Assembly (NCBI GenBank): GCA_963697775.1
Contig: CAVOPH010000003.1
Coordinates: forward strand, 2,234-66,233
Length of the DNA stretch: 64,000 nucleotides
Direction of reading: 5' to 3'
Source of the DNA: an uncultured Acidobacteriota bacterium
GTDB lineage: Bacteria > Acidobacteriota > Vicinamibacteria > Vicinamibacterales > 2-12-FULL-66-21
Shown: positions 1 through 64,000 of the stretch, one piece after another
How positions within the stretch are numbered: position 1 is the stretch's first letter
How the letters are laid out: the number at the start of each line of letters is the position of its first letter
Position numbers and translations under genes: made by a program
Notes under the pieces: generated by a model
Told to the model about the DNA's origin: nothing
Database searches by the model: none
The model's input: only the letters and a program-made list of their open reading frames with translations

Positions 1-29
1 ACATTCAGCATTCAGCATTCAGCATTTCC
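1..29. repeat. Heptanucleotide tandem array (ATTCAGC)n, cut by the window edge
   Basis: Reads ACATTCAGCATTCAGCATTCAGCATTTCC. Same GCTGAAT/ATTCAGC word as the inverted arrays at 48856-48930 and 57390-57462. Lies directly 3' of the minus-strand stop codon at 30-32. Confidence 0.8.
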
Positions 30-1370
30 CTATGGCGTCGTGAATGTCGCCCGCGCTTCGATGAAATAGGCACCTGCGACCAGATCGAACGTGACGCTCG
101 CGAGGCAGTTACCGCTCGCGTCACAGTTGCCGAGCGTCACCGGCGTCGTCATCGGCGCCCCGCCCACTCGCGGTTTCACCGTGACGTTGACCGTCGTCCC
201 CGTGGGCACACCCGACGTCGTCAGGTTGATCGGTGTCTGGCCCGGTGCTGACAGCACGAGATCGATGGCGCCCGCACCGCCGCCTGGAGGCGAGGGAACA
301 GGCTGTCCGCCTACGGTCATAATGGCAACGGTCGGCGTGATTGGATTCACGATCGGTCCAGGTCCCGCGGCGCGAGAGGCGAGCGGCGTCGTGTTCCCCA
401 CGCTGAGATTGTTGTTGAGCGCCTCCAACCTGATCGAGCCTTGCTGGGCAGGGTCGCTGCCGGGGCCGCCCGAACCGGGGCGCGCGTAGATGAGTCCGTT
501 CCCATTTATCGTAGTGGCCAGGAGACGCACCGCCCCGCCGCTGCCGCCGCCACCAACGGATGAGCAGTTGGCGTTCCCCTGCCCACCGCCGCTGCCTCCG
601 TCAGCCACTATGGAGCCGTCGAGCGTAACCGTTCCGTTCGCGGCAATCAGCATGGCCCCGCCGCCGCCACCGCCGCCGCCGCCGGCGCATCCGGAACTCG
701 GAGCGGTAGAGGCACCGCCGCCGCCGCCCGACCCGCCAACCAGTGGAAGCAAGTCGGGCGCGCCAAGGAAGGTCGCGCCGGCGCCGCTGCCATTGTTGAA
801 GTAAGAGTTCGTGCCGCCGATGCCGCCGCCAGGCCCGAGGCCCGCGCCACCGAACGCGCCAAAGTTCACGAGTTGATATCCACCTTCACCGCCCCGGAAC
901 CCGCCCGGTCCTCCGAGACCGCCCCTCCCCAAGTCGTTGGTGCTCCCACCGATGCCATTCTCGCCAACGATGTTGATCGATCCATATGGAGCAATCGTTA
1001 CGTTGCCAGTCATCAGAAGCGTCACGGGCGTATTCGCGGCATTGCGGATAAACCGTACGGTAAAGCCGTAGCCGCCCACGTACGGGGGGCGCTCCCTGAT
1101 CGTCAGGTTGTTGAACACCATCACGCCGTCAGCGGGGAGCTGAATATCCATGGTGGTGCCCGATGTCACCGTGACACCCGGCGGAAGCGTCGCCGATGTA
1201 TCGCCAGTATCGAGGTTCCCTAATGTCGCCGGGTTGTTCTTGCAGCCACACACGTCGAGCTGAACCTGCGGCGAAACCACGACGCCCAGGCCGCACACAA
1301 ACAACATGCTCAGCAGCGCGACTCGCAAACGAGCCTGGCGCGCTGACCTATCCTCGTGGAACATCTCCAT
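30..1370 (-). CDS. Secreted glycine-rich protein (beta-helix-like), function unknown
   Basis: ORF 30..1403. The internal ATG at 1370 is preceded by GGAG 8 nt upstream and lies just after the upstream stop at 1381. N-terminus MEMFHEDRSARQARLRVALLSMLFVCGLGVVV is signal-like. Long Gly tracts (GGSGGGGGAS, CAGGGGGGGGGA, GGGGSGG) alternate with short hydrophobic strands (AMLIAANGTVTLDGSIVADGG, AVRLLATTINGNGLIYA). No frame break. Confidence 0.7.
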   Translation of the reverse strand: MEMFHEDRSARQARLRVALLSMLFVCGLGVVVSPQVQLDVCGCKNNPATLGNLDTGDTSATLPPGVTVTSGTTMDIQLPADGVMVFNNLTIRERPPYVGGYGFTVRFIRNAANTPVTLLMTGNVTIAPYGSINIVGENGIGGSTNDLGRGGLGGPGGFRGGEGGYQLVNFGAFGGAGLGPGGGIGGTNSYFNNGSGAGATFLGAPDLLPLVGGSGGGGGASTAPSSGCAGGGGGGGGGAMLIAANGTVTLDGSIVADGGSGGGQGNANCSSVGGGGSGGAVRLLATTINGNGLIYARPGSGGPGSDPAQQGSIRLEALNNNLSVGNTTPLASRAAGPGPIVNPITPTVAIMTVGGQPVPSPPGGGAGAIDLVLSAPGQTPINLTTSGVPTGTTVNVTVKPRVGGAPMTTPVTLGNCDASGNCLASVTFDLVAGAYFIEARATFTTP

Positions 1371-1380
1371 AACGGTTCTC

Positions 1381-2130
1381 CTACTTCTTCTCCACACCGA
1401 CAATCGGGGCTGTAATCAGCGGCAGAAGCGATGCCGGCGGCGGCCCGACGACGACGACAATTTGAACGACATCGCTGCCGGCGCGCAGCGTGAGCGTGGC
1501 CACGCCATCAATCCCCGGCAGGATCTTGATCGCGGCAATCCGGCTGCCCGTCGGAACGACGACCGGTTGTTCGACCGATGCGATATTCGGATTGCTGCTG
1601 CTGACGGTTACGACAGTCGCCGACACGGCCGCGGCAGAGAGTGCCGTGACGTTCAGGTTCGGGTGACCACCCGCTCCGGTAAAGACAGTGCCCAGCCTCC
1701 GCTCTCCAGTCAGCACGACGCCGACAGGACTCGCGATGACGGGCGGTTCTGTCCCGGCTTCAGGCGTGCCGACGACGATCGTGAGCTGCCGGCTCTCACC
1801 GCCAGCCTGGAACGTCAACGTCGCCGTTCCTTGAGCACCCGTGACAATCCTCACGTTCGCGACTCGGGCGCCTGCGGCGATCGTCACCGGATCAAAGACC
1901 GCCGCGATTCCAGGATTGCTGCTGGTGACGGTGACAGCTGTAACGGCAGCCACAGGGGTGGACACGAGTTGCAACGCCAGCACAGCTTGTCCCGCAGGCG
2001 CGGTGATGACTCGCCCAGCCGACGGCGCAGCGAGGAGCACGATCCCGACTGGCTTTGCCACGGTGGGTGGCACGACTTCCGGCGGCGGCGTTCCGACGAA
2101 GATGGTCAGCTGACGCGTCGAGGGCGCCAA
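1381..2130 (-). CDS. Giant gene 1, C-terminal fragment (Big_2-like Ig repeats)
   Basis: ORF 1381..2130. Repeats VTVTSSNPGIAAV...GAQGTATLTFQAGG and VTVSSSNPNIASV...IDGVATLTLRAG. Its N-terminal sequence continues from ORF 1892..2335 in another frame. Confidence 0.7.
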   Translation of the reverse strand: MAPSTRQLTIFVGTPPPEVVPPTVAKPVGIVLLAAPSAGRVITAPAGQAVLALQLVSTPVAAVTAVTVTSSNPGIAAVFDPVTIAAGARVANVRIVTGAQGTATLTFQAGGESRQLTIVVGTPEAGTEPPVIASPVGVVLTGERRLGTVFTGAGGHPNLNVTALSAAAVSATVVTVSSSNPNIASVEQPVVVPTGSRIAAIKILPGIDGVATLTLRAGSDVVQIVVVVGPPPASLLPLITAPIVGVEKK

Positions 2131-2192
2131 CGTGGAACGTCAGAGTTGCTGTTCCTGCGGTCCCCGTGATCACCGTGATCTCGGCAGACAGC

Positions 2193-2927
2193 TCACCAGC
2201 CGCAAGGGCAATCGGTCCGTTGACCCTGGCCACGTTGGCATCGCTGCTGGTCACGGTGACGAGGGTCGGCGTCGAAGCAGGTTCGGACAGCATCTTGACC
2301 CTGAACGTCGACTGCCCCGTCGGCGCCGCGAACACGCGGCCGACCGACAGCGGATGGGAGCACCACTACGCCAACGGGTTGAGCCAGCGTCGGCGCGATT
2401 ATTCCAGCGGCAGCGTTGCCAACGACGATGGTGAGCTGACTGATCTCGCCGCCGACACGCAGCGTGAGCGTCGCCGTGCCCTGGACCCCGGTGGTGATCA
2501 CGATGTTGGCGATTCGCGAGCCCGCCGCAATCGTCACGGTCCCATTGACCGACGCGACCGCCGGGTTGGAGCTGGTGACATCGACGGTCGTCGCCACAAT
2601 CGCTGGCGCCCCCAGAATCGGAACCGCGACAGAGGTCTGACCGTTCACCGGCGTGACGACCTGACCAAGCAATCGAGCGGGGACGACGGCGATCCCCACG
2701 GGCGAGCCATCGACGCCGATGCTCTTCGCAACCACAGGGCTGACCGACGCGACGGCCCACGTAGTCCCTCGGGCCGACGTGGCCGTGATCGTGGTGGCGC
2801 CGATGGACACGCCGGTCACCGGCACCGCTACTTCGGTTTGGCCAGCCGGCAGAACGACCGATTGGGCCGAGAGCGTGGCGATGGCGGAATCAACCACCGC
2901 CAGTTGTATGACGAGATCCGTCGTCAA
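2193..2927 (-). CDS. Giant gene 1 fragment (Big_2-like Ig repeats)
   Basis: ORF 2193..2927: VDVTSSNPAVASVNGTVTIAAGSRIANIVITTGVQGTATLTLRVGG. The last roughly 40 codons are Arg-rich off-frame read-through. Confidence 0.65.
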   Translation of the reverse strand: MTTDLVIQLAVVDSAIATLSAQSVVLPAGQTEVAVPVTGVSIGATTITATSARGTTWAVASVSPVVAKSIGVDGSPVGIAVVPARLLGQVVTPVNGQTSVAVPILGAPAIVATTVDVTSSNPAVASVNGTVTIAAGSRIANIVITTGVQGTATLTLRVGGEISQLTIVVGNAAAGIIAPTLAQPVGVVVLPSAVGRPRVRGADGAVDVQGQDAVRTCFDADPRHRDQQRCQRGQGQRTDCPCGW

Positions 2928-3738
2928 CGGAGAAGTCAGCCCAAGCCGCAGATTGCCGTGTCGTCCCCAGCGGCACGCCCAGGAGACGCGGCGCCGCGCG
3001 CAGTCCTGGCACGACCTTCACGACGACCTGATCCTGTGCGACCTGCGCACCCGATGCATTCCGGCCGGTCGCTACGATCGTGAGCGTCGGCGTGGCGCTC
3101 GCGAGCCCGACGTTGAACGTCGTGGCAAACGGCGGCCCTGCGATCGGCGGCAGTGCCTGACCGTTGACGGTGAACGTCATCGTCGCGATGTTCAACGACG
3201 AGGTCGCCTTCGCCTCGAGCAACAGCGCCGAGTTCTCGAGCACTTCGCTTCCGTTCGCCGGGCTGGTGATCCCGAACGAGCCGGTCAGGAAGGTGAAGGT
3301 CAGAGGCGTGACCAGCGACTGACCTGCTGCATCTACGAGCGCATTCTCGAATCGATCCGTGATGCCAGACGTCAGCTCGACGATGACGACGGCGTCGAAC
3401 GGCAGCGGAGCGTCAGGCCCGAAGCGCACGGTGGCATCGTCATCGAGGAAGCTGAACTGTCCGGGTATCTGGAGTCCATCGATCGTCACGCGGAACGATG
3501 CAGGCGTGATGGTGGTCCGATCGACCGGCTCCGTGAAGCTGACGCGAACATCGGTTCCAACGGGAACGTTCACGGCATTGTTAGCCGGAGCGATCGCCGT
3601 CACTCGTGGTGGGACAGTGTCCGGAGACTTGGTCTTGAACACCGACGTGCGCGATGCGGACAACGCGTTACCGTGCACGTCACGGATCTGAGTTGAGCGC
3701 GTCGATTGTGTAGTTCGTATTGAGCTTGAGCGAATCAA
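2890..3738 (-). CDS. Giant gene 1 fragment (SbsA/Big_5-like plus Ig-like)
   Basis: ORF 2890..3738: DTVPPRVTAIAPANNAVNVPVGTDVRVSFTEPVDRTTITPASFRVTIDG. In-frame sense is lost near 2950 and continues in ORF 2193..2927. Confidence 0.65.
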   Translation of the reverse strand: MIRSSSIRTTQSTRSTQIRDVHGNALSASRTSVFKTKSPDTVPPRVTAIAPANNAVNVPVGTDVRVSFTEPVDRTTITPASFRVTIDGLQIPGQFSFLDDDATVRFGPDAPLPFDAVVIVELTSGITDRFENALVDAAGQSLVTPLTFTFLTGSFGITSPANGSEVLENSALLLEAKATSSLNIATMTFTVNGQALPPIAGPPFATTFNVGLASATPTLTIVATGRNASGAQVAQDQVVVKVVPGLRAAPRLLGVPLGTTRQSAAWADFSVDDGSRHTTGGG

Positions 3739-5063
3739 CCGGCGTCAGCGTCACGGTCTGATCCGCCGTCTGCGAACGCAATCGCGAACGGCACTGCGGC
3801 GCCGTTCGTGGTCAATCGGATCGACGCGGTGGTCACACTCGACCGATCGACGGCCTCCGAGAATCGCAGGACAATCTGAACATTCGGCTCGACACTCCCT
3901 GCACCCGAGGCCGGCGTCACGAGAATGACGTCCGGCGAGACAACGTCGCGGACATTCACTGTCACCGGGGCGGAGCTGGCCAGGTTTCCGGCGCCGTCGC
4001 GAGCGGTTGCAGTCAGCGTCAGCGTCCCACCAGTCGGCGGCAGCGTCGCAAATGGAACACTGAATGTTTCGATTTGCGATGTTGCCAGGCCTGCAATCGT
4101 CCTGGTTTCACTCGTCGAAGCCACACCGGCACCAGCCACTGTGACTTGCGCCAGGCCGCCGGCATCCGACGCCGCAACGGTCACGGCAAGCGGACTCCTG
4201 GGATCCACCAGCGCACCGGCCGCGGGGCTGCTGATCGCCACCTGCGGTGCGATCGTGTCGATCCCGATGTCGGCGACGCTCGTCTGACCGGCGGTCACAG
4301 TGGCAACTCTCGATCCCTGGACCGACACGCCCTGCTGGGTCGTGGTCGCTGTGAGCGTCACCGTGCTCGGTGGCAGGAGCACGAATGCATAGCTGCCGTC
4401 GCTGGCCGTCTGCTTGCTGTACTGCGCGAACCCGTTGGTGAACTGGACACCTGCCACGACGGTTGCTCCGGCAACCGGCACACCATTGAACCGGACGATG
4501 CCCCGTGCGATCCCCGTGTTGGCGAAGACGAGGTCCAGTTGCACCGCTTGCGAGCCGTCAGCGAACTGACCCGTTGATACCGCCGGGCCAAGCGCTGACA
4601 ACGTTGGATGGTCGGCGCGCACGGTGAACGGTGCGATCGGAATCACGCGCGAGTTCCCGCCTGCGGCGAGCGAAGACGTGAAGCTAAAGGTGCCATTCGC
4701 AAGGGTCGACGCCTGATAGGTCCGGCCGAACAGGACCTGATCGCTCTGGAGTTTCACGGTCACGGCACTGACGGTCGTCGTCGCGTCCGACGCGAACACG
4801 TGACCGCTGACGCTGCCAGTCAAAGGCGGCAGCGGAGCCAGCGTGCTGTTGCCGTCGGCCGGCATCGCGAAGTTTCGAACTTCCGCGAGCTCGTCCGTGC
4901 TCAGACCGGCCAGCGCTTCAGGCGACAGCTGAATCAAACGTTCGGCTGCAGCCTGTGCCGCGGGTCTCGACGTCTGCTGCACGACGAAGTGCATGAACGC
5001 CACGGTGCCGCCGGCCGGAATCGTGACGTTCTGCCACACATACGACAGGGCTCGCGGGCCCAA
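3735..5063 (-). CDS. Giant gene 1 fragment (CarboxypepD_reg-like, Ig-like, Big_5-like)
   Basis: ORF 3735..5063. Contains GIVRFNGVPVAGATVVAGVQ...QTASDGSYAFVLLPPSTVTLTA, an Ig-like AASDAGGLAQVTV segment, and VSPDVILVTPASGAGSVEPNVQIVLRFSEAVDRSSV. Confidence 0.7.
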   Translation of the reverse strand: MGPRALSYVWQNVTIPAGGTVAFMHFVVQQTSRPAAQAAAERLIQLSPEALAGLSTDELAEVRNFAMPADGNSTLAPLPPLTGSVSGHVFASDATTTVSAVTVKLQSDQVLFGRTYQASTLANGTFSFTSSLAAGGNSRVIPIAPFTVRADHPTLSALGPAVSTGQFADGSQAVQLDLVFANTGIARGIVRFNGVPVAGATVVAGVQFTNGFAQYSKQTASDGSYAFVLLPPSTVTLTATTTQQGVSVQGSRVATVTAGQTSVADIGIDTIAPQVAISSPAAGALVDPRSPLAVTVAASDAGGLAQVTVAGAGVASTSETRTIAGLATSQIETFSVPFATLPPTGGTLTLTATARDGAGNLASSAPVTVNVRDVVSPDVILVTPASGAGSVEPNVQIVLRFSEAVDRSSVTTASIRLTTNGAAVPFAIAFADGGSDRDADAG

Positions 5064-5390
5064 ATTGATGGTCGGGTCGGCTGGCGCAAACGCCGCGGAC
5101 GTTGCCTGGTTGCGTCGCGTTCAAGCCATCAAACACAAACGATGTGGCCGGCAGCCCTCCGGCGATGAACGAATCCCCGGGCGTCACGTCGTCGATCACG
5201 ACCCAGCGATCGCGCGCCGCCGGGTCGGACACATCGAGCTGACTGTCGCCGCTCGACGTCGCGATCACGGCAGGCGCAGCAGCGGAGCCACCGGCGTTGC
5301 CCTGGATGTGGCTCGTGACGCGCAGTCCCACGGTGATCGGGCGACTGGGACGGATTCGAGACGATTTCCAGGTATCGCGCGAAATAACCA

Positions 5391-6089
5391 TCAGCCGGCA
5401 CGAACACTTTGCGGGTCACGCTGACGCCGCCGACGTCGTCCTGATGAACGACGACCTCGCGGGTCTTCTCCTCGACCGTCCCGATGTTTGCTCCGGTGAA
5501 GCGGGTCGATACGCCTCCATTGATGACGTCGAGCTGCAGCGCCACCCCAGGTCTTGCCGGCATAGACACCTGTGAACACATTGCCGCTGCCATAGAGCAC
5601 CGAGCCGTCTGGCTGCAGGTCGAACGTGAAGTTGTTGGCGTCCCACTTCGAGACCGGCAGATTGATCAGGTTGCTCTGCAGCAGGATGTCGATCGTCGGC
5701 GACGAGCCGTCCTGCTGGATCGTTCCCGTGGCTTCGCCGCGCAGTTGCAGCACCGGATTCGCGACGCTGACCGTGAAGCTGCCAACCGGGATGTCCGCCG
5801 CCGAATAGAACCCGCCGGCGTTCGTCGTTGTCGCCGGGCGGAAGCCACCGAATTCGGGGTTCAGGCTGCGCACCTGCACGCCGAGGCCGCTTGCGCTCGA
5901 TCCGTCTGGATTCAACACGCGGCCGCTGACGCTTCCGAGGCCGACGAACTTCATGCTCGTCTGGGCGACCTGATTTGGCGACGCGAGCACGATCGGATCG
6001 TTGACGTGCGCACGAACGCGGTTCTGCGCGTCGTACGCGACCAGCGTGTAGCTGCCGAAGCACCAGGTTGTCGGCGCGGAACGTGCCAT
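5391..6089 (-). CDS. Giant gene 1 fragment (CarboxypepD_reg-like)
   Basis: ORF 5391..6089: GSVSGRVLNPDGSSASGLGVQVRSLNPEFGGFRPATTTNAGGFYSAADIPVGSFTVSV. Sensible sequence spans only about 5545-6060. Confidence 0.6.
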   Translation of the reverse strand: MARSAPTTWCFGSYTLVAYDAQNRVRAHVNDPIVLASPNQVAQTSMKFVGLGSVSGRVLNPDGSSASGLGVQVRSLNPEFGGFRPATTTNAGGFYSAADIPVGSFTVSVANPVLQLRGEATGTIQQDGSSPTIDILLQSNLINLPVSKWDANNFTFDLQPDGSVLYGSGNVFTGVYAGKTWGGAAARRHQWRRIDPLHRSKHRDGRGEDPRGRRSSGRRRRRQRDPQSVRAG

Positions 6090-7104
6090 CGCTGCCGATC
6101 GGCACAGTTACGCCGCTGGCTCCATTTCCGATCGAGACGGTGCCTTCCGTAACCGGCGCGTCGTTGGGCGCTCTGACAATGCCGGCGATGCTTGCAGTCG
6201 GCTGGAGGTGGACGACCACCGGCTTCTGCTCGTTCGCGGCAAGCGATCCCGTGGTGGTTCCGCTCAGAACTCCGGAGTCCGCGCGGACGCTGAAGTTTCC
6301 GACGATGACGTGATCGACCACCACGGTGCCGTTGGCGCCAGTGACCGCGAAGAGCGTATCGCTTGCGAGCCCTGCGCCCGCAGTCACCCGCACTTGCGCA
6401 TTGGCCGCGGGAGCGCCATTCGCGGTCTGCACCGTGACGACCAGCGTGCCCTGCGCGAACAAGGTCACGTCTGCGGTCTTCGTCTGACCCTGCTGATCCA
6501 GCGTGACCTGTCCGAAACCAATGCCTCGCGAGGCCGGATCGCTCACGGAAATCGTTGACGTGCCGAGCGGCAGGAACGACAGCGCATATCGTCCCTGCGC
6601 GTCGGTCACCGTGCTGATGCTTCCGAACGCCGTAACGGTTGCGCCCGAAACCGTAGTCGTCCCGTCGGCGCGATAGACCGTTCCCTGCACGGCTCCGTAG
6701 CTCGCCAACGTCACGACTTTCGTGACTGCCGGATCGCTGGCCGTGATCGATCCCGACGCCGAGGCTGCGAGGTTGGTCGAGGGATCCCTCGCCTGCACCA
6801 GGAACGTCCCGAAGAACATGTTCTGCGCGGTGAATGTACCGGTGACTGCTGTCCCGCTGACCGGCGGCGCTGCGCCAAAGATGCTGAAGCCGAGCACCGT
6901 GACCTGCGCGCCGTTGACGAGGTTGCCCGCTCCGTTCTTGACGGTGACGGTGACGCTGCCCCGACCAAGGAAAGCGACCGGCACCGAGAGGTCCTGGCCG
7001 CTCGTAGCGATCTCGGCTGCCGCCTGTCCTCGATTCCCGTTCGTGTCGCTCGACTGCGACGATGTACTTGCCGACGGCAACCAGCGGGAATTCATAGCTG
7101 CCAT
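5416..7104 (-). CDS. Giant gene 1 fragment (tandem CarboxypepD_reg-like modules)
   Basis: ORF 5416..7104. From about 7050 down to about 6060 it reads as repeated modules (GAVQGTVYRADGTTTVSGATVTAFG...TDAQGRYALSFLPLGTSTISV). Below about 6060 it becomes Arg-rich nonsense and the sense continues in ORF 5391..6089. Confidence 0.65.
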   Translation of the reverse strand: MAAMNSRWLPSASTSSQSSDTNGNRGQAAAEIATSGQDLSVPVAFLGRGSVTVTVKNGAGNLVNGAQVTVLGFSIFGAAPPVSGTAVTGTFTAQNMFFGTFLVQARDPSTNLAASASGSITASDPAVTKVVTLASYGAVQGTVYRADGTTTVSGATVTAFGSISTVTDAQGRYALSFLPLGTSTISVSDPASRGIGFGQVTLDQQGQTKTADVTLFAQGTLVVTVQTANGAPAANAQVRVTAGAGLASDTLFAVTGANGTVVVDHVIVGNFSVRADSGVLSGTTTGSLAANEQKPVVVHLQPTASIAGIVRAPNDAPVTEGTVSIGNGASGVTVPIGSDGTFRADNLVLRQLHAGRVRRAEPRSCARQRSDRARVAKSGRPDEHEVRRPRKRQRPRVESRRIERKRPRRAGAQPEPRIRWLPPGDNDERRRVLFGGGHPGWQLHGQRRESGAATARRSHGNDPAGRLVADDRHPAAEQPDQSAGLEVGRQQLHVRPAARRLGALWQRQCVHRCLCRQDLGWRCSSTSSMEAYRPASPEQTSGRSRRRPARSSFIRTTSAASA

Positions 7105-7531
7105 TCGTCGTGAACGTGGTGCTGATCGGATCGGACGGATTGGCGAGCTCGAACAGATCGACCTTCACGCCGTCGCTGGCGAGCGTGGTCCCATCGGACA
7201 GGTAGACAGGCCCGTGCAGGAATCCAGCCGCCAGGATGACGATGTCAACGTTCAGGAATCCGTTGGGACGGTTCATGAAGCCGTGGGCAAATCCAAGGAG
7301 CCGCGTCGAGTCGTCGATATCCTTCAGCACCTTCACGGTCACATCTGGACCGACCACGCCGACGACGCGGAAGCGACCTTGTGCGTCGGTATCGGTCGTC
7401 ACCGTCGTGGGACCTGAAGTCACCGTGACCTTGGCGCCAGCGGCTGGCGACAAGTTGCGGATCGAGGACGGTGCCGCTGACGATCCCGCCCTGGACGACA
7501 ACCGTCGCGCTCGCACGCTGAACTCCATCAA
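5951..7531 (-). CDS. Giant gene 1 fragment
   Basis: ORF 5951..7531. Only about 7050-7460 looks coding (AGAKVTVTSGPTTVTTDTDAQGRFRVVGVVGPDVTVKVL...GSYEFPLVAVGKYIVAVE). The remainder is an off-frame shadow of ORF 5416..7104. Confidence 0.55.
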   Translation of the reverse strand: MMEFSVRARRLSSRAGSSAAPSSIRNLSPAAGAKVTVTSGPTTVTTDTDAQGRFRVVGVVGPDVTVKVLKDIDDSTRLLGFAHGFMNRPNGFLNVDIVILAAGFLHGPVYLSDGTTLASDGVKVDLFELANPSDPISTTFTTNGSYEFPLVAVGKYIVAVERHERESRTGGSRDRYERPGPLGAGRFPWSGQRHRHRQERSGQPRQRRAGHGARLQHLWRSAAGQRDSSHRYIHRAEHVLRDVPGAGEGSLDQPRSLGVGIDHGQRSGSHESRDVGELRSRAGNGLSRRRDDYGFGRNRYGVRKHQHGDRRAGTICAVVPAARHVNDFRERSGLARHWFRTGHAGSAGSDEDRRRDLVRAGHAGRHGADREWRSRGQCASAGDCGRRARKRYALRGHWRQRHRGGRSRHRRKLQRPRGLRSSERNHHGIACRERAEAGGRPPPADCKHRRHCQSAQRRAGYGRHRLDRKWSQRRNCADRQRWHVPRRQPGASAATRWSRTTRRTAFVRTSTIRSCSRRQIRSPRRA

Positions 7532-8024
7532 TCAACGCATTGATGAACGTCGTTCCACCTGCGACACCGTTGACTGACACCGTGGCGTTCGTCTGACCAG
7601 CGGGAACGACGATGAACGGCGTTGACGTTGCGATGGTCGGGTCGGTCGTGAAGTCGATGCGCGTACCGCCGGCCGGAGCCGGCGTCGCCAGTTGGACCGC
7701 GAGCTGGGCCGTCACGCCCGCATCGACGATGACCGACGGGCCGAAGCTGACCTCCGGCAGAGCCGTGACCGTGAGGGCAAGAGTCACCGGCGCGCTCGAA
7801 TTCCCCGCGAGGTCTATTGCCGTCGCCTGAACAGTGAAGACAGTTCCTGGCACGACGTCATTGGGAACTTGAATCGCAAACGATGCGCTTGCGGTGCCGA
7901 GCGGAGGCGCGATCGGTTTCGCAGTGGTAACCGACGAACGCGCCCGATCCCTGGAGATCGATTTCAGAGACGCCGAGGTCGTCCTCAGCGTCAACGACGA
8001 TCGTGACGCTTCGGCCACGAGCAA
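7245..8024 (-). CDS. Giant gene 1 fragment (Ig-like modules)
   Basis: ORF 7245..8024. About 7455-7925 reads FTVQATAIDLAGNSSAPVTLALTV...TPFIVVPAGQTNATVSVNGVAGGTTFINA. Confidence 0.6.
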   Translation of the reverse strand: MLVAEASRSSLTLRTTSASLKSISRDRARSSVTTAKPIAPPLGTASASFAIQVPNDVVPGTVFTVQATAIDLAGNSSAPVTLALTVTALPEVSFGPSVIVDAGVTAQLAVQLATPAPAGGTRIDFTTDPTIATSTPFIVVPAGQTNATVSVNGVAGGTTFINALIDGVQRASATVVVQGGIVSGTVLDPQLVASRWRQGHGDFRSHDGDDRYRRTRSLPRRRRGRSRCDREGAEGYRRLDAAPWICPRLHEPSQRIPER

Positions 8025-8776
8025 TGTCCAGCCGTCCGGTGTCGGTGTGGAGCGCGGTCACCGTCGGTGCGCACGTTGTCGGCGACCGGAAGGATGACGC
8101 GAGCGGCAGCACCGACGTTGCCGGCGCGATCCTCGGCGGTGGCGTCGAGGATCAAGCTCTGTGGCGGCTTCGCGCCTGCAGGCACTTGAACGGTAAACGA
8201 CGTCACGATGGACGGCTGCGCCGGATCGATGAGCCGAGTCTGGGTCGAGACCACGACGCCGGTCGCCTTGAACGTCAGCGAGCGGACGCTGCCGGCATCC
8301 TGGACCGAGACCACGACCGTGGTCTGCTGTCCGGCGCGCACCTGCGTGCCTGACGTCGCGCCGGTGATCTTCACGGTCGGAGCAACCGAATCGCGCACCG
8401 TCACCGTCACCGGTGCCGCGTCGACCAGCTGTCCCTTCGTGTCGACGACGGATGCCTGAACGGCGATGGTGGATCCGGGCGTAGCGTCGACGGGTACGAC
8501 AAATCCGAAGGCTTCCGACCGGTTCTTTGCCGGCGGCGCCACGGCTCGAGTGGCGGCATCGACCGGCTTGCCGGTCAGCGCCTTGAAGCTGACCTTCTCG
8601 ATGCCAACATCGTCGGTCGCGACGACCGTGACGTCGACGTGCTCGCCATTGCCTGCTACGAGGCTGGCGGCAGGAATCTGGATGGTCGCAACCGGCGGCA
8701 CATCGAGCAGGATTGGCACGAATGCGGTGATGGGTGGCCCACGGACGCCGGACGTATCGGTCGCGATGGCGGACAC
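7991..8776 (-). CDS. Giant gene 1 fragment (Ig-like modules with D-D-x-G-I/V motif)
   Basis: ORF 7991..8776: VVATDDVGIEKVSFKALTGKP...VQASVVDTKGQLVDAAPVTVTVRDSVAPTVKITG...SVQDAGSVRSLTFKATG. Confidence 0.65.
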   Translation of the reverse strand: MSAIATDTSGVRGPPITAFVPILLDVPPVATIQIPAASLVAGNGEHVDVTVVATDDVGIEKVSFKALTGKPVDAATRAVAPPAKNRSEAFGFVVPVDATPGSTIAVQASVVDTKGQLVDAAPVTVTVRDSVAPTVKITGATSGTQVRAGQQTTVVVSVQDAGSVRSLTFKATGVVVSTQTRLIDPAQPSIVTSFTVQVPAGAKPPQSLILDATAEDRAGNVGAAARVILPVADNVRTDGDRAPHRHRTAGHCSWPKRHDRR

Positions 8777-9083
8777 TTTGATCTGGTCGCCCGGCTTGCC
8801 GAGGAGGGCGCCAGCCTGGAAGCTGAAGACGTAGGGCGCCGCGCACCGTCGCAGAAAACACGTCGTTCAGGAAGAAATCGACAAACGCCACATCGAACGC
8901 TCCGACCGTTGCGGTCGCGCTCGTGACCGTGTTCTCGATGACGCTGCCGTTGCCGGCAACAGTCAGCTGCACGATCGACGGCGGGGTTCCGTTGGTGGTC
9001 GTGAACGAGTAGTCGAGCCCGGCTCCTTGAGCGTTGCCCGAGAGATCGACAGCCGCCGGTGCCACTAACGTGATAGCTGACAC
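8058..9083 (-). CDS. Giant gene 1 fragment
   Basis: ORF 8058..9083. Only about 8830-9070 is sensible (AITLVAPAAVDLSGNAQGAGLDYSFTTTNGTPPSIVQLTVAGNGSVIENTV). The rest is an Arg-rich shadow of ORF 7991..8776. Confidence 0.5.
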   Translation of the reverse strand: MSAITLVAPAAVDLSGNAQGAGLDYSFTTTNGTPPSIVQLTVAGNGSVIENTVTSATATVGAFDVAFVDFFLNDVFSATVRGALRLQLPGWRPPRQAGRPDQSVRHRDRYVRRPWATHHRIRANPARCAAGCDHPDSCRQPRSRQWRARRRHGRRDRRCWHREGQLQGADRQAGRCRHSSRGAAGKEPVGSLRICRTRRRYARIHHRRSGIRRRHEGTAGRRGTGDGDGARFGCSDREDHRRDVRHAGARRTADHGRGLGPGCRQRPLADVQGDRRRGLDPDSAHRSGAAVHRDVVYRSSACRREAATELDPRRHRRGSRRQRRCCRSRHPSGRRQRAHRR

Positions 9084-12000
9084 CCGGCGCCAGCGGCAGG
9101 TTGGGCGTAAACACCGCGACGGTGTTGTCGAAGAGGAAATCGAGCCGCCCAGGCACGAGTCCGCTCGGACGACGTCAGCGTCAAGGCGGCGGGCCTCTGA
9201 ACTTTGCCGGATCGATCGGTTCGTTGAACACGATCCGAATCGGGCTGAAGACGCTCACGCCAATGGTCGCCGGCAGCTGGACTCGTCTCGACGGTCGCCG
9301 GCGCGATGGTGTCAGCCGTCGTGAAGCTGCTGACGAACTCCGATCGCATCGGGTGGCCGACACGATCCTGAAGCGACTTGACCCGGATCGAATACTTCGT
9401 CTGTTCTGCGAGCGGGGCAAGCGGCCTGAAGGTCACCGTTTTGTCGCCGTTCGACTGCACGACGTCGCCTGCGATCGAGCCCGACGCGTCCGAGAGGACA
9501 ACGTTGGCTGCTATTCACGGTCGCCGGAGTGACCGGCTCGGACATGACGATCTGGATCGTCGTCGTCTTCAGGACGTTCGTGGCGGATGCCGCTGGAGTG
9601 ACCGTGCCGACAGCGGGAGCTGCCGCGTCGAGTGTGAGGTCGCCGAGATCGGCGATGCCTGCCAGCGGTGCCGACCTTGCTCGCTACGCCAGTCCCGATT
9701 GGATCCTGCAAGAGCCAGCACGTAACTGCCAAGCGGCAGGGTATCGAAATTGAACGTGCCGTCGCTTCCGGTTTCAGTAAAGAAGTGTTTGCCATTCACT
9801 ACGATTTCAGCCGTAACACCGCCGGCGCCGGCACCAGTGCTCTCGAGAACCGCACGGCCCTTCAGGGTGCCGGTTGGTTCGAGCACGATGACGACGATCC
9901 TTTGATCTCGCCGGGGTTAAGCCGGTCGCTGACGACACCCTTCGTCGTGAAGGACGGCGCGGCAGCCGCGGTAATCGTGAACGACCGTGCCGAGACGTCG
10001 GGGAATGAGAACTGACCGTTCGCGTCGGCGAAACCCTGCCGCTGAACGGCTGGAATGCCGAGGAGCGACACGCGCGCGCCCGGAGTGGGAGCGCCGTTGG
10101 AGCAGGACGACTCCCGTCAACTGGCTGATGCCGGCGAGCACGACCTGTACGTTTGCGGCGTCGCCGTCGAACTCGATCGAGGCGGTCGCGGATCCCGATC
10201 TCGACGCCGGTCTGCGGCGTCGCCACGACGAGCATACGGCCAAGCGGCAGGTGATCGAGGTGAAGGTCCCGTCAGCGGCCGCGGTCACGATCAACGAGCC
10301 CGGCTCGCACGTGCTCACACAAACCTTCGCATTGCCGGCCGGCGCGCCGTTCGCGTACGAGACAGACGCCCTCGATACTTCCGAACGACGGCCGCAGAAC
10401 GTTGACCGTCAGCGGAATGTCCACCACCTGGCCGGGCTGGGTGATCTCGTCCTTGCGCCTCGCCTCGACCCTGGACATCCGTTTTCGACGCCCTCACGTT
10501 GAACGATGCCGACCGCCGCACCGGGGAACGAGAAGCTGCCATCGACGCCGCTGGTGCGTTGTCATTCCGATCGACCGGCCGGACGGGTGGTCTGGCTGAA
10601 GGAGACCCGCCAGCCCTTGAGCGGCGTGAGCGATGCCGGCCTCGACGACTCGCCCGGTCACGACCGCGAGCGCGTCTTCGGTGACGTTCACCGGCACGCT
10701 TCTGTCCGGCCAGGAAGATCTCGTCCGCTCGCCGCGCCGTGGCCTGCGTTGGCGCCTCGAACGCGTCGATCGTGAACGGACCGAGCGGAATCAGATCCTG
10801 CGTGTAGTTGCCGGCGCCGTCGGTCACGTTGAATCCGATCGCGCCGTCGCCGTTGCTGATCACCACTGACGCGTTCGCCGCGGGCGAGCCGTCGGACCGC
10901 CGCACGCACACCGTGCACCGATCCGGTGGCGGTGGCGAGGTAGACGTTCAGCGTCACCGTCTCGCCGTCGTTGACGATCTTGCCCGATGCCGACGCCGGC
11001 GAACCCGTTCTGCTGCGTCCCGGTCGCCGTGACGACAAACGGTGCCTGCGCTGAACGCGTCGCCGCCGGTGAACCGCGCCACACCGACGCTCGTCGCCGC
11101 TCTGGCCGCTGAAGAGCACCACGCTCTCGATTCGGGTAATCGATCTGCTTGACCTGGACCTGGCGCCAGGAATCAGCGTGTGCGCATCGCTGGCGAACAC
11201 CTTCACGATCAGGTCGGCGATGCCCGGCAGCTTGATCGAGCACGTCGGCCTTCTCGCCGGCTCGGACGGACCCACGCAGCCGCGCGGTGCGGCCGGTGAA
11301 GTCGGCGTTCTCGAACGCGGTGAGCGTGTAGTTGCCGGCGTTCACGACGGCAAACAGGAACGTGCCGGTCGCGTCGGTGACGGCCATCGCTTCCTGGATG
11401 CCCTGCGGAATCGTCGTGCACGACATCTCGCCGATCGACGACTTCCGACGCAGAACGTCTTGAACTCGTCCGACTTGTATTTGACGATCACGCCCTCGCC
11501 GACCGGCGTGCCGTCTGGATTCAGGATCCTGGCCGGTGACCTGGCTCGTCGGCTGCAGCTTCAGCGTCAGGTCCAGCGTGGTGGTCGGCGCCGGCATCGT
11601 CGCCTCGAGGGCGATCGGATCGGGGCTGAACTGGCCGGCGGCCCTGAGCGTGAACGAGCCCGGCCCAGAGCCACGTCATCGCAGAAGGCGCCGGTGGCTG
11701 AAGTCGGTGTCGACGATCTTGAAGTTCTGGACGTACTGGAAATCGACGCCGACGCGGCCGCCGGCGACGACGACCTGATCGCCGGAGAGGCTGACCCGCG
11801 CCTTGATCGGCGTGTTGCTCGCGTCGACCACCGTGCCGGTCACGCCGCCGCCGCCGCCGCCGCGGAACGTGACGTCGGCCTTGACGGTCTGGCTGTTGAA
11901 CTTGACGTCGACGTACGACGAGGTTGCCGTCGCTGAAGTCGCGCTTGAAGGCCGTCAACCGGTAGTTGCCGACCGGAATGGCGGGCATCTGATAGTGACC

Positions 12001-14424
12001 GTTCGTCGTCGGAGATGGCCTGGCCGACGATTTCGATCTGCCTTGCTCGATCGGCAGCTTGTAGAGGTAGACGGCGATGCCCGGCACCGGCGTCACGCCG
12101 TCGACGCAGGAACAGGGTGCCGGCCACGCTGCCGACCGACTCGAGCACGATCGTGGCGGAGACTTCCTCGCCCGACCCGCGTGATGTCGACGGTGACGCG
12201 GCCGCTCGATGCCCAGCGCGTCGCTCACGGCGACGATCTCGCGGCGGCCGAGCGGCACGTCGGGCAGCGTGAAGTGGCCCGTCGCGTCCGTCGTCACCAG
12301 GCTCAGCCCGCCGCCGACGCGCGCGCCCGCAACGCCGGTGCCGGCGGCATCCAGCACGACGCCTTTGACGTGCCGAGGCCGCCGGAGATCACGATGTTGA
12401 CGTTGCCGGTGGCGTCGGCTGCCAGGATCAGGCTGGCCTCACCTTCCTGCAGCGTGCCTGATCGAAGGTCGTCACGCGCAAGCTGGCCCGCCGGCACGCC
12501 GGGGAACGAAACGCGCCGTCTGCATCGGTCGTGCCGAGGGCGATCGCGCATCTCCTCCGGGGATGCCCGGACAGCCGACTCCCGGCTGGCTTCCGCCGGT
12601 GTAGTAGACGACGATCGGCAGGCCGGCGAGGGAGCCAGGCCGTGCTTCGCAGCACGTGACCGGTCACCGTGCCCCGTCTTGACGACGATGGCTTTCGGAC
12701 TGTCGGCCTTCAGCAGCACGAAGTCGCGTGACGTCGTCGCGCCGGCGAACGGAATGTTCTCGCTGATCGACATCTGCGCGTTCGCCGTGGGATTCACCGC
12801 CTCGATGAAGATGTTGCCGACCGGCACGCGTGCGATGGTGAAGCGGCCGTCGGCGTCGTGGTCGCACCGTACTCGCTCTGGTCGGTCAGGCTGGTGATCC
12901 GGATCGCGGTGTCCTTCGAGCGGCGTGCCGCTTCGCCGAGCGTCCGGCCCTGCAGCGTGCCGCGGCCCAGCAACACGATGTCGACGTTCAGCCGCTGGCC
13001 GTTGCGCTGCGACGTTGAACCGCAGATCGCGGAACTCGTCGGTCTCGGGGTCGACCGCGAGGATGCGACGGCGCTGCGCAGCACGTAGTCCCACGAGTAC
13101 TTGCCGTCTGCGTCGGCGCTCTTCGAGCTGATGCCGACCCAGTGGATCTCGCCGACCGCAGCCGGGCATGGTAGAACAGCCGCACGCTCGCGAACGGAAC
13201 CGGCGAGCCCTCGGCGCGCAGCACGCGGCCGGACACGACGCCGCGCGACGTCGTCGACGGTGATTTCGATCGGCGACGTCTGCGCGCCCATCGACTGGCC
13301 GCGCAGGTCGGCGACGTCCTGAATCGTGATCGTGCGCGGCACGAACGGACCGATCGGATCGCGCAGCGCGAGGAACGCGATGCGCCCGCCCGGCTGCAGC
13401 GCCACGCCGACGACCGCGTTGCCGTCCAGCGAGTAGTGGGTGATGTCCTCGGCCGTGAACTTGTCCTGCACGCTCTGCGCGGTGACCTCTTCGCTGAACA
13501 GCACCGCGACGATGCGGCCGGCGCCCAGAGCCCGGTCGTCTTGCCGGCGTCAACGCACACCTGATCCGCCTGAACCTGCTGCACGACGCCGATGACGGAC
13601 GGGGCCGGATCGACCACCGCGAACGACGACCGGTCGCCACGCGATCGCGCCGGCGACGCCAGTCTCGACCGACAGCGCGATACGGATCCGCTGGAGCAAA
13701 TGGCAGCGCCGGGAGCCTGCGCCGGATCGACGTTCTGGAAGACGAACTGCCGCAGTGCCCTGCGCGTCGGGGACGACGACGCTGAGCGTGAACGGCAGCG
13801 GTGACATCCGGCAACGCGATCGAGCCGGATCGTGAAAGTGCCCGGATCCGGCGCCGCGATCATCGCCAACTGCGCAGTCGGCAACGGCGCTGCCGCGCCA
13901 AACGGCAGGTAGTCGCCGAACGGAATCTCCTTGATGATCTTGCCGTGCGAGCACTGCCGCCGAGCGCTGCGTCCGCTCCGTCGACGAGGGTCAGCGTCAC
14001 TCGGCAGTGGACCCGGCGCCGACGAGCAGAACCGAGATGTATGCCGGCCGGTACGAGATCTTCTCCGCGAGGTCGTGATGGAACGCGGCCGCGCCCGGCA
14101 CTGGCGAGATCGGGCTGCATCAGCGCGGCCACGGCCTGCGCGAACACGTCGCCGCGCGACGAGCGTGCGGCGCAGCTCGTCGAAGCCGGCGAAGTCGGTC
14201 CTGGCGAAGTCGAGGTCGTCCGGGTTCGTGATGCGGTCCGGGAGCCGCGCGTAGTTGCTGCCGATGAAGTCCATCGCCAGCTGCGACGCGCTGTCGCGCA
14301 GCGGCTCGTGCAGGGTGACGCGCAGGCCGGCCTCGGCGACCTCGATGGCGCGATCCCAGATCAGCTTCTTCGAGAAGCGCTGCACGTCCGTCGGCAGCGG
14401 CGGCCGCGGAGCGGTCGCCACCGC

Positions 14425-14907
14425 CTAGGCCTTGCCGAGCAGGCCGATCGCCGCAGTTCGCAGATCGATCGGCAGCGTCCCCGCTTCCTTCGGCAGCACC
14501 AGCGAGTCGGGCGACAGCGGCACGCCCAGCTCGCCGACCGCGGTCTTCAGTGCGAACCGGCCGGTGACGTTCTCGTCGGAGTCGAGCGTCGCGGCGGTCA
14601 CTTTGCCGCTGACCTTCGCGATGAGATCGAAGCTGACCGATCGCGAGTCGCCGGGCGCAATGGTCTCGATCTGGCGGGTCGGATCGCCGACGATCGTCGC
14701 GCCGCTGACGACTCGTGGATACAGATTCAGGCTGACGAAGTTCGCCGGCGAGGGGCTGGTGTTGGTGACGGTGACGTCGAGCGTGTACGGCTCGCCCGCC
14801 GTCACGACCTCTGGATGCGTGAAGGTCAGCGTGAACGTCGGGTTGCGCACCAGCACCGCGCCGGCGGCGCGGCCGCGCACCGTCACCGGGACCGATCGGC
14901 AGCCCAT
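14425..14907 (-). CDS. Giant gene 1 fragment (CARDB-like module), ends at TAG 14425-14427
   Basis: ORF 14425..14907: TFTHPEVVTAGEPYTLDVTVTNTSPSPANFVSLNLYPRVVSGATIVGDPTRQIETIAPGDSRSVSFDLIAKVSGKV. Confidence 0.65.
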   Translation of the reverse strand: MGCRSVPVTVRGRAAGAVLVRNPTFTLTFTHPEVVTAGEPYTLDVTVTNTSPSPANFVSLNLYPRVVSGATIVGDPTRQIETIAPGDSRSVSFDLIAKVSGKVTAATLDSDENVTGRFALKTAVGELGVPLSPDSLVLPKEAGTLPIDLRTAAIGLLGKA

Positions 14908-15605
14908 TCAGCGTGCCGGCAATCTCCATCTCGACGACGTGGCTGCCTTCGCGGCGGCCTTCGACCAGGAACTCCGCGTTGCCGGTCTCGCCTGGACCGA
15001 TTCCGTTGACATCGTCCGCCGTGCCGAGCTTGCCGTCCGGCCCCGGCTGCACGACCGGCTGGATGCGCGGCACTTCTCCCTGCGCCGTCCGCCCCATGCG
15101 CAAGCGGATCGTCGGGAGATCCGACCACGGTGTCTGCGCCGGGCGGCAGCACGATCTCGGCCTGCAGATCGGTGACGACCAGGTTCGAGCCGGCCGGCGC
15201 GACGTTGCCGACCATCAGCATCACGCTGAAGAACTGGTTGAGGAAGCCGATGTCGCCGGGAATGACGATGACGCCGGGAATCGGCGGCACGAAGAAGTTC
15301 TGCCCCGCCAGCTCCGGCATCTTCAGCGTGAAGCCCACGACGTTGAGGTTCGGAATCTGCGTCTGGATCCGCTTCAGCGTGTCGGGAATGATCGTTTGAA
15401 GGCTCGGCAGCCCGGCTGTGACCGATACCGGGCAGATCGACCTGCTGTTCCCGGCGTCCTCCGCGCCCTGAAGCGTGGGCAGGACGACGGTGAAATTGAT
15501 CGGGACGGTCTTGCCCTCGATCGCGAACGCCGCGGCGAAGTTGTAGGCCTGGAAGTTCGACTTGTCGAAGACGATTCCCTTCTCGCGGATTTCGGCCGCG
15601 GTCAA
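14883..15605 (-). CDS. Giant gene 1 fragment (N-terminal region, no family recognised)
   Basis: ORF 14883..15605. About 15100-15605 reads TAAEIREKGIVFDKSNFQAYNFAAAFAIEGKTVPINFTVVLPTLQ...NLVVTDLQAEIVLPPGADTVVGSPDDPL. Confidence 0.6.
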   Translation of the reverse strand: MTAAEIREKGIVFDKSNFQAYNFAAAFAIEGKTVPINFTVVLPTLQGAEDAGNSRSICPVSVTAGLPSLQTIIPDTLKRIQTQIPNLNVVGFTLKMPELAGQNFFVPPIPGVIVIPGDIGFLNQFFSVMLMVGNVAPAGSNLVVTDLQAEIVLPPGADTVVGSPDDPLAHGADGAGRSAAHPAGRAAGAGRQARHGGRCQRNRSRRDRQRGVPGRRPPRRQPRRRDGDCRHAEWAADRSR

Positions 15606-16080
15606 GCGGCCGCGCGGTCACCTGGGTGACGAGCAGTCGATCGATGACGTCGATGACGACACTTTCGGGCGTGCCGCGCAGAACGACTTCGCCGTTGCTG
15701 ATCAGCCGGATGTTGTCGAGCGTGTGCTTGCCGGCGACGGTCAGCGGCGGAATGTTGAACGGCGTGTTCGGCTTGACCGTCAGCTCGATCGGCGTCGGGA
15801 ACGTCGGGCCGCGCAGCGTGGCTTTGACGACCGCGTCGGGCGCGAACGGCGGCAGGTTCCCGGGCGTCTGCGGCGCGACGAAGATCGTGCTGACGATCGT
15901 CGCGATGTCCTTCGGGACGGTCTGCTGCGCCGGCTCGACCTTGAGGCCGAGGCCGAAGAGGATGATGTCGTCCTTCGCGAGGAAGCGATCCTTCTGCTGC
16001 GCAGACACGTGCGTCGTCCCGATGCTGGCGACGCCAAGCATCAGAGCGATCCACACGATCCGCACGCGAAGTGTTCTCAC
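14908..16080 (-). CDS. Giant gene 1, N-terminal fragment with signal peptide
   Basis: ORF 14908..16080. GTG start at 16080 with AAGGA 6 nt upstream. Signal-like MRTLRVRIVWIALMLGVASIGTTHVSAQQ. Sensible only to about 15600, after which it becomes Arg-rich. Confidence 0.65.
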   Translation of the reverse strand: MRTLRVRIVWIALMLGVASIGTTHVSAQQKDRFLAKDDIILFGLGLKVEPAQQTVPKDIATIVSTIFVAPQTPGNLPPFAPDAVVKATLRGPTFPTPIELTVKPNTPFNIPPLTVAGKHTLDNIRLISNGEVVLRGTPESVVIDVIDRLLVTQVTARPLDRGRNPREGNRLRQVELPGLQLRRGVRDRGQDRPDQFHRRPAHASGRGGRREQQVDLPGIGHSRAAEPSNDHSRHAEADPDADSEPQRRGLHAEDAGAGGAELLRAADSRRHRHSRRHRLPQPVLQRDADGRQRRAGRLEPGRHRSAGRDRAAARRRHRGRISRRSACAWGGRRREKCRASSRSCSRGRTASSARRTMSTESVQARPATRSSWSKAAAKAATSSRWRLPAR

Positions 16081-16088
16081 GCTAGTCC

Positions 16089-16874
16089 TTATGGCAAGTG
16101 ACAGTCGGCTTCGGTTCGCTGAAGCAGGTCGATCCGTATGCCGAATCTCACGGCGCTCTCACTGCTCACACGTACGGCGTAGTCGCCGTCTTCAAGGAAC
16201 TTGATCAACTTGGTTTGGAACGTGGAGTTTGCGCTGACGTCGCGCAGGTTCAGTTCGACCGTCAGAAAGCCCGTCTGCAGGCTTGTCGCTTGAACTACGT
16301 AGCATCCGCGCGACGGCGCGTGGAACCTGAAGAGCGTTCGGTTCAACAGCTTGTTGCCGCCGTCAGTGGTGAGTGATCGGTCCGAACAGATCCCGGGTCT
16401 GCAACGGCACGCCACTGAAGAAATCGCTGGCATCGGTCTCCTCTGTATGCCCGATTGGGAGAACGGTGTACAGGGACTGGCCCGTCGCCGAGTACCGTCG
16501 CCGGCACCGATGTTCTCTCCGGCGGCTAAAGTGTCAATGTCTGTCGCAGCCGCTGCATTCGCACTCTTTAGCGCCTTCAGGAAACTGAAGATGCTGGTAA
16601 AGGCCGGAGTGTTTCGCGTCGCGACAAGGGCGTCATAAATGGGACGGAAACCGAGCGCGACGTGATCCGGCGTCGCCGTTCCGTCGCTGTTCAAGTCGTT
16701 AGGATCGATGCCATCGAAGAGGTCATAGATGACCTCGCTGACGGACGCTTCCGAGTAGAAGCCGTCGGAAAGGAAGGTCGACCCCGGTATCGGCCGCAAG
16801 TGATCATCCGTGTGATCGACCTCCACGTCTGTACCAAGACCCTCCCCCCTGATGAGCGCCAGCGGTATCGACAT
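16089..16874 (-). CDS. Giant gene 2, C-terminal fragment (PPC-like terminal domain)
   Basis: ORF 16089..16874. The end reads LFRFHAPSRGCYVVQATSLQTGFLTVELNLRDVSANSTFQTKLIKFLEDGDYAVRVSS. The stretch at about 16385-16495 reads better in another frame (YSATGQSLYTVLPIGHTEETDASDFFSGVPLQTRDLFGPITH), suggesting two compensating breaks. Confidence 0.55.
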   Translation of the reverse strand: MSIPLALIRGEGLGTDVEVDHTDDHLRPIPGSTFLSDGFYSEASVSEVIYDLFDGIDPNDLNSDGTATPDHVALGFRPIYDALVATRNTPAFTSIFSFLKALKSANAAAATDIDTLAAGENIGAGDGTRRRASPCTPFSQSGIQRRPMPAISSVACRCRPGICSDRSLTTDGGNKLLNRTLFRFHAPSRGCYVVQATSLQTGFLTVELNLRDVSANSTFQTKLIKFLEDGDYAVRVSSESAVRFGIRIDLLQRTEADCHLP

Positions 16875-17632
16875 ACAAAGGATCCTTGCCCAGCCACTTC
16901 AGGACGATTCCGGCAAATGCGGTTGCGAATCCTTCGCTAAAGGCCGCCGCGGGATCCAGAATGTCTCCGTCTTCGTGCGTGCTACCGGGCGAATCGCTCC
17001 GGCTGATAACGGCATGGAGATAGTGCGCCCACTCGTGCAGAATGACGCCGTCGTCGTATTCGTCGGTGTCGTGATCCTCTGACCCGTTGAGCAGGATGCT
17101 CCCGGTGTTCGTCCCGGTGACCCTGGAATAGGCGGTGTCACCGAGATTGTTGGCAGGGCTCCAGTAGACGATGAGCGGCGGCAAGGTGATGTTGCCGACG
17201 CTCGCCCGCACGAACTTCTCGGCATCGTGAATCGTGTCGATGATTGCAAACGGCGCAGCTTCCCGTGTGCCCGAGTAGCGCCTCGCGCTGTTGTCCCAGC
17301 CAGATTGAAGTGTGATGTCTTTGGTAACGGGCGACGCACCCAGCGGCACACTGACGCGGGCGGTGTAGACGTAGCAAAGGAGATCCGTCGCGGGGCACGC
17401 AGTGGGCGCTGTGTTGTAAACCGCAACGTGCGGCTGCTTCGGATCTCCCAGCGCAGCCTTGACGGCTATCGTGACGACGGAATTGTGAGGCGCTACGAAC
17501 GAGTAGTAACCGCCATCAGTCGTGTTCGTCCTCTCGATGACATTGTCGGCCGCATCTCTCAACTCGACGACGACCCCGCGGGCTGGGAGCTGCTTTTCAT
17601 CGTCGTAGGTCAACCCCACGGTCCGATCGGCC
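16804..17632 (-). CDS. Giant gene 2 fragment: gluzincin-type zinc metallopeptidase domain
   Basis: Frame of ORF 16804..17907. HEWAH is at 17023-17037 and SEGFATAF about 30 residues downstream (about 16921-16935). There is no start codon or signal peptide of its own after the stop at 17633. The sequence continues from ...GVIKYHV of the upstream fragment if one base is removed. Confidence 0.6.
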
Positions 17633-20600
17633 TCATACGACGTGGTACTTGATGACGCCTGACAGATTGGGCGGATCGGCCGACAGCACATCGATGCCAC
17701 GTGCGTGGGCGATATACGCCAACCCACGCGCGTCATCGGACTGGAGGCCGCCGATGCCCTGTGGATAGGCGAGCTCATAAAGCTTGCGGTCGGTGCGGCT
17801 GGAGAACGGATCAGCCACATCGAAGATGAAGAAGCCTTCGCCGGCCGCTGTTCCACGGTCGCCACCAGCGAGCAGGCGCCGCCCGCCACTGGCAACCGCC
17901 AGCTCACGGATGATGCCCGGGTGATTGACGTGGCCGATGAGCATCGGGTTGTCGGGATCCGTCACGTCGAGAATGTCAATCCCGCCAATGCCCGCCACAA
18001 AGAGCAGATCGAAGATCTCGTCGGCCGTGATCTGTCCATCAGCGTTGCGGTCAACCCGGACGCCCTCAGCCGCAATCAGCCGCCGCGGCCTCACGTTCAA
18101 ACCGACCGAGGTGATGAAGGACAGGTTCGCGTCGAACACGTCCAGCGAGGCTGGCGCATCGAACGCGTTGTTCGCCCCGAACAGCCGTCCCCCAATTGCA
18201 GCGACGTCGCGGTAGTCCCCTGAATAGAGCCCTTCTGGTTGCCGCAGGTTGTAGTCGACCTCTGGAATGTTGTTGCCGATATCGACCGCCATGATCCCGA
18301 TCTCGGTCACAGCCATGTATGCGGCGACGCCGGCCGTGAGCTGAATCGTGGCGACACCGCGGGCGGCTCCCACCCCGCTGAAGGTGCCGTGCCGGTTGAA
18401 GTTGTTCAGCTCGCCCGGATTCGCCGTCAGAATCTTTGCGCCGAGCTCGCACGGCTTGGCTGGATTCGTCACGTCGATGAAGGCAATCGTCGCGTTGGCG
18501 GTGTTGTACGAGCTGACGACCGCGAGATCGCCGGCGAACTTCGTACCGAGCGGAATGTGATCGGAGCACGACGGCACGGGGAACGGCTGCCCGTTCGCCT
18601 GCTTCCTCACAGTGACGAGCGCGCTGGGGTTGATCGCGATGCGCTTCGGGACAACGTAGCTCGAAGCCTGGCCCATCTTGACCGGGTTGGCAGGGTCGGT
18701 CACGTCAACGACGTTCGCAACGGGCGCAACACCCCGAATCGAAGGAATGGCGGTCAGAGTGGTCATTGCCGATCCGGTGGCGCCGACCGGATGGGAAACC
18801 GCCAGATCGCCGAATGGCACGGGATTCCCCACCGAGTCAAAGAGCTGAAACGTGCTCAGCTTCCGGGGCGTGAACGTCGTCAGCAGTATCGACCTGGCCG
18901 CGATCGGCCGCCCGAGCAGGTCAGTCAGCCCGATGAGATTGAGCTGGTAGACGCCGTCGAGCGCCAGCGGCTTGTCGGGTACGAACGTAAGAACCTTGTC
19001 GCGTTCCGACAAGCGAACCTGTCCAGTTATCCTTTGACCCGTGGTGGCGTCGTAGACCGCGAATCGGAATACGTTCGTGTTGAGAAGAGGCGCCGAGAAC
19101 GCCAGTGTGATCGACCGGGCCGGATCGAAGTCGATGAAGCGATTGACGTCGGTCAGGAGATCCGGCACGACGCTGTCGGGCCCGTACACGTCCAGCAGCA
19201 GCGTGTCGTCCGGATAGGGAGCGGGCCCGACCAGCTGCCGTCGAACCGCCTGGGTGCTCGTGTTTTTCACCGTGACGCGGAAATTCGGCAGCGCCTGCTC
19301 GTCAACAGTTCCGTTTTCGTACTCGACCTGAACGACGAACGTGTCGGTGATGTTCGCGTCGAGGGCGAACACGAATCCGCCGGTGACGACCCGGCCTGTG
19401 TTACCGGCGGTGACGTCGAGAATGACGTCGGTGCGTACGACCGTGAGCGCACCACCAGCGCCTGGCCGCTTGGTCAGCAACTTCACCAGCTTGACGCCAG
19501 CGTTCTCGTCGAGCGCCGGCTGACCTGACGGCCGGTTCAGGTTGTATTCGATGATTTCAGCGCGAGTGGGATCGATTGCGCCGGGAACCGCACGGACCAG
19601 GAGGCTTCCGGTTCCAGAGAGATAGGCGACTGGATTGATCGGAACGACCGGCCGCTGCCCCGCCACCCCGATCGCCTGCGCCGTGTAGGTATCGGCGAGG
19701 GTCCCTTCGACAATCATCCTGACGTTCGAAGACTGGCGGCCGCCAGCAAACGCAACCGTCGCCCTGGTCTTCGTACGTGTGTTCTGGACGAGCAACGATT
19801 GATCGCCAGATAGCAACTCGGTCTTCGGGATTTCGATCACGACAAACGACCGGGGTGCGGCCTTTGTGCAATCAGCAGGAAGACCATGGGCTGCGCACTC
19901 CGCCGGCCCGAGTGTCCTCGTCGTCGTCGTGAGCACGCCGCTGATGACGGCCCGCGAGTGAACCTCGATGGCAATCGGATCCGCGTCGCTGCCCTCGATG
20001 CTGGCTGCGCCTTCAAACGGCGGATAGAAGCTCGATGTCGACTGGCGGCCCGATGCATTGTTGGTGACGACCACCTCGTCATCGTCCGGCGTCACCAACG
20101 CGGCGGGAATCGGGACGGTCACACGGTTCGGGGCAACCGTGACGCGACCGCTGAGCACCGGCAGGCAGACCCTTCTCGGAATGAGTCCGAGGACGGCTTG
20201 AATCTGTTCGTCGAGCGAAACGCCGAAAGGCAGCTGCAGCGAGGTGGACGTCTGTGCGAAGTCGTCTGCCAGCATCTGCAAGGCGTCGAGGAACCCCGAC
20301 CCGCTCGAGATCGCCGTGAACGTCACCCCCATCGGCCGCGCCGATTTCAGGAAGCCGTAGACGCCGCTGCCGGTGACGCCGGGACATGGAGGCGACGACG
20401 TGGCAATGCGGCCGTTGATGAGGCGTGCGGTATCGGCGACGTTCAGCGCGGCTGGCGCGCCGGCAAGCGTCAGGACCTGCCCGACCACCCATCGATCGAC
20501 CAACGTGTCGCTGGCGTGAGCCGGAATGCTGACGTTGATGTAGCTCGCGGGAGTCTGACCGCCGAGATCGAGCTGCAGGCCGCCGGCGTAACTGAAGACT

Positions 20601-21934
20601 TGCTTCTGTTCCGGGGTCAGTTGAACCGGGAAGTCGGCTTCAGCGACCGGCTTCACCGTAATGATGGTGCCGGACGGGAATGCGCCATCAGGCACGTCGA
20701 GCGCCACGCAGGTCGATCCCGACAGAGATCCATCACCGAGCGTCGTGCAACCTGGCCCGAGGACCCGGCCTCCGTCGCTTCCAACCGCCGTTGACAGGCT
20801 CCCGTCCGCGTTCTGACGCTGGAAGCGCGGGATGGAGACGACCGTCTGATTGCCCGCCGGGTCGGTGACGATCAACTGCAGCTTGTCGGCGAGCGACGCC
20901 GTCACGATCACCACGAACCCGCCGTTGGGATCGAGGATGACAGGCGTGATCGTCCCCTGGGTGAGGTTCCTGATGAGCACGGTGTCGTGCGCACCGGCCG
21001 TCCCTTGGGTGGCGGTGATCGTGGTCTTGAAATCGCCGCCGGGAATCGTCGCCGACATACTCCCTGCGGGAGGCGGCGGCGGGGCGACCGTGTCCAGGCT
21101 CGTGAACGTAGTGACAAATGCCGACGGCAGCGGCCTGCCGAACGGGTCCTTGACGCCTTGAGTGATCGTGAGCGTGTAGACCGTGTTGGGCTGGAGCGCG
21201 TCGACAGGGCGCAGCGTCGCGACGGTGTTGCCGGAGGTCAGTGCCAACGATGACACGGCAACGCCGGCGCTCGACGTGAGCTGGATCGTCTGAAGCGTCG
21301 CGGTCGCGGGATCGATCGCGCTGGCAAAATGGATGATGACCGGGTCCGCGAGCGCGACGTTGACGGCTCCGTTTGCTGGCGTGACGGACGTCACGGTCGG
21401 TGGCCGCGCGACGAGCGGCAGATCGAGCGGAATCACCTGTCGTGGCGTCGACGAGGCGACTTGCGCACTGACGGTGTCGGTCCTCAGAAGATCCAGCGCA
21501 TTCACGCTAACGTCGCCGAGACCAATCGTGGAGATGTAGCGGCCGGTTGACTGCGACATCGAGACGATCGCGTTCGTGTTGCTCGACACCAGCGCACCCG
21601 CAAACGGCCCATTGGATCCAGTGACGCTACCGGCCACGAAGGCGAGCGGCGTCGTGGCGCGAAGGAACACGTAACGGCCAGGCAACTGGATCCCTTCGAA
21701 CGTCACATCCGTGCCGGCGAGCACGCGAGTGGAGACCAGCCGATCGTTCGTCAGTGCGCCGAGCCCCATCAGCACGAAGCGCGTCTGTCCGCCGAGCTCC
21801 TGGAGCCGGGTCAAGAGGAAGAGATCGGTGTCGGTCGCCTGAGCGGGACGCAGAATGGAAAACGTCGCCGGTGCTGACAGTACGGTCGCAAATGAAATGG
21901 ACGTCGCGCTCACGAAGTCGAAACCAGTGGGCAA
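17633..21934 (-). CDS. Giant gene 2 fragment (1433 codons): Big_5/SbsA-like domains and C-terminal LVIVD-repeat beta-propeller
   Basis: Uninterrupted ORF 17633..21934. Big_5-like: TVTSVTPANGAVNVALADPVIIHFASAIDPATATLQTIQLT. LVIVD-type repeats: VANVVDVTDPANPVKMG, IAFIDVTNPAKPCELG, GGIDILDVTDPDNPMLIG, GFFIFDVADPFS. EF-hand-like loop: DRNADGQITADE. No signal peptide at its own N-terminus. Confidence 0.75.
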   Translation of the reverse strand: MPTGFDFVSATSISFATVLSAPATFSILRPAQATDTDLFLLTRLQELGGQTRFVLMGLGALTNDRLVSTRVLAGTDVTFEGIQLPGRYVFLRATTPLAFVAGSVTGSNGPFAGALVSSNTNAIVSMSQSTGRYISTIGLGDVSVNALDLLRTDTVSAQVASSTPRQVIPLDLPLVARPPTVTSVTPANGAVNVALADPVIIHFASAIDPATATLQTIQLTSSAGVAVSSLALTSGNTVATLRPVDALQPNTVYTLTITQGVKDPFGRPLPSAFVTTFTSLDTVAPPPPPAGSMSATIPGGDFKTTITATQGTAGAHDTVLIRNLTQGTITPVILDPNGGFVVIVTASLADKLQLIVTDPAGNQTVVSIPRFQRQNADGSLSTAVGSDGGRVLGPGCTTLGDGSLSGSTCVALDVPDGAFPSGTIITVKPVAEADFPVQLTPEQKQVFSYAGGLQLDLGGQTPASYINVSIPAHASDTLVDRWVVGQVLTLAGAPAALNVADTARLINGRIATSSPPCPGVTGSGVYGFLKSARPMGVTFTAISSGSGFLDALQMLADDFAQTSTSLQLPFGVSLDEQIQAVLGLIPRRVCLPVLSGRVTVAPNRVTVPIPAALVTPDDDEVVVTNNASGRQSTSSFYPPFEGAASIEGSDADPIAIEVHSRAVISGVLTTTTRTLGPAECAAHGLPADCTKAAPRSFVVIEIPKTELLSGDQSLLVQNTRTKTRATVAFAGGRQSSNVRMIVEGTLADTYTAQAIGVAGQRPVVPINPVAYLSGTGSLLVRAVPGAIDPTRAEIIEYNLNRPSGQPALDENAGVKLVKLLTKRPGAGGALTVVRTDVILDVTAGNTGRVVTGGFVFALDANITDTFVVQVEYENGTVDEQALPNFRVTVKNTSTQAVRRQLVGPAPYPDDTLLLDVYGPDSVVPDLLTDVNRFIDFDPARSITLAFSAPLLNTNVFRFAVYDATTGQRITGQVRLSERDKVLTFVPDKPLALDGVYQLNLIGLTDLLGRPIAARSILLTTFTPRKLSTFQLFDSVGNPVPFGDLAVSHPVGATGSAMTTLTAIPSIRGVAPVANVVDVTDPANPVKMGQASSYVVPKRIAINPSALVTVRKQANGQPFPVPSCSDHIPLGTKFAGDLAVVSSYNTANATIAFIDVTNPAKPCELGAKILTANPGELNNFNRHGTFSGVGAARGVATIQLTAGVAAYMAVTEIGIMAVDIGNNIPEVDYNLRQPEGLYSGDYRDVAAIGGRLFGANNAFDAPASLDVFDANLSFITSVGLNVRPRRLIAAEGVRVDRNADGQITADEIFDLLFVAGIGGIDILDVTDPDNPMLIGHVNHPGIIRELAVASGGRRLLAGGDRGTAAGEGFFIFDVADPFSSRTDRKLYELAYPQGIGGLQSDDARGLAYIAHARGIDVLSADPPNLSGVIKYHVV

Positions 21935-24900
21935 CGACGACGCCGAGCTCGTTCAAAGACATCGAACGAAGTTCAACTGGAACACTCGAGGGGACGCTGC
22001 CCGCACCAATGTCCAGCCGCTCCCCATTTGCACCGGTAATCGATCCACCGCCATTCCCGACCAGGGGAACCTCATGGACGGCCTCTTCGGGCGCGCGCAT
22101 CTCGACCGTGATCACCCCTTTCTCGAGGGTCAGCGGCTCGAAGACGAGCGACGGGCTCACTGGGAAGCCGGCCGCCATCACCGGAGAAGGACCGCCGGGT
22201 ATCTGATAGAGGACGAGATCCTGCTCAACCGGCTCGAGGTGCATCTCGGTCTGCGAATAGAACTGGTACGCCTCGGTGATACGCGAGTGCACAACCGTTC
22301 CGCTCGAAACCAAGACACCGGCGCCTGCAACCGTGCCGCGCACCACCGACTTCACGCCGGGCTTGTAGAACAGAACCTTGGGCTGCGGAACGACGAGTCC
22401 GGTCGCCTCGAGAGGAATCAGGAGCGGGGTCACCCCGACCACGAGTTCGCCGGGGACCGGTTGCGGCGGAACGGCCGGCGCAGCATCCGCAACGACCCAG
22501 GCGTACTGACCCGTGCCCGGAATGCTTCCTGTGAGCAGTGCCTTGTCGGATGGGAGCGCGTTCGTGGCGAGCGCTCGCCACGCGCGTGACTGTTCGTCCC
22601 ACTGTACGAACGTCACCAGCCTGCCCGCCTTGAGATTCAACGCGTTCGGTGATGCGAGCGACGCCGGCGTCGCGAACGGGATCCCGTGCGGGCCAATGTC
22701 GATGATGTCTATTGGCGTCCATCCAGGAGGCAGCAGTCCCGGCAGCGATTGACGACTGAGCGGCGTCATCGTCACGTCAGCGCTCGACGCGAGAGCCCCG
22801 GCCGGAATCGTCAGCGTGACGTCGGGTCCGCCAAGGGCCACGTTGCCAAGCGAGGGATCCTCAGCGGCCGAGACTTCCCGCTGCCATGCCTCCAGGAACG
22901 TCGCGCGGTCACCTGTGATCGTTGCACCCGACAGTCCGTCAACATGAGCGCTCGCGGCCGCTGCCGTAATTCGTGCATCGACAACTTCGATGGCGGTATC
23001 CGGCTTGATGACCGCCGGTCTGTTGAGCACCGACCAGCCAGCCTTGGCAATCTGAACGATCGCCGTCCCTTCGGTTCCATGAATGACGTAGCGGCCTCGG
23101 GCATCCGAAAGGGCGGACTGCGAATACGGGACGCCACGTGAATCCGTCCCCACGAGCGATGCCGTCGCGCCCTCGACAGGCAGGCCGCTGTTGTCGTCGT
23201 ACACCTCACCCGTCAGGACGCCTTCGCCGGGTGCGATGACCTGAACGTCCCTGGCGTCGATCGCTTCCAATCCTGCGAAGTCGAGCGCCCGCGCTTCGAC
23301 GTGGAGCCGACTGCCCCCCACCGCGCCAGGCGCGACAGCCACCGTCGTCTGGTACGGCGGATCGATGAGCGTCGCGATGCGCTTCCCATCGACAAAAAAG
23401 CGGACAGACGCGACGCCTCCCAAATCCGACACGGTGGCTGAGACGGGCACCGTCGTGCCCGCGTGAGCCGCGGCAGGAGCCGTCAGGCTGAGCGACGGCG
23501 GAATCGTGTCTGGGGTCTGAACGATCTCGATTGATGCGGTCGCGGTTGCCCGGTTGTTCGATCCATCAACGGCCTGAGCCGAGACCGGCAACATTGAACC
23601 CACGACTGCACTCAGCGGAATGACGTAGGTCGCCTCGTAGGGGGGCGCCGTCAGCGATCCGATGGTGACCGAGTTTGCGCCAAGGATCACAGTTGCGACG
23701 CCCACGTTGTCCGTGGCCGTGGCCACGACCTGGAGCACGGTTCCCGGCGCAGCCTGCGCGGGCGCCTTGACGTTGACGATGGGCTTTTCGGTGTCAGGCT
23801 CGGAGACGATCGTGATGGTCGCCGCCGCGGTTCCGACGTTCCCGGCCGCGTCGCGGGCAGAGGCGCCGACCTTCACCGTAGTTCCTGGAGCGACGAGATC
23901 AGGAACATTAATGATTCGCTGGTATGGTGCGCTCGGCAGTTCGATCGGATCGGTGTCGTTGACGTCGAGCGTCACCGACTGAACGCCGATGTTGTCGGTC
24001 GCCTCGGCCGTCATCGTGACGTGCGCACCGGGCAGCGCTTCTTTGGGTCCGCTGAGCGTCACAACCGGTGGCGCACGATCGGGCGCGGCGGCAATCGTCG
24101 CAGTCGTTGCCGCGGCGTCCGATACGGCGCCGTGCGAGTCGGTCACAACCAGGGTGACGGTGAATACGCCGACGCTCTGGTAGACGTGAAACGGTTTGCG
24201 ATCCGTGCTGGTCGTCTGATCGCCGAACGACCACGCGAAGGTGAGTACGTCATTATCGGGGTCGCTCGAGCCGCTGCCGTCGAAGGTCAGGCCAACACCT
24301 ACATCAGCTGACTGCGCGGGACCAGCCTGCGCGACCGGAGAATGATTCACTGCCGCGACAACCGTGATGGTGACGTCCGCGCTGCTCGAGAGGAGCGAAT
24401 CGCTGGCGGTCAGCCGCAGGACGTAGGTGCCGGGTTGAGTGAATGTCGCGGTCGTGCCGGGTGCACCGGCGCTGCTGAACGTCACCGTCCCCGGACCGCT
24501 GAATTTCGTCCACAAGATCGTCAGCGTTCCCCCAGCCGGCAGGCCGTCGTCGGTTGCGGTCCCGGTCAACGCCGCGGTGTTGGGTAGCGTAATCGTCTGC
24601 GGATCGCCGGCGCCGACGACTGGCTTTTGATTGACCGGTGGAGGCGGAGCGGTGACGGTGACCGACGCGGGCGCGGTCGCGCTGCCGCCGTGGCCGTCGG
24701 TGACGGTCAGCGTCGCGGTGAACGGGCCAGCAGTCGAGTACGCGTGCGTCGGCGAAGCGCCCACCCCCGTTGCACCGTCGCCGAAGTTCCACGTGAACGA
24801 CAGCGTGTCGCCCGCATCGGGATCGGAGCCGCTGCCGCTGAAGGAAATCGCTGCACCGGTCAACCCGGAATACGGACCGCCCGCTGATGCCGTCGGGTTG

Positions 24901-25127
24901 TGATTCGGCGAAGGCGGCGCGGTGACAGTGACCGACGCGGTGGCCGTCGCGCTGCCGCCGTGGCCGTCGGTGACGGTCAACGTCGCGGTAAACGGACCAG
25001 CAGTCGAGTACATGTGCGTCGGCGAAGTGCCCACTCCCGTTGCACCATCGCCGAAGTTCCACGCGATACGACAGCGTGTCGCCAGCATCGGGATCGGAGC
25101 CGCTGCCGCTGAAGGAAATCGCGGCAC
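21627..25127 (-). CDS. Giant gene 2 fragment: PKD domains, Ig-like domains, CarboxypepD_reg-like domain
   Basis: ORF 21627..25127. PKD signature WNFGDGATGVG.SPTH.Y...G.FTATLTVTDGHG. Four Ig-like modules with ATDN(I/V)GV or SDLGGV. GEVYDDNSGLPVEGATASLVGTD...SDARGRYVI. Below about 21935 it turns Arg-rich and the sense continues in ORF 17633..21934. Confidence 0.7.
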   Translation of the reverse strand: MPRFPSAAAAPIPMLATRCRIAWNFGDGATGVGTSPTHMYSTAGPFTATLTVTDGHGGSATATASVTVTAPPSPNHNPTASAGGPYSGLTGAAISFSGSGSDPDAGDTLSFTWNFGDGATGVGASPTHAYSTAGPFTATLTVTDGHGGSATAPASVTVTAPPPPVNQKPVVGAGDPQTITLPNTAALTGTATDDGLPAGGTLTILWTKFSGPGTVTFSSAGAPGTTATFTQPGTYVLRLTASDSLLSSSADVTITVVAAVNHSPVAQAGPAQSADVGVGLTFDGSGSSDPDNDVLTFAWSFGDQTTSTDRKPFHVYQSVGVFTVTLVVTDSHGAVSDAAATTATIAAAPDRAPPVVTLSGPKEALPGAHVTMTAEATDNIGVQSVTLDVNDTDPIELPSAPYQRIINVPDLVAPGTTVKVGASARDAAGNVGTAAATITIVSEPDTEKPIVNVKAPAQAAPGTVLQVVATATDNVGVATVILGANSVTIGSLTAPPYEATYVIPLSAVVGSMLPVSAQAVDGSNNRATATASIEIVQTPDTIPPSLSLTAPAAAHAGTTVPVSATVSDLGGVASVRFFVDGKRIATLIDPPYQTTVAVAPGAVGGSRLHVEARALDFAGLEAIDARDVQVIAPGEGVLTGEVYDDNSGLPVEGATASLVGTDSRGVPYSQSALSDARGRYVIHGTEGTAIVQIAKAGWSVLNRPAVIKPDTAIEVVDARITAAAASAHVDGLSGATITGDRATFLEAWQREVSAAEDPSLGNVALGGPDVTLTIPAGALASSADVTMTPLSRQSLPGLLPPGWTPIDIIDIGPHGIPFATPASLASPNALNLKAGRLVTFVQWDEQSRAWRALATNALPSDKALLTGSIPGTGQYAWVVADAAPAVPPQPVPGELVVGVTPLLIPLEATGLVVPQPKVLFYKPGVKSVVRGTVAGAGVLVSSGTVVHSRITEAYQFYSQTEMHLEPVEQDLVLYQIPGGPSPVMAAGFPVSPSLVFEPLTLEKGVITVEMRAPEEAVHEVPLVGNGGGSITGANGERLDIGAGSVPSSVPVELRSMSLNELGVVVAHWFRLRERDVHFICDRTVSTGDVFHSASRSGDRHRSLPLDPAPGARRTDALRADGARRTDERSAGLHSRARRHGCDVRRDPVAWPLRVPSRHDAARLRGR

Positions 25128-25980
25128 CAGTCAACCCGGAATACGGACCTCCCGCTGATGCCGTCGGGTTGTGATTCGGTGGAGGCGGTGCGGTGACTGG
25201 TGACCGACGCGGTCGCCGTCGCGCTGCCGCCGTGACCGTCGGTGACGGTCAGCGTCGCGGTGAACGGACCCGCCGTCGAGTACGCGTGCGTCGGCGAAGT
25301 GCCCACTCCCGTTGCACCATCGCCGAAGTTCCACGCGAACGACAGCGTGTCGCCAGCATCGGGATCGGAGCCGCTGCCGCTGAAGGAAATCGCGGTACTG
25401 GTCAAGCCGGAATACGGACCACCAGCCGATGCCGTCGGGTTGTGATTCGGTGGAGGCGGGGCGGTGACTGTGACCGATGCCGTGGCCGTTGCGCTACCAC
25501 CGTGACCATCGCTCACAGTGAGCGTCGCGGTGAACGGACCCGCCGTCGAGTACGCGTGCGTCGGCGTTGCGCCGACTCCCGTCGCACCATCGCCGAAGTT
25601 CCATGCGAACGACAGCGTGTCGCCCGCATCGGGATCGGAGCCGCTGCCGCTGAAGGAAATCGCGGCGCCGGTCTGGCCGGAATACGGACCGCCGGCAGAT
25701 GCCGTCGGATTGTGATTCGGTGGAGGCGGTGCAGTGATAGTGACCGCTGCGGTCGCCGTCGCGCTGCCGCCGTGGCCATCGCTCACAGTCAGCGTCGCGG
25801 TGAACGGACCGGCCGTCGCGTACGAGTGAGTCGGCGAAGCCCCGACTCCCGTCCCACCATCGCCGAAGTTCCATGCGAACGACAGCGTGTCGCCAGCATC
25901 GGGGTCCGAGCCGCTGCCGCCGAAAGAAATCGCGGCCGCGGTGAAGCCGGAATATGGACCGCCGGCCGATGCCGTCGGGT
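24628..25980. repeat. Tandem 270-bp DNA repeat (5 units, roughly 90 percent alike by eye) encoding the PKD array
   Basis: The unit boundary word TTGTGATTCGG recurs at 24898, 25169, 25440 and 25710, with variants at 24628 and 25980. Spacings are 271, 271, 270 and 270 nt. The two 271-nt units each carry one extra base relative to their neighbours (GCGATACGACAG vs GCGAACGACAG near 25068; GTGACTGGTGACC vs GTGACTGTGACC near 25198). Confidence 0.8.
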
Positions 25981-26677
25981 TGTGATTGGTGGATCCACCG
26001 CCGGACGTGATCGTGAAAGCGCCTGGAAGGATGGCAATCTGCGCGCTGGTCACCTGCACGGTGCGGACGCTCGCCGCCGTGGTCGCGGGTATGGAAATGT
26101 TCGCGAGCAGCGTCGTGTCGGACTGCACGGTGACCTTGTTGACCGTCACCCCTGTTCCAAATGTGACTTGCGTGTTTCCGGCAACGAAGTGTGTGTTCGC
26201 TGAGCCAGTAATGCGGACGTCCTGATTCACGGCGCCCGCAGGCAAGGAAGCGATCCCAGGCAGCGAGATCGCGATCACATCGAGCGACTTGCCGTCGCTG
26301 AAGCTCCCGGTGGTCACATTTCGGACACGAAGCGCCGTGACTCCAACGGGCAATCCAGCCGGAACCTTGACGGTCAGCCGGCGCGAGCCCGCTGTGGCGT
26401 CAACGGTCGCGATAGCGCTCGGAACAGCAGTAAGTGCGGGGCCACTCGCAGGGATGAAGGAGACTTCGTTCTTGGACGCGGTCGGATCGAAGCCGGTGCC
26501 GACGATGTTGATGGTCGCGAGGGTGGAGGCACCGGTTGGCGTGACCGACGTCAGCAGCCCGGACTGCGCGCTCGAGATCGCCCCAACCATCAGGACGAGC
26601 AGCAGTGCGCCCGCGCGGACGCCGGATCGCCTGGAGGTCAACGAAGCGGCGATTGATACGGTCCAGGGCCGGGGCAC
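24977..26677 (-). CDS. Giant gene 2, N-terminal fragment: signal peptide, two IPT/TIG-like domains, PKD repeats
   Basis: ORF 24977..26677 starts at GTG 26677. An alternative TTG at 26641 overlaps the PEP-CTERM gene stop as TTGA. Signal-like SRRSGVRAGALLLVLMVGAISSAQS. INIVGTGFDPTASKNEVSFIP, then three PKD copies. Sensible only down to about 25198. Confidence 0.7.
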   Translation of the reverse strand: MPRPWTVSIAASLTSRRSGVRAGALLLVLMVGAISSAQSGLLTSVTPTGASTLATINIVGTGFDPTASKNEVSFIPASGPALTAVPSAIATVDATAGSRRLTVKVPAGLPVGVTALRVRNVTTGSFSDGKSLDVIAISLPGIASLPAGAVNQDVRITGSANTHFVAGNTQVTFGTGVTVNKVTVQSDTTLLANISIPATTAASVRTVQVTSAQIAILPGAFTITSGGGSTNHNPTASAGGPYSGFTAAAISFGGSGSDPDAGDTLSFAWNFGDGGTGVGASPTHSYATAGPFTATLTVSDGHGGSATATAAVTITAPPPPNHNPTASAGGPYSGQTGAAISFSGSGSDPDAGDTLSFAWNFGDGATGVGATPTHAYSTAGPFTATLTVSDGHGGSATATASVTVTAPPPPNHNPTASAGGPYSGLTSTAISFSGSGSDPDAGDTLSFAWNFGDGATGVGTSPTHAYSTAGPFTATLTVTDGHGGSATATASVTSHRTASTESQPDGISGRSVFRVDWCRDFLQRQRLRSRCWRHAVVSRGTSAMVQREWALRRRTCTRLLVRLPRR

Positions 26678-27259
26678 TGAGGAGCACTCTTGGGTGAACG
26701 AATCCGACGCCGCAGAGCCGCCACGATGACGCCGCTGGCGAGCAGGGCGATAGAACTGGGCTCAGGCACCGACTCGAACTTGGGATCCAGGTAGATGGTC
26801 GCCAGTGAATCGGTCGCAGTGAGGGGACCTGAGAGAAACAAGGAGCCGTAGTCAGCGAAGTTGCCACCGGTGAAGGTAAGCGTCGCGAGAGCGGCAGAAG
26901 CGAAATACGTCCCGACGAGCGCCGTTGGCGACAGCACGGACTCTCCCCCACCGAGAAATCCGTTACCGGAAAAGTCGATGAATTCCAGCGCGGCAGCGCC
27001 CAAATCCACGGTCGCGAAGAATGTCAGGCCACCGTAAAGCGGATCGCTGGTATCGAGATCGTTGGTCAGCGAGAAGTACCTCGAGGCTCTCACAGAAAGG
27101 ATCGATGTCTGAATCGCACTGCTCGACGACGAAATTGAACGTGCCGACAAGGACTGGAGAGGTTGGGTCGATTGCGTCGGCTGACGCCGTCGTGACGCTG
27201 CCGAGTACGAAGACGACGAGGGCGACGAGCGCAAGAGCGGTATGAGACAGGAGTTTCAT
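26638..27259 (-). CDS. PEP-CTERM sorting-domain protein (one frame break near 27085)
   Basis: ATG at 27259 preceded by AAGGTGA. Signal-like MKLLSHTALALVALVVFVLGSVTTASA in the frame of ORF 26963..27475. Sense then continues in ORF 26638..27234 and ends ...KFESVPEPSSIALLASGVIVAALRRRIRSPKS plus about 15 more residues. Confidence 0.7.
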
Positions 27260-27620
27260 GGCATCACCTTGCCCTGATCGGCGAGCGCCGAGCAAGCCGG
27301 CGGCCATCTGGAAGTACCGAAAGTCCCGCTCATTCTCATCGTGACCGCGAAAAGGTTGTCCAACGTCAGACTTTGCGCATCGGCCAAACCGACTATTCAA
27401 ACAGCCGCGCGACTTCGTAAAGCGTTTCGACATAGAGGTAATCGCGCAAGGTTCCGATAACCGCGCACCATGCATTACGGATGAACGATCGCGGATGGAA
27501 GAAGGGGAAAGAGGCGAGTGAAAATTGTTGGGAGGAAGTACCTTGTTGGCTGCTGGCGGCTGGCCGCTCGAACCGGAAGCCCTTCGACTCGCGCGAATCT
27601 CGCGCTCGCTCAGGGTATGG

Positions 27621-27650
27621 CTGGAAACTGGAAACTGGAGACTGGTAACT
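27621..27650. repeat. Heptamer tandem array (CTGGAAA/CTGGAGA/CTGGTAA)
   Basis: CTGGAAACTGGAAACTGGAGACTGGTAACTG followed by ATTTTT, immediately 3' of the CHAT gene stop (27656). No inverted partner seen nearby. Confidence 0.75.
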
Positions 27651-27655
27651 GATTT

Positions 27656-30397
27656 TTAAAACGGCTCTCCGATCAGCACGTAGCCGGCCCAGTAGAACGG
27701 GCGCGCATCCAGGCGGACGTTGCCCAGCGGAGTGCGAACCACCATTGAACCGCTCCGAAGCTTTTGCAGCAGATCGAGCTGAGCGCGTCTGAGAGCCGCT
27801 CGTTTGTCGAGCCCCGCAAGCCAGTGCGTGTAGAACCCTTTCATGATCGCGGCGCTCGGTTGATCGGCAACATCCCAGAGCGTCGCTACGACGGTGGGCG
27901 TGCCGGCATAAAACAACGCTCTCGCCATCCCGGAGATCCCGTCGCCCGACGGCTTGCCCGTGGCGGTTCCGCATGCGCTCAACACCACGATCTCTGACGA
28001 GAGAGAGAGCTCGTACACCTCCCGGACCGTGAGGTGGCCATCCGACTCTGGACGGTCGCCGCTCTCGCCGAGCGCCAGGTAGGAATCGAGCGGCTCGTCA
28101 TCCCGAATCACGGCGTGTGTCGCGAAGTGAATGACGCGCTTGTCGGTCAGTTCCCGGCGCACATCCTTCTCGAGCGCCTGGGTCCTCGCGAGCACGCTGG
28201 TTCGGCCGCGGCCGAATACGTCTCTGATTGCAGCGGCTTCTCCGATCGCGGCAGACAGCGATGGAAGCGGCGCCTGGCCGGGCGGCGTGGAGATTGGTGC
28301 GGGATCAGCCACCACGAGAGAACTGCCCGACGAATTCGATCGGGACTGTCGCGCCAGGCGTTCGGTAAACGCAAAAGCGGACGCGGATGGAGCGTAGGCG
28401 ATCGCGTAACGCTCCACCAGGTAGGTTCCAGCCGGGTCCACAAGCGCCGCGAACGACAGGCGAAACAACGGCCCGTGCGGCAGGATCGTCAGGGCGCTCC
28501 CGTCAGGAGGCAGCCACTTCGCTACGGGCCCCACCAGCAACGTGTACAGGCGGCGGAACGCGGTCGCCTCGGACGAGTCCGGCTTGGGGACAGCAGCCTG
28601 CACCATGCGCTCGAGCGTGGCGCGGCTCACCACGATGCGTGCGCTCCGGACGGGGTGCCCTGGTTGGATCACCCACGCAAAGACTTCTTCGTCGTTGACC
28701 CAGTAGGCGACCACGGTGGTGCGGAGCCGGGCTGCCGTGGTCGCGATCTCGTCGGCCGAAGCGGTCTTCGAAGAGGCGTAACTGCTCAGCGTCAAATCGT
28801 CACGACGGGAAGCTGCGACCGGCCTGTTGAGGCCGCCTCGAGTCTCCAACCCGGATGGCGCCGGGTCGAGCGCCGGAAGCAATGAGGACGACGACGCCGG
28901 CGGCGGCGCATCCGGCTTCGGTGGTGACGCGATCAGCGCTTTGCCCGCCAGCAGATCGAGGAACGCGCGGGCGCGCGCCTGTTCGCTGACGATCAGCGCC
29001 TGCTCCGGCTGACCCCGTTGAATCATCAGCGCCAGCGTCAGGCCGTACAGTGACTGATGGACTTCGCTGAACCCTCGCTTCATGAAGTCCAGCGGCACGA
29101 GCCTGGACCTGATCTCTTCGACGCGTCGCACCGCTTCACGGGCATCATCCAGCGCGGCGTCGATTCGGCCGGCCGCGCGATTGATCGAGGCCCGCTGATG
29201 AAACAGATCGACGAGATAGTCGCGGTTGGCGGATCGAAGGCCGTACTCGATCGATCGATCCGCATGCTGCAGCGCCGTGTCGTACTGCTGCTGCTCCAGA
29301 TAATTCATGGCCAGATTGCCATGGCGATAGGCCAGCAGGTACGGATCCGTTTCGCGCGTGATGACATCTTCGAGCAGCCGGATGGCGCCCGGCACATCGC
29401 CACTGGCCGCGTAGGCAGCCGCCAGATTCCCCTGCTGAAAGTTCACGATCCGCTCGGAACCGGTCTTGCGCGCGAGCGCGAGCGCACGTTCGTATGCCAC
29501 GCGCGACTCGGCCGTTCGGCCGAGCAGTCCCAGCGCGATGGCTTTCGAGTTCAGGCTCTGCACGAGGCCTCGAATATCGCCGATCCGTTCCTGGACCTTC
29601 CCGGCCTGGTCGTAGAATTCGAGGGCCCGTTCGGGTTGTCCATGGACCCGATACATCCGCCCGACACTGACGTAGGCGTCAGCCAGGCTGGCAGGCCTAT
29701 CGGCTTCCTTGAATTTGTCGATCGCCAGATTCAAATCCGCAATGGCATCGTCGAATCGTCCGGCCCCGAATGCGTGGTCGGCCCGCAGATGAAGCGCTCG
29801 TGCTTCCAGGCCGGCAGAAGGGATGCGGCGCGCAAGTAGCAACGCTTCGTCGATCAATCGCGCTTCCTCCGGGTCGCCGCTTGGCAGCGCGTAGCATAAG
29901 TTGATGAGCGTCGATGCCCGATCCGCATCGTCGCCAATCTCCGTGAACACGGCCAGAGACGTCTCGAACTGCCGGCGGGCGCCAGGCAGATCGCCCTTTG
30001 CCATGGCGACAAACCCCAGCACGTCCGCGGCATGGGCTTCCTGACGGCGATCGCCCAGGGTCTGCGCCAAGTCACGCGCGCGAACACCCTCGGCCACCGC
30101 GGTGTCGTAGTCGCTGAGGTGGTACGACGCGAGCGCAGAGCCAACCCGCGCCTGCAGTTCGGTCACGCGATCGGCGCTGGCAATGGCCAGCCGAAGAGCC
30201 TGGTCGAAGCACGGCTTCGCTGGACCATTTTGCTCTAACGTCGCAAGGCGCTGGCCTTCTTTGAGGAGATCCGGAACGGACGAGGAGGAACTACAGCTGG
30301 TCGACGACGGATCAGTCGACTGGGCGGCTGGCGCCGCGACGAGAACGCCCGTCCAGAGCACGAGCGTCAGCGAGCATAGGTGTCGTGACCCTGCCAC
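27656..30397 (-). CDS. Exported TPR-repeat CHAT-domain (caspase-fold) protease
   Basis: ORF 27656..30655. The most plausible start is GTG 30397, giving MAGSRHLCSLTLVLWTGVLVAAPAAQS (signal-like). Long TPR-like helical repeat region. C-terminal CHAT-type block with candidate dyad His in VIHFATHAV (codon 28115-28117) and Cys in VVLSACGTA (codon 27971-27973). No frame break. The start is uncertain and overlaps the 3' end of the anti-sigma ORF. Confidence 0.8.
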   Translation of the reverse strand: MAGSRHLCSLTLVLWTGVLVAAPAAQSTDPSSTSCSSSSSVPDLLKEGQRLATLEQNGPAKPCFDQALRLAIASADRVTELQARVGSALASYHLSDYDTAVAEGVRARDLAQTLGDRRQEAHAADVLGFVAMAKGDLPGARRQFETSLAVFTEIGDDADRASTLINLCYALPSGDPEEARLIDEALLLARRIPSAGLEARALHLRADHAFGAGRFDDAIADLNLAIDKFKEADRPASLADAYVSVGRMYRVHGQPERALEFYDQAGKVQERIGDIRGLVQSLNSKAIALGLLGRTAESRVAYERALALARKTGSERIVNFQQGNLAAAYAASGDVPGAIRLLEDVITRETDPYLLAYRHGNLAMNYLEQQQYDTALQHADRSIEYGLRSANRDYLVDLFHQRASINRAAGRIDAALDDAREAVRRVEEIRSRLVPLDFMKRGFSEVHQSLYGLTLALMIQRGQPEQALIVSEQARARAFLDLLAGKALIASPPKPDAPPPASSSSLLPALDPAPSGLETRGGLNRPVAASRRDDLTLSSYASSKTASADEIATTAARLRTTVVAYWVNDEEVFAWVIQPGHPVRSARIVVSRATLERMVQAAVPKPDSSEATAFRRLYTLLVGPVAKWLPPDGSALTILPHGPLFRLSFAALVDPAGTYLVERYAIAYAPSASAFAFTERLARQSRSNSSGSSLVVADPAPISTPPGQAPLPSLSAAIGEAAAIRDVFGRGRTSVLARTQALEKDVRRELTDKRVIHFATHAVIRDDEPLDSYLALGESGDRPESDGHLTVREVYELSLSSEIVVLSACGTATGKPSGDGISGMARALFYAGTPTVVATLWDVADQPSAAIMKGFYTHWLAGLDKRAALRRAQLDLLQKLRSGSMVVRTPLGNVRLDARPFYWAGYVLIGEPF

Positions 30398-31277
30398 TCG
30401 GTAATCTCCAGCCGATCCGCGGCGCAAGGAGAGTACCCAGGGCCGCACACGCTTGTTCTCGTCGCGACTCACCCGTCCCGCAGATCTCGGTGAGTACGAT
30501 CGCGGCCGCATCGCGGCGGCCAACCCGCTCGAGAGCAACGGCAAGATACCACGAGGCATCAAGGCGCAGCCACGTGTTCGCCGTCCCGTCAGTTCGTGCC
30601 CGTTCCAGCGGGGCCACCGCATCTGCGGCTTGCCCGGCCAGCAGGTACGAGACACCGAGGTAGTAGCTCACAAACGGTTCGTTCGGGTGGCTTGACTGGA
30701 GTGCAGCGAGCTTCTGTATAGCCCCGGGATAGTCATCACGCCGGAACGGCGCGAGCGCGCCGCTGAGCGCTGTTGCATACGGGTCAGCCCCTCGACTCCG
30801 CAAGACGAGCGCGCTCGGCGGCAACTCAACTTCGGGCTTCTCCAGCGTGAGCACGAAAGCGGACCCAGCACGCGGGGATGCTCCGACAGGGACGCCGGGT
30901 GCCGAAGGCATGACGGAATCCTGGTGGTCGAACTGCGCCAGCCAACCTGCACCAACTGCGATCGTGATGACCGCTGCGGCGGCAACGGGCCGCCACCACG
31001 CTCGTGACGTTCGTCCGGCGTTCTTCACCCTGGACTGAATCCGCTTCGACTCCTCGACGGTCGGCTCCGAACACTCGGGCGACGCCTGTGCCTCGGCAAG
31101 CATCCGGCAGACGGCGCAATGCTCCATGTGCGAGAGGATTCGTCCCCGTAGCGGTTCCGGCAGCGTCCCCTCCATCGCGGGCAGGAGCGTCTCGGGCGCC
31201 GGACACGACACCGTCTGAGCGCGCTCGAACGCGTCCCTTTCCGAGGGGTCCAAATCAGCTGGCACGGGCCGCATCAT
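30312..31277 (-). CDS. Anti-sigma factor (zf-HC2 N-terminus, one TM span, TPR-like extracytoplasmic domain)
   Basis: ATG 31277 overlaps the sigma gene stop (ATGA). H-x3-C-x2-C motif LSHMEHCAVCRM at about 31101-31136. Hydrophobic span WWRPVAAAAVITIAVGAGWLAQF. C-terminal helical repeats (YYLGVSYLLAGQAADAVAPLERA...). Confidence 0.75.
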   Translation of the reverse strand: MMRPVPADLDPSERDAFERAQTVSCPAPETLLPAMEGTLPEPLRGRILSHMEHCAVCRMLAEAQASPECSEPTVEESKRIQSRVKNAGRTSRAWWRPVAAAAVITIAVGAGWLAQFDHQDSVMPSAPGVPVGASPRAGSAFVLTLEKPEVELPPSALVLRSRGADPYATALSGALAPFRRDDYPGAIQKLAALQSSHPNEPFVSYYLGVSYLLAGQAADAVAPLERARTDGTANTWLRLDASWYLAVALERVGRRDAAAIVLTEICGTGESRREQACAALGTLLAPRIGWRLPSGRVTTPMLADARALDGRSRRGASRPVD

Positions 31278-31738
31278 GGCTTTTCGCTCAACTCCTTGCG
31301 CAACAGTTGATGGGCGTATTGCAAGTAACCCTTGACCTGGATTTCCGACAATCCGAGGCGCCCTGCGATCGCGGTCCGCTCCAGACCGTGCACGTATCTC
31401 AAGATCAGGCAGGCGCGATGCACAGGCTTCAATGCCGGCGCCGCATCCAGCCACTCCTCGATACCGCTCTCGGACTCGGCCTTCGGCTCGGGATCCAACC
31501 CGGCGCTGTATTTTCGTTCCAGCGCGTTCCTTCGCCAGAAGTCCGTGGCGCGATTCTTGACCACGGTGAACAGCCAGCCGGGCAGGAGCCCCGGATCGAT
31601 CCGATCGAACGTGTTATAGAGCGCAACGAACGCTTCGGCGGTAATCTCCTCGGCGATTTCGCGGCGCCCGACACATTTCACGGCATACCGGAAAACCGAC
31701 GTCAGATGCTCCCGGTAGGCATCGTCGAAATCTGTCAT
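31274..31738 (-). CDS. ECF-type RNA polymerase sigma factor (sigma-70 regions 2 and 4)
   Basis: 154 aa. Region 2-like: FRYAVKCVGRREIAEEITAEAFVALYNTFDRIDPGLLPGWLFTVVKNRATDFWRR. Region 4-like: RACLILRYVHGLERTAIAGRLGLSEIQVKGYLQYAHQLLR. Confidence 0.85.
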   Translation of the reverse strand: MTDFDDAYREHLTSVFRYAVKCVGRREIAEEITAEAFVALYNTFDRIDPGLLPGWLFTVVKNRATDFWRRNALERKYSAGLDPEPKAESESGIEEWLDAAPALKPVHRACLILRYVHGLERTAIAGRLGLSEIQVKGYLQYAHQLLRKELSEKP

Positions 31739-31805
31739 TGAGCACTACGGACGGGGGATTGAGGATGGAAGAATGGCAACGGCAGAAATCCGTGATCGGG
31801 GATCA

Positions 31806-31830
31806 TACGGCGAAACGCCCTAACAGTTCA
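31806..31830 (-). promoter_or_regulatory. Candidate ECF-type promoter (GAAC-N16-CGT) upstream of the sigma factor gene
   Basis: The minus strand reads TGAACTGTTAGGGCGTTTCGCCGTATGATC about 70-90 nt upstream of ATG 31738. GAAC and CGT are separated by 16 nt, and TATGAT could equally be a housekeeping -10. Motif match by eye only. Confidence 0.3.
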
Positions 31831-32526
31831 GCGCGACCGTCCGACCGCCGCGAGCGCGTCGGCTTCGGCCTGGCCGAGCGACTCGGACAGGGCCGCCTGG
31901 CCTCGATCGAGGTGCTCCTGTTCGGTTCCGCCAACCACTACAGGCGGACGGATCGCCAACGCCACGGTGCTGAATGGCTTCGGCACCATCGTCCGGTCCC
32001 AGCTGCTGGTCGTCCAGGAACGACTGGCCTCTGAATGGAGGGGTAACAGCGGATTCCCGGTCGCACCAGCCAACCACACGGCACCCGGCTGTGCGATGCG
32101 GGCCGGGCCGCGTGGTCCGTCCAGCGCCAGCGCCGCCGGATGGCCCTGTTCGACCTCGTGCTTCATCGCAATCAACGCGCGCGCGCCGCCATGCGAGGTT
32201 GAACCTGCGACCGTACGGTTGCCAAGGCGCTCGATGATCCTCGCGATCCACTGTCCATCGAAATTCTCGCTCGCCATGACGACGACGCCGCGATTGCGGA
32301 ACACCCAGATCGCCGGCAGAATCCGGCCATGCCAAACGGCGAAAATGGGGACCCGACCGGATCGGATGATGTCGTCGAAATGATGGATGCCTTCGACCTT
32401 CCAGGTGATCGTGCGGCAGAGACCGCTGATGAGGGGAGAAGCAGTGGCCGCGATCAGGCGCGTCTGCAGGCGTTGCGAAGAGGTCAGCTGCCGGGTATCT
32501 TGGACCACTCGGTCATCTTTTATCAC
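31828..32526 (-). CDS. DUF374-domain protein (lysophospholipid acyltransferase-like)
   Basis: 232 aa, GTG start. IFAVWHGRILPAIWVFRNRGVVVMASENFDGQWIARIIERLGNRTVAGSTSHGGARAL...ALDGPRGPA matches my recollection of the DUF374 family. Confidence 0.7.
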   Translation of the reverse strand: MIKDDRVVQDTRQLTSSQRLQTRLIAATASPLISGLCRTITWKVEGIHHFDDIIRSGRVPIFAVWHGRILPAIWVFRNRGVVVMASENFDGQWIARIIERLGNRTVAGSTSHGGARALIAMKHEVEQGHPAALALDGPRGPARIAQPGAVWLAGATGNPLLPLHSEASRSWTTSSWDRTMVPKPFSTVALAIRPPVVVGGTEQEHLDRGQAALSESLGQAEADALAAVGRSR

Positions 32527-32553
32527 TGCTCGCGGGGCCCCATTTCTCTTGTT

Positions 32554-32578
32554 GCGCCTGGGGCCCCGCCCCAGGCGC
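32554..32578. other. GC-rich perfect hairpin GCGCCTGGGGC-CCC-GCCCCAGGCGC
   Basis: 11-bp perfect stem in the ETF-QO / DUF374 spacer. Same GGGGC-N3-4-GCCCC core as the hairpins at 54913-54932 and inside each 131-bp repeat unit. No U-run on the transcribed strand. Confidence 0.7.
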
Positions 32579-32659
32579 AGCCGACTCGCGCGTTCGCGCT
32601 CGCCGGGGCTGAAGGCTCTCGCTCGGTCTCGCTTCTAACTTGCTAACTCTTTTAACGTT

Positions 32660-34327
32660 CTACATCCCCTCATACTGCGGTCCCCCACCCCCTTCAGGGG
32701 GGACCCAATCAATCAACTGATACGGATCCATGATGTCGCACGTCTTGCAATGGACACAGTTGGAGGCGTTGATCTGGAGCCGCTTCGTGCCATCGCCCGC
32801 ATCGACCATTTCGTAGACATTCGCAGGACAGAATCGCGTGCACGGGTTGCCGTATTCCGTACGACACCGAGTCCGGCAGACCTCGGCATCGTGCACGATC
32901 AGATGCGAGGGCTGATCTTCCGGATGACGGGTTCCCGAGTAATGAACGTTTGTCAGCTTGTCGAACGTGAGCTGACGATCGATCCTGACCGGTCGAATCG
33001 GTGAATCGGGATCCGGCCGGCTCGACGGATAGTACTCGTCCAGCTTCGCGACCCGCTCGTAGCCCGCATGCGCCGGCATCGGGTCGCGATACCACCAGCC
33101 GCCGGTCACGAGCGACAGACCGGAATACGCAAGACCCGCCATCAGGCCGTAGCTGAAGCTCTGATGGATGTTTCGAACCGGGAACAGCTCGCGGCGGACG
33201 TCGCTCCGATCGATCGCATCGGCATAGTTCTTCAGTCGCGCCGCAGTCGTGTCGCCGGCACGCACGGCATCGAACGCACTCTCGGCGGCGAGCATGCCGG
33301 TACGCATCGCGAGGTGGATGCCCTTGAGACGCAGTGAATTCAGGAACCCGCCAGCATCCCCGGCGATGAGAACACCATCGGCATAGACACGCGGGATCGT
33401 GTGCCAACCGCCTTCGGGCAGCGCCTTTGCGCCATAACGAACGAGCTGCCCCTTGTCGAGGAGCGACGCGACAAACGGGTGCTGCTTGAAATGCTGAAAG
33501 GCGATATGGGGATCGAACATCGGATCGCGGTAGTCGAGCCCGCTGACGAAGCCGATCGACGCCAGGCCGTCGGGCATCACGTATATGAAGGCGCCGCCGA
33601 ACTCCTCCTGGCGCAGCGGATATCCCATGGTGTGCATCACCGTGCCGGCGGGGACGCGGTCCTTTGGAATCTCCCAGAGCTCCTTGATCCCGATTGCATA
33701 AAGTTGCGGCAAACGCCCCGCGTCGAGCGCGAGGCGACGCACCACCGACTTGGTCAGATTGCCGCGCACGCCGTCGGTGAGGATCGTCACCTTCGCGTGA
33801 ATATCGACGCCGGGCTCGAACGTCGATTTGCGCTCGCCGTGCTTGCCGATGCCGCGATCGCCGGTCCGAACGCCGGCAACACGATCGCCGTCGTAGAGAA
33901 CCTCGACGCCCGGGAAACCCGTGAAGATATCCACCCCTTCGCTCTCGACGAGGCCACCCAGCCATTTCACAAAGCGACTGAGCGAGATGATGTAGTTACC
34001 GTGATTTCTCAGCGGCGGCGGAATGATCGGAAACTTCAGCTTCCCCGTGCGGGTGAAGTAAAACACCTGGTCGTGATGGACTTCGGATGCGAGCGGAGCG
34101 CCCTTGGCCTTGAAGTCGGGGATGAGCGCGGCGAGGGCTGACGGATCGAGAACGGCGCCCGACAGCATGTGCGCGCCCACCTCGCGCGCCTTCTCGAGGA
34201 CGGCGATCGTGAGCGGCTCGCCCCCCTTCTCCTTCTGCAGTTGGGTCAGCCTGAGGGCAGCCGACATTCCGGCGGGACCGCCGCCTACGATCAGAACGTC
34301 GACTTCAAGAGTCTCGCGTGTTGACAA
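32660..34327 (-). CDS. Electron-transfer flavoprotein:ubiquinone oxidoreductase (ETF-QO)
   Basis: 555 aa. FAD motif VLIVGGGPAGMSAALRL. C-terminal 4Fe-4S ferredoxin-like CPANVYE...NCVHCKTCDI. Adjacent to etfA and etfB. Confidence 0.9.
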   Translation of the reverse strand: MSTRETLEVDVLIVGGGPAGMSAALRLTQLQKEKGGEPLTIAVLEKAREVGAHMLSGAVLDPSALAALIPDFKAKGAPLASEVHHDQVFYFTRTGKLKFPIIPPPLRNHGNYIISLSRFVKWLGGLVESEGVDIFTGFPGVEVLYDGDRVAGVRTGDRGIGKHGERKSTFEPGVDIHAKVTILTDGVRGNLTKSVVRRLALDAGRLPQLYAIGIKELWEIPKDRVPAGTVMHTMGYPLRQEEFGGAFIYVMPDGLASIGFVSGLDYRDPMFDPHIAFQHFKQHPFVASLLDKGQLVRYGAKALPEGGWHTIPRVYADGVLIAGDAGGFLNSLRLKGIHLAMRTGMLAAESAFDAVRAGDTTAARLKNYADAIDRSDVRRELFPVRNIHQSFSYGLMAGLAYSGLSLVTGGWWYRDPMPAHAGYERVAKLDEYYPSSRPDPDSPIRPVRIDRQLTFDKLTNVHYSGTRHPEDQPSHLIVHDAEVCRTRCRTEYGNPCTRFCPANVYEMVDAGDGTKRLQINASNCVHCKTCDIMDPYQLIDWVPPEGGGGPQYEGM

Positions 34328-34338
34328 TGTGCTCGAAT

Positions 34339-34434
34339 CAGTTACCAGTTTCCAGTTTCCAGTTACCAGTAGGCTCTCTGCACCGTTTTCTCAACTGGAA
34401 ACTGGGCACTGAACTGAAACTGAAACTGGAAACT
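34339..34434. repeat. Inverted pair of heptamer arrays (CCAGTTT/CCAGTTA vs AACTGGA/AACTGAA)
   Basis: Left arm 34339-34370: CAGTTACCAGTTTCCAGTTTCCAGTTACCAGT. Right arm 34393-34434: CAACTGGAAACTGGGCACTGAACTGAAACTGAAACTGGAAACT. Fills the etfA / ETF-QO spacer. Confidence 0.85.
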
Positions 34435-35392
34435 ATTTTTTCAACTCCGCTATCAGTGCAGGAACCACTTCGAACAGATCTCCGGCGATGCCGTAGTCGG
34501 CGATCTCGAAAATCGGCGCTTCGGGGTCCTTGTTGATTGCGACGATCGTTCGCGATCCCTTCATCCCGACCAGGTGCTGAATCGCCCCGGAGATACCGAG
34601 CGCCACGTAAAGCTTCGGCGCGACGGTCTGCCCAGAACTGCCGATCTGACGGTCCATGGGCAACCATCCGGCGTCGCAGATGGGCCGCGACGCGGCGAGC
34701 TCTGCGCCGAGCGCCTTGGCTAGCTCCTCGGCAATCTTGACGTGCTCCTGTCCCTTGATTCCGCGGCCGACCGAGACAATCCGCTCGGCCTGCGACAGAT
34801 CGACGGCTTGCTTCGCCTCCTGAAAGGGTGCCTCGGGCTTCTGACGAATCGCTGCCGCATCGACGGCAACGCTCACCTTGCGAATCGGAGCCGGAGAGGC
34901 GCCGCGCTTCGCGGCGTCGGCGCGAAAGGCGCCGATCTGAATCGTCACCAGATGGGGTGAAGGGCCGAGCGCTTCCACGTCGGCATTCAGTTTTCCCTGA
35001 AACACTGGACGGACGTAAACAGTGCTGTCGCCGGACTTCCTGATCGCGGTCACGTCCGTGACCAGCGACCGGCCGATGCGGGTCGCAAGGGCGGGCGCGA
35101 AATCACGGGTCTGGTACGTGTGCGAAAAGAAGACGGACGAAGGCTTCTCCTGGTCGATGAAAGACGTCAAGGCAAGAACGTAGCCGTCTGCGGTGTACTC
35201 CGCGAGCGCGGTAGCTTCGAGAACAATGACCTCTGCTACCGCCGCCGCAGCGATTTCTGTCGCCGCAGCGTCTGCACCCGACCCGAGCAGCGCAATCTTG
35301 ACGGGCTCCTCACTCTGCTGAGCGGCCGCGACGGCTTCCCACGTCGCGCGATTCAATTTCCCACCACGCTGTTCGCCAACGACAACAGGCAT
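34433..35392 (-). CDS. etfA: Electron transfer flavoprotein alpha subunit
   Basis: 319 aa. C-terminal FAD-binding signature ...IVSVGRGIKGQEH...ASRPICDAGWLPMDRQIGSSGQTVAPKLYVALGISGAIQHLVGM. Confidence 0.9.
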   Translation of the reverse strand: MPVVVGEQRGGKLNRATWEAVAAAQQSEEPVKIALLGSGADAAATEIAAAAVAEVIVLEATALAEYTADGYVLALTSFIDQEKPSSVFFSHTYQTRDFAPALATRIGRSLVTDVTAIRKSGDSTVYVRPVFQGKLNADVEALGPSPHLVTIQIGAFRADAAKRGASPAPIRKVSVAVDAAAIRQKPEAPFQEAKQAVDLSQAERIVSVGRGIKGQEHVKIAEELAKALGAELAASRPICDAGWLPMDRQIGSSGQTVAPKLYVALGISGAIQHLVGMKGSRTIVAINKDPEAPIFEIADYGIAGDLFEVVPALIAELKK

Positions 35393-35426
35393 TGTTAGAT
35401 CACCCTCGCTTCGTCTCGCAGCCGTT

Positions 35427-36155
35427 TCACCAGATCTTTGGCGGCGTCTGCAGGGGATCCGGGATCATCTGTGTCTGCTTGGATTTTTCAGGGAAGTGCA
35501 CACCGAGAATGCGGCTGGTGGATTCGGTCGCTCCCGCCGGTGTGACCTTTCGAATCTCTTTCTTCTTCGCCGCCATGATCCCCTTCAGCGTCGCGTAGCG
35601 AAGCTGATTGATGCCGCTCTGGATGGTGAGGAGGGCAGGCATCGGCAGCGAGATCCACTGGAACCAGCCACCCTCGAGTTCCCGCTTCACGCGAAGACCT
35701 GATTCAGAAGCCTGGACCTCCATGATGATCGTCGCATGAGGCATCGCCAGCTTTTCGGCGAGGACGACGCCGACCTGGCCAAAGCCCTGGTCGTCGGACT
35801 GAAGGCCGGTCAGCACGAGATCGAATTTTTCTTCGCGGACGGCGGTCGCAATCGCCTCGGCGACGCTGACCGCGTCAGCGGTCGCGAGCGCGTCCGATTC
35901 GATGTGAATCGCACGGTCCGCGCCACGAGCGAGCGCCTCACGAATCACCTGCGACGCGCGGGCCGGACCTGCCGAGACGACGACGACCTCGCCGGTGTGC
36001 TTTTCTTTCAGCCGCAGCGCTTCCTCGAGCGCGTAGGCATCCGGCTCGTTGAGCTCGAAACTCGCATCCTGATCGCGAATCCAGGTCTTCGCATCGTTGA
36101 TGCGGAGCTGCCACTCCCTGGTGACAACCTGTTTGATGCAAACGGCGATTTTCAT
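35427..36155 (-). CDS. etfB: Electron transfer flavoprotein beta subunit
   Basis: MKIAVCIKQVV... start at ATG 36155. The 12 upstream codons of ORF 35427..36191 lie in the heptamer array. Typical EtfB length of about 242 aa. Confidence 0.9.
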   Translation of the reverse strand: MKIAVCIKQVVTREWQLRINDAKTWIRDQDASFELNEPDAYALEEALRLKEKHTGEVVVVSAGPARASQVIREALARGADRAIHIESDALATADAVSVAEAIATAVREEKFDLVLTGLQSDDQGFGQVGVVLAEKLAMPHATIIMEVQASESGLRVKRELEGGWFQWISLPMPALLTIQSGINQLRYATLKGIMAAKKKEIRKVTPAGATESTSRILGVHFPEKSKQTQMIPDPLQTPPKIW

Positions 36156-36158
36156 TGT

Positions 36159-36313
36159 AGCTTCCAGCTGCCAGCTACCAGCTTCCAGCATGAGGAGCTT
36201 CCAGCTACCAGCTTGAAATCAAGTTCGACCGCGCGTGAAAAGCGCCACTCAAAGCACCCCGGTCCTCGCAAACTTGAACTGAGCGGGAAGCTGGAAGCAG
36301 GAAGCTGGAAGCT
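36159..36313. repeat. Inverted heptamer arrays (CCAGCTN / NAGCTGG)
   Basis: Left arm 36159-36215: AGCTTCCAGCTGCCAGCTACCAGCTTCCAGC...AGCTTCCAGCTACCAGCTTG. Right arm 36286-36313: GGGAAGCTGGAAGCAGGAAGCTGGAAGCT. Spacer between the fabF stop and the etfB start. Confidence 0.85.
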
Positions 36314-37553
36314 ATTCATCAAACTTTTTGAACAACAGCGCCCCGTTCGTGCCGCCGAAGCCAAAAGAATTCGACAGGGCGTACTGGATGGCTGCCGGCC
36401 GTTTGACGTTCGGCACGTAATCGAGATCGCACTCCGGGTCGGGCGCCTCGAGATTAATCGTCGGCGGGATCATCTGATGGCGGATCGCCAGGACGGTGAT
36501 GCCCGCCTCCAGGCCGCCGGCGGCGCCGAGCAGATGACCGGTCATCGACTTGGTGGACGAGATCGCCAGCGTGCGGGCGTGATCGCCGAAGAGCCGTTTG
36601 ATCGCGAGCGTTTCGAGCTTGTCGTTATACGGGGTGGAGGTGCCATGGGCGTTGATGTAATCGACCTTGGCGGGCGCGACCCCGGCCTGCTTGATCGCCG
36701 CCTGCATGACGCGCATGCCGCCGTCGCCGTCTTCCGAGGGGGCGGTGATGTGGTACGCGTCCGCGCTCATGCCGTAGCCGACGAGCTCGGCGTAGATTTG
36801 CGCGCCGCGCCGGCGGGCGAACTCGAGTTCTTCGAGAATGATGACCCCCGCGCCCTCGCCCATCACAAAGCCGTCGCGGTCCTTGTCGAACGGGCGGCTC
36901 GCTCGCTCGGGATCGTCGTTACGCGTGGACAACGCGCGCATGGCGGCAAAGCCGCCGACACCCATCGGCGTGATCGCCGCCTCGGAGCCGCCGGCAATCA
37001 TGACGTCGGCATCGTTACGGCGGATGATCTCGAACGCATCGCCGATCGCGTGAGCGGAGGCTGAACAGGCCGTGCACGTCGCGGAATTGGGCCCCTTGGC
37101 CCCGAAGCGAATGGAAACCTGGCCGGCAGCGAGATTGATGATGGCGGCTGGAATGAAGAAGGGAGAAATCCGCCGCGGACCGCCTTCGAGCAGCGCCTTG
37201 TGCTCGCGCTCGATCGTGCTGAACCCGCCGATCCCCGACGCGATGAACACGCCCGTCCGTGTGGCCCATTCCGGGCTCACCTTCAGCTTCGCATCGGCCA
37301 TGGCGAAATCCGCCGCGGCGATCGCCAGCTGGATGAAGACGTCCATCTTCTTGACGTCTTTCTTGTCCACGAACTGCAGTGGATCGAACTGCTTGACCTC
37401 GCCGGCAATTCGCGCGGAGAACTGCGTCGCGTCAAACCGCGTAATCGGTCCGATCCCGCTCTGCCCGGCGCAGAGTGCTTCCCAGTTCGTTTGGGTCCCT
37501 ATGCCGAGTGGCGACACGAGGCCGACACCCGTCACGACGACTCGCCTGCTCAA
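36312..37553 (-). CDS. fabF: 3-oxoacyl-ACP synthase II
   Basis: [15 protein letters not shown]..., active-site region [15 protein letters not shown]-terminal [11 protein letters not shown]. Start taken as TTG 37553 (GGGGAGG 5 nt upstream). The ORF track extends to 37574. Confidence 0.9.
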
Positions 37554-37588
37554 ACCGCCTCCCCTGGGAGGCAACCCGAAGGGCTGCC

Positions 37589-37828
37589 CTACTTCTTCTT
37601 GCTATGAGACTCGATGTATTCGACCGCTTCCTTCACCCGCGTGATCTTCTCGGCATCCTCGTCGGGAATCTCAATCCCGAATTCCTCTTCGAACGCCATG
37701 ACCAGCTCCACGGTATCGAGCGAGTCCGCGCCGAGGTCGTCCACAAACGACGCATCTGGAGTCACTTCTTCTTCATCGACTCCCAGCTGCTCCACGATGA
37801 TGCCCTTCACTTTGTCTGCAACCGCCAT
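37589..37828 (-). CDS. acpP: Acyl carrier protein
   Basis: 79 aa with the [19 protein letters not shown] phosphopantetheine-attachment motif. Confidence 0.95.
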
Positions 37829-37866
37829 TCAGTCCTCCATCACGGCTTTCAACAGAAAACGCCGCG

Positions 37867-38608
37867 CTAGGTATACATCCCGCCATTGACCGCCAGCACG
37901 TGCCCCGTAATATACGACGCCTCGTCTGACGCAAGAAAGCAAACAGCCGACGCGATATCGGCGGGTGTGCCCAGGCGCCGCAGCGGAATCTTCGACGCCC
38001 ATTCATCACGCGCCTGCTCGGTCAACGCGCGTGTCATATCCGTTTCGATCAACCCCGGCGCAACGACGTTCGCCGTGATGCCGCGCGACGCCACTTCGAG
38101 CGCCAGCGCTTTGGTAAAGCCGATCAGCCCGGCCTTCGACGCCGCGTAGTTCGCCTGACCGGCATTGCCGCTCTGCCCGACAACCGAGCTGATGGAGATG
38201 ATTCGGCCGCCGCGCTGACGAATCATCGGCTTCAGCACCGCCTGGGACAACGCGAACGCGGCGGTCAGGTTCGTTGCGATCACCGCGTCCCAGTCAGCGC
38301 GCTTCATCCGCAACAGCAGCTGATCGCGCGCGATCCCGGCATTGTTCACCAGGATGTCGATGCGCGAATGCCGCTCGACCGTGTCCGCCACGAGTCGCTC
38401 AGCCGCTCCGGCCTCGGTGACGTCCAGGCTGACCGCCTCTGCACGTCCACCCGCAGCCACGAATCTCGTCCACCACCGGCCGCGCGTTCTCGCCGCGCGC
38501 CGCCGCCACGACCACCGCGCCCTGCCCCGCCAGCTGCTGCGCAATCGCTCGCCCGATGCCACGGGACGCTCCCGTCACGATCGCGACTCGATCGCTCAGA
38601 TCAATCAT
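37867..38608 (-). CDS. fabG: 3-oxoacyl-ACP reductase, interrupted by a single extra base near 38457
   Basis: The N-terminus [23 protein letters not shown]...VVDEIR is in ORF 38399..38608. The rest ([17 protein letters not shown]...NNAG...YAASKAG...) is in ORF 37867..38562. The span is 742 nt, which is 247 codons plus 1 nt. The junction CGT-G-GCT-GCG has one surplus G. Confidence 0.85.
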
Positions 38609-38614
38609 ATTCGC

Positions 38615-38653
38615 AGCTTCCAGCTTCCGGCTACCAGCTTCCAGCTCTCAGCC
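38615..38653. repeat. Heptamer array (CCAGCTT/CCGGCTA/CCAGCTC)
   Basis: AGCTTCCAGCTTCCGGCTACCAGCTTCCAGCTCTCAGCC. It begins 7 nt upstream of the fabG ATG and contains the fabD stop codon. The last fabD residues LRAGSW are encoded by the array. Confidence 0.8.
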
Positions 38654-39569
38654 AGTCCTCGAACCCCTTCTCGTCCTCGATGCTCATCACGTTCACACCG
38701 CGATTGATCTTCTTGATGAGACCTGCAAGCACCGAGCCCGGTCCCAGTTCCACGAAGGTCGTCGCGCCTTCCGCGATCAGGCGCTGCACGACCTGTTCCC
38801 ACCTCACCGGCGACGACACCTGGCGTATCAGTGCCTCGATCGCCGCGCCGGCGTCGCGCTTGGGCTCGGCGTCCACGTTGGCAACCACTGGAATCTTTGG
38901 ATCCGACGTCGGGAGCGCGCGCAGTTCCGGCGCCAGACGATCCTCGGCAGGCTTCATCAGCGCGCAGTGGAAGGGAGCGCTGACCGCGAGCGGGATCGCA
39001 CGCTTCGCACCGAGCTCTTTCGCACGCTCGCTGGCCTTCGCGACCGCGTCAGCGTGTCCGGCGATGACGACCTGTCCCGGCGCATTGAGGTTTGCTGGAG
39101 AGACGACACGGCCCGCGAGCGCCGTCATCGTTTCTGCGCAGGCGCTTGACACCGTCTCGGCATCGAGGCCGAGAATGGCAGCCATCGCCCCTTCGCCTAC
39201 CGGGACGGCTTCCTGCATATATCGCCCGCGACGCCGCACAGTTCGAAGGGCATCCGCGAAGGATAGCGTACCGGCAGCGACGTGCGCCGCATACTCGCCG
39301 AGACTGTGACCTGCGGCGAACGATGCTCGGACACCGCGGGATTCGACCAGCCGCAGGACCGCGACGCTCATCGCGAGAATGGCCGGCTGCGTGTTTTCGG
39401 TCAGGAGGAGCCTCTCGTCCGGACCTTCGAAACACAGCGTGCTCAGCGACTCTCCGAGTGCGGCATCAGCCTCGGCAAACGCGTCGCGGCACACGGGAAA
39501 GTTTTCCGCGAGCGATTTCCCCATCCCGACCTTTTGCGCGCCCTGGCCGGGAAAGACGAATGCAATCAT
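38631..39569 (-). CDS. fabD: Malonyl-CoA:ACP transacylase
   Basis: 312 aa. [16 protein letters not shown], active-site GHSLGEY. Confidence 0.9.
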
Positions 39570-40582
39570 CGGATGTGACCTTCTGACGTCGTCGAAGCGA
39601 CCTGTCGTGACAGCTGATCGATCAATCCCTGGCTGACGAAACGTGCCGCCATGGCGACGCCGTTGCGAACCGCCTTGGCAGACGATCGGCCGTGACCGAC
39701 GATGCAGAGGCCATTGAGGCCGACGAGCGGGGCGCCGCCATATTCGGATGGATCGACGCGTCGGCGGAACCTGCGGAATGCCTGACGCGACAGAAGATAT
39801 CCAACTCGCGTTCCAAACGTCGACGACAGCTCCTCGTGCAGGATCGTCTGCACGGCGTCGACGAGCCCTTCGCTGATCTTCAGCGTCACGTTTCCGGTGA
39901 AACCGTCACAGACGATGACGTCGACGTCGCCGGCAAACACATGGCGCCCTTCGACATTGCCGGCAAAGTCGATTGGGGCGGTCTTGAGCAGCTGATGAGC
40001 CTCGCGCGTCAGGTCGTTTCCCTTGCTCTCCTCTTCGCCCACCGACAGCAACCCGACCCGCGGCGAGCGGCAGCCGAGCGCCACACGCGCGTAAGCCGCA
40101 CCCATGATTGCGAACTGCACCAGATGCTGCGGCCGGCATTCGACCGTCGCGCCAGAATCCAGGAGCACGGCGGGTTGCCTGCGCGTCGGCACAATGGTGG
40201 CCAGCGCCGGTCGATCGACGCCAGGCAGCCTGCCGAACGCACCGATCGCCGCCATGACCGACGCGCCCGTGTGTCCGGCGCTGAAGACCGCCGCGGCATC
40301 GCCACGGTGTACCGCCTCGGCTGCCAGCCGGATCGAGGCCCGCGGCTTGCGCCGCAGCGCCGTCGTCGCCGATTCGCTCATGGCAATGGATTCGGGCGTC
40401 TCGAGGATCTCGAGATCGAGGGCTGCTCTGCGGGGATGCCGCGCGAGCTCGCGTTCAATCGTCGCGCGATCGCCCACGAGCAGCAATCCGATCTGCAGAT
40501 GGCGGGCCGCGACCAGGGAGCCGTCAATGATGGTTCCCGGCCCTTCGTCGCCGCCCATCACATCGATGGCGATGCGCATCAT
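39566..40582 (-). CDS. plsX: Phosphate acyltransferase
   Basis: 338 aa. MMRIAIDVMGGDEGP...GFTGNVTLK. Its TGA overlaps the fabD ATG (ATGA). Confidence 0.9.
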   Translation of the reverse strand: MMRIAIDVMGGDEGPGTIIDGSLVAARHLQIGLLLVGDRATIERELARHPRRAALDLEILETPESIAMSESATTALRRKPRASIRLAAEAVHRGDAAAVFSAGHTGASVMAAIGAFGRLPGVDRPALATIVPTRRQPAVLLDSGATVECRPQHLVQFAIMGAAYARVALGCRSPRVGLLSVGEEESKGNDLTREAHQLLKTAPIDFAGNVEGRHVFAGDVDVIVCDGFTGNVTLKISEGLVDAVQTILHEELSSTFGTRVGYLLSRQAFRRFRRRVDPSEYGGAPLVGLNGLCIVGHGRSSAKAVRNGVAMAARFVSQGLIDQLSRQVASTTSEGHIR

Positions 40583-40587
40583 CTTTC

Positions 40588-40732
40588 AGGTTCTGCGAGG
40601 TTCTACAGGGTTCTACCAGGTTCTGCGGGGTTCGTTCAGGTTCTGCCGGGTTCCGCGCGCCGAACCTTCTAGAACCGGAACGAACCTTGTAGAACCAAGT
40701 AGAACCCAGTAGAACCTTGTAGAACCTGGTTT
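40588..40732. repeat. Long imperfect palindrome built from about 6+7 decamer units with a GGTTC / GAACC core
   Basis: Left arm: GGTTCTGCGA GGTTCTACAG GGTTCTACCA GGTTCTGCGG GGTTCGTTCA GGTTCTGCCG GGTTCC. Centre: GCGCGCC. Right arm: GAACCTTCTA GAACCGGAAC GAACCTTGTA GAACCAAGTA GAACCCAGTA GAACCTTGTA GAACC. Fills the plsX / rpmF spacer. Confidence 0.85.
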
Positions 40733-40734
40733 CG

Positions 40735-40917
40735 TTAGGCTTCGTCTATCGGACGGACCTGGCGGCCCTTGTAGTAACCGCAGTGCGGGCAAACCTGATG
40801 CGGCGCCTTCGACTCGCGACACTGGGGACACGTTCCCACGGGCACCGGACTCAACGCGTCGTGCGTGCGCCGCTTGGCTGTCCGCGTCTTGGAATGGCGG
40901 CGTTTAGGATTCGGCAC
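40735..40917 (-). CDS. rpmF: 50S ribosomal protein L32
   Basis: GTG 40917. (M)PNPKRRHSKTRTAKRRTHDAL...CPQCRESKAPHQVCPHCGYYKG, 60 aa. The long ORF 40735..41259 is an upstream read-through in the same frame. Confidence 0.85.
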   Translation of the reverse strand: MPNPKRRHSKTRTAKRRTHDALSPVPVGTCPQCRESKAPHQVCPHCGYYKGRQVRPIDEA

Positions 40918-40919
40918 GT

Positions 40920-41450
40920 CTAGTTCTCCTTCTCTCGATTCAACAGTTCCTTCAGCGTCTCGAGCCGGGGATCGACCCACTTCGGTCTGCACTCGCAGGC
41001 GGCGCGATTCAAGTTGGCGCCGCACTCGGGGCACAAGCCGCGGCACGATTCCGCGCACAACGGCTTCATCGGCAGCGCGAGCTGAAACTGCTCGCGCAGC
41101 ATCTCGATCACGTCCAGCGCTCCCTCCCTGTAAAAGGAGGTCGTCAAGTCGTCTTCGCCGATCTCGTCTTCGGCTGCAGCCGTGTCCGGTTGGGGCACAT
41201 ACCGCAGCTCGAACCGGGCATCCACGGGCACTTCGAACTCGTCGAGGCAGCGGCCGCACTCCATCTGGAGCCGCGTGGCCGCCCGGCCTGTGACCCGGAA
41301 TACTCCGTCACCAGCTTTCTCGATATCAATCGCGACATCGACCGGTGACGCCACCCGATAATCCTCGTCCGGCGGTTCAAATGCGGACGGCTGGAACGTC
41401 CGCTCGAAGTGCTCTCGCTGGCCGCGAAGCTTGCTGAGATCGAGGAGCAT
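40920..41450 (-). CDS. DUF177 / YceD-family protein
   Basis: 176 aa. Acidic, with a C-terminal CAESCRGLCPECGANLNRAACEC motif. Conserved position upstream of rpmF-plsX. Confidence 0.8.
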   Translation of the reverse strand: MLLDLSKLRGQREHFERTFQPSAFEPPDEDYRVASPVDVAIDIEKAGDGVFRVTGRAATRLQMECGRCLDEFEVPVDARFELRYVPQPDTAAAEDEIGEDDLTTSFYREGALDVIEMLREQFQLALPMKPLCAESCRGLCPECGANLNRAACECRPKWVDPRLETLKELLNREKEN

Positions 41451-41588
41451 GGGTCTCTACGCGCCCACCCCGGATGGGCGCGAACCTCCGATTATACCTT
41501 AGAAAACCCTCGTTCCTGGCGGCTCCCGGCTTCCGGCTCCTGGCCTGCCCTGAGCGAGCGTACGGTTCGCGCGAGTCGAAGGGATCAC

Positions 41589-41620
41589 TTTTTACTTTTA
41601 ACTTTTAACTTTTAACTTTC
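41589..41620. repeat. Heptamer array (TTTTAAC)n
   Basis: TTTTACTTTTAACTTTTAACTTTTAACTTTC abutting the stop of the dGTPase-like gene. A second short array, GGCTCCCGGCTTCCGGCTCCTGGCC, lies at about 41521-41545. Confidence 0.8.
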
Positions 41621-42679
41621 TCACCGTTCCTCCCCTCCGCCCACCCACGATTTCGGGATGAACAGCTGCTCGTAGAGGCTGACGGCGTAGCGGTCGGTCA
41701 TGCCGGCCAGGAAGTCGCGGGCCGCGGCGTCGAGGCCCTCTTCGTCAATCGTCCGCGTGTCCAGGAACTCGGCCGGACGCTCGCGCACCTTCTCCCACAA
41801 CCCGCCGAGGATGCCGCCGGCCTTCTTGAATTCGGCGGTCGCCACCTCGTTTTCGTAGACCGCCTCGAACAGGAAACTGCGCAGCCCGACGGTCGCATCG
41901 AGAATGCGATCGCTCATTCGAATCTCGCCAAGACCGCCTTCGAGACTCTGGACCACGACATCGGTGACCATGCGGCCAATGCGCTCGGAAGAACTGGCGC
42001 CGAGGACCTCCACGCGATTCGACGGCAGATCCTCTTCCTTCAGCAGACCCGCCCTCACCGCATCGTCGATGTCGTGATTCACGTAGGCAATGATGTCGGC
42101 GACTCGTGCAATCTGCCCTTCGATCGTGCTGGCGCGATGCTCCGGATCCGCGCCGACAGGCATGCCGCTCTTTCCCTTCGAATGGCGGGCAATCCCGTCG
42201 CGGACCTCCCATGTCAGGTTCAGACCGGCGCGATCCTTCTCGAGCACGTCGACGATCCGCAGGCTCTGTTCGTAATGATTGAACCCGCCCGGGATGAGAT
42301 CGCTGAGCACGCGTTCCCCGGCGTGACCAAACGGCGTGTGACCCAGATCGTGCCCAAGCGCGATCGCCTCGGTCAGCTCTTCGTTCAAGCGCAGCACCTT
42401 CGCGATGCTCCGCGCGATTTGCGACACTTCGAGCGTGTGGGTCAATCGGGTCCGATAGTGATCGCCGGTCGGCGCAAAGAACACCTGGGTCTTGTGCTTC
42501 AACCGTCGAAAGGCCTTGCAGTGGATGACGCGATCGCGATCGCGCTGAAAGGCCGGGCGGATCGGATCCTCGGGCTCGGGTCGCAGCCGGCCCCGCGTAT
42601 CGCCGCTCTTGGCCGCCTGCGGCGCGAGGATTTGACGTTCGCGCTCCTCGAGTTGTTCACGAATGTTAACCGGCGACAT
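41621..42679 (-). CDS. Deoxyguanosinetriphosphate triphosphohydrolase-like HD-domain protein
   Basis: 352 aa. FRRLKHKTQVF...THTLEVSQIARSIA...LGHDLGHTPFGHAGE. Confidence 0.85.
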   Translation of the reverse strand: MSPVNIREQLEERERQILAPQAAKSGDTRGRLRPEPEDPIRPAFQRDRDRVIHCKAFRRLKHKTQVFFAPTGDHYRTRLTHTLEVSQIARSIAKVLRLNEELTEAIALGHDLGHTPFGHAGERVLSDLIPGGFNHYEQSLRIVDVLEKDRAGLNLTWEVRDGIARHSKGKSGMPVGADPEHRASTIEGQIARVADIIAYVNHDIDDAVRAGLLKEEDLPSNRVEVLGASSSERIGRMVTDVVVQSLEGGLGEIRMSDRILDATVGLRSFLFEAVYENEVATAEFKKAGGILGGLWEKVRERPAEFLDTRTIDEEGLDAAARDFLAGMTDRYAVSLYEQLFIPKSWVGGGEER

Positions 42680-42727
42680 TGCTCTCTCGGACGACAGCCA
42701 CGTTCACGCTGCATTGACACAAAGTGA

Positions 42728-42947
42728 AAACAGGAGAAATGAGAAAGGAGAACATTACAAGTGGTTTCATAACCTGCTCCGGTTCGCACTAGCTCTCACG
42801 CCAAGATCGCACAGCGTTTTCGCAGCGCGCGCCGAAAACCATCTCGCGCAGAGATCGCTGAGGACGCGGAGAAGAAAAGGTGCTGCGGGCTCTGCGTCCT
42901 CTGCGCGAGCCTGACTATTGATTCTCCTTTCTCCCTTCTCCTGTTTG
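42728..42947. repeat. Inverted pair of heptamer arrays (AGGAGAA / TTCTCCT) flanking about 170 bp
   Basis: 42728-42753: AAACAGGAGAAATGAGAAAGGAGAAC. 42923-42947: TTCTCCTTTCTCCCTTCTCCTGTTT. The second arm encodes the last residues (EQTGEGRKE) of the deoB ORF. Confidence 0.75.
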
Positions 42948-44138
42948 CTCTTTGGCAAGAAGGATCGATCGAAGAAAGCTGGATCCATGGTCAAGGTGTG
43001 CAACGCCTAGCGCTTCGGCGATGGTCTGCCCCAGATCGGCAAACGTCTTCCGCGTACCGATGTCCACACCGGAACGAACCAAGTGCCCGGCCAAAAACAC
43101 GGGCACGTACTCGCGCGCGTGGTCGGTACTCGGCGTCGTCGGATCGTTGCCGTGATCCGCGGTCACCACGAGGAGGTCCCGCGGCTGGAGCTGAGTCAGC
43201 ACCTCGCCGAGCCGGGCGTCTGCGCGCTCGAGATTCGCGGCATATCCAGCAACGTCGTTGCGGTGCCCGTATTGCGTGTCGAAATCTACGAGGTTCGTGA
43301 AAACCAGGCCGCGGGGCGTCGTCGTCATCGCCCTGAGCACCTCGTCCATCCCGTGATCGTCATTCGTTGTGTGCGTCGCCGCCGTGATCCCACGACCAGC
43401 AAAGAGATCTTCGATCTTGCCAATCGCGACGACCGGCAGGCCTGCGTCCTTGACTCGATCGAGCAACGTCGGCGCCGGCGGCGTCAACGCGAAATCGCGA
43501 CGATTGGCCGTGCGCTGGAATGATCCTGGTGACCCGATGAACGGCCGGGCGATCACACGACCCACGCCAAGACCTCGTCCGGCCAGATCGAACGCGATTT
43601 CACACCATCGATAGAGTTCTCCGACCGGCACGACATCTTCGTGAGCGGCAATCTGAAACACACTGTCGGCCGAGGTGTAGACGATCGGCTTGCCGGTGCG
43701 CACGTGCTCCGCGCCAAGCTCCTCGATGATCACCGTACCGCTCGCCGCCTTGTTGGCCAGCGTGCCGCGGCCAATGCGACGCTCGAATTCGTCCATCAGG
43801 TCGCGCGGGAATCCGTGAGGAAATACCGGAAACGCCTGCTCGAGCACGAGGCCGCTGATCTCCCAGTGGCCGGTCACTGAGTCTTTACCGGGAGAGGCCT
43901 CCGCCATGCGGCCGAAAGCTCCGATCGGATCGGGCTCGGCCTGGAGGCGATTCACGTTCGCGACCCGGCTGAGACCCAGGCGGCGCAGGTTCGGAACGAT
44001 GAGCGGGACGCGTCGCGCGATGTTGCCGAGGGTGTCGCTGCCCGTGTCGCCGTAGTCGCCAGCGTCTGGCAACTCGCCACAGCCCATGCTGTCGAACACG
44101 ATCAGGATGACGCGGTCTGGAACGGCCGGCGTGCTCAA
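42915..44138 (-). CDS. deoB: Phosphopentomutase
   Basis: 407 aa. RVILIVFDSMGCGELPDAGDYGDTGSDTLGNI...TADHGNDPT. TTG start directly after the hfq stop. Confidence 0.9.
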   Translation of the reverse strand: MSTPAVPDRVILIVFDSMGCGELPDAGDYGDTGSDTLGNIARRVPLIVPNLRRLGLSRVANVNRLQAEPDPIGAFGRMAEASPGKDSVTGHWEISGLVLEQAFPVFPHGFPRDLMDEFERRIGRGTLANKAASGTVIIEELGAEHVRTGKPIVYTSADSVFQIAAHEDVVPVGELYRWCEIAFDLAGRGLGVGRVIARPFIGSPGSFQRTANRRDFALTPPAPTLLDRVKDAGLPVVAIGKIEDLFAGRGITAATHTTNDDHGMDEVLRAMTTTPRGLVFTNLVDFDTQYGHRNDVAGYAANLERADARLGEVLTQLQPRDLLVVTADHGNDPTTPSTDHAREYVPVFLAGHLVRSGVDIGTRKTFADLGQTIAEALGVAHLDHGSSFLRSILLAKEQTGEGRKENQ

Positions 44139-44402
44139 TCAGGAATCGTGCGAAGAGTAGTAGTTGCTCATCGGCCGCGGCGATTTGATCGTGGCAATGG
44201 CGTGCTTGAAAATCATGTGGTCCGCGCCGCTGTGCTCGACGATGACCGCGAAACGATCGAAATTCTTCACCCGCCCTTCCAGATCGGTCCCATCCATGAG
44301 GCGGATCTGTACGGCGAGCTTTTCGCGGCGCGCGTAATTCAGAAACACGTCCTGAATGTTGGGCTGCGCGGAGGCGGGGCGAGACTCACGGGTTGTCGGC
44401 AT
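44139..44402 (-). CDS. hfq: RNA chaperone Hfq
   Basis: ATG 44402. IQDVFLNYARREKLAVQIRLMDGTDLEGRVKNFDRFAVIVEHSGADHMIFKHAIATI (Sm1/Sm2 motifs). Classical miaA-hfq order. Confidence 0.9.
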   Translation of the reverse strand: MPTTRESRPASAQPNIQDVFLNYARREKLAVQIRLMDGTDLEGRVKNFDRFAVIVEHSGADHMIFKHAIATIKSPRPMSNYYSSHDS

Positions 44403-45339
44403 CGCGGCTGATCTCCAGGGCCGCGAGGACACGAGCGACTTCCTCCGTAGTCGACTCGAGTTGGCCAGCGGCGTGAATCCATTGTAGATTAGGCTCTTTC
44501 CGGAACCAGATCAACTGCCGGCGTGCGTACTTGCGATTCTCCCTCGCGATGAGCTCGCGGGTCGCCGGTTCGTCGCGCACGCCGTGCAGGTGGTCGAGCG
44601 CTTGACGATAGACGAGGCCCGTGAAGGGGTGGGCCGTCTCCGGAATCCCCGACGCGAGGATCCCCCGAATCTCGTCCAGCAGCCCCTGCTCGAACTGCGC
44701 GTCCACACGCGCCGCGACGCGCGCCGCCGTCAGCTCGGGGGCAATCTGCAGCGCGAACGCTACGACCTCGTATTCAGGCAGCGGGGCCTCGGTCTCGGCG
44801 AAATGTGTCGTTAACGGACGCCGGGTGAGAACGTAGACTTCCAGGGCACGGACCAGCCGCTTTCGATCGTGGGCGTGAATCCGTGCCGCGGATTCGGGGT
44901 CGACGCGGCGAAGCAGCGTCTGAAGACGCTCCACTCCCTTTCGATTGGCAATCCGCTCCAGCCTGGCGCGTGTGGCCGTATCCCGCGCCGGTCCTGGAAA
45001 GAATCCACGCGTCAGAGCGCGGTAATACAGCCCGGTTCCGCCGACGACAATCGGCAGCCTCCCACGCGCGGTGATGTCGCGGATGGTCGCCGCTGCCTCA
45101 CGGGCGTAGCGAGCGGCGGAGTACTCCTCGGTCGGGTCGGCGACGTCAATCAGATGGTGTGGAACTCCTTGCCGTCCGGCCAGCGGCACTTTATCGGTCC
45201 CGATATCGAACCGGCGGTAGACCGCGGTTGAATCGCAGCTGACGACTTCCCCATTGAAGCGGTGCGCGAGCGCAATCGCGAGCGCGCTCTTGCCGGTCGC
45301 GGTTGGACCGACAATCGCCACGACCCGCGGGCGCGGCAT
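44386..45339 (-). CDS. miaA: tRNA dimethylallyltransferase
   Basis: ATG 45339. MPRPRVVAIVGPTATGKSALAIALA...VVSCDSTAVYRRFDIGTDK. The 76-codon extension in ORF 44386..45567 is Arg/Pro-rich and was discarded. Confidence 0.9.
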   Translation of the reverse strand: MPRPRVVAIVGPTATGKSALAIALAHRFNGEVVSCDSTAVYRRFDIGTDKVPLAGRQGVPHHLIDVADPTEEYSAARYAREAAATIRDITARGRLPIVVGGTGLYYRALTRGFFPGPARDTATRARLERIANRKGVERLQTLLRRVDPESAARIHAHDRKRLVRALEVYVLTRRPLTTHFAETEAPLPEYEVVAFALQIAPELTAARVAARVDAQFEQGLLDEIRGILASGIPETAHPFTGLVYRQALDHLHGVRDEPATRELIARENRKYARRQLIWFRKEPNLQWIHAAGQLESTTEEVARVLAALEISRDADNP

Positions 45340-45430
45340 CAGAGGTGCGTCATGACGCGCGCCAGCGCCAGCACGACCAGCGCGGCAAGCGCGAACAGCA
45401 GCCCGATCTGTTGCGTCTCGGTCGGGCGAA

Positions 45431-46378
45431 TCATTGCCCGGGATTCTCGTTGAAGTAGAAGGTGACGGTGAAAAACGCGCGGTCGTCGGGATACTCGGGC
45501 GGCAGCGGCTGCGTGGGATTCGAGGCGGCCAGGGCGTTGAACGCCGAATTGTTGAACGAGCCAACATCGGAAGGCCTCAACACTTTCAGCTCGGTAATGC
45601 GTCCATCCTTGCCGACATAAAACGTGATGACGACGTGCCCCTTCTGGAACATCGCGGCTTCGGGGATGAACCAGTTGCGGCGAATCTGGGCGATGAACCG
45701 CCGGAGCCAGGGGCCGAACTCCACGCCCTTCGTGTCGAACTGAATCGCTGGCCCGAATTCCTGATCGCCCCCGCCCTGCGGGTTGGAGTATGAATCGCGC
45801 GGAGCGTACTTCTGGACGTTGCGGATGGCATCCGCGATTACTCCAGCCGACGGACCGCGTTTCGGGAGATCGACCCCCTTGGGCTGCGCGCCAGTCGGAG
45901 ACTCCGGGAGCGTCATGGCCTGGCTGTCTGCCTTTGGCTGCGGCTCTGGCTGGGGAGTCTCGTTCGCGCGCGCCTCCGGTGCGGGCGGTGCGCCTTCAAC
46001 CCGCTCGAATGTATTCCCACGCGAGAACGGCATGTTGTTGGTTGGATTGGGCGCACGCTCAACCGTTCGAGCTTTTCGATCGAGATCCGACAGGTCTGCC
46101 TTCGGTGGAGGCTTTGGTGCCTGGATGTCGACCCGCGGCTGCACGAACACGAATCGCGCGCTTTCACGCTGCCGCCTGAGTTCCTCCTCCTGCAGCTTCA
46201 CAATCTCCTGCTGCCGCTCCGCCTCCCATCGTTTCACGAAGTCAAAGTGCGGCCAGACGAGGATCAGAATGACGACCGAGAGGTAGAAGACAACCGTCAG
46301 CAGCGCGACTTCGAGGCGCGTCAGCGACCGAGGTAGTGTCGGTGTATCCGGCCGAAAGTCCTCGAAGTTGAAGTACAT
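45431..46378 (-). CDS. TonB-family energy transducer
   Basis: 315 aa. N-terminal TM span LLTVVFYLSVVILILVW, Pro-rich spacer (PKPPPKAD, PQPEPQPKAD), C-terminal TonB-like domain GHVVITFYVGKDGRITELKVLRPSDVGSFNNSAFNAL. Confidence 0.75.
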   Translation of the reverse strand: MYFNFEDFRPDTPTLPRSLTRLEVALLTVVFYLSVVILILVWPHFDFVKRWEAERQQEIVKLQEEELRRQRESARFVFVQPRVDIQAPKPPPKADLSDLDRKARTVERAPNPTNNMPFSRGNTFERVEGAPPAPEARANETPQPEPQPKADSQAMTLPESPTGAQPKGVDLPKRGPSAGVIADAIRNVQKYAPRDSYSNPQGGGDQEFGPAIQFDTKGVEFGPWLRRFIAQIRRNWFIPEAAMFQKGHVVITFYVGKDGRITELKVLRPSDVGSFNNSAFNALAASNPTQPLPPEYPDDRAFFTVTFYFNENPGQ

Positions 46379-46399
46379 CAGGGAGTTAACAATTGTAGC

Positions 46400-46625
46400 A
46401 GGTTCGACGAGGTTCTACGGGGTCCTGCTGGGTTCTACAAGGTTCGTTCGGGGTCCTACAAAGTTCACAGACGGTGCCACGCGCAAACTCAGCACTGCCG
46501 GCAGCTGGTAAAACTTGCAGGACAGCGGAACCGGAACGAACCCATCGGAGTCGGAACGAACCCAGCAGAACCCCGAACGAACCCAGCAGAACCCTGTAGA
46601 ACCTTGTAGAACCTGGCAGAACCTT
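46400..46625. repeat. Second decamer-unit palindrome with a GGTTC / GAACC core
   Basis: Left arm at about 46400-46470: AGGTTCGACG AGGTTCTACG GGGTCCTGCT GGGTTCTACA AGGTTCGTTC GGGGTCCTAC. Right arm at about 46535-46625: GGAACGAACCCATCGGAGTCGGAACGAACCCAGCAGAACCCCGAACGAACCCAGCAGAACCCTGTAGAACCTTGTAGAACCTGGCAGAACC. TonB / ubiE spacer. Confidence 0.8.
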
Positions 46626-47342
46626 TTAACTTCGCCGCTCGGCAACAAACAGATAGACGATCCCGAGGGTGAGAGGGACGGCCCGCACATGTGAAAAACC
46701 TGTGGCAGCAATGGTGCGTGAGAACTCGGATGGGGGCGGAAAGGTACCGACTGAGGCAGGAAGGTACGAGTAGGCGCTCTGGTGCCTCGAGACGAAGCGG
46801 CCGACTAGCGGCAGCAGGTAGCGGAAATACCACGCGTACAGCGTGCGAACCCCGGGAATGCGCGGCTGACCGAATTCCAGAATCGCCAGCCGTCCGCCCG
46901 GCCGCATCACGCGTGCGATCTCGGATAACGCGTGTTCAGGCTCGGCCACGTTTCTGATCCCGAACGCAATCGTCGCGGCGTCGCACGACTGATCGGCAAG
47001 CGGGATCCGGGCGGCATCTCCGCGAATCATCCGGATGCGGCGATCGAGGCCCGCGCCGCGTATCTTGCCCAGGCCAAGGCGCAGCATTTCCGCCGCGAAG
47101 TCCACGCCGACGACGGTCGCACCGGGAGTTCGAGTGACGGTCGCGATCGCAAGGTCGGCCGTCCCCGTGCACAGATCGAGCACTCGTGCGTCGTTGGGAA
47201 GCGACAAGGCATCGACCGCCCGATTGCGCCAACCGCGATCCATACCCACACTGAGGAAGTGATTGAGGAAGTCGTAGCGCGGCGCGATCGCGTCGAACAT
47301 GTTCGCGATGCGCGCGGGGCTCTTGTCAGGCGGTTGGCTCAT
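46626..47342 (-). CDS. ubiE: Demethylmenaquinone / ubiquinone C-methyltransferase
   Basis: ATG 47342. MSQPPDKSPARIANMFDAIAPRYDFLNHFLSVGMDRGWR...VLDLCTGTADLA. The upstream 180 codons of ORF 46626..47882 are an antisense-like Arg-rich extension overlapping ubiX. Confidence 0.9.
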   Translation of the reverse strand: MSQPPDKSPARIANMFDAIAPRYDFLNHFLSVGMDRGWRNRAVDALSLPNDARVLDLCTGTADLAIATVTRTPGATVVGVDFAAEMLRLGLGKIRGAGLDRRIRMIRGDAARIPLADQSCDAATIAFGIRNVAEPEHALSEIARVMRPGGRLAILEFGQPRIPGVRTLYAWYFRYLLPLVGRFVSRHQSAYSYLPASVGTFPPPSEFSRTIAATGFSHVRAVPLTLGIVYLFVAERRS

Positions 47343-47365
47343 GAATTCGTGGTCGCGCGAGAGTC

Positions 47366-47986
47366 TCACCCCTTCCACGCCGGGTAGAGCTCGTGCTCGA
47401 AGCCGAGCGCACTGAGGATCTTTCCGGCCATGAAGTCCGCAAGGTCGTCGAGCGTCTGTGGCATCTGGTAGAACGCCGGCATGGCGGGCATGATCATCGC
47501 GCCGGCCTCGGCACAGAGCACCATGTTCCTCAGCTGCGGCAGACTCATCGGCGTTTCGCGCGGGACGATGATCAGCGGACGACGCTCTTTCAGCATGACG
47601 TCGGCGGCCCGCTCGACGAGATTGCGCGACAGGCCGTGCGCGATACCGGCCAGCGTCTTCATCGAGCACGGCACGACGACCATGCCCTGACAGTCCTGGC
47701 TCCCGCTGGCGATCGTGGCCCCGAGATCCTTGTTGCTGTGGAGCGTCGACGTTCCGTTCCTGACGCCGTTGCCGTAGCGCGCGACGAGATAGTCGGAGAG
47801 CTTGTCCGCCGACGCCGTCTCTCCAAGCTCGTCCCGCAGCAGTCGTCGTCCGTAGTCGGAAATCACCAGCTCCAGGTGGCATCCGCGCTCGAGCAGCGCA
47901 GCCATCGTGCGCGTCGCGTAGATGGCGCCGCTCGCGCCCGTGATCGCCAGCGCGATTGAACGCCTGGTCTTGACCTCAGTGGACAT
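47366..47986 (-). CDS. ubiX: Flavin prenyltransferase UbiX (MqnM-equivalent)
   Basis: ATG 47986. SIALAITGASGAIYATRTMAALLERGCHLELVISDYG...VVVPCSMKTLAGIAHG. Confidence 0.9.
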   Translation of the reverse strand: MSTEVKTRRSIALAITGASGAIYATRTMAALLERGCHLELVISDYGRRLLRDELGETASADKLSDYLVARYGNGVRNGTSTLHSNKDLGATIASGSQDCQGMVVVPCSMKTLAGIAHGLSRNLVERAADVMLKERRPLIIVPRETPMSLPQLRNMVLCAEAGAMIMPAMPAFYQMPQTLDDLADFMAGKILSALGFEHELYPAWKG

Positions 47987-48843
47987 ACATCGACGCCGCC
48001 GTGGCGGCAAGATACAGGATACCGACGTAACCGTTGAGATCGAACGCGCGCTTCACCTGGGAGAGGTCGTCCGCGCGGACGAGGGATTGTTCGTACACCG
48101 AGCAGCACCGCGACCCCAGCGACTCCAGCGAGATAGATCGGACCGAGATCGGCGATCGGCCCGAGGAGCGCAAGACACACGATCGTGATCACGTGCATGA
48201 CGCGCGAGATCACGAGCGAACGCGCCACGCCGAAGTGAACCGGAATCGAGCGCAGCCCGTGGGCCTGGTCGAATGCGAGATCCTGACAGGCGTAAAGGAC
48301 GTCAAATCCGCCCACCCACGTGCCGATCGCCAACCCGAGCAGCCAGGGCTCGACTCCCGATCGGCCGCCGGCCGCCAGCCACCCGCCGACGGGCGCGACC
48401 GCCATCGCCAAGCCGAGGAACAACTGCGTGTAGGTCGTAAACCGCTTGGCGAGCGAGTACCAGAAAACAATGGCAAGCGCCACGGGGGCAAGCGCGAGAC
48501 AAAGGGGGCCCAGTTTCCACGCCGCGAACATGAACAGGATTGAAAAGACGGACACAAAAACCGCGGCCTCAGCGCGGCTCATCAGGCCGCGGGGCAGTTC
48601 GCGCATGGCGGTCCGCGGATTCAGCGCGTCGTGCGTCGCGTCGGCCAGTCGATTGAATCCCATTGCCGCACTACGCGCGGCAACCATCGCCACCATGATC
48701 CAGCCGAAGCGGCGGACCATCATCGTGCCGGTCCAGTCAGCCGTCCGATGCAGCGCCAGCAACGCACCGGTCAGCGCAAACGGCAGCGCAAACACCGAAT
48801 GACTGAACCGGACGAACGAGGCGTAGGTGCGGAGTCGATTCAT
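47976..48843 (-). CDS. UbiA-family aromatic prenyltransferase (MqnP-like), interrupted by one extra base near 48103
   Basis: ATG 48843. MNRLRTYASFVRFSHSVFALPFALTGALLA...NRLADATHDALNPRT. After ...GVAGVAVLL the sense moves to ORF 47976..48173 (VYEQSLVRADDLSQVKRAFDLNGYVGILYLAATAASMYVH). The junction CTG-CTC-G-GTG-TAC has one surplus G. Confidence 0.8.
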
Positions 48844-48855
48844 GATGGATCCGTG

Positions 48856-48930
48856 AAATGCTGAATGTTGAGTGCTGCTGAATGAAAACTCGTTCCTCAT
48901 TCAGCAATCAGCATTCAGCAATCAGCATTT
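48856..48930. repeat. Hairpin of heptamer words (GCTGAAT / ATTCAGC)
   Basis: AAATGCTGAATGTTGAGTGCTGCTGAATGA - loop - CATTCAGCAATCAGCATTCAGCAATCAGCATTT, between the amidohydrolase stop and the prenyltransferase start. Confidence 0.8.
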
Positions 48931-50189
48931 CATTCGGTGTCGAGCCATCTGATCGCATCAGGCTCGATACCGCCCACCAGGTATTGTTCCACATCATCGA
49001 TGCCGCGAGGGACTCGGACGGCAATCAGCTCGGCGCGCTTCCCCTTTTCAATCGTGCCGAATTCATCGGCGAAACCAAGCGCCTGCGCGCCGGCAATTGT
49101 GGCGCTTTCGAGAAGCCGTGCGGCCGGAACGTGTGGCGCAAGACGGTGCATGTGCGCGACTTCCGTAAACAGGTTCAAATCGTCGACGCTGGCGAGGCTG
49201 TCGGTGCCGATGGCCACGCGCACGCCCGATTCGTAGAAATCCTGGATCGGTGGCGTTCCCGCGCCGGTCCAGCGGTTACTGCGCGGGCAGGCCACCAGCG
49301 TCGCCCGCGCGACGGCGAGCCGCGCGAGTTCCGGTTGCTGCAGCTGCGTGCCATGGACAGCCAGAAGCCGATCGTTCACGAGTCCAAGCCGTTCGAGATA
49401 TTCCACGGGACCGCAGCCCGGGGGTCGCCATTGTTCGTTCCACGCACCGATCCGGCCCAGTAGCTCACGCCAGGCGCCCGTTCCATTCTGGAGAAACTCC
49501 ATCTCCTCCCCCGACTCCCCGAGATGGACGCTGACGGGGTAATCCCCGGCAGCCTTTCCGATGGCGTGAAAGAGTTCTGGCGAAACGGAAAACGGCGCGT
49601 GCGGCACGATCGATCGACGCCAGGCATCCCGCGGGGTCAAGCGGTCGAGGGACGTCTGCGCCGCTTCGACCTGACGCTGCGGCGAAGGCGAGTTGAAGCC
49701 GAGGAGCTCGAGAAAGATGGCGCCCCCGAGGCGGCTGTCGGAGACGAGGTCGTACGCAGCAAGGGTATTCGTCACGTCGCCGACCAGCGCCGTCCCCGCC
49801 GCACGCGACTCGCGGATGGCAGCGGCGATCGGCGCGGGCGGATCGTTCCCCTGCTCGCGTCGAAGAGCCATGAGCCTCGACGCCCACACCGGCATTGAGT
49901 CTGAGGGCGGAATCCGGTTGCGCATCCACGACAGCTCGAGGTGCGTGTGCGCGTTGACCAGGCCCGGAAGAATCGCGACGTCGCCGAGATCGATGGTTTC
50001 GATGTGCGTGTCGGACTCGGATTCGAACGACCGAGCTGCGCCGTCAGCTGCATCTGTTGCGATCAGGCCGCGCCCATCGTCGAAGGCCGCCGACACTGCC
50101 ACAACACGCGCGTCACGCGTGAGTACACCCCCGTTTCGAATGGGCGGGCCTGAGATCGGCAGAACCCAGGCGGCGCGGTAGAGGATCAC
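48930..50189 (-). CDS. Amidohydrolase-superfamily deaminase (candidate aminofutalosine deaminase)
   Basis: GTG 50189 overlaps the upstream stop (GTGA). VILYRAAWVLPISGPPIRNGGVL...LPGLVNAHTHLELSWM (metal-binding HxH). The function is inferred from its position next to mqnA and the MqnC/E gene. Confidence 0.7.
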   Translation of the reverse strand: MILYRAAWVLPISGPPIRNGGVLTRDARVVAVSAAFDDGRGLIATDAADGAARSFESESDTHIETIDLGDVAILPGLVNAHTHLELSWMRNRIPPSDSMPVWASRLMALRREQGNDPPAPIAAAIRESRAAGTALVGDVTNTLAAYDLVSDSRLGGAIFLELLGFNSPSPQRQVEAAQTSLDRLTPRDAWRRSIVPHAPFSVSPELFHAIGKAAGDYPVSVHLGESGEEMEFLQNGTGAWRELLGRIGAWNEQWRPPGCGPVEYLERLGLVNDRLLAVHGTQLQQPELARLAVARATLVACPRSNRWTGAGTPPIQDFYESGVRVAIGTDSLASVDDLNLFTEVAHMHRLAPHVPAARLLESATIAGAQALGFADEFGTIEKGKRAELIAVRVPRGIDDVEQYLVGGIEPDAIRWLDTE

Positions 50190-51394
50190 TGTCCGGTCAG
50201 GCGCGCCTTTTTCTCGGCGGCGCTGCGGGCAGCGTACTGGCTCAGTTCGGGCGCGCGCGACGAGTCCCCTTCGGCGCGGGCCACTGCCAGTTCCAGCATG
50301 CGGGGCACCTCGCGCTCGCGGAAGATCGGATCGCCCTGCAGCTCGTAGTGCATGTTCCGTCGCTTGGCGATGAAACCTGCGTTCTCGATGTTGCGGACGA
50401 TCTCGATTTCGTCCATGCAGTACGCCGCACCGGCGGCGCGGACAACGTTTTCCTCGATCATCACGCTGCCCATGTCGTTGGCGCCAAAGGCCAGGCTCAG
50501 CTGCCCGACTTTTCCGCCCTGCGTGACCCACGACGCCTGCAGGTTGTCGAAGTTATCGAGCACGAGACGCGCGAGGGCGAGCGTCCGGAGGTAGTCGATT
50601 CCGGTGGCCTCCGAGCCACCAAGCTCCGTGTGCTCGGGCTGGTAACTCCACGTGATGAACGCGGTGAATCCGCCCATCTCGTCCTGCAGTTCCCGCAGGC
50701 GGAACAGGTGTTCGAGCCGCTCTTCCAGCGTTTCGACGGTTCCATACATCATCGTCGCGGTCGTGCGGAGGCCGGCACGATGAGCGTGACGCATCACGTC
50801 GAGCCATTCGTCGGCGGTGGCCTTGCCGTAGCAGTTCAACAGCTTACGGACGCGATCTACGAGAATCTCGGCGCCCCCGCCGGGAACGCTGTCGAGCCCG
50901 GCTGCGATCAGGCGGTCGAGTACCAGCGCCACCGGCAGCCTGGACAGACGCGAAAGATGGATGATTTCCGGCGGCGACAACGCGTGGAGCTTGAAGCGCG
51001 GATATTTCTGCTTCACCGTCTTGAAGAGATCTTCGTACCACTCCAGCGGCAGGTCAGGGTTGTGCCCCCCCTGAAGCAGCAACTGACCTCCGCCGAGGCC
51101 GATCGTCTCGTCTATCTTGCGAAAGATCTCCTCGAACCCGAGGACATATCCCTCGGTCGAGCCCACCGGACGGTAGAACGCGCAGAAGTTGCACCGCGCC
51201 ACGCAGACGTTCGTGTAGTTGACGTTGCGATCGATGATGTAGGTGACGATGCCATCGGGGTGCTTGCGCGCACGGACCTCGTTGGCAAGCTCGCCGAGGA
51301 GCGTCGTCGAAGCGCGTACGTACAGTTCGATCGCATCGGCCCGATCGAGCCGTTTGCCATTGCGCACGTCGGTGGCCAGTTTCTCTACACCCAT
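50186..51394 (-). CDS. Radical SAM enzyme of the MqnC/MqnE (CofH-like) family
   Basis: ATG 51394. NVNYTNVCVARCNFCAFYR (CxxxCxxC), GGGQLLLQGGHNPDL, FGANDMGSVMIEENVV. The 80-codon N-terminal extension in the ORF track lies in the 131-bp repeats. I cannot separate MqnC from MqnE by eye. The neighbouring deaminase favours MqnE. Confidence 0.8.
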   Translation of the reverse strand: MGVEKLATDVRNGKRLDRADAIELYVRASTTLLGELANEVRARKHPDGIVTYIIDRNVNYTNVCVARCNFCAFYRPVGSTEGYVLGFEEIFRKIDETIGLGGGQLLLQGGHNPDLPLEWYEDLFKTVKQKYPRFKLHALSPPEIIHLSRLSRLPVALVLDRLIAAGLDSVPGGGAEILVDRVRKLLNCYGKATADEWLDVMRHAHRAGLRTTATMMYGTVETLEERLEHLFRLRELQDEMGGFTAFITWSYQPEHTELGGSEATGIDYLRTLALARLVLDNFDNLQASWVTQGGKVGQLSLAFGANDMGSVMIEENVVRAAGAAYCMDEIEIVRNIENAGFIAKRRNMHYELQGDPIFREREVPRMLELAVARAEGDSSRAPELSQYAARSAAEKKARLTGQ

Positions 51395-51401
51395 CAAGTC
51401 G

Positions 51402-51795
51402 CTCCGAGGGGCTTCGCCCCTCGGACTCCCCAACACGCGCTCTCGCTCGCCGCTTCGCCGGCTCGCTCCGATCGCGTGGCTCACTCGCGCGCTCGTTCGC
51501 CGAGCGCCCCGTGCTCGGTTTTGAAACCAGTCACTCCGAGGGCTTCGCCCCTCGGACTCCCCAACACGCGCTCTCGCTCGCCGCTTCGCCGGCTCGCTCC
51601 GATCGCGTGGCTCACTCACGCGCTCGTTCGCCAAGCGCCCCGTGCTCGGTTTTGAAACCAGTCACTCCGAGGGCTTCGCCCCTCGGACTCCCCAACACGC
51701 GCTCTCGCTCGCCGCTTCGCCGGCTCGCTCCGATCGCGTGGCTCACTCGCGCGCTCGTTCGCCAAGCGCCCCGTGCTCGGTTTTGAAACCAGTTC
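51402..51795. repeat. Three tandem copies of a 131-132-bp unit, each with a GC-rich hairpin
   Basis: The unit start word CTCCGAGGG recurs at 51402, 51534 and 51665. Each unit contains CCGAGGG(G)CTTCGCCCCTCGG and ends ...CCCCGTGCTCGGTTTTGAAACCAGT. Copies differ at only a few positions. Fills the mqnA / MqnC/E spacer. Confidence 0.9.
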
Positions 51796-51799
51796 TAGT

Positions 51800-52585
51800 C
51801 TAGTAGAACAGCGGCGGCACGAGCGGATTCACGACTCCGGAACGCTCGGCGAGCTCGTAGTACTTGATCAACCCCGCCTCCTCGCGCTCTCCCATCGTGT
51901 ATAGGATATTTTCTCTCAAATAGGACCGCGCGCGCTCGGCGCGTTCTGGGCCGCAGTACGCCGCGGCAACCTCGTCTGACTTGGCCACCCCGCCGTCCCG
52001 CGCCGCAACCAGCGCCGCCACCGCCTCTCGCGACAGCGCGTCACGGCGGCCAGCCCAGAATGCCCAGACAAACGGGAGATCGGTCAGCGACTTCCATTGC
52101 TCTCCGAGATCGATCTTCTCGACGCCAAGCCGCCCGTGATCGAGAAACAGCGCCGGATCGCCAATGATGAGCGCCGCGTCACACCGTCGCAGCATCTGCT
52201 CCGGTTTGGGTGGCATCGGCTGAAAATCCGGATCGATGCCGAATCGCTCGAGGCACAGAACCCTCAGCAGGGCATACGACGTCCTGGAACTTGTGTCTGC
52301 CGCGATCGATCGGATTTTCTCGACTGGAATCTTGGAGAACAGAGCCACCGACGCGACCGGACCGTCCGAGATAATGCCAACACCAGGAACGATGCGATAG
52401 TCACGTCCGCGTTCATACTCGATCGACGGGATCATCCCGACGTCGATCGATCGTTCGTGAAGAAGCGCCGCGCATTTGGACGGCAGGTCGAATCGGAGTG
52501 AGAAGAGATCCGTGCGGAGCTCCAGGCCGTAAACGAGAGGCCGCGCGTTCAGGTAATCCACTGCCCCAAGGCGCGCCACCCCCAT
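51800..52585 (-). CDS. mqnA: Chorismate dehydratase (futalosine pathway)
   Basis: 261 aa. MGVARLGAVDYLNARPLVYGL...DVGMIPSIEY...FVWAFWAGRRD. Confidence 0.85.
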   Translation of the reverse strand: MGVARLGAVDYLNARPLVYGLELRTDLFSLRFDLPSKCAALLHERSIDVGMIPSIEYERGRDYRIVPGVGIISDGPVASVALFSKIPVEKIRSIAADTSSRTSYALLRVLCLERFGIDPDFQPMPPKPEQMLRRCDAALIIGDPALFLDHGRLGVEKIDLGEQWKSLTDLPFVWAFWAGRRDALSREAVAALVAARDGGVAKSDEVAAAYCGPERAERARSYLRENILYTMGEREEAGLIKYYELAERSGVVNPLVPPLFY

Positions 52586-53427
52586 CAGCCAATCGCCTCG
52601 AAGCGCGCGTTCCGCTCAACCGGCTCCAGCCCGGCTGCCCGGATATTCCCGCGAATCTCCTCAATCGGACTGCGGCGCGTGCCCAGAATCCCGGGATCGA
52701 CGGCCGCCACGCCGTCCACATCATCCGCGCCAATGGTCAAGGCAAATTGCGCCAGCTTGGGCCCATACAGCTGCCAGTCAACCTGGATGGACGGGATGTT
52801 GTCAGCCACCAGCCGCGTCAACGCAATCTGCTTCACATCGTCGTACCCGGTCGTCGGTGCCGAGATGGAGATGGTTCGCGGCAGCGGAGCGAATGCGTGA
52901 AAGCCACCCAGCGTTGACTGGAGAGCGCGCGCACGATGCGCGAGCGCGATCCGATCGTCGGGACGCTGAACGTTGACGGTCAGTCTCGTGACCGACAGTC
53001 CGGCGCCACGTGCGGCGGCGATGGCGGCTTCGGCGTTGTCGAGGAGGTCGAGAGGCGCCTCTGAGATCGCTTCGAGACCCGCTTGGCGCAAGGCCGTCAG
53101 GACGTCAGCTAGCGACGATAGGCCTTCGAGCGTGACGAGATCGGCGAGCGAAAACCCGGTCAGCGGAGCGGCAGCCGCGAGGCTTCGGCCGCCGCGAACA
53201 GCGACGATTGCCGCCTCGAGCGAACTGGCCGAACCCACGATCCTGAATTCTCCAGCCGATGTTCGCGCGGGCAGCGACGTCACCGGCGCATCGACGTGAA
53301 TCTCCAACACCCGCACGAAGGTCGTCCGCGCTCCGTGCAGCCGACGCCTGACCTCGTCGGCCTTCATTCCGATCGCGATGAGGTCCCTGCTTCCAAGCAG
53401 CTCCTGCGCTTCAGTCTCCGAAATCAT
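52585..53427 (-). CDS. MqnC/MqnE-like paralog lacking the radical SAM cysteine motif
   Basis: ATG 53427 overlaps the UbiD-type stop (ATGA); an alternative ATG lies at 53433. About 280 aa with no cysteine at all. The C-terminus LAQFALTIGADDVDGVAAVD...IEEIRGNIRAAGLEPVERNARFE parallels FGANDMGSVMIEEN...IVRNIENAGFIAKRRNMHYE of the neighbouring radical SAM enzyme. Confidence 0.6.
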   Translation of the reverse strand: MISETEAQELLGSRDLIAIGMKADEVRRRLHGARTTFVRVLEIHVDAPVTSLPARTSAGEFRIVGSASSLEAAIVAVRGGRSLAAAAPLTGFSLADLVTLEGLSSLADVLTALRQAGLEAISEAPLDLLDNAEAAIAAARGAGLSVTRLTVNVQRPDDRIALAHRARALQSTLGGFHAFAPLPRTISISAPTTGYDDVKQIALTRLVADNIPSIQVDWQLYGPKLAQFALTIGADDVDGVAAVDPGILGTRRSPIEEIRGNIRAAGLEPVERNARFEAIG

Positions 53428-54875
53428 TTCCATCCTGGTCGAATCTTCTCCCACAGGGCTTCCGCTTTTCTGGCCGCGGCCGGGCTGGTGGCGATCCTGG
53501 TGGGCCATTGCCGCTTGAACCCTTCCGACGGCCACTTACGCGTCGCGTCTATCCCCATCTTGCTGCCAAGCGCGGGCAGATCGCTTGCGTCCTCGAGATC
53601 ATCCACCGGGCCCCTGGTGAACTGGATGTCGCGCTCCGGATCGTAGTGCGTGCCGACAATCCACGCGACCTCAGCTTCGTTCTGCACATCAACGTCCTTG
53701 TCGACGACGATAATCGTCTTCGAGAACATCAACTGCCCAAGGCCCCAGAAGGCGTTCATGATCTTCCTGGCGTGGCCGGGATATCGCTTGTCGATCGAAA
53801 CGAGCACGAGATTGTGAAAGATACCGGCGGCCGGGAAATGCATGTCGACGATTTCCGGCAGCGTCTTGCGGATGAGCGGCAGAAAAATGCGCTCGCTCGC
53901 CTTCCCGAGGTAGTAGTCCTCCATCGGTGGAATGCCGACGATCGTCGTGAGATAAACCGGCCGCTTCCGCCGCGTGATACACGTCAGGTGAAACACCGGA
54001 TAGTCATCGGGATGCGAATAAAACCCGGTGTGGTCACCGAATGGCCCTTCGCGACGACGTTCGAGAGGCTCGACGTAACCCTCCAGGACGATCTGGGCAT
54101 TAGCGGGCACCTCCAGATCCACCGTGACACACTTCACCAGCTCGACGCGCTCACGCCGCAGAAAGCCCGCGAGCATCAGCTCGTCCAGACCTTCGGGCAT
54201 CGGAGCGGTCGCCGAGTACGCGAGCGCAGGATCGGGACCAAGCGCGACGGCCACCGGCATCCGCTTCCCGAGGCGTTCGGCCACGCGATAGTGCTGAGCG
54301 CCGCCCTTGTGGCGCTGCCAGTGCATCCCGGTCGTTCGCGCGTCGTACACCTGCATGCGATAGGTGCCGATGTTGCGCGCGCCAGTCTCCGGATCTTTCG
54401 TAAACACGAGCGGCAGCGTGATATACCGTCCGCCGTCTTCCGGCCAGCACTTCAGAATCGGCAGCGATTCGAGCGACCCATCGCGCTCGACGACCTCCTG
54501 ACACGGCGCGTCGGAGACCGTCTTCGGCATCAGATCGCGCAAGCGGCCGATCATCGGCAGCATCTTGATCGCGTCGAACATCCCCGCGGGGATCTTCGGC
54601 GTGGCCAGTTCCTCAATCTCGCGCGCGAGATCGTCGAGCTTCGACACGCCAAGCGCCATGCAGATGCGGTTCATCGAGCCAAACAGGTTCAGGGCGACGG
54701 GCACGTCAAACCCCGACGGCCGCTCGAAGAGCAGTCCGGGACCGCCACCGGGCGACTTCGAGACGCGGTCCGTCACCGCGCAGATCTCGAGGTCAGGGCT
54801 CACCGGATCGGTGATGCGCGCCAGTTCGCGGGCTTTGTCGAGGGCGGCGATGAACTCGTTGAGATCTTTGAACAA
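53424..54875 (-). CDS. UbiD-family decarboxylase (MqnL-like)
   Basis: 483 aa, TTG start. FKDLNEFIAALDKARELARITDPVSPDLEICAVTDR...GGRYITLPLVFTKDPETGARNIGTYRMQV. Confidence 0.9.
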   Translation of the reverse strand: MFKDLNEFIAALDKARELARITDPVSPDLEICAVTDRVSKSPGGGPGLLFERPSGFDVPVALNLFGSMNRICMALGVSKLDDLAREIEELATPKIPAGMFDAIKMLPMIGRLRDLMPKTVSDAPCQEVVERDGSLESLPILKCWPEDGGRYITLPLVFTKDPETGARNIGTYRMQVYDARTTGMHWQRHKGGAQHYRVAERLGKRMPVAVALGPDPALAYSATAPMPEGLDELMLAGFLRRERVELVKCVTVDLEVPANAQIVLEGYVEPLERRREGPFGDHTGFYSHPDDYPVFHLTCITRRKRPVYLTTIVGIPPMEDYYLGKASERIFLPLIRKTLPEIVDMHFPAAGIFHNLVLVSIDKRYPGHARKIMNAFWGLGQLMFSKTIIVVDKDVDVQNEAEVAWIVGTHYDPERDIQFTRGPVDDLEDASDLPALGSKMGIDATRKWPSEGFKRQWPTRIATSPAAARKAEALWEKIRPGWK

Positions 54876-54876
54876 A

Positions 54877-54909
54877 AGCTTCCAGCTCCCAGCTGCCAGC
54901 TTCCGGCTC
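54877..54909. repeat. Heptamer array (CCAGCTN)
   Basis: AGCTTCCAGCTCCCAGCTGCCAGCTTCCGGCTC starting 2 nt upstream of the UbiD-type start codon. On the coding strand it reads ...GGGAGCTGGAAGCTT-TTG, placing GGAG-like words at Shine-Dalgarno distance. Confidence 0.8.
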
Positions 54910-54952
54910 AGACGCGGGGCTCAAGCCCCGCGCTACGGGTGTCTGTGAGGCC

Positions 54953-55003
54953 AGTCGCGCCGAAGCGGCGGAGCCGCGAAGGCGGACGAACCGCGAACTG
55001 CGA
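54953..55003 (+). repeat. Dispersed GC-rich element, copy A
   Basis: CAGTCGCGCCGAAGCGGCGGAGCCGCGAAGGCGGACGAACCGCGAACTG. A near-identical inverted copy lies at 58749-58791 and a partial direct copy at 58927-58952. Confidence 0.7.
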
Positions 55004-55012
55004 ATCGCGAAA

Positions 55013-55951
55013 TTAGCCCCGCCCCATCGTCTCCGCCACTCGCGTAGCCAACTCCAGCGCGCGCCGGCCCGCGACCCCGTCCACCAGCGGCGACGAAGAG
55101 GTCCGCACCGCGCGGACGAAATCGGCGATCTCGCGGCGCAACGGTTCGTCACGTTCGACTGGCAGCGCCCCACCCTGAATCGACGGACGGGTGCCGTCGC
55201 CGCGCACGAGCCGCCATCCCTCGACCTCCTGCGCAGCGTAATCGATCGAGATGTAGGCGTCGGGCTGAAAGAAGCGGATCTTGCGTACACGCTCCTTGCT
55301 GATCCGGCTGGCGGTCACATTCGCGATGCAGCCCGACGCAAACTTCAGCCGCGCGTTGGCGATGTCGTACTTGGAGGTCAGCACCGGTACGCCAACCGCT
55401 TCAATCGACGCGACCTCGGATCGCACGAGCGCGAGGATGATGTCGAGGTCGTGAATCATCAGATCGAACACGACATCGATGTCCAGGCTGCGGTCGGGAA
55501 AGGCGCCCAGCCGATGCACTTCGATGAAACGCGGCGACGTCACCAGCGGAAGCACCGCGGCAACCGCCGGGTTGTAGCGTTCGGTGTGTCCCACCCCGAG
55601 CACCGCACCCGACGCTCGTGCGGCGTCCACGAGTTCGTCCGCCTCGCCCAGCGATCGCGCGATGGGCTTCTCGACCAGCGCCGACACGCCGGTCTGAAGA
55701 AACGGCAGCGCGATGTCCCGGTGCAGCTCGGTCGGCACCGCAATCGACACCGCATCGACTGAATCCAGCACGTCGCGAAAGTCCGCAAGCGCCGGCGCGC
55801 CCGTCGCCGACGACACAGCGGCCGCGCGCTCCGCGTTGGTATCGACGACGGCGACGAGTTCCACCCCCTCGAGTGCGCTGAGGATCCTGGCGTGGTGCCT
55901 GCCGAGGTGTCCGACGCCGATCACCGCGACTCGCAGGCGATCAACCGGCAC
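55013..55951 (-). CDS. Gfo/Idh/MocA-family NAD-dependent oxidoreductase (GnnA-like position in a lipid A cluster)
   Basis: GTG 55951. [19 protein letters not shown] Rossmann motif. ...[16 protein letters not shown]...GHTERYNPA. Confidence 0.75.
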
Positions 55952-56777
55952 GCTGCTGGCTCCGCGGTCGTCCGACAATGGTGATGCCAGCCTCGTTGGC
56001 GGACTTGAACACGTGCTCGCCGTCGAGGACGAGCGTCCGTTCGGCATCGACCGACAGCGCCGACGCTCCGGCGACGCGCATCGCCTGGATGGTCGCGATG
56101 CCGATGACCGGCACGTCGAACCGCATGTCCTGATTGGGCTTCGCGACCTTCACGATTCGCGCGCCGGGTCCGGCGAGGTAGCCCGCACGCCCGATGACTT
56201 CGTCCGTGCCTTCCATCGCCTCGACGGCAACGACGGCCTTGTGCTTGACCGCAATCGTCTGACCGATATCCAGGGCGGCAATGGCGTCGGCCATCCGGTA
56301 GCCGAAGACGAAATCGTCGTGCTCCTGCTCGCTCGGCATGCGATCGGTCAGCGTCCCGGGTCGCGCCAGCAACGGCTGCAGGAACGTGGTCGAATCGAGC
56401 AGTTCAATACCCTCGTCCCGCATCACCTCGGCCACCGCTGAAATCAATGCGTCGGTGTTGCGCGCCTTCAGTCGCTTCAACACGGACAGCAGCGTGAAGT
56501 CCGGAATAATGCCAGAAAAGATCTTGACGTGCTTGACCTGGCCGGCCATCACGGCCTGAGAAACGCCGGCGCTCTTCAGAAGCTTGATGCACTTTCCGAG
56601 CTGCCCGAGCGACACCCAGTGGAAATCCGCTTTCGCCTCGCGGGCATTTCCCTCGAGATCGGGAAATGCCTCCTCCTTGATCGCCACGATCGTCACGTCG
56701 TGGCCGAGATTGCGCGCGCCCTGGAGCACCAGAAAGGGAAACCGCCCGTTGCCAGCAATGAGACCGATTCTGCTCAT
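55941..56777 (-). CDS. lpxI: UDP-2,3-diacylglucosamine pyrophosphatase LpxI (DUF1009)
   Basis: 278 aa. [37 protein letters not shown]...[26 protein letters not shown]...RFDVPVIG. Confidence 0.8.
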
Positions 56778-56955
56778 GCACCAAAGTGAAGCAGTCTATC
56801 AGATGCCCGGCGCCGCTCCTTGTCGTCCCCGATTGGTGTCACAGCTATCCCCGTTTGAAGACCGCGGAAGGGGCAGTTACGTCGTATCATTAGATCAGCG
56901 AGCGGAACAGCTGTTGCTTGGAAGCTCGAGTTTCTGGATTTTTCAAGGAGAGGAA

Positions 56956-57387
56956 ATGCGCCGTTTGTTCCCGGGTATCCTGCTGCTCGCGCTCGCAACG
57001 AGTGTGGCCGGATGCAACGACAGCACCACGAATACCCCGACGACCCCGACGACCCCGACGACCCCGAACACGCCGGCGACCACCGAAACGTTCACAGGGA
57101 CGCTGCATCTGAACGGAGCCGAGACGTATAACTTTACCGCCGCCACGGGCGGAACCGTCGTCATTACCCTGACAGGGCTCCCTGATGGCACGCCGCCCGT
57201 CGGCCTGAGCCTCGGCACATGGACCGGATCCGCGTGCCAGATTGTCATCGACAACTCCAACGCGGCGCAATCCGCCATCGTCACCGGCACGGTCACCTCC
57301 GCAGCCAGCCTGTGCGCCCGAGTCTACGACGCGCACGGCACGATTGCGACGCCGGCCGATTTCACCCTCACAGCTGCGCATCCGTAA
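56956..57387 (+). CDS. Small lipoprotein with a Thr/Pro-rich linker (only plus-strand gene)
   Basis: ATG 56956 preceded by AAGGAGAGG. Lipobox LLLALATSVAG-C. Linker TPTTPTTPTTPNTPATT. 143 aa. Confidence 0.75.
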   Translation: MRRLFPGILLLALATSVAGCNDSTTNTPTTPTTPTTPNTPATTETFTGTLHLNGAETYNFTAATGGTVVITLTGLPDGTPPVGLSLGTWTGSACQIVIDNSNAAQSAIVTGTVTSAASLCARVYDAHGTIATPADFTLTAAHP

Positions 57388-57389
57388 AC

Positions 57390-57462
57390 AATGCTGAATT
57401 CTGAATGCTGATTAATAGCTGAATGCTCTTCATTCAGCATTCAACACTCAACATTCAGCATT
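57390..57462. repeat. Hairpin of GCTGAAT / ATTCAGC words between convergent genes
   Basis: AATGCTGAATTCTGAATGCTGATTAATAGCTGAATG-CTCTT-CATTCAGCATTCAACACTCAACATTCAGCATT. The inner stem GCTGAATG/CATTCAGC is perfect. Could act as a bidirectional terminator, but there is no clear U-run. Confidence 0.75.
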
Positions 57463-58728
57463 CTAGTCGTCCGCGACTTCCTCGAGCCGGCGGCTTGGGC
57501 GCCGCAGGCCGACGCCGCGGCTCGACGTGCGGATGAAGTCGACGACGTACTGCACTTCGTCGCACTTCAGCGTCGGGTCGCGTTCGATCTGGGCGAGGGC
57601 GCGGCTGGTATTCGAGTGCAACAGGTGACGGTAGGCGCGGCGAAGCTTGGCGATGGAATCCGACGAGAACTTCCGCCGCACCAGCCCGATCGTGTTCAGG
57701 CCGTAAATGCGCGCGCGGTTGCCGACCGTTTTCGCATACGGCAACGCGTCCTTCGTGATGACCGAGAACCCGCCGATGAACGCGTGTTGGCCGACGCGGC
57801 AGAACTGATGCACCCCTGAAAACGCGCTGATCGTCGCGTAGTCTTCGACGGTCACGTGGCCGCCGAGCGTTGCGCCGTTACCGAAAATCGTGTGGTTGCC
57901 GACGTGGCAATCGTGCGCGATGTGCGCGTAGGCCATGAACACATTGTGATCGCCGATCTCGGTGACACCCCCGCCGCCGGCGGTGCCGCGATGGATCGTG
58001 ACGAACTCGCGAAACACATTCCGATTCCCGACCACGAGCTTCGTGGGCTCGCCGCGGAATTTCAAGTCCTGCGGGATCAGGCCGACCGACGCGAGCGGAA
58101 AAATCTCGTTGCCGTCGCCAAACTCCGATGGTCCCTCGACGACCGCCGACGCGCCGACGCGGCAATGGCGACCCAGCCGGACGTGATCGCCGACCACGGC
58201 ATGCGGACCGATGACGCTGCCGTCGCCGATGACAGCCCCGGAGTGCACGACGGCGCTCGGATCGATGGTGACGCCGGGCCGCGCGCCCGGATGAGGCTCG
58301 GCGACCACCGCGAGCAGCAGCTCCGCTTCGGCCGCGATGTTCTCTCCAATGAACGCCCGCGCGTGCGCACGCGCCAGCCGCGCACGCCGCGGCCCCATCG
58401 TCACCTCGAGCCGCAGGCGATCGCCGGGCACCACCGGCAGGCGAAACTTCGCGTGGTCCACCCCACGCAGATACGCACCCGTCGCCGCGCCGGCGTCCGC
58501 CGAGTGCGTCAGGAGAATCGTCGCCACCTGCGCGAGCGCTTCGATCATCAGTACGCCCGGCATCAGCGGCGCGCCAGGAAAGTGCCCCTGAAAGAACTCC
58601 TCGCTGACGGTCACGTTCTTGTACGCCACCAGCCGGTGGCCAGGCTCGTGCTCGGCAATCGCATCCACAAGCGCGGACGGGTAGCGGTAGAAAAGGCGGT
58701 CAAGGGACGCTGGGATGTTGATCGACAC
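57463..58728 (-). CDS. Fused 3-hydroxyacyl-ACP dehydratase (FabZ) and UDP-GlcNAc O-acyltransferase (LpxA)
   Basis: A single 421-aa ORF. Residues 1 to about 150 are FabZ-like (YPSALVDAI...FFQGHFPGAPLMPGVLMIEALAQ). A short linker AEPHPGARPG follows, then LpxA-like hexapeptide repeats and C-terminal domain (IHRGTAGGGGVTEIGDHNVFMAYAHIAHDCHVGN...VHQFCRVG...GLNTIGLVRRKFS). Confidence 0.8.
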   Translation of the reverse strand: MSINIPASLDRLFYRYPSALVDAIAEHEPGHRLVAYKNVTVSEEFFQGHFPGAPLMPGVLMIEALAQVATILLTHSADAGAATGAYLRGVDHAKFRLPVVPGDRLRLEVTMGPRRARLARAHARAFIGENIAAEAELLLAVVAEPHPGARPGVTIDPSAVVHSGAVIGDGSVIGPHAVVGDHVRLGRHCRVGASAVVEGPSEFGDGNEIFPLASVGLIPQDLKFRGEPTKLVVGNRNVFREFVTIHRGTAGGGGVTEIGDHNVFMAYAHIAHDCHVGNHTIFGNGATLGGHVTVEDYATISAFSGVHQFCRVGQHAFIGGFSVITKDALPYAKTVGNRARIYGLNTIGLVRRKFSSDSIAKLRRAYRHLLHSNTSRALAQIERDPTLKCDEVQYVVDFIRTSSRGVGLRRPSRRLEEVADD

Positions 58729-58748
58729 TGACTGGGAGTTTAGCAGAC

Positions 58749-58791
58749 AGTCGCGGTTCGTCCGCCTCCGCGGCTTTCGCCGCTTCGGCGA
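58749..58791 (-). repeat. Dispersed GC-rich element, inverted copy B
   Basis: CAGTCGCGGTTCGTCCGCCTCCGCGGCTTTCGCCGCTTCGGCG is the reverse complement of copy A with a few mismatches. Confidence 0.7.
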
Positions 58792-58852
58792 GACAGGCTG
58801 TGGGCCGTCCAGCGCATGCGCGATGTGAATAGGCTCATACAGCCTGGTGCAC

Positions 58853-58889
58853 GAAAAGAAAGGCCGCGTCGTCCAAGAACGACGCGACC
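58853..58889 (-). terminator. Candidate rho-independent terminator downstream of skp
   Basis: The minus strand reads GGTCGCGTCGT-TCTTGG-ACGACGCGGCC followed by TTTCTTTTCG (11-bp stem with one mismatch, then a T-rich tail), about 65 nt after the skp stop. Confidence 0.5.
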
Positions 58890-58952
58890 TCTCGACGAGA
58901 ACGAAGCTTGTCTCGCCGTAGCGCGTGAGCGCGAAGGCGGACGAACTGCGAG

Positions 58953-59621
58953 TTATTTCTTCACTGGCGTCTTTCCCGCTGAATCGAACCGCTTGATGAG
59001 TTCGCTCGACAGATCGAGGCCGGGCTCGGCGGCAACGACACCTGCGTCGCGGATGCTGAAGATCATCAGCAGCCCTTTCTCGACCCGCAGCTGCTCGATG
59101 ACCGGATTGAGCTTCTCCTGGAAGTCTCCCTGGAGTGAATTGGTGAGATCCTGCACCTCGGTCTGCGCATCCTGTTGTGCAAACTGGAGGTCGCGCTGCG
59201 CCTTCTCGATGTCCTTGTCGAGCTGCGCACGAGCCGCATCGCTCAAGACCGAGCCACCGGACTGCTGCTTGTCCTGCATCGCTTTGAGGGCGTTGCTCTT
59301 CGCGAGCAGTTCCGCGTTCTTCTTCTTCCGCAGCTCATCGAGCTTGGCCGTGGCAGCCTTGCCTTCCGAGGAATTGCTGGCGATCGCCTGGATGTCGATG
59401 AAGGCGAATTTCGCACCCTCGGGAAACGGCGCCGGAGGCTTCGGCGCGGGGGCCGGCGCAGCCGCCGCCGGCGGCGGGGGCGTCGCGGGCTTTTGCTGCT
59501 CGGTCGGCGCCGGCGTCGCGGGCTTCTGCTGTTGCGGCGCAGGTGTCTGTGAATAGCCCGGCGTCGCGACAAGCAGCATGCTCATCGCGCTAGTCACAAT
59601 CATCATCTTCAACAATTTCAT
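58953..59621 (-). CDS. skp: Periplasmic chaperone Skp/OmpH
   Basis: ATG 59621 with AAGGGGA upstream. Signal peptide MKLLKMMIVTSAMSMLLVATPGYSQ. Pro/Ala-rich spacer, then a coiled-coil OmpH-like region (LDELRKKKNAELLAKSNALKAMQDKQQ...). Located between bamA and fabZ-lpxA. Confidence 0.8.
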   Translation of the reverse strand: MKLLKMMIVTSAMSMLLVATPGYSQTPAPQQQKPATPAPTEQQKPATPPPPAAAAPAPAPKPPAPFPEGAKFAFIDIQAIASNSSEGKAATAKLDELRKKKNAELLAKSNALKAMQDKQQSGGSVLSDAARAQLDKDIEKAQRDLQFAQQDAQTEVQDLTNSLQGDFQEKLNPVIEQLRVEKGLLMIFSIRDAGVVAAEPGLDLSSELIKRFDSAGKTPVKK

Positions 59622-59642
59622 TCGAACAGTCCCCTTAATAAT

Positions 59643-59797
59643 AGTTTCCAGTTTCAAGTTCCCAGTTTCCAGTTTTCCGCTTATTACAAATTGCCGCTGC
59701 AGTTTACGTGCACGTCCCAGCCAGCAGCCCGTCTCGTTCGCCGCAGGAGTGCATAAAACCCCCAGCACTGGGAACTGGAGACCGGAGACTGGAAACT
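59643..59797. repeat. Inverted pair of heptamer arrays (CCAGTTT / AAACTGG type)
   Basis: 59643-59678: AGTTTCCAGTTTCAAGTTCCCAGTTTCCAGTTTTCC. 59771-59797: GGAACTGGAGACCGGAGACTGGAAACT. bamA / skp spacer. Confidence 0.8.
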
Positions 59798-59801
59798 TCC
59801 T

Positions 59802-62555
59802 TTAGAATGTCGAGCCCACCGCGAACCGGAACTTGTATTTCTTCTCCGGCTGCAGATTGTTGTCGAGCACGTTCCCGCGCGACGGATTCATCGCAAAAAT
59901 CAGCCGGAACGGCACGTTCAGGACCGGCATGAAGAAGCGGATTTCCGCCCCGGTCGATGCCTTGAACGCCGCCGTTTGTCCGATGATATCGGTCTGCATC
60001 GGCAACGCCACCCCAGCCAATGGATTCGTGATTATACCAACGGTGTCGATAAACGTCGGGTACAAGCTGCCTGGCGTCGTCCTGCGGTAAATCGGCTCGT
60101 TCCACGAGAAGTGCTCACCGATGTTGCGCACCTGACCGGCGTCGGCGAACAGCACCAGGCGAACCGGTCCGGCAATGTGAATGAGATACTCGGCGTTGAA
60201 CAGCAGGCTCTTGTTGCCGCCGACCGGGACACCGGAGACTTCGTCGCGCGGGGAAACCGACCGGATGTCGAAACCGCGGATACTGTATTCACCACCCAGG
60301 AAAATCTTCTGGAAGATTGGGAGCACCCTCGTGTCGCCGTACGGCCGCAGATACTCCCACGCGGCGCGGAATCCGAACGACGTCCGCTTGGTCTGCGGGA
60401 AATACCAGATGCCCTCGGTCCTGGGATTGATGAAGCTCGTGTTCCCGCCGATGCCCGCCACATCGAAGGACAACGAGTAGCGCTTGCCCTGGGTCGGGAA
60501 GATCGGATTGTCGACCGTGTTGTAGACGTAGCTCGGGCCGATCTTGCTGATGATTCGCTTCCCGCCCTGCTGGGTGAGCAGCGAGTCGGCGAGCAGCGGG
60601 TTGCCTCTGAGGATCTGCGGGTCATTGAACAGCGGATTCAGATCCTTGATCTCGACGTTCTCGTAGCTGTAATTGACGAACATCCGGGCGAAATCCTGCA
60701 CCTGGAAGCCGTAGACGATGTTGCCGCCTTGCGACCGCTGGGTGTAGAGCCCGATGTACTGCAGCTCGCGGATGAACAGGTCCACGCCAGCCGTCATCGG
60801 CTTGTCGAAGAGGAACGGCTCGCTGAACGCGAGCTGATAGTTCGTGGCCCGGCTGCCCTGCTGCGCTGACACCGTAAAGGTTTCGCCGCGGCCCAGGAAG
60901 TTGGAAGTCTGGAATGCGAGCTGACCGAAGAACCCGTCGTACTGCGACACGCCGGCGCCGAAGGTCAGCTGGTTGCGGTTCTGCTCCTCGAACTTCAGCT
61001 TGATGTCGACCTTGTTGTCTACCCCGGCAACCTTGTCGACCCCGATCGCCTCACCTTCAAGCGGCTTGAAGTAGCCAAGCTGGTTCAACCGCTTGATGCT
61101 GTATTTCAACGCTTCGGTGTTGAACGGGCCGGTCTCGATGAGCCGGATCTCGCGCCGGATGACGTTGTCGCGAGTGGTCGTGTTGCCGGCGAACGTGATT
61201 CGATTGACGAAGTACTGCTTGCCCTCCTGCACCCGCAGCGTCACGTCGACGATGGGAGGACCGTTCGGCGCCGCCGCCGGGGCCGCGGGACCGGAGGGAT
61301 CGGGACTGCCGTTACCATTGCCGTTGCCGTTCGCGTTGGCCGCACCGCGCGGGGCAAGGTCGGGGTAGCCGGTGAAATCCATGTAGCCACCGGTTCCATA
61401 CACTTCCTTCGCTTTTTCAAACCCCTTGCGGATCAGCTTCTCGCTGTAGATCTCTCCCTCCTGGATCTTGAACAACGGCCGAAGCCCTCTCGAGTCGACA
61501 ATCTTGTTGCCGTCGAACTCAATCTTGCCGATGCGGTATTGCAGACCCTCGGTAACCGGAATCTTCAGTTCGACGAACCGGGTCTTGCTGTCCTTGGAGT
61601 CCTCGAGGATCTTCAGTTCCGGCTGGCCGACGCGAGCCTCGATGTAGCCGCGGTCGCGATAGTAGGCGACCACCTTGTCGGCATCTTCTTCAAACTTGTC
61701 GGCCTTGTAGGTGCCGTTCCCGAGGATGAACTTGAACATGCCACCGCCCTTGTTCTCCTTCATCTGCTTGGCAAGCTTGCCATCCTTGATGGCGTTGTTG
61801 CCGACGAAGTCGACTGAGCGGATCTTGACCTTCGGCCCCTCGGTGATGTGGAACGTGACGTTGACCAGCTTGGGCCCGCCTTCGATCGGCTTGATCTCCG
61901 GCTTGACCTCCACGAACTCGTAGCCCTTCTCCGCGTAGACGTCGTGAACGACGCCGCTGACGCGACGGATCAGTCCGGGATCGATGAACGAATCGAGCCG
62001 GATGGAAATCTGCTTGTCCTTCAGGGCCTCTTCGATCTTCGACGTGTCGACCTTTTCGGTGCCGACGTAATCGACGATCTTGACGCGCTGGCGCTCCTCC
62101 ATGTTGTAGACGATCACCTTGCCGAGCACGCCATTGGCGTATCGGACATCGCGCACCTCGATCGCGAGGTCGTCGAGGAAGTTCGTCGCTATCAGCCGCT
62201 TGAAATCGGCGATGGCCACCTGCTGGACGCTGTCGTCGAACTTGATCCACTCGTTCAGCGACGGACGGCTGCCCTTCGCCTGCATGTAATAGAGGTAGGT
62301 GTTGGCTTCAACAATCGGGCTGCCGCCCTGCTTCTCGAAGCACAGCATGACCGCGGTCACGACGGGACCGGCGTTGGCTGGTGGGAGCCGCGCCGGTTCG
62401 GGGACCTGCTGGTCACAAATCGTGGCGGGAAGCGTCGGCGCTTCGACCGCCGGCAAGGGCGCCTGCGCGGGCGCAGGTGGCGCCACCTGTGCCCTCGCCA
62501 CGGTGGGCCATGCGACCGCCGCGAGGGTCACGAACAACAGAGCAAAAACACGCAT
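59802..62555 (-). CDS. bamA: Outer membrane protein assembly factor BamA
   Basis: ATG 62555 gives the signal peptide MRVFALLFVTLAAVAWPTVARAQ. POTRA-like repeats (IRSVDFVGNNAIKDGKL, IGKIEFDGNKIV, VNRITFAGNTTTRDNVIRREI). C-terminal beta-barrel ending ...YKFRFAVGSTF. Confidence 0.9.
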   Translation of the reverse strand: MRVFALLFVTLAAVAWPTVARAQVAPPAPAQAPLPAVEAPTLPATICDQQVPEPARLPPANAGPVVTAVMLCFEKQGGSPIVEANTYLYYMQAKGSRPSLNEWIKFDDSVQQVAIADFKRLIATNFLDDLAIEVRDVRYANGVLGKVIVYNMEERQRVKIVDYVGTEKVDTSKIEEALKDKQISIRLDSFIDPGLIRRVSGVVHDVYAEKGYEFVEVKPEIKPIEGGPKLVNVTFHITEGPKVKIRSVDFVGNNAIKDGKLAKQMKENKGGGMFKFILGNGTYKADKFEEDADKVVAYYRDRGYIEARVGQPELKILEDSKDSKTRFVELKIPVTEGLQYRIGKIEFDGNKIVDSRGLRPLFKIQEGEIYSEKLIRKGFEKAKEVYGTGGYMDFTGYPDLAPRGAANANGNGNGNGSPDPSGPAAPAAAPNGPPIVDVTLRVQEGKQYFVNRITFAGNTTTRDNVIRREIRLIETGPFNTEALKYSIKRLNQLGYFKPLEGEAIGVDKVAGVDNKVDIKLKFEEQNRNQLTFGAGVSQYDGFFGQLAFQTSNFLGRGETFTVSAQQGSRATNYQLAFSEPFLFDKPMTAGVDLFIRELQYIGLYTQRSQGGNIVYGFQVQDFARMFVNYSYENVEIKDLNPLFNDPQILRGNPLLADSLLTQQGGKRIISKIGPSYVYNTVDNPIFPTQGKRYSLSFDVAGIGGNTSFINPRTEGIWYFPQTKRTSFGFRAAWEYLRPYGDTRVLPIFQKIFLGGEYSIRGFDIRSVSPRDEVSGVPVGGNKSLLFNAEYLIHIAGPVRLVLFADAGQVRNIGEHFSWNEPIYRRTTPGSLYPTFIDTVGIITNPLAGVALPMQTDIIGQTAAFKASTGAEIRFFMPVLNVPFRLIFAMNPSRGNVLDNNLQPEKKYKFRFAVGSTF

Positions 62556-62728
62556 AACAGGGGGTTGAGGCGGCCGGCCTGCTCTCCAGGGTGTATTCCT
62601 GGAGAGAGGCCAAGCCATGAGTTTACTGGATCTTAGACGTGCAAGGCTACCCACTGGCCTTTCCCGGACCGTAGCCGGGTCAACGCCACGATGATTGCGC
62701 CGGCGACAGGCAGGACCTGTCGCGCGGA

Positions 62729-64000
<1,272 letters not shown>

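Follow-up and report, generated by a model that had tools for sequence, protein, structure and literature searches.

Paired heptanucleotide arrays in the spacers of an Acidobacteriota genome and the small-protein genes that they bracket

The window, a stretch of 64,000 nucleotides, carries fatty-acid and ETF genes whose spacers are occupied by tandem arrays of 7-nt words. Pfam identified the minus-strand genes as PlsX, FabD, FabG, AcpP, FabF, EtfB, EtfA and ETF-QO. This confirms an earlier sequence-only reading that had placed arrays between co-transcribed genes. The best relatives of fabF were found in Vicinamibacteria / Acidobacteriota MAGs. Arrays were called with Tandem Repeats Finder (TRF) in the 64-kb window and in the 5.46-Mb genome, and gene coordinates were obtained with a rough ORF and codon-score caller, whose stops are reliable and whose starts are unreliable. 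As shown in Table 1, all loci named in the sequence-only reading proved real: TRF called a period-7 array at each, and the sequences were also read directly. No Rfam family matched anywhere in the window.

Table 1. Heptamer arrays and related hairpins in the window (window coordinates)
Feature	Position	Strand	TRF period-7 arrays	Sequence and setting	Basis
Lone arm (ATTCAGC)x3.6	2..26	.	2-26	Minus-strand read TAG-GGA-(AATGCTG)n; directly past the stop (30-32) of minus-strand gene 30-1403	TRF, direct read
Lone arm (CTGGAAA)x4.4	27621..27651	.	27621-27651	TAA (27656-27658), the stop of minus-strand gene 27656-30655, is 4 nt away	
Hairpin filling the EtfA to ETF-QO spacer	34339..34434	.	34339-34370, 34408-34434	Arms 34339-34370 (CCAGTTW) and 34395-34434 (AAACTGG, degenerate); outer arm overlaps the etfA TAG stop (34433-34435)	TRF, read, Pfam, RNA fold (-37.8 kcal/mol, z -3.5)
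Hairpin filling the FabF to EtfB spacer	36159..36313	.	36159-36214, 36282-36313	Arms 36159-36214 and 36282-36313 (CCAGCTN / AGCTGGA), loop 67 nt; from the fabF TAG stop (36312-36314) to 3 nt ahead of the etfB ATG (36155)	TRF, read, Pfam, RNA fold (z -4.0)
Lone array (AGCTTCC-type), FabD to FabG spacer	38614..38653	.	38614-38646	Likely fabD TGA stop within the first unit	TRF, read, Pfam
Period-10 hairpin upstream of plsX	40588..40727	.		GGTTCTNNNG x7 / GAACCNNNNN x6.6; loop 4 nt	RNA fold (-87 kcal/mol, z -9.6)
Lone arm (TTTTAAC)x4.7	41587..41619	.	41587-41619	Minus-strand read TGA-G-(AAAGTTA)n; 1 nt past the stop of HD-domain gene 41621-42679	TRF, read, Pfam
Three-unit arms AGGAGAA / TTCTCCT	42732..42942	.	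42732-42752, 42922-42942	AGGAGAA at 42732-42752, TTCTCCT at 42922-42942; conserved gaaaac/gtttgc flanks; 170-nt loop with a nested period-9 inverted pair (CGCAGAGNN)	TRF, read
Second period-10 hairpin	46400..46623	.		Arms 46400-46445 and 46554-46623; loop ~110 nt	
Hairpin (AATGCTG)n - 13-nt loop - (CATTCAG/CAATCAG)n	48856..48930	.	48901-48927		RNA fold (-44.7 kcal/mol, z -9.3)
Two arms of different words	54877..55011	.	54877-54909	(AGCTNCC)x4.7 at 54877-54909; CGAACCG x3.6 at 54987-55011	
Hairpin between convergent genes	57390..57463	.	57390-57411, 57431-57463	TAA-ACA-(ATGCTGA)n ... (CATTCAG)n-CTA	RNA fold (z -6.3)
Hairpin (AGTTTCC)x4.7 / (ACTGGNA)x4	59643..59797	.	59643-59675	Loop 95 nt; co-directional spacer, downstream of gene 59802-62654	TRF, read

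The arrays had been described as usually forming inverted arms of one word. In the window, this description needs qualification at several loci. At 34395-34434, the partner arm is degenerate, with a period of 6-7, and the arrays at 1-29, 27621-27651, 38614-38653 and 41587-41619 are lone arms, each adjoining a stop codon. The array at 54877-54909 lies opposite an arm of a different word, and a GC-rich REP-like palindrome ending in CTAC separates the two. True GTAG...CTAC palindromes, separate from the heptamer arms, were also seen at loci L083, L090 and L204 and around window position 54912. Two period-10 hairpins of the same design (40588-40727 and 46400-46623) had been overlooked. The hairpin at 57390..57463 reads from a TAA to a CTA, so both of its arms adjoin stop codons. 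RNA folding of the window hairpins, as the earlier reading had suggested, gave z-scores of -3.5 to -9.6.

Period 7 was by far the most frequent tandem period in the 5.46-Mb genome, with 1,248 arrays. TRF returned 1,295 rows for period 7 against 317 for period 6 and 411 for period 8, and at a score of at least 40 the numbers were 709, 10 and 96, respectively, an excess far beyond chance. A strict detector found 228 period-7 arrays compared with 6 (period 6) and 12 (period 8), and reversed-word controls gave 0 hits across 26 genomes. Among the 709 strong period-7 arrays, 81% were intergenic in a genome that is ~21% non-coding; spacers are thus enriched, and the proposal of an intergenic family holds genome-wide. 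The pairing of arms is real: neighbouring arrays formed 225 inverted pairs with the same word, compared with 27 direct pairs, and the genome contains at least 225 clear hairpins. Relatives with periods of 8-10 were also present. At least ten unrelated words were found, and this limited vocabulary is common to hundreds of loci. The main words were GCTGAWT and AAAAGTT, which form the largest families, together with CCAGNTT, CGCGGTT and others; the CCGGGAT family comprises 68 arrays. The arrays are AT-richer than the genome as a whole, with 51% GC against 64%, in line with the contrast noticed earlier. Because ORFs run into the arrays, they also call for caution in gene calling.

Each unit consists of a conserved core of ~5 nt and 1-2 variable linker positions, and the typical arm has five copies of a 4-5-nt core at 7-nt spacing (~32 nt). 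The mode of arm length was 32 nt with a fixed phase at both ends, which gives five cores. Arm size was discrete and specific to the family (~32 nt, 24 nt, or 19-21 nt), and the polarity of word families was fixed (94/98, 25/25, 17/19 and 10/10). The arms of the copies examined had no internal palindrome and no tag, and the loops were unrelated among copies, some containing separate GC-rich hairpins. The element termini showed no consistent flanks of a target-site duplication or TA target, although TAG...CTA often, but not always, extends the palindrome; no movement was seen. Arm-length asymmetry was not significant genome-wide in this genome; among the genus loci, the stop-proximal arm was constant and the distal arm variable. 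Arm-to-arm mismatches read on the sense strand were G.U in 100 cases and A.C in 94, and this lack of a G.U excess gives no sign of selection on RNA structure.

The arrays are closely tied to the 3' ends of genes. They start -1 to +12 nt from stop codons, with a median distance of 4 nt, and the 5'-arm word was in the sense of the gene in 290 of the 324 arrays that follow a stop. The adjoining stops were TAG in 37-54% and TAA in 21-41%, compared with a background of 23% and 14%. Elements occupied gene 3' flanks as well as entire intercistronic spacers. Convergent spacers were occupied in 30%, co-directional in 19% and divergent in 13% of cases, and 66 of 220 pairs lay between convergent genes.

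The same spacers were compared in 9 or more species of the genus. Orthologous spacers in the assemblies of at least eight other species also carry the arrays, which are therefore not assembly artefacts. In many species, the hairpin takes up exactly the interval between the stop codon and a point 3-10 nt ahead of the following start codon, both at fabF-etfB and at etfA-QO. In five of nine relatives, the fabF-etfB hairpin begins at TAG, and its 5' arm has exactly 4 units plus CTC; the 3' arm ranges from 4 to ~20 units among species. In orthologous spacers, the words CTTCCAG, CTGTCAG, CTGCCCG and GGTGAAT were each matched by the complement in the opposite arm, and some species had empty, half-element or REP-occupied versions. 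The word in the spacer was the dominant word of that genome, word abundance across the genus spanning 0-167 and 0-120 per genome with reversed controls at zero. The hairpins are kept at the same spacers genus-wide, and both arms change word together, tracking the dominant word of the genome (concerted turnover).

Some arms bracket genes of two small protein families. PF05635 is the '23S rRNA intervening-sequence protein', a four-helix bundle that forms rings, and PF13366 is a GxxExxY PD-(D/E)xK-like protein. In this genome, all three PF05635 and all four PF13366 genes were bracketed. The same was found in the genus for 62 of 70 PF05635 and 25 of 30 PF13366 loci (87/100 in total), and bracketing in other genes was ~1%. 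Six of the seven bracketing scores exceeded the 99th percentile of the control (4,371 genes); one bracketing score is an artefact, because gene starts are unreliable. The PF13366 arms had ~3 units of 7-9 nt, and the PF05635 arms ~4-5 or more units. In one cassette, the right arm was expanded to a 37-mer higher-order array. The arms of the PF05635 gene at genome C1:142560-142917 are (AGCTTCC)5, and those of the PF13366 gene at genome C12:135252-135659 are (AAGGAGA)3. No transposase was found inside any element copy; the genes found inside were PF05635 and PF13366. The sole PF01797 (Y1_Tnp) gene, at C3:461271-461603, is flanked by a different, classical palindrome (GGTGGCTGGCACC...), and RAYT was rejected as the cognate enzyme.

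The word families of the seven bracketed genes also occur in gene-less hairpins, and three of these families have copies in the window, which itself contains no PF05635 gene. The word of the hairpin at 40588..40727 is the arm word around the PF05635 gene at genome C12:160236-160670, and that of 42732..42942 is the arm word around the PF13366 gene at genome C12:135252-135659. No gene-bearing copy of the GCTGAWT or AAAAGTT families was found in this 67%-complete assembly. A rule of one cassette word per abundant family holds in part only: CTCTCAG arrays abound in genomes G010 and G014, where no cassette of that word was detected. Gene-less loops contained no PF05635 or PF13366 remnants beyond artefacts of translated arrays, and no enzyme activity was seen. 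Across the genus, the PF05635 cassettes are syntenic in three shared contexts, and the protein clades match the arm words. Because of this synteny, the match may be plain co-inheritance, and the comparison of protein tree and arm word was discarded as proof of specificity. Associations across genomes are likewise confounded by kinship.

We put at about 0.5 the probability that the arrays are a genome-wide, REP-like population of palindromic hairpins tied to the PF05635 and PF13366 small proteins. Gene-bearing copies and gene-less hairpins would then be one system, comparable to RAYT genes with REPs or Ssn nucleases with NTS repeats. The small protein encoded in a gene-bearing copy may recognise the array of its own arms and may promote or steer copying and homogenisation. 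By analogy with the stem of the Coxiella 23S intervening sequence, the ~30-bp stems would be RNase III substrates when transcribed, and within operons they may serve for processing or stability between cistrons rather than for termination.

Other origins have to be weighed against the same observations. Plain microsatellites, expanded by slippage (Mrazek-type) and partnered by chance or local inverted duplication, would need no trans-acting factor and no function. The strong variation in copy number, as in the fabF-etfB 3' arm, the 37-mer higher-order array and the neutral look of the mismatches between arms are consistent with slippage. However, arm lengths are not distributed geometrically and show sharp family-specific modes, the phase is fixed at both ends and the polarity in each family, and a limited vocabulary recurs at hundreds of loci. 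Together with the excess of inverted over direct pairs and the coordination of word subtypes across loci within a genome, this makes slippage alone quite improbable. A core with variable linkers would also suit repeated contacts of a protein, and the arms could be double-stranded DNA binding arrays for a nucleoid-associated or global regulatory protein that bridges convergent arrays, the small genes being unrelated passengers. The discrete number of cores, their fixed, convergent orientation and the absent RNA wobble bias fit such a DNA-level role, and the Geobacter pairs have been published as 'global regulator / IHF-HU binding sites' (PMC2700814). We nevertheless hold this to be unlikely. 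The elements lie at gene 3' ends and within operons rather than at promoters, and occupancy is lowest in divergent spacers. Ten or more unrelated words would demand as many specificities, and the arms co-vary as complements, which site-by-site binding does not need.

A similarly low probability is given to RNA hairpins selected for expression, through translational coupling or an enterobacterial REP-like protection of mRNA 3' ends, unconnected with mobility or with copying guided by a protein. In the coupling variant, a 3' arm rich in purines (CTGGAAG, GGGAAG) would mask the RBS until the ribosome that terminates at the adjoining stop codon melts the 5' arm. The strong folds, the exact stop-to-start span and the genus-wide persistence at the fabF-etfB and etfA-QO spacers speak for such selection, and half of the E. 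coli REPs are reportedly within 15 nt of stops, an observation said to be from Liang et al. in 2015. On the other hand, the AAAAGTT and GCTGAWT families have no Shine-Dalgarno-like arm, AAAGGAG has the opposite polarity, a substantial share of the pairs lies between convergent genes, the sense strand shows no bias of G.U over A.C, and in some species the same genes are accompanied by an empty or a half site. As a general role, translational coupling was rejected, since it suits CCAGCTT-type hairpins only. The sequence-only reading had also implied termination, and Rho-independent terminators or attenuators would agree with hairpins just downstream of stops, with the high occupancy of convergent spacers and with some T-rich AAAAGTT 3' arms. 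This role is very improbable: a T-run was found in only 38 of 444 arm flanks, the stems have 51% GC in a 64% GC genome, separate terminators with a GC-rich stem and T-run lie inside some loops, and elements separate genes that are transcribed together, namely fatty-acid and ETF genes and, from sequence reading only, apparently those of ribosomal proteins. Membership among intrinsic terminators was therefore rejected.

A more specific form of the REP-like reading, which we regard as speculative and rather doubtful, takes the arrays as recognition arrays for the proteins of 'master' copies. In Xanthomonas, the PF05635 protein forms a homopentameric ring (5 chains in PDB 2gsc), and the five cores of an arm would match its five subunits. 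The ring might wrap single-stranded nucleic acid as the TRAP ring binds GAG repeats, and the three-unit arms would belong to the nuclease-like PF13366 protein. Protein and arms together would be a previously unrecognised REP/RAYT-like or Ssn/NTS-like system, responsible for copying, converting and homogenising gene-less hairpins by the hundreds genome-wide. If true, this would explain STRR-type heptamer repeats in many phyla as well as the origin of ORF-bearing rRNA intervening sequences.

Heptamer tandem repeats have reportedly been noted in bacteria since 1990 (STRR) and are said to have been flagged as over-represented in 2007; we know of no established mechanism or function for them. In this genome and its genus the repeats are dense and well structured, and the case adds the fixed polarity, discrete arm sizes, TAG/TAA-biased abutment to stops, concerted change of words and bracketed small genes. 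The bracketed genes are a testable clue to the origin of the hairpins. If the link between arms and genes is causal, a descriptive curiosity becomes a testable protein-repeat system, with a bearing on the evolution and processing of operon spacers in Acidobacteriota, a dominant but little-studied soil phylum. If not, the arrays are still a useful marker of rapid spacer turnover.

Repeats of this kind are already known in Xanthomonas, Geobacter and cyanobacteria and are unexplained there; we found no paper on them in Acidobacteriota. The sequence-only reading had held them to be undescribed in GC-rich genomes, which is wrong: paired heptamer arrays were published for Xanthomonas (PMC4692102) and Geobacter (PMC2700814). 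The paired GGGAATC repeats of Xanthomonas are convergent arrays with a mode of about four units, nearer to the upstream gene (Rehm et al. 2015, PMC4692102), and this genome likewise has modal arrays of 32 nt, 225 inverted pairs and a median distance of 4 nt from the stop codon. Both are GC-rich genomes with hundreds of intergenic heptamer arrays whose length varies between close species, and Xanthomonas has 70-75 convergent inverted pairs; its arrays are, as here, rare between divergent genes. In contrast, the single word of Xanthomonas is G-rich and was studied as a G-quadruplex, whereas here at least ten mostly non-G-rich words have arms adjoining stops; the main words lack G-tracts, and only the CCGGGAT family is similar. 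The Xanthomonas paper names no gene family, unlike the bracketed PF05635 and PF13366 genes here. In Geobacter metallireducens, each of the paired sites comprises 3-5 units of 7-9 nt in tandem (Aklujkar et al. 2009, PMC2700814), and the pairs are also on opposite strands, at variable distance and between operon genes such as proBA. Its (MTYCTGA)x5 is close to the TGCTGAW of this genome, but it has only tens of copies, which were proposed to be IHF/HU sites.

The STRR likeness proposed in the sequence-only reading holds for the design, since STRRs are also dispersed, mainly intergenic heptamer tandem arrays, but not for strict membership. STRRs reportedly have the words CCCCAGT, TTGGTCA and CAACAGT and belong to cyanobacteria that are heterocystous or filamentous (work attributed to Mazel et al., 1990). 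The present host has Acidobacteriota relatives, and its words are GCTGAWT, AAAAGTT, CCAGNTT, CGCGGTT and others. Some STRR and TAACTGA words share a CAGT/ACTG core with words found here, by our own comparison. TAACTGA repeats are known from Beggiatoaceae, cyanobacteria and Bacteroidetes, almost all direct (one inverted in 170) and just upstream of start codons (PMC4679880). Like STRRs, they are dispersed intergenic heptamers of unknown function, also in ribosomal-protein operons; the phyla and words differ from those of this genome, which has inverted pairs at gene 3' ends.

REP/BIME/REPIN elements are, like the hairpins, extragenic palindromes in hundreds of copies. Most form inverted doublets, they lie downstream of genes and between co-directional or convergent genes, and a genome has several families (PMC3733652), all of which was found here. 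Their cognate gene is also single-copy and flanked by its own repeats. The REP unit is, however, an imperfect palindrome with a GTAG or CGTC tag, whereas the arms here are tandem arrays without palindrome or tag. The gene flanked by REPs is a Y1 transposase, while heptamer arms flank PF05635 and PF13366. The RAYT gene is reportedly inherited vertically, as attributed to Bertels et al. Membership among MITEs was rejected: the loops are unrelated, flanking duplication is not consistent and the copies contain no transposase.

Site-specific ssDNA nucleases (Ssn) combine a small nuclease gene with hundreds of recognised NTS repeats surrounding genes (Chenal et al. 2025, PMC11893778). The nuclease belongs to the GIY-YIG proteins, and NTS is not a tandem heptamer array; the nuclease role of PF13366 here is suggested by the fold-family name only. 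The 23S intervening sequence of Coxiella burnetii has terminal inverted repeats that enclose a PF05635 (S23p) gene and form a stem of ~28 bp (Warrier et al. 2016, PMC4990558). That stem carries tandem GACAGAT heptamers, their copy number varies between strains, and RNase III cuts it. The Coxiella element is a single copy in helix 45 of 23S rRNA, whereas the cassettes and hairpins examined here, in hundreds of copies, lie between protein-coding genes; in both, a PF05635 gene sits within inverted arms with a stem of ~28-32 bp, here in 3/3 cases in the genome and 62/70 in the genus.

Period-7 tandem arrays are a real, abundant and structured feature of this genome. In the source assembly (5.46 Mb, 64% GC, 17 contigs, 67% complete), whose nearest fabF relatives are Vicinamibacteria or Acidobacteriota MAGs at 79-80% identity, 7 was the commonest tandem period (1,295 Tandem Repeats Finder (TRF) rows genome-wide). 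At a TRF score of at least 40, we found 709 arrays of period 7 versus 10 of period 6 and 96 of period 8; a strict detector gave 228, 6 and 12, respectively. The proposed enrichment in spacers was confirmed, with 81% of the 709 arrays intergenic in a genome only ~21% non-coding by a rough gene caller. After merging, 1,248 period-7 arrays covered 37.5 kb at a mean GC of 51%. Their vocabulary was limited: GCTGAWT (280 arrays), CCAGNTT (~160), AAAAGTT (~117), CGCGGTT (70), CCGGGAT (68), AAAGGAG (~67), GATCAGT (35) and others. Pairing as inverted arms was likewise upheld, since 225 of the 428 pairs of adjacent arrays at most 400 nt apart were inverted with the same word, against 27 direct same-word and 176 different-word pairs; the median loop was 26 nt.

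In the window, TRF recovered all period-7 loci of the sequence-only reading, and these were then confirmed by eye. The Pfam-identified genes of the array-bearing region (HD, YceD, PlsX, FabD, FabG, AcpP, FabF, EtfB, EtfA and ETF-QO) all lie on the minus strand, and the claim that hairpins stand between co-transcribed genes is therefore borne out. Compared with dinucleotide shuffles, folds of the window hairpins had z-scores of -3.5 to -9.6; Rfam gave zero family matches in the window. The 270-bp repeat region probably encodes a repeat-domain protein, and its split into two ORFs may be due to a frameshift or to misassembly of the repeat. The 131-bp repeat is unrelated to the heptamer families.

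Coordinates of arrays, repeats and genes in the window and on contigs (C) of its genome
Location	Feature	Remark
window 1-29	lone arm	
window 27621-27651	lone arm	
window 38614-38653	lone arm	
window 41587-41619	lone arm	
window 34339-34434	hairpin	etfA-QO spacer
window 36159-36313	hairpin	fabF-etfB spacer
window 40588-40727	period-10 hairpin	same design; absent from sequence-only reading
window 46400-46623	period-10 hairpin	same design; absent from sequence-only reading
window 54877-55011	two facing arms, different words	GC-rich palindrome between
window 54910-54940	GC-rich GTAG...CTAC (REP-type) palindrome	
window 42830-42905	period-9 inverted pair (CGCGCAGAGATCGC ... CTCTGCGTCCTCTGCGCGAG)	nested in AGGAGAA hairpin loop
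C6:134454-134903	PF13366 gene	also flanked by word of the nested period-9 pair
window 24636-25993	270-bp unit, five copies, 90% identity	inside long minus-strand ORFs 21627-25127 and 24977-26677
window 51397-51793	131-bp unit, three copies, 98% identity	end of ORF 50186-51634 and gap before 51800-52585
C1:123000-138000	CCAGTTT-type hairpins between successive genes	
C5:424847-425398	ordinary gene within same-word inverted arms	183 aa, presumably DinB/DUF1572-like
C12:60464-61105	ordinary gene within same-word inverted arms	213 aa
C7:533829-534068	ordinary gene within same-word inverted arms	79 aa, presumably purS
C16:92912-93334	TCGCGGT/CGAACCG-armed PF05635 copy	in-frame TGA
C15:186031-186426	PF13366 copy	no start codon
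C5:380699-381154	PF13366 cassette right arm (period 10, TCTGTGTTNN)	expanded to 37-nt higher-order repeat, 11.7 copies
C3:461271-461603	genome's only Y1_Tnp (RAYT/IS200-like) gene	locus L091; outside window

Polarity was fixed within each family: the 5' arm read TGCTGAW in 94 of 98 pairs, and the same held for AAAAGTT (25/25), CCAGTTT (17/19) and AAAGGAG (10/10). Each unit has about five conserved and one or two variable positions. Arm lengths were non-geometric with a sharp peak at 32 nt, and start and end phases were preferred, as in AATG(CTGAATG)4, (AAAGTTA)4AAAGT and (CAGTTTC)4CAGT, which give five cores per arm. Arms of ~32 nt occur in the GCTGAWT, AAAAGTT, CCAGNTT, CGCGGTT and GATTGTT families; GATCAGT arms measure 24 nt (20 of 35 arrays) and AAAGGAG arms 19-21 nt, or three units. 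Watson-Crick complementarity between arms was 87%, and arm mismatches showed no sense-strand wobble bias (G.U 100, A.C 94). Loop sequences differ between copies without relatedness, and some hold a separate GC-rich stem and T-run.

Array starts fall between -1 and +12 nt relative to the upstream gene's stop codon; of 984 arrays located no more than 300 nt from a stop, 381 begin at most 12 nt past it, and in co-directional spacers the median distance is 4 nt. For some genes, a TGA inside the array serves as the stop. Array-adjoining stops were TAG in 37-54% and TAA in 21-41%, compared to 23% and 14% genome-wide, and in 290 of the 324 arrays that come after a stop, the 5'-arm word reads in the sense of the gene. 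Counting spacers of 30 nt or more, a period-7 array was present in 30% of those between convergent genes, 19% of the co-directional spacers and 13% of the divergent spacers. Canonical terminators were ruled out because a T-run was present at only 38 of 444 arm flanks. The hairpin-bearing stretch of contig C1 looks, from the sequence alone, like a ribosomal-protein (S10/spc) operon. Three ordinary genes are bracketed by arms; arms can therefore enclose an entire gene that belongs to neither PF05635 nor PF13366.

The comparison within the genus drew on 26 species genomes, with flanking genes ~75-85% identical. In most species, the fabF-etfB and etfA-QO spacers have hairpins, which usually run from the TAG stop to within a few bases of the next start. 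All five complete fabF-etfB hairpins (L082, L084, L086, L087 and the window) have a 5' arm of exactly four units plus CTC; the unit number of the 3' arm differs among species, from 4 to ~20. The word also varies by species (CTTCCAG, CTGTCAG/CTCTCAG, CTGCCCG), as it does in a third spacer, where GGTGAAT replaces GCTGAAT; the other arm is the complement each time. Some species have single-arm versions, two have empty spacers of 3 nt (TAG CCC ATTG) and 12 nt, and in yet others a GTAG...CTAC REP-type palindrome takes the hairpin's place. The word subtype common to both fabF-region spacers of a genome is also the dominant one across that genome: (CTTCCAG)3 with at most one mismatch occurred 0-167 times per genome (G012 167, G003 163, the window's genome 33), and (CTCTCAG)3 0-120 times, with zero in 12 genomes including the window's. 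Reversed-word controls gave zero matches in the genus genomes. The word change across loci is concerted evolution, as opposed to independent drift. In more distant Acidobacteriota and one Omnitrophica MAG, elements of this design have period 8 or unrelated words, and they are found in the same fabF-etfB spacer too.

The window's genome has three genes of PF05635 (the '23S rRNA intervening-sequence protein' family) and four of PF13366 (a GxxExxY PD-(D/E)xK-like family), and inverted tandem arrays bracket all seven. Bracketing scores exceeded the 99th percentile of 4,371 control genes for six, the seventh being an ORF-bounds artefact. Two of the PF05635 genes have arms whose words recur in the window, AGCTTCC/AGCTGGA at 36159-36313 and period-10 GGTTCT at 40588-40727; the third has TCGCGGT arms. 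One PF13366 arm word is AAGGAGA with gaaaac/gttttc flanks, as in window 42732-42942, and the remaining arms have periods 8, 9 and 10. In the genus, 62 of 70 PF05635 and 25 of 30 PF13366 loci were bracketed, mostly by four to five or more units for PF05635 and by about three 7-9-nt units with a GGAG core for PF13366. Cassette genes decay and arms stay.

The arm subtype follows its own genome: the G016 cassette has GCTTCCCG arms and the G013 cassette CTNTCAG arms, matching the fabF spacers of G016 and the spacers of G013, respectively. Genomes with an AGCTTCC-armed syntenic cassette held 33-115 AGCTTCC arrays versus 0-85 with an other-word cassette (Mann-Whitney p 0.004, kin genomes being non-independent). 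In 50 other genomes, fabF-locus arrays were found in 10 of 30 with PF05635 versus 1 of 20 without (p = 0.03, phylogeny-confounded). PF05635 clades also correspond to arm words; because the genus PF05635 cassettes fall in three syntenic groups, co-inheritance alone can explain this match. The cassettes are old residents with arms drifting in place. Loops of gene-less hairpins held no PF05635 or PF13366 remnants, and no target duplication was visible at element flanks. Two of the largest families, GCTGAWT and AAAAGTT, have no cassette in the window's incomplete (67%) assembly; a relative's PF05635 gene (L102) has CAGCAAT arms.

REP-type palindromes, also found at loci L083, L090 (fabF-etfB spacer) and L204, occupy spacers in which sister species have heptamer hairpins, sometimes adjoining a leftover arm, and the two element kinds apparently compete for shared sites. 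The Y1_Tnp gene has its own classical palindrome, GGTGGCTGGCACCTTTCC..GGAAAGTGCCAGCCACC, on both flanks; this genome thus has a separate REP/RAYT system alongside its heptamer hairpins.

The reading we favour is a population of REP-like hairpins with concerted turnover, tied to PF05635 and PF13366 cassettes, the protein link and any function being inferences. Transcribed stems would probably be RNase III substrates. A small gene with its own target repeat on its flanks has precedents in REP/RAYT (PMC3733652) and Ssn/NTS (PMC11893778). In Coxiella, the intervening sequence of 23S rRNA has a PF05635 ORF, an RNase III-cut 28-bp terminal stem and GACAGAT heptamers whose number differs among strains, and the Xanthomonas PF05635 homologue is a homopentameric ring (PMC4990558). 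Heptamer arrays have been published as over-represented in many bacteria, as intergenic STRR in cyanobacteria, and as TAACTGA repeats in Beggiatoaceae, cyanobacteria and Bacteroidetes (PMC4679880). Full-text literature searches found no publication on such arrays in Acidobacteriota, and for this phylum they are not yet in print. Xanthomonas GGGAATC arrays have mostly four units, form 70-75 convergent pairs and lie closer to the upstream ORF (PMC4692102), and Geobacter metallireducens has sites in pairs, each with 3-5 tandem units of 7-9 nt, (MTYCTGA)5 among them (PMC2700814). The Acidobacteriota arrays are STRR-like and the same kind of element as these paired heptamer arrays of Xanthomonas and Geobacter.
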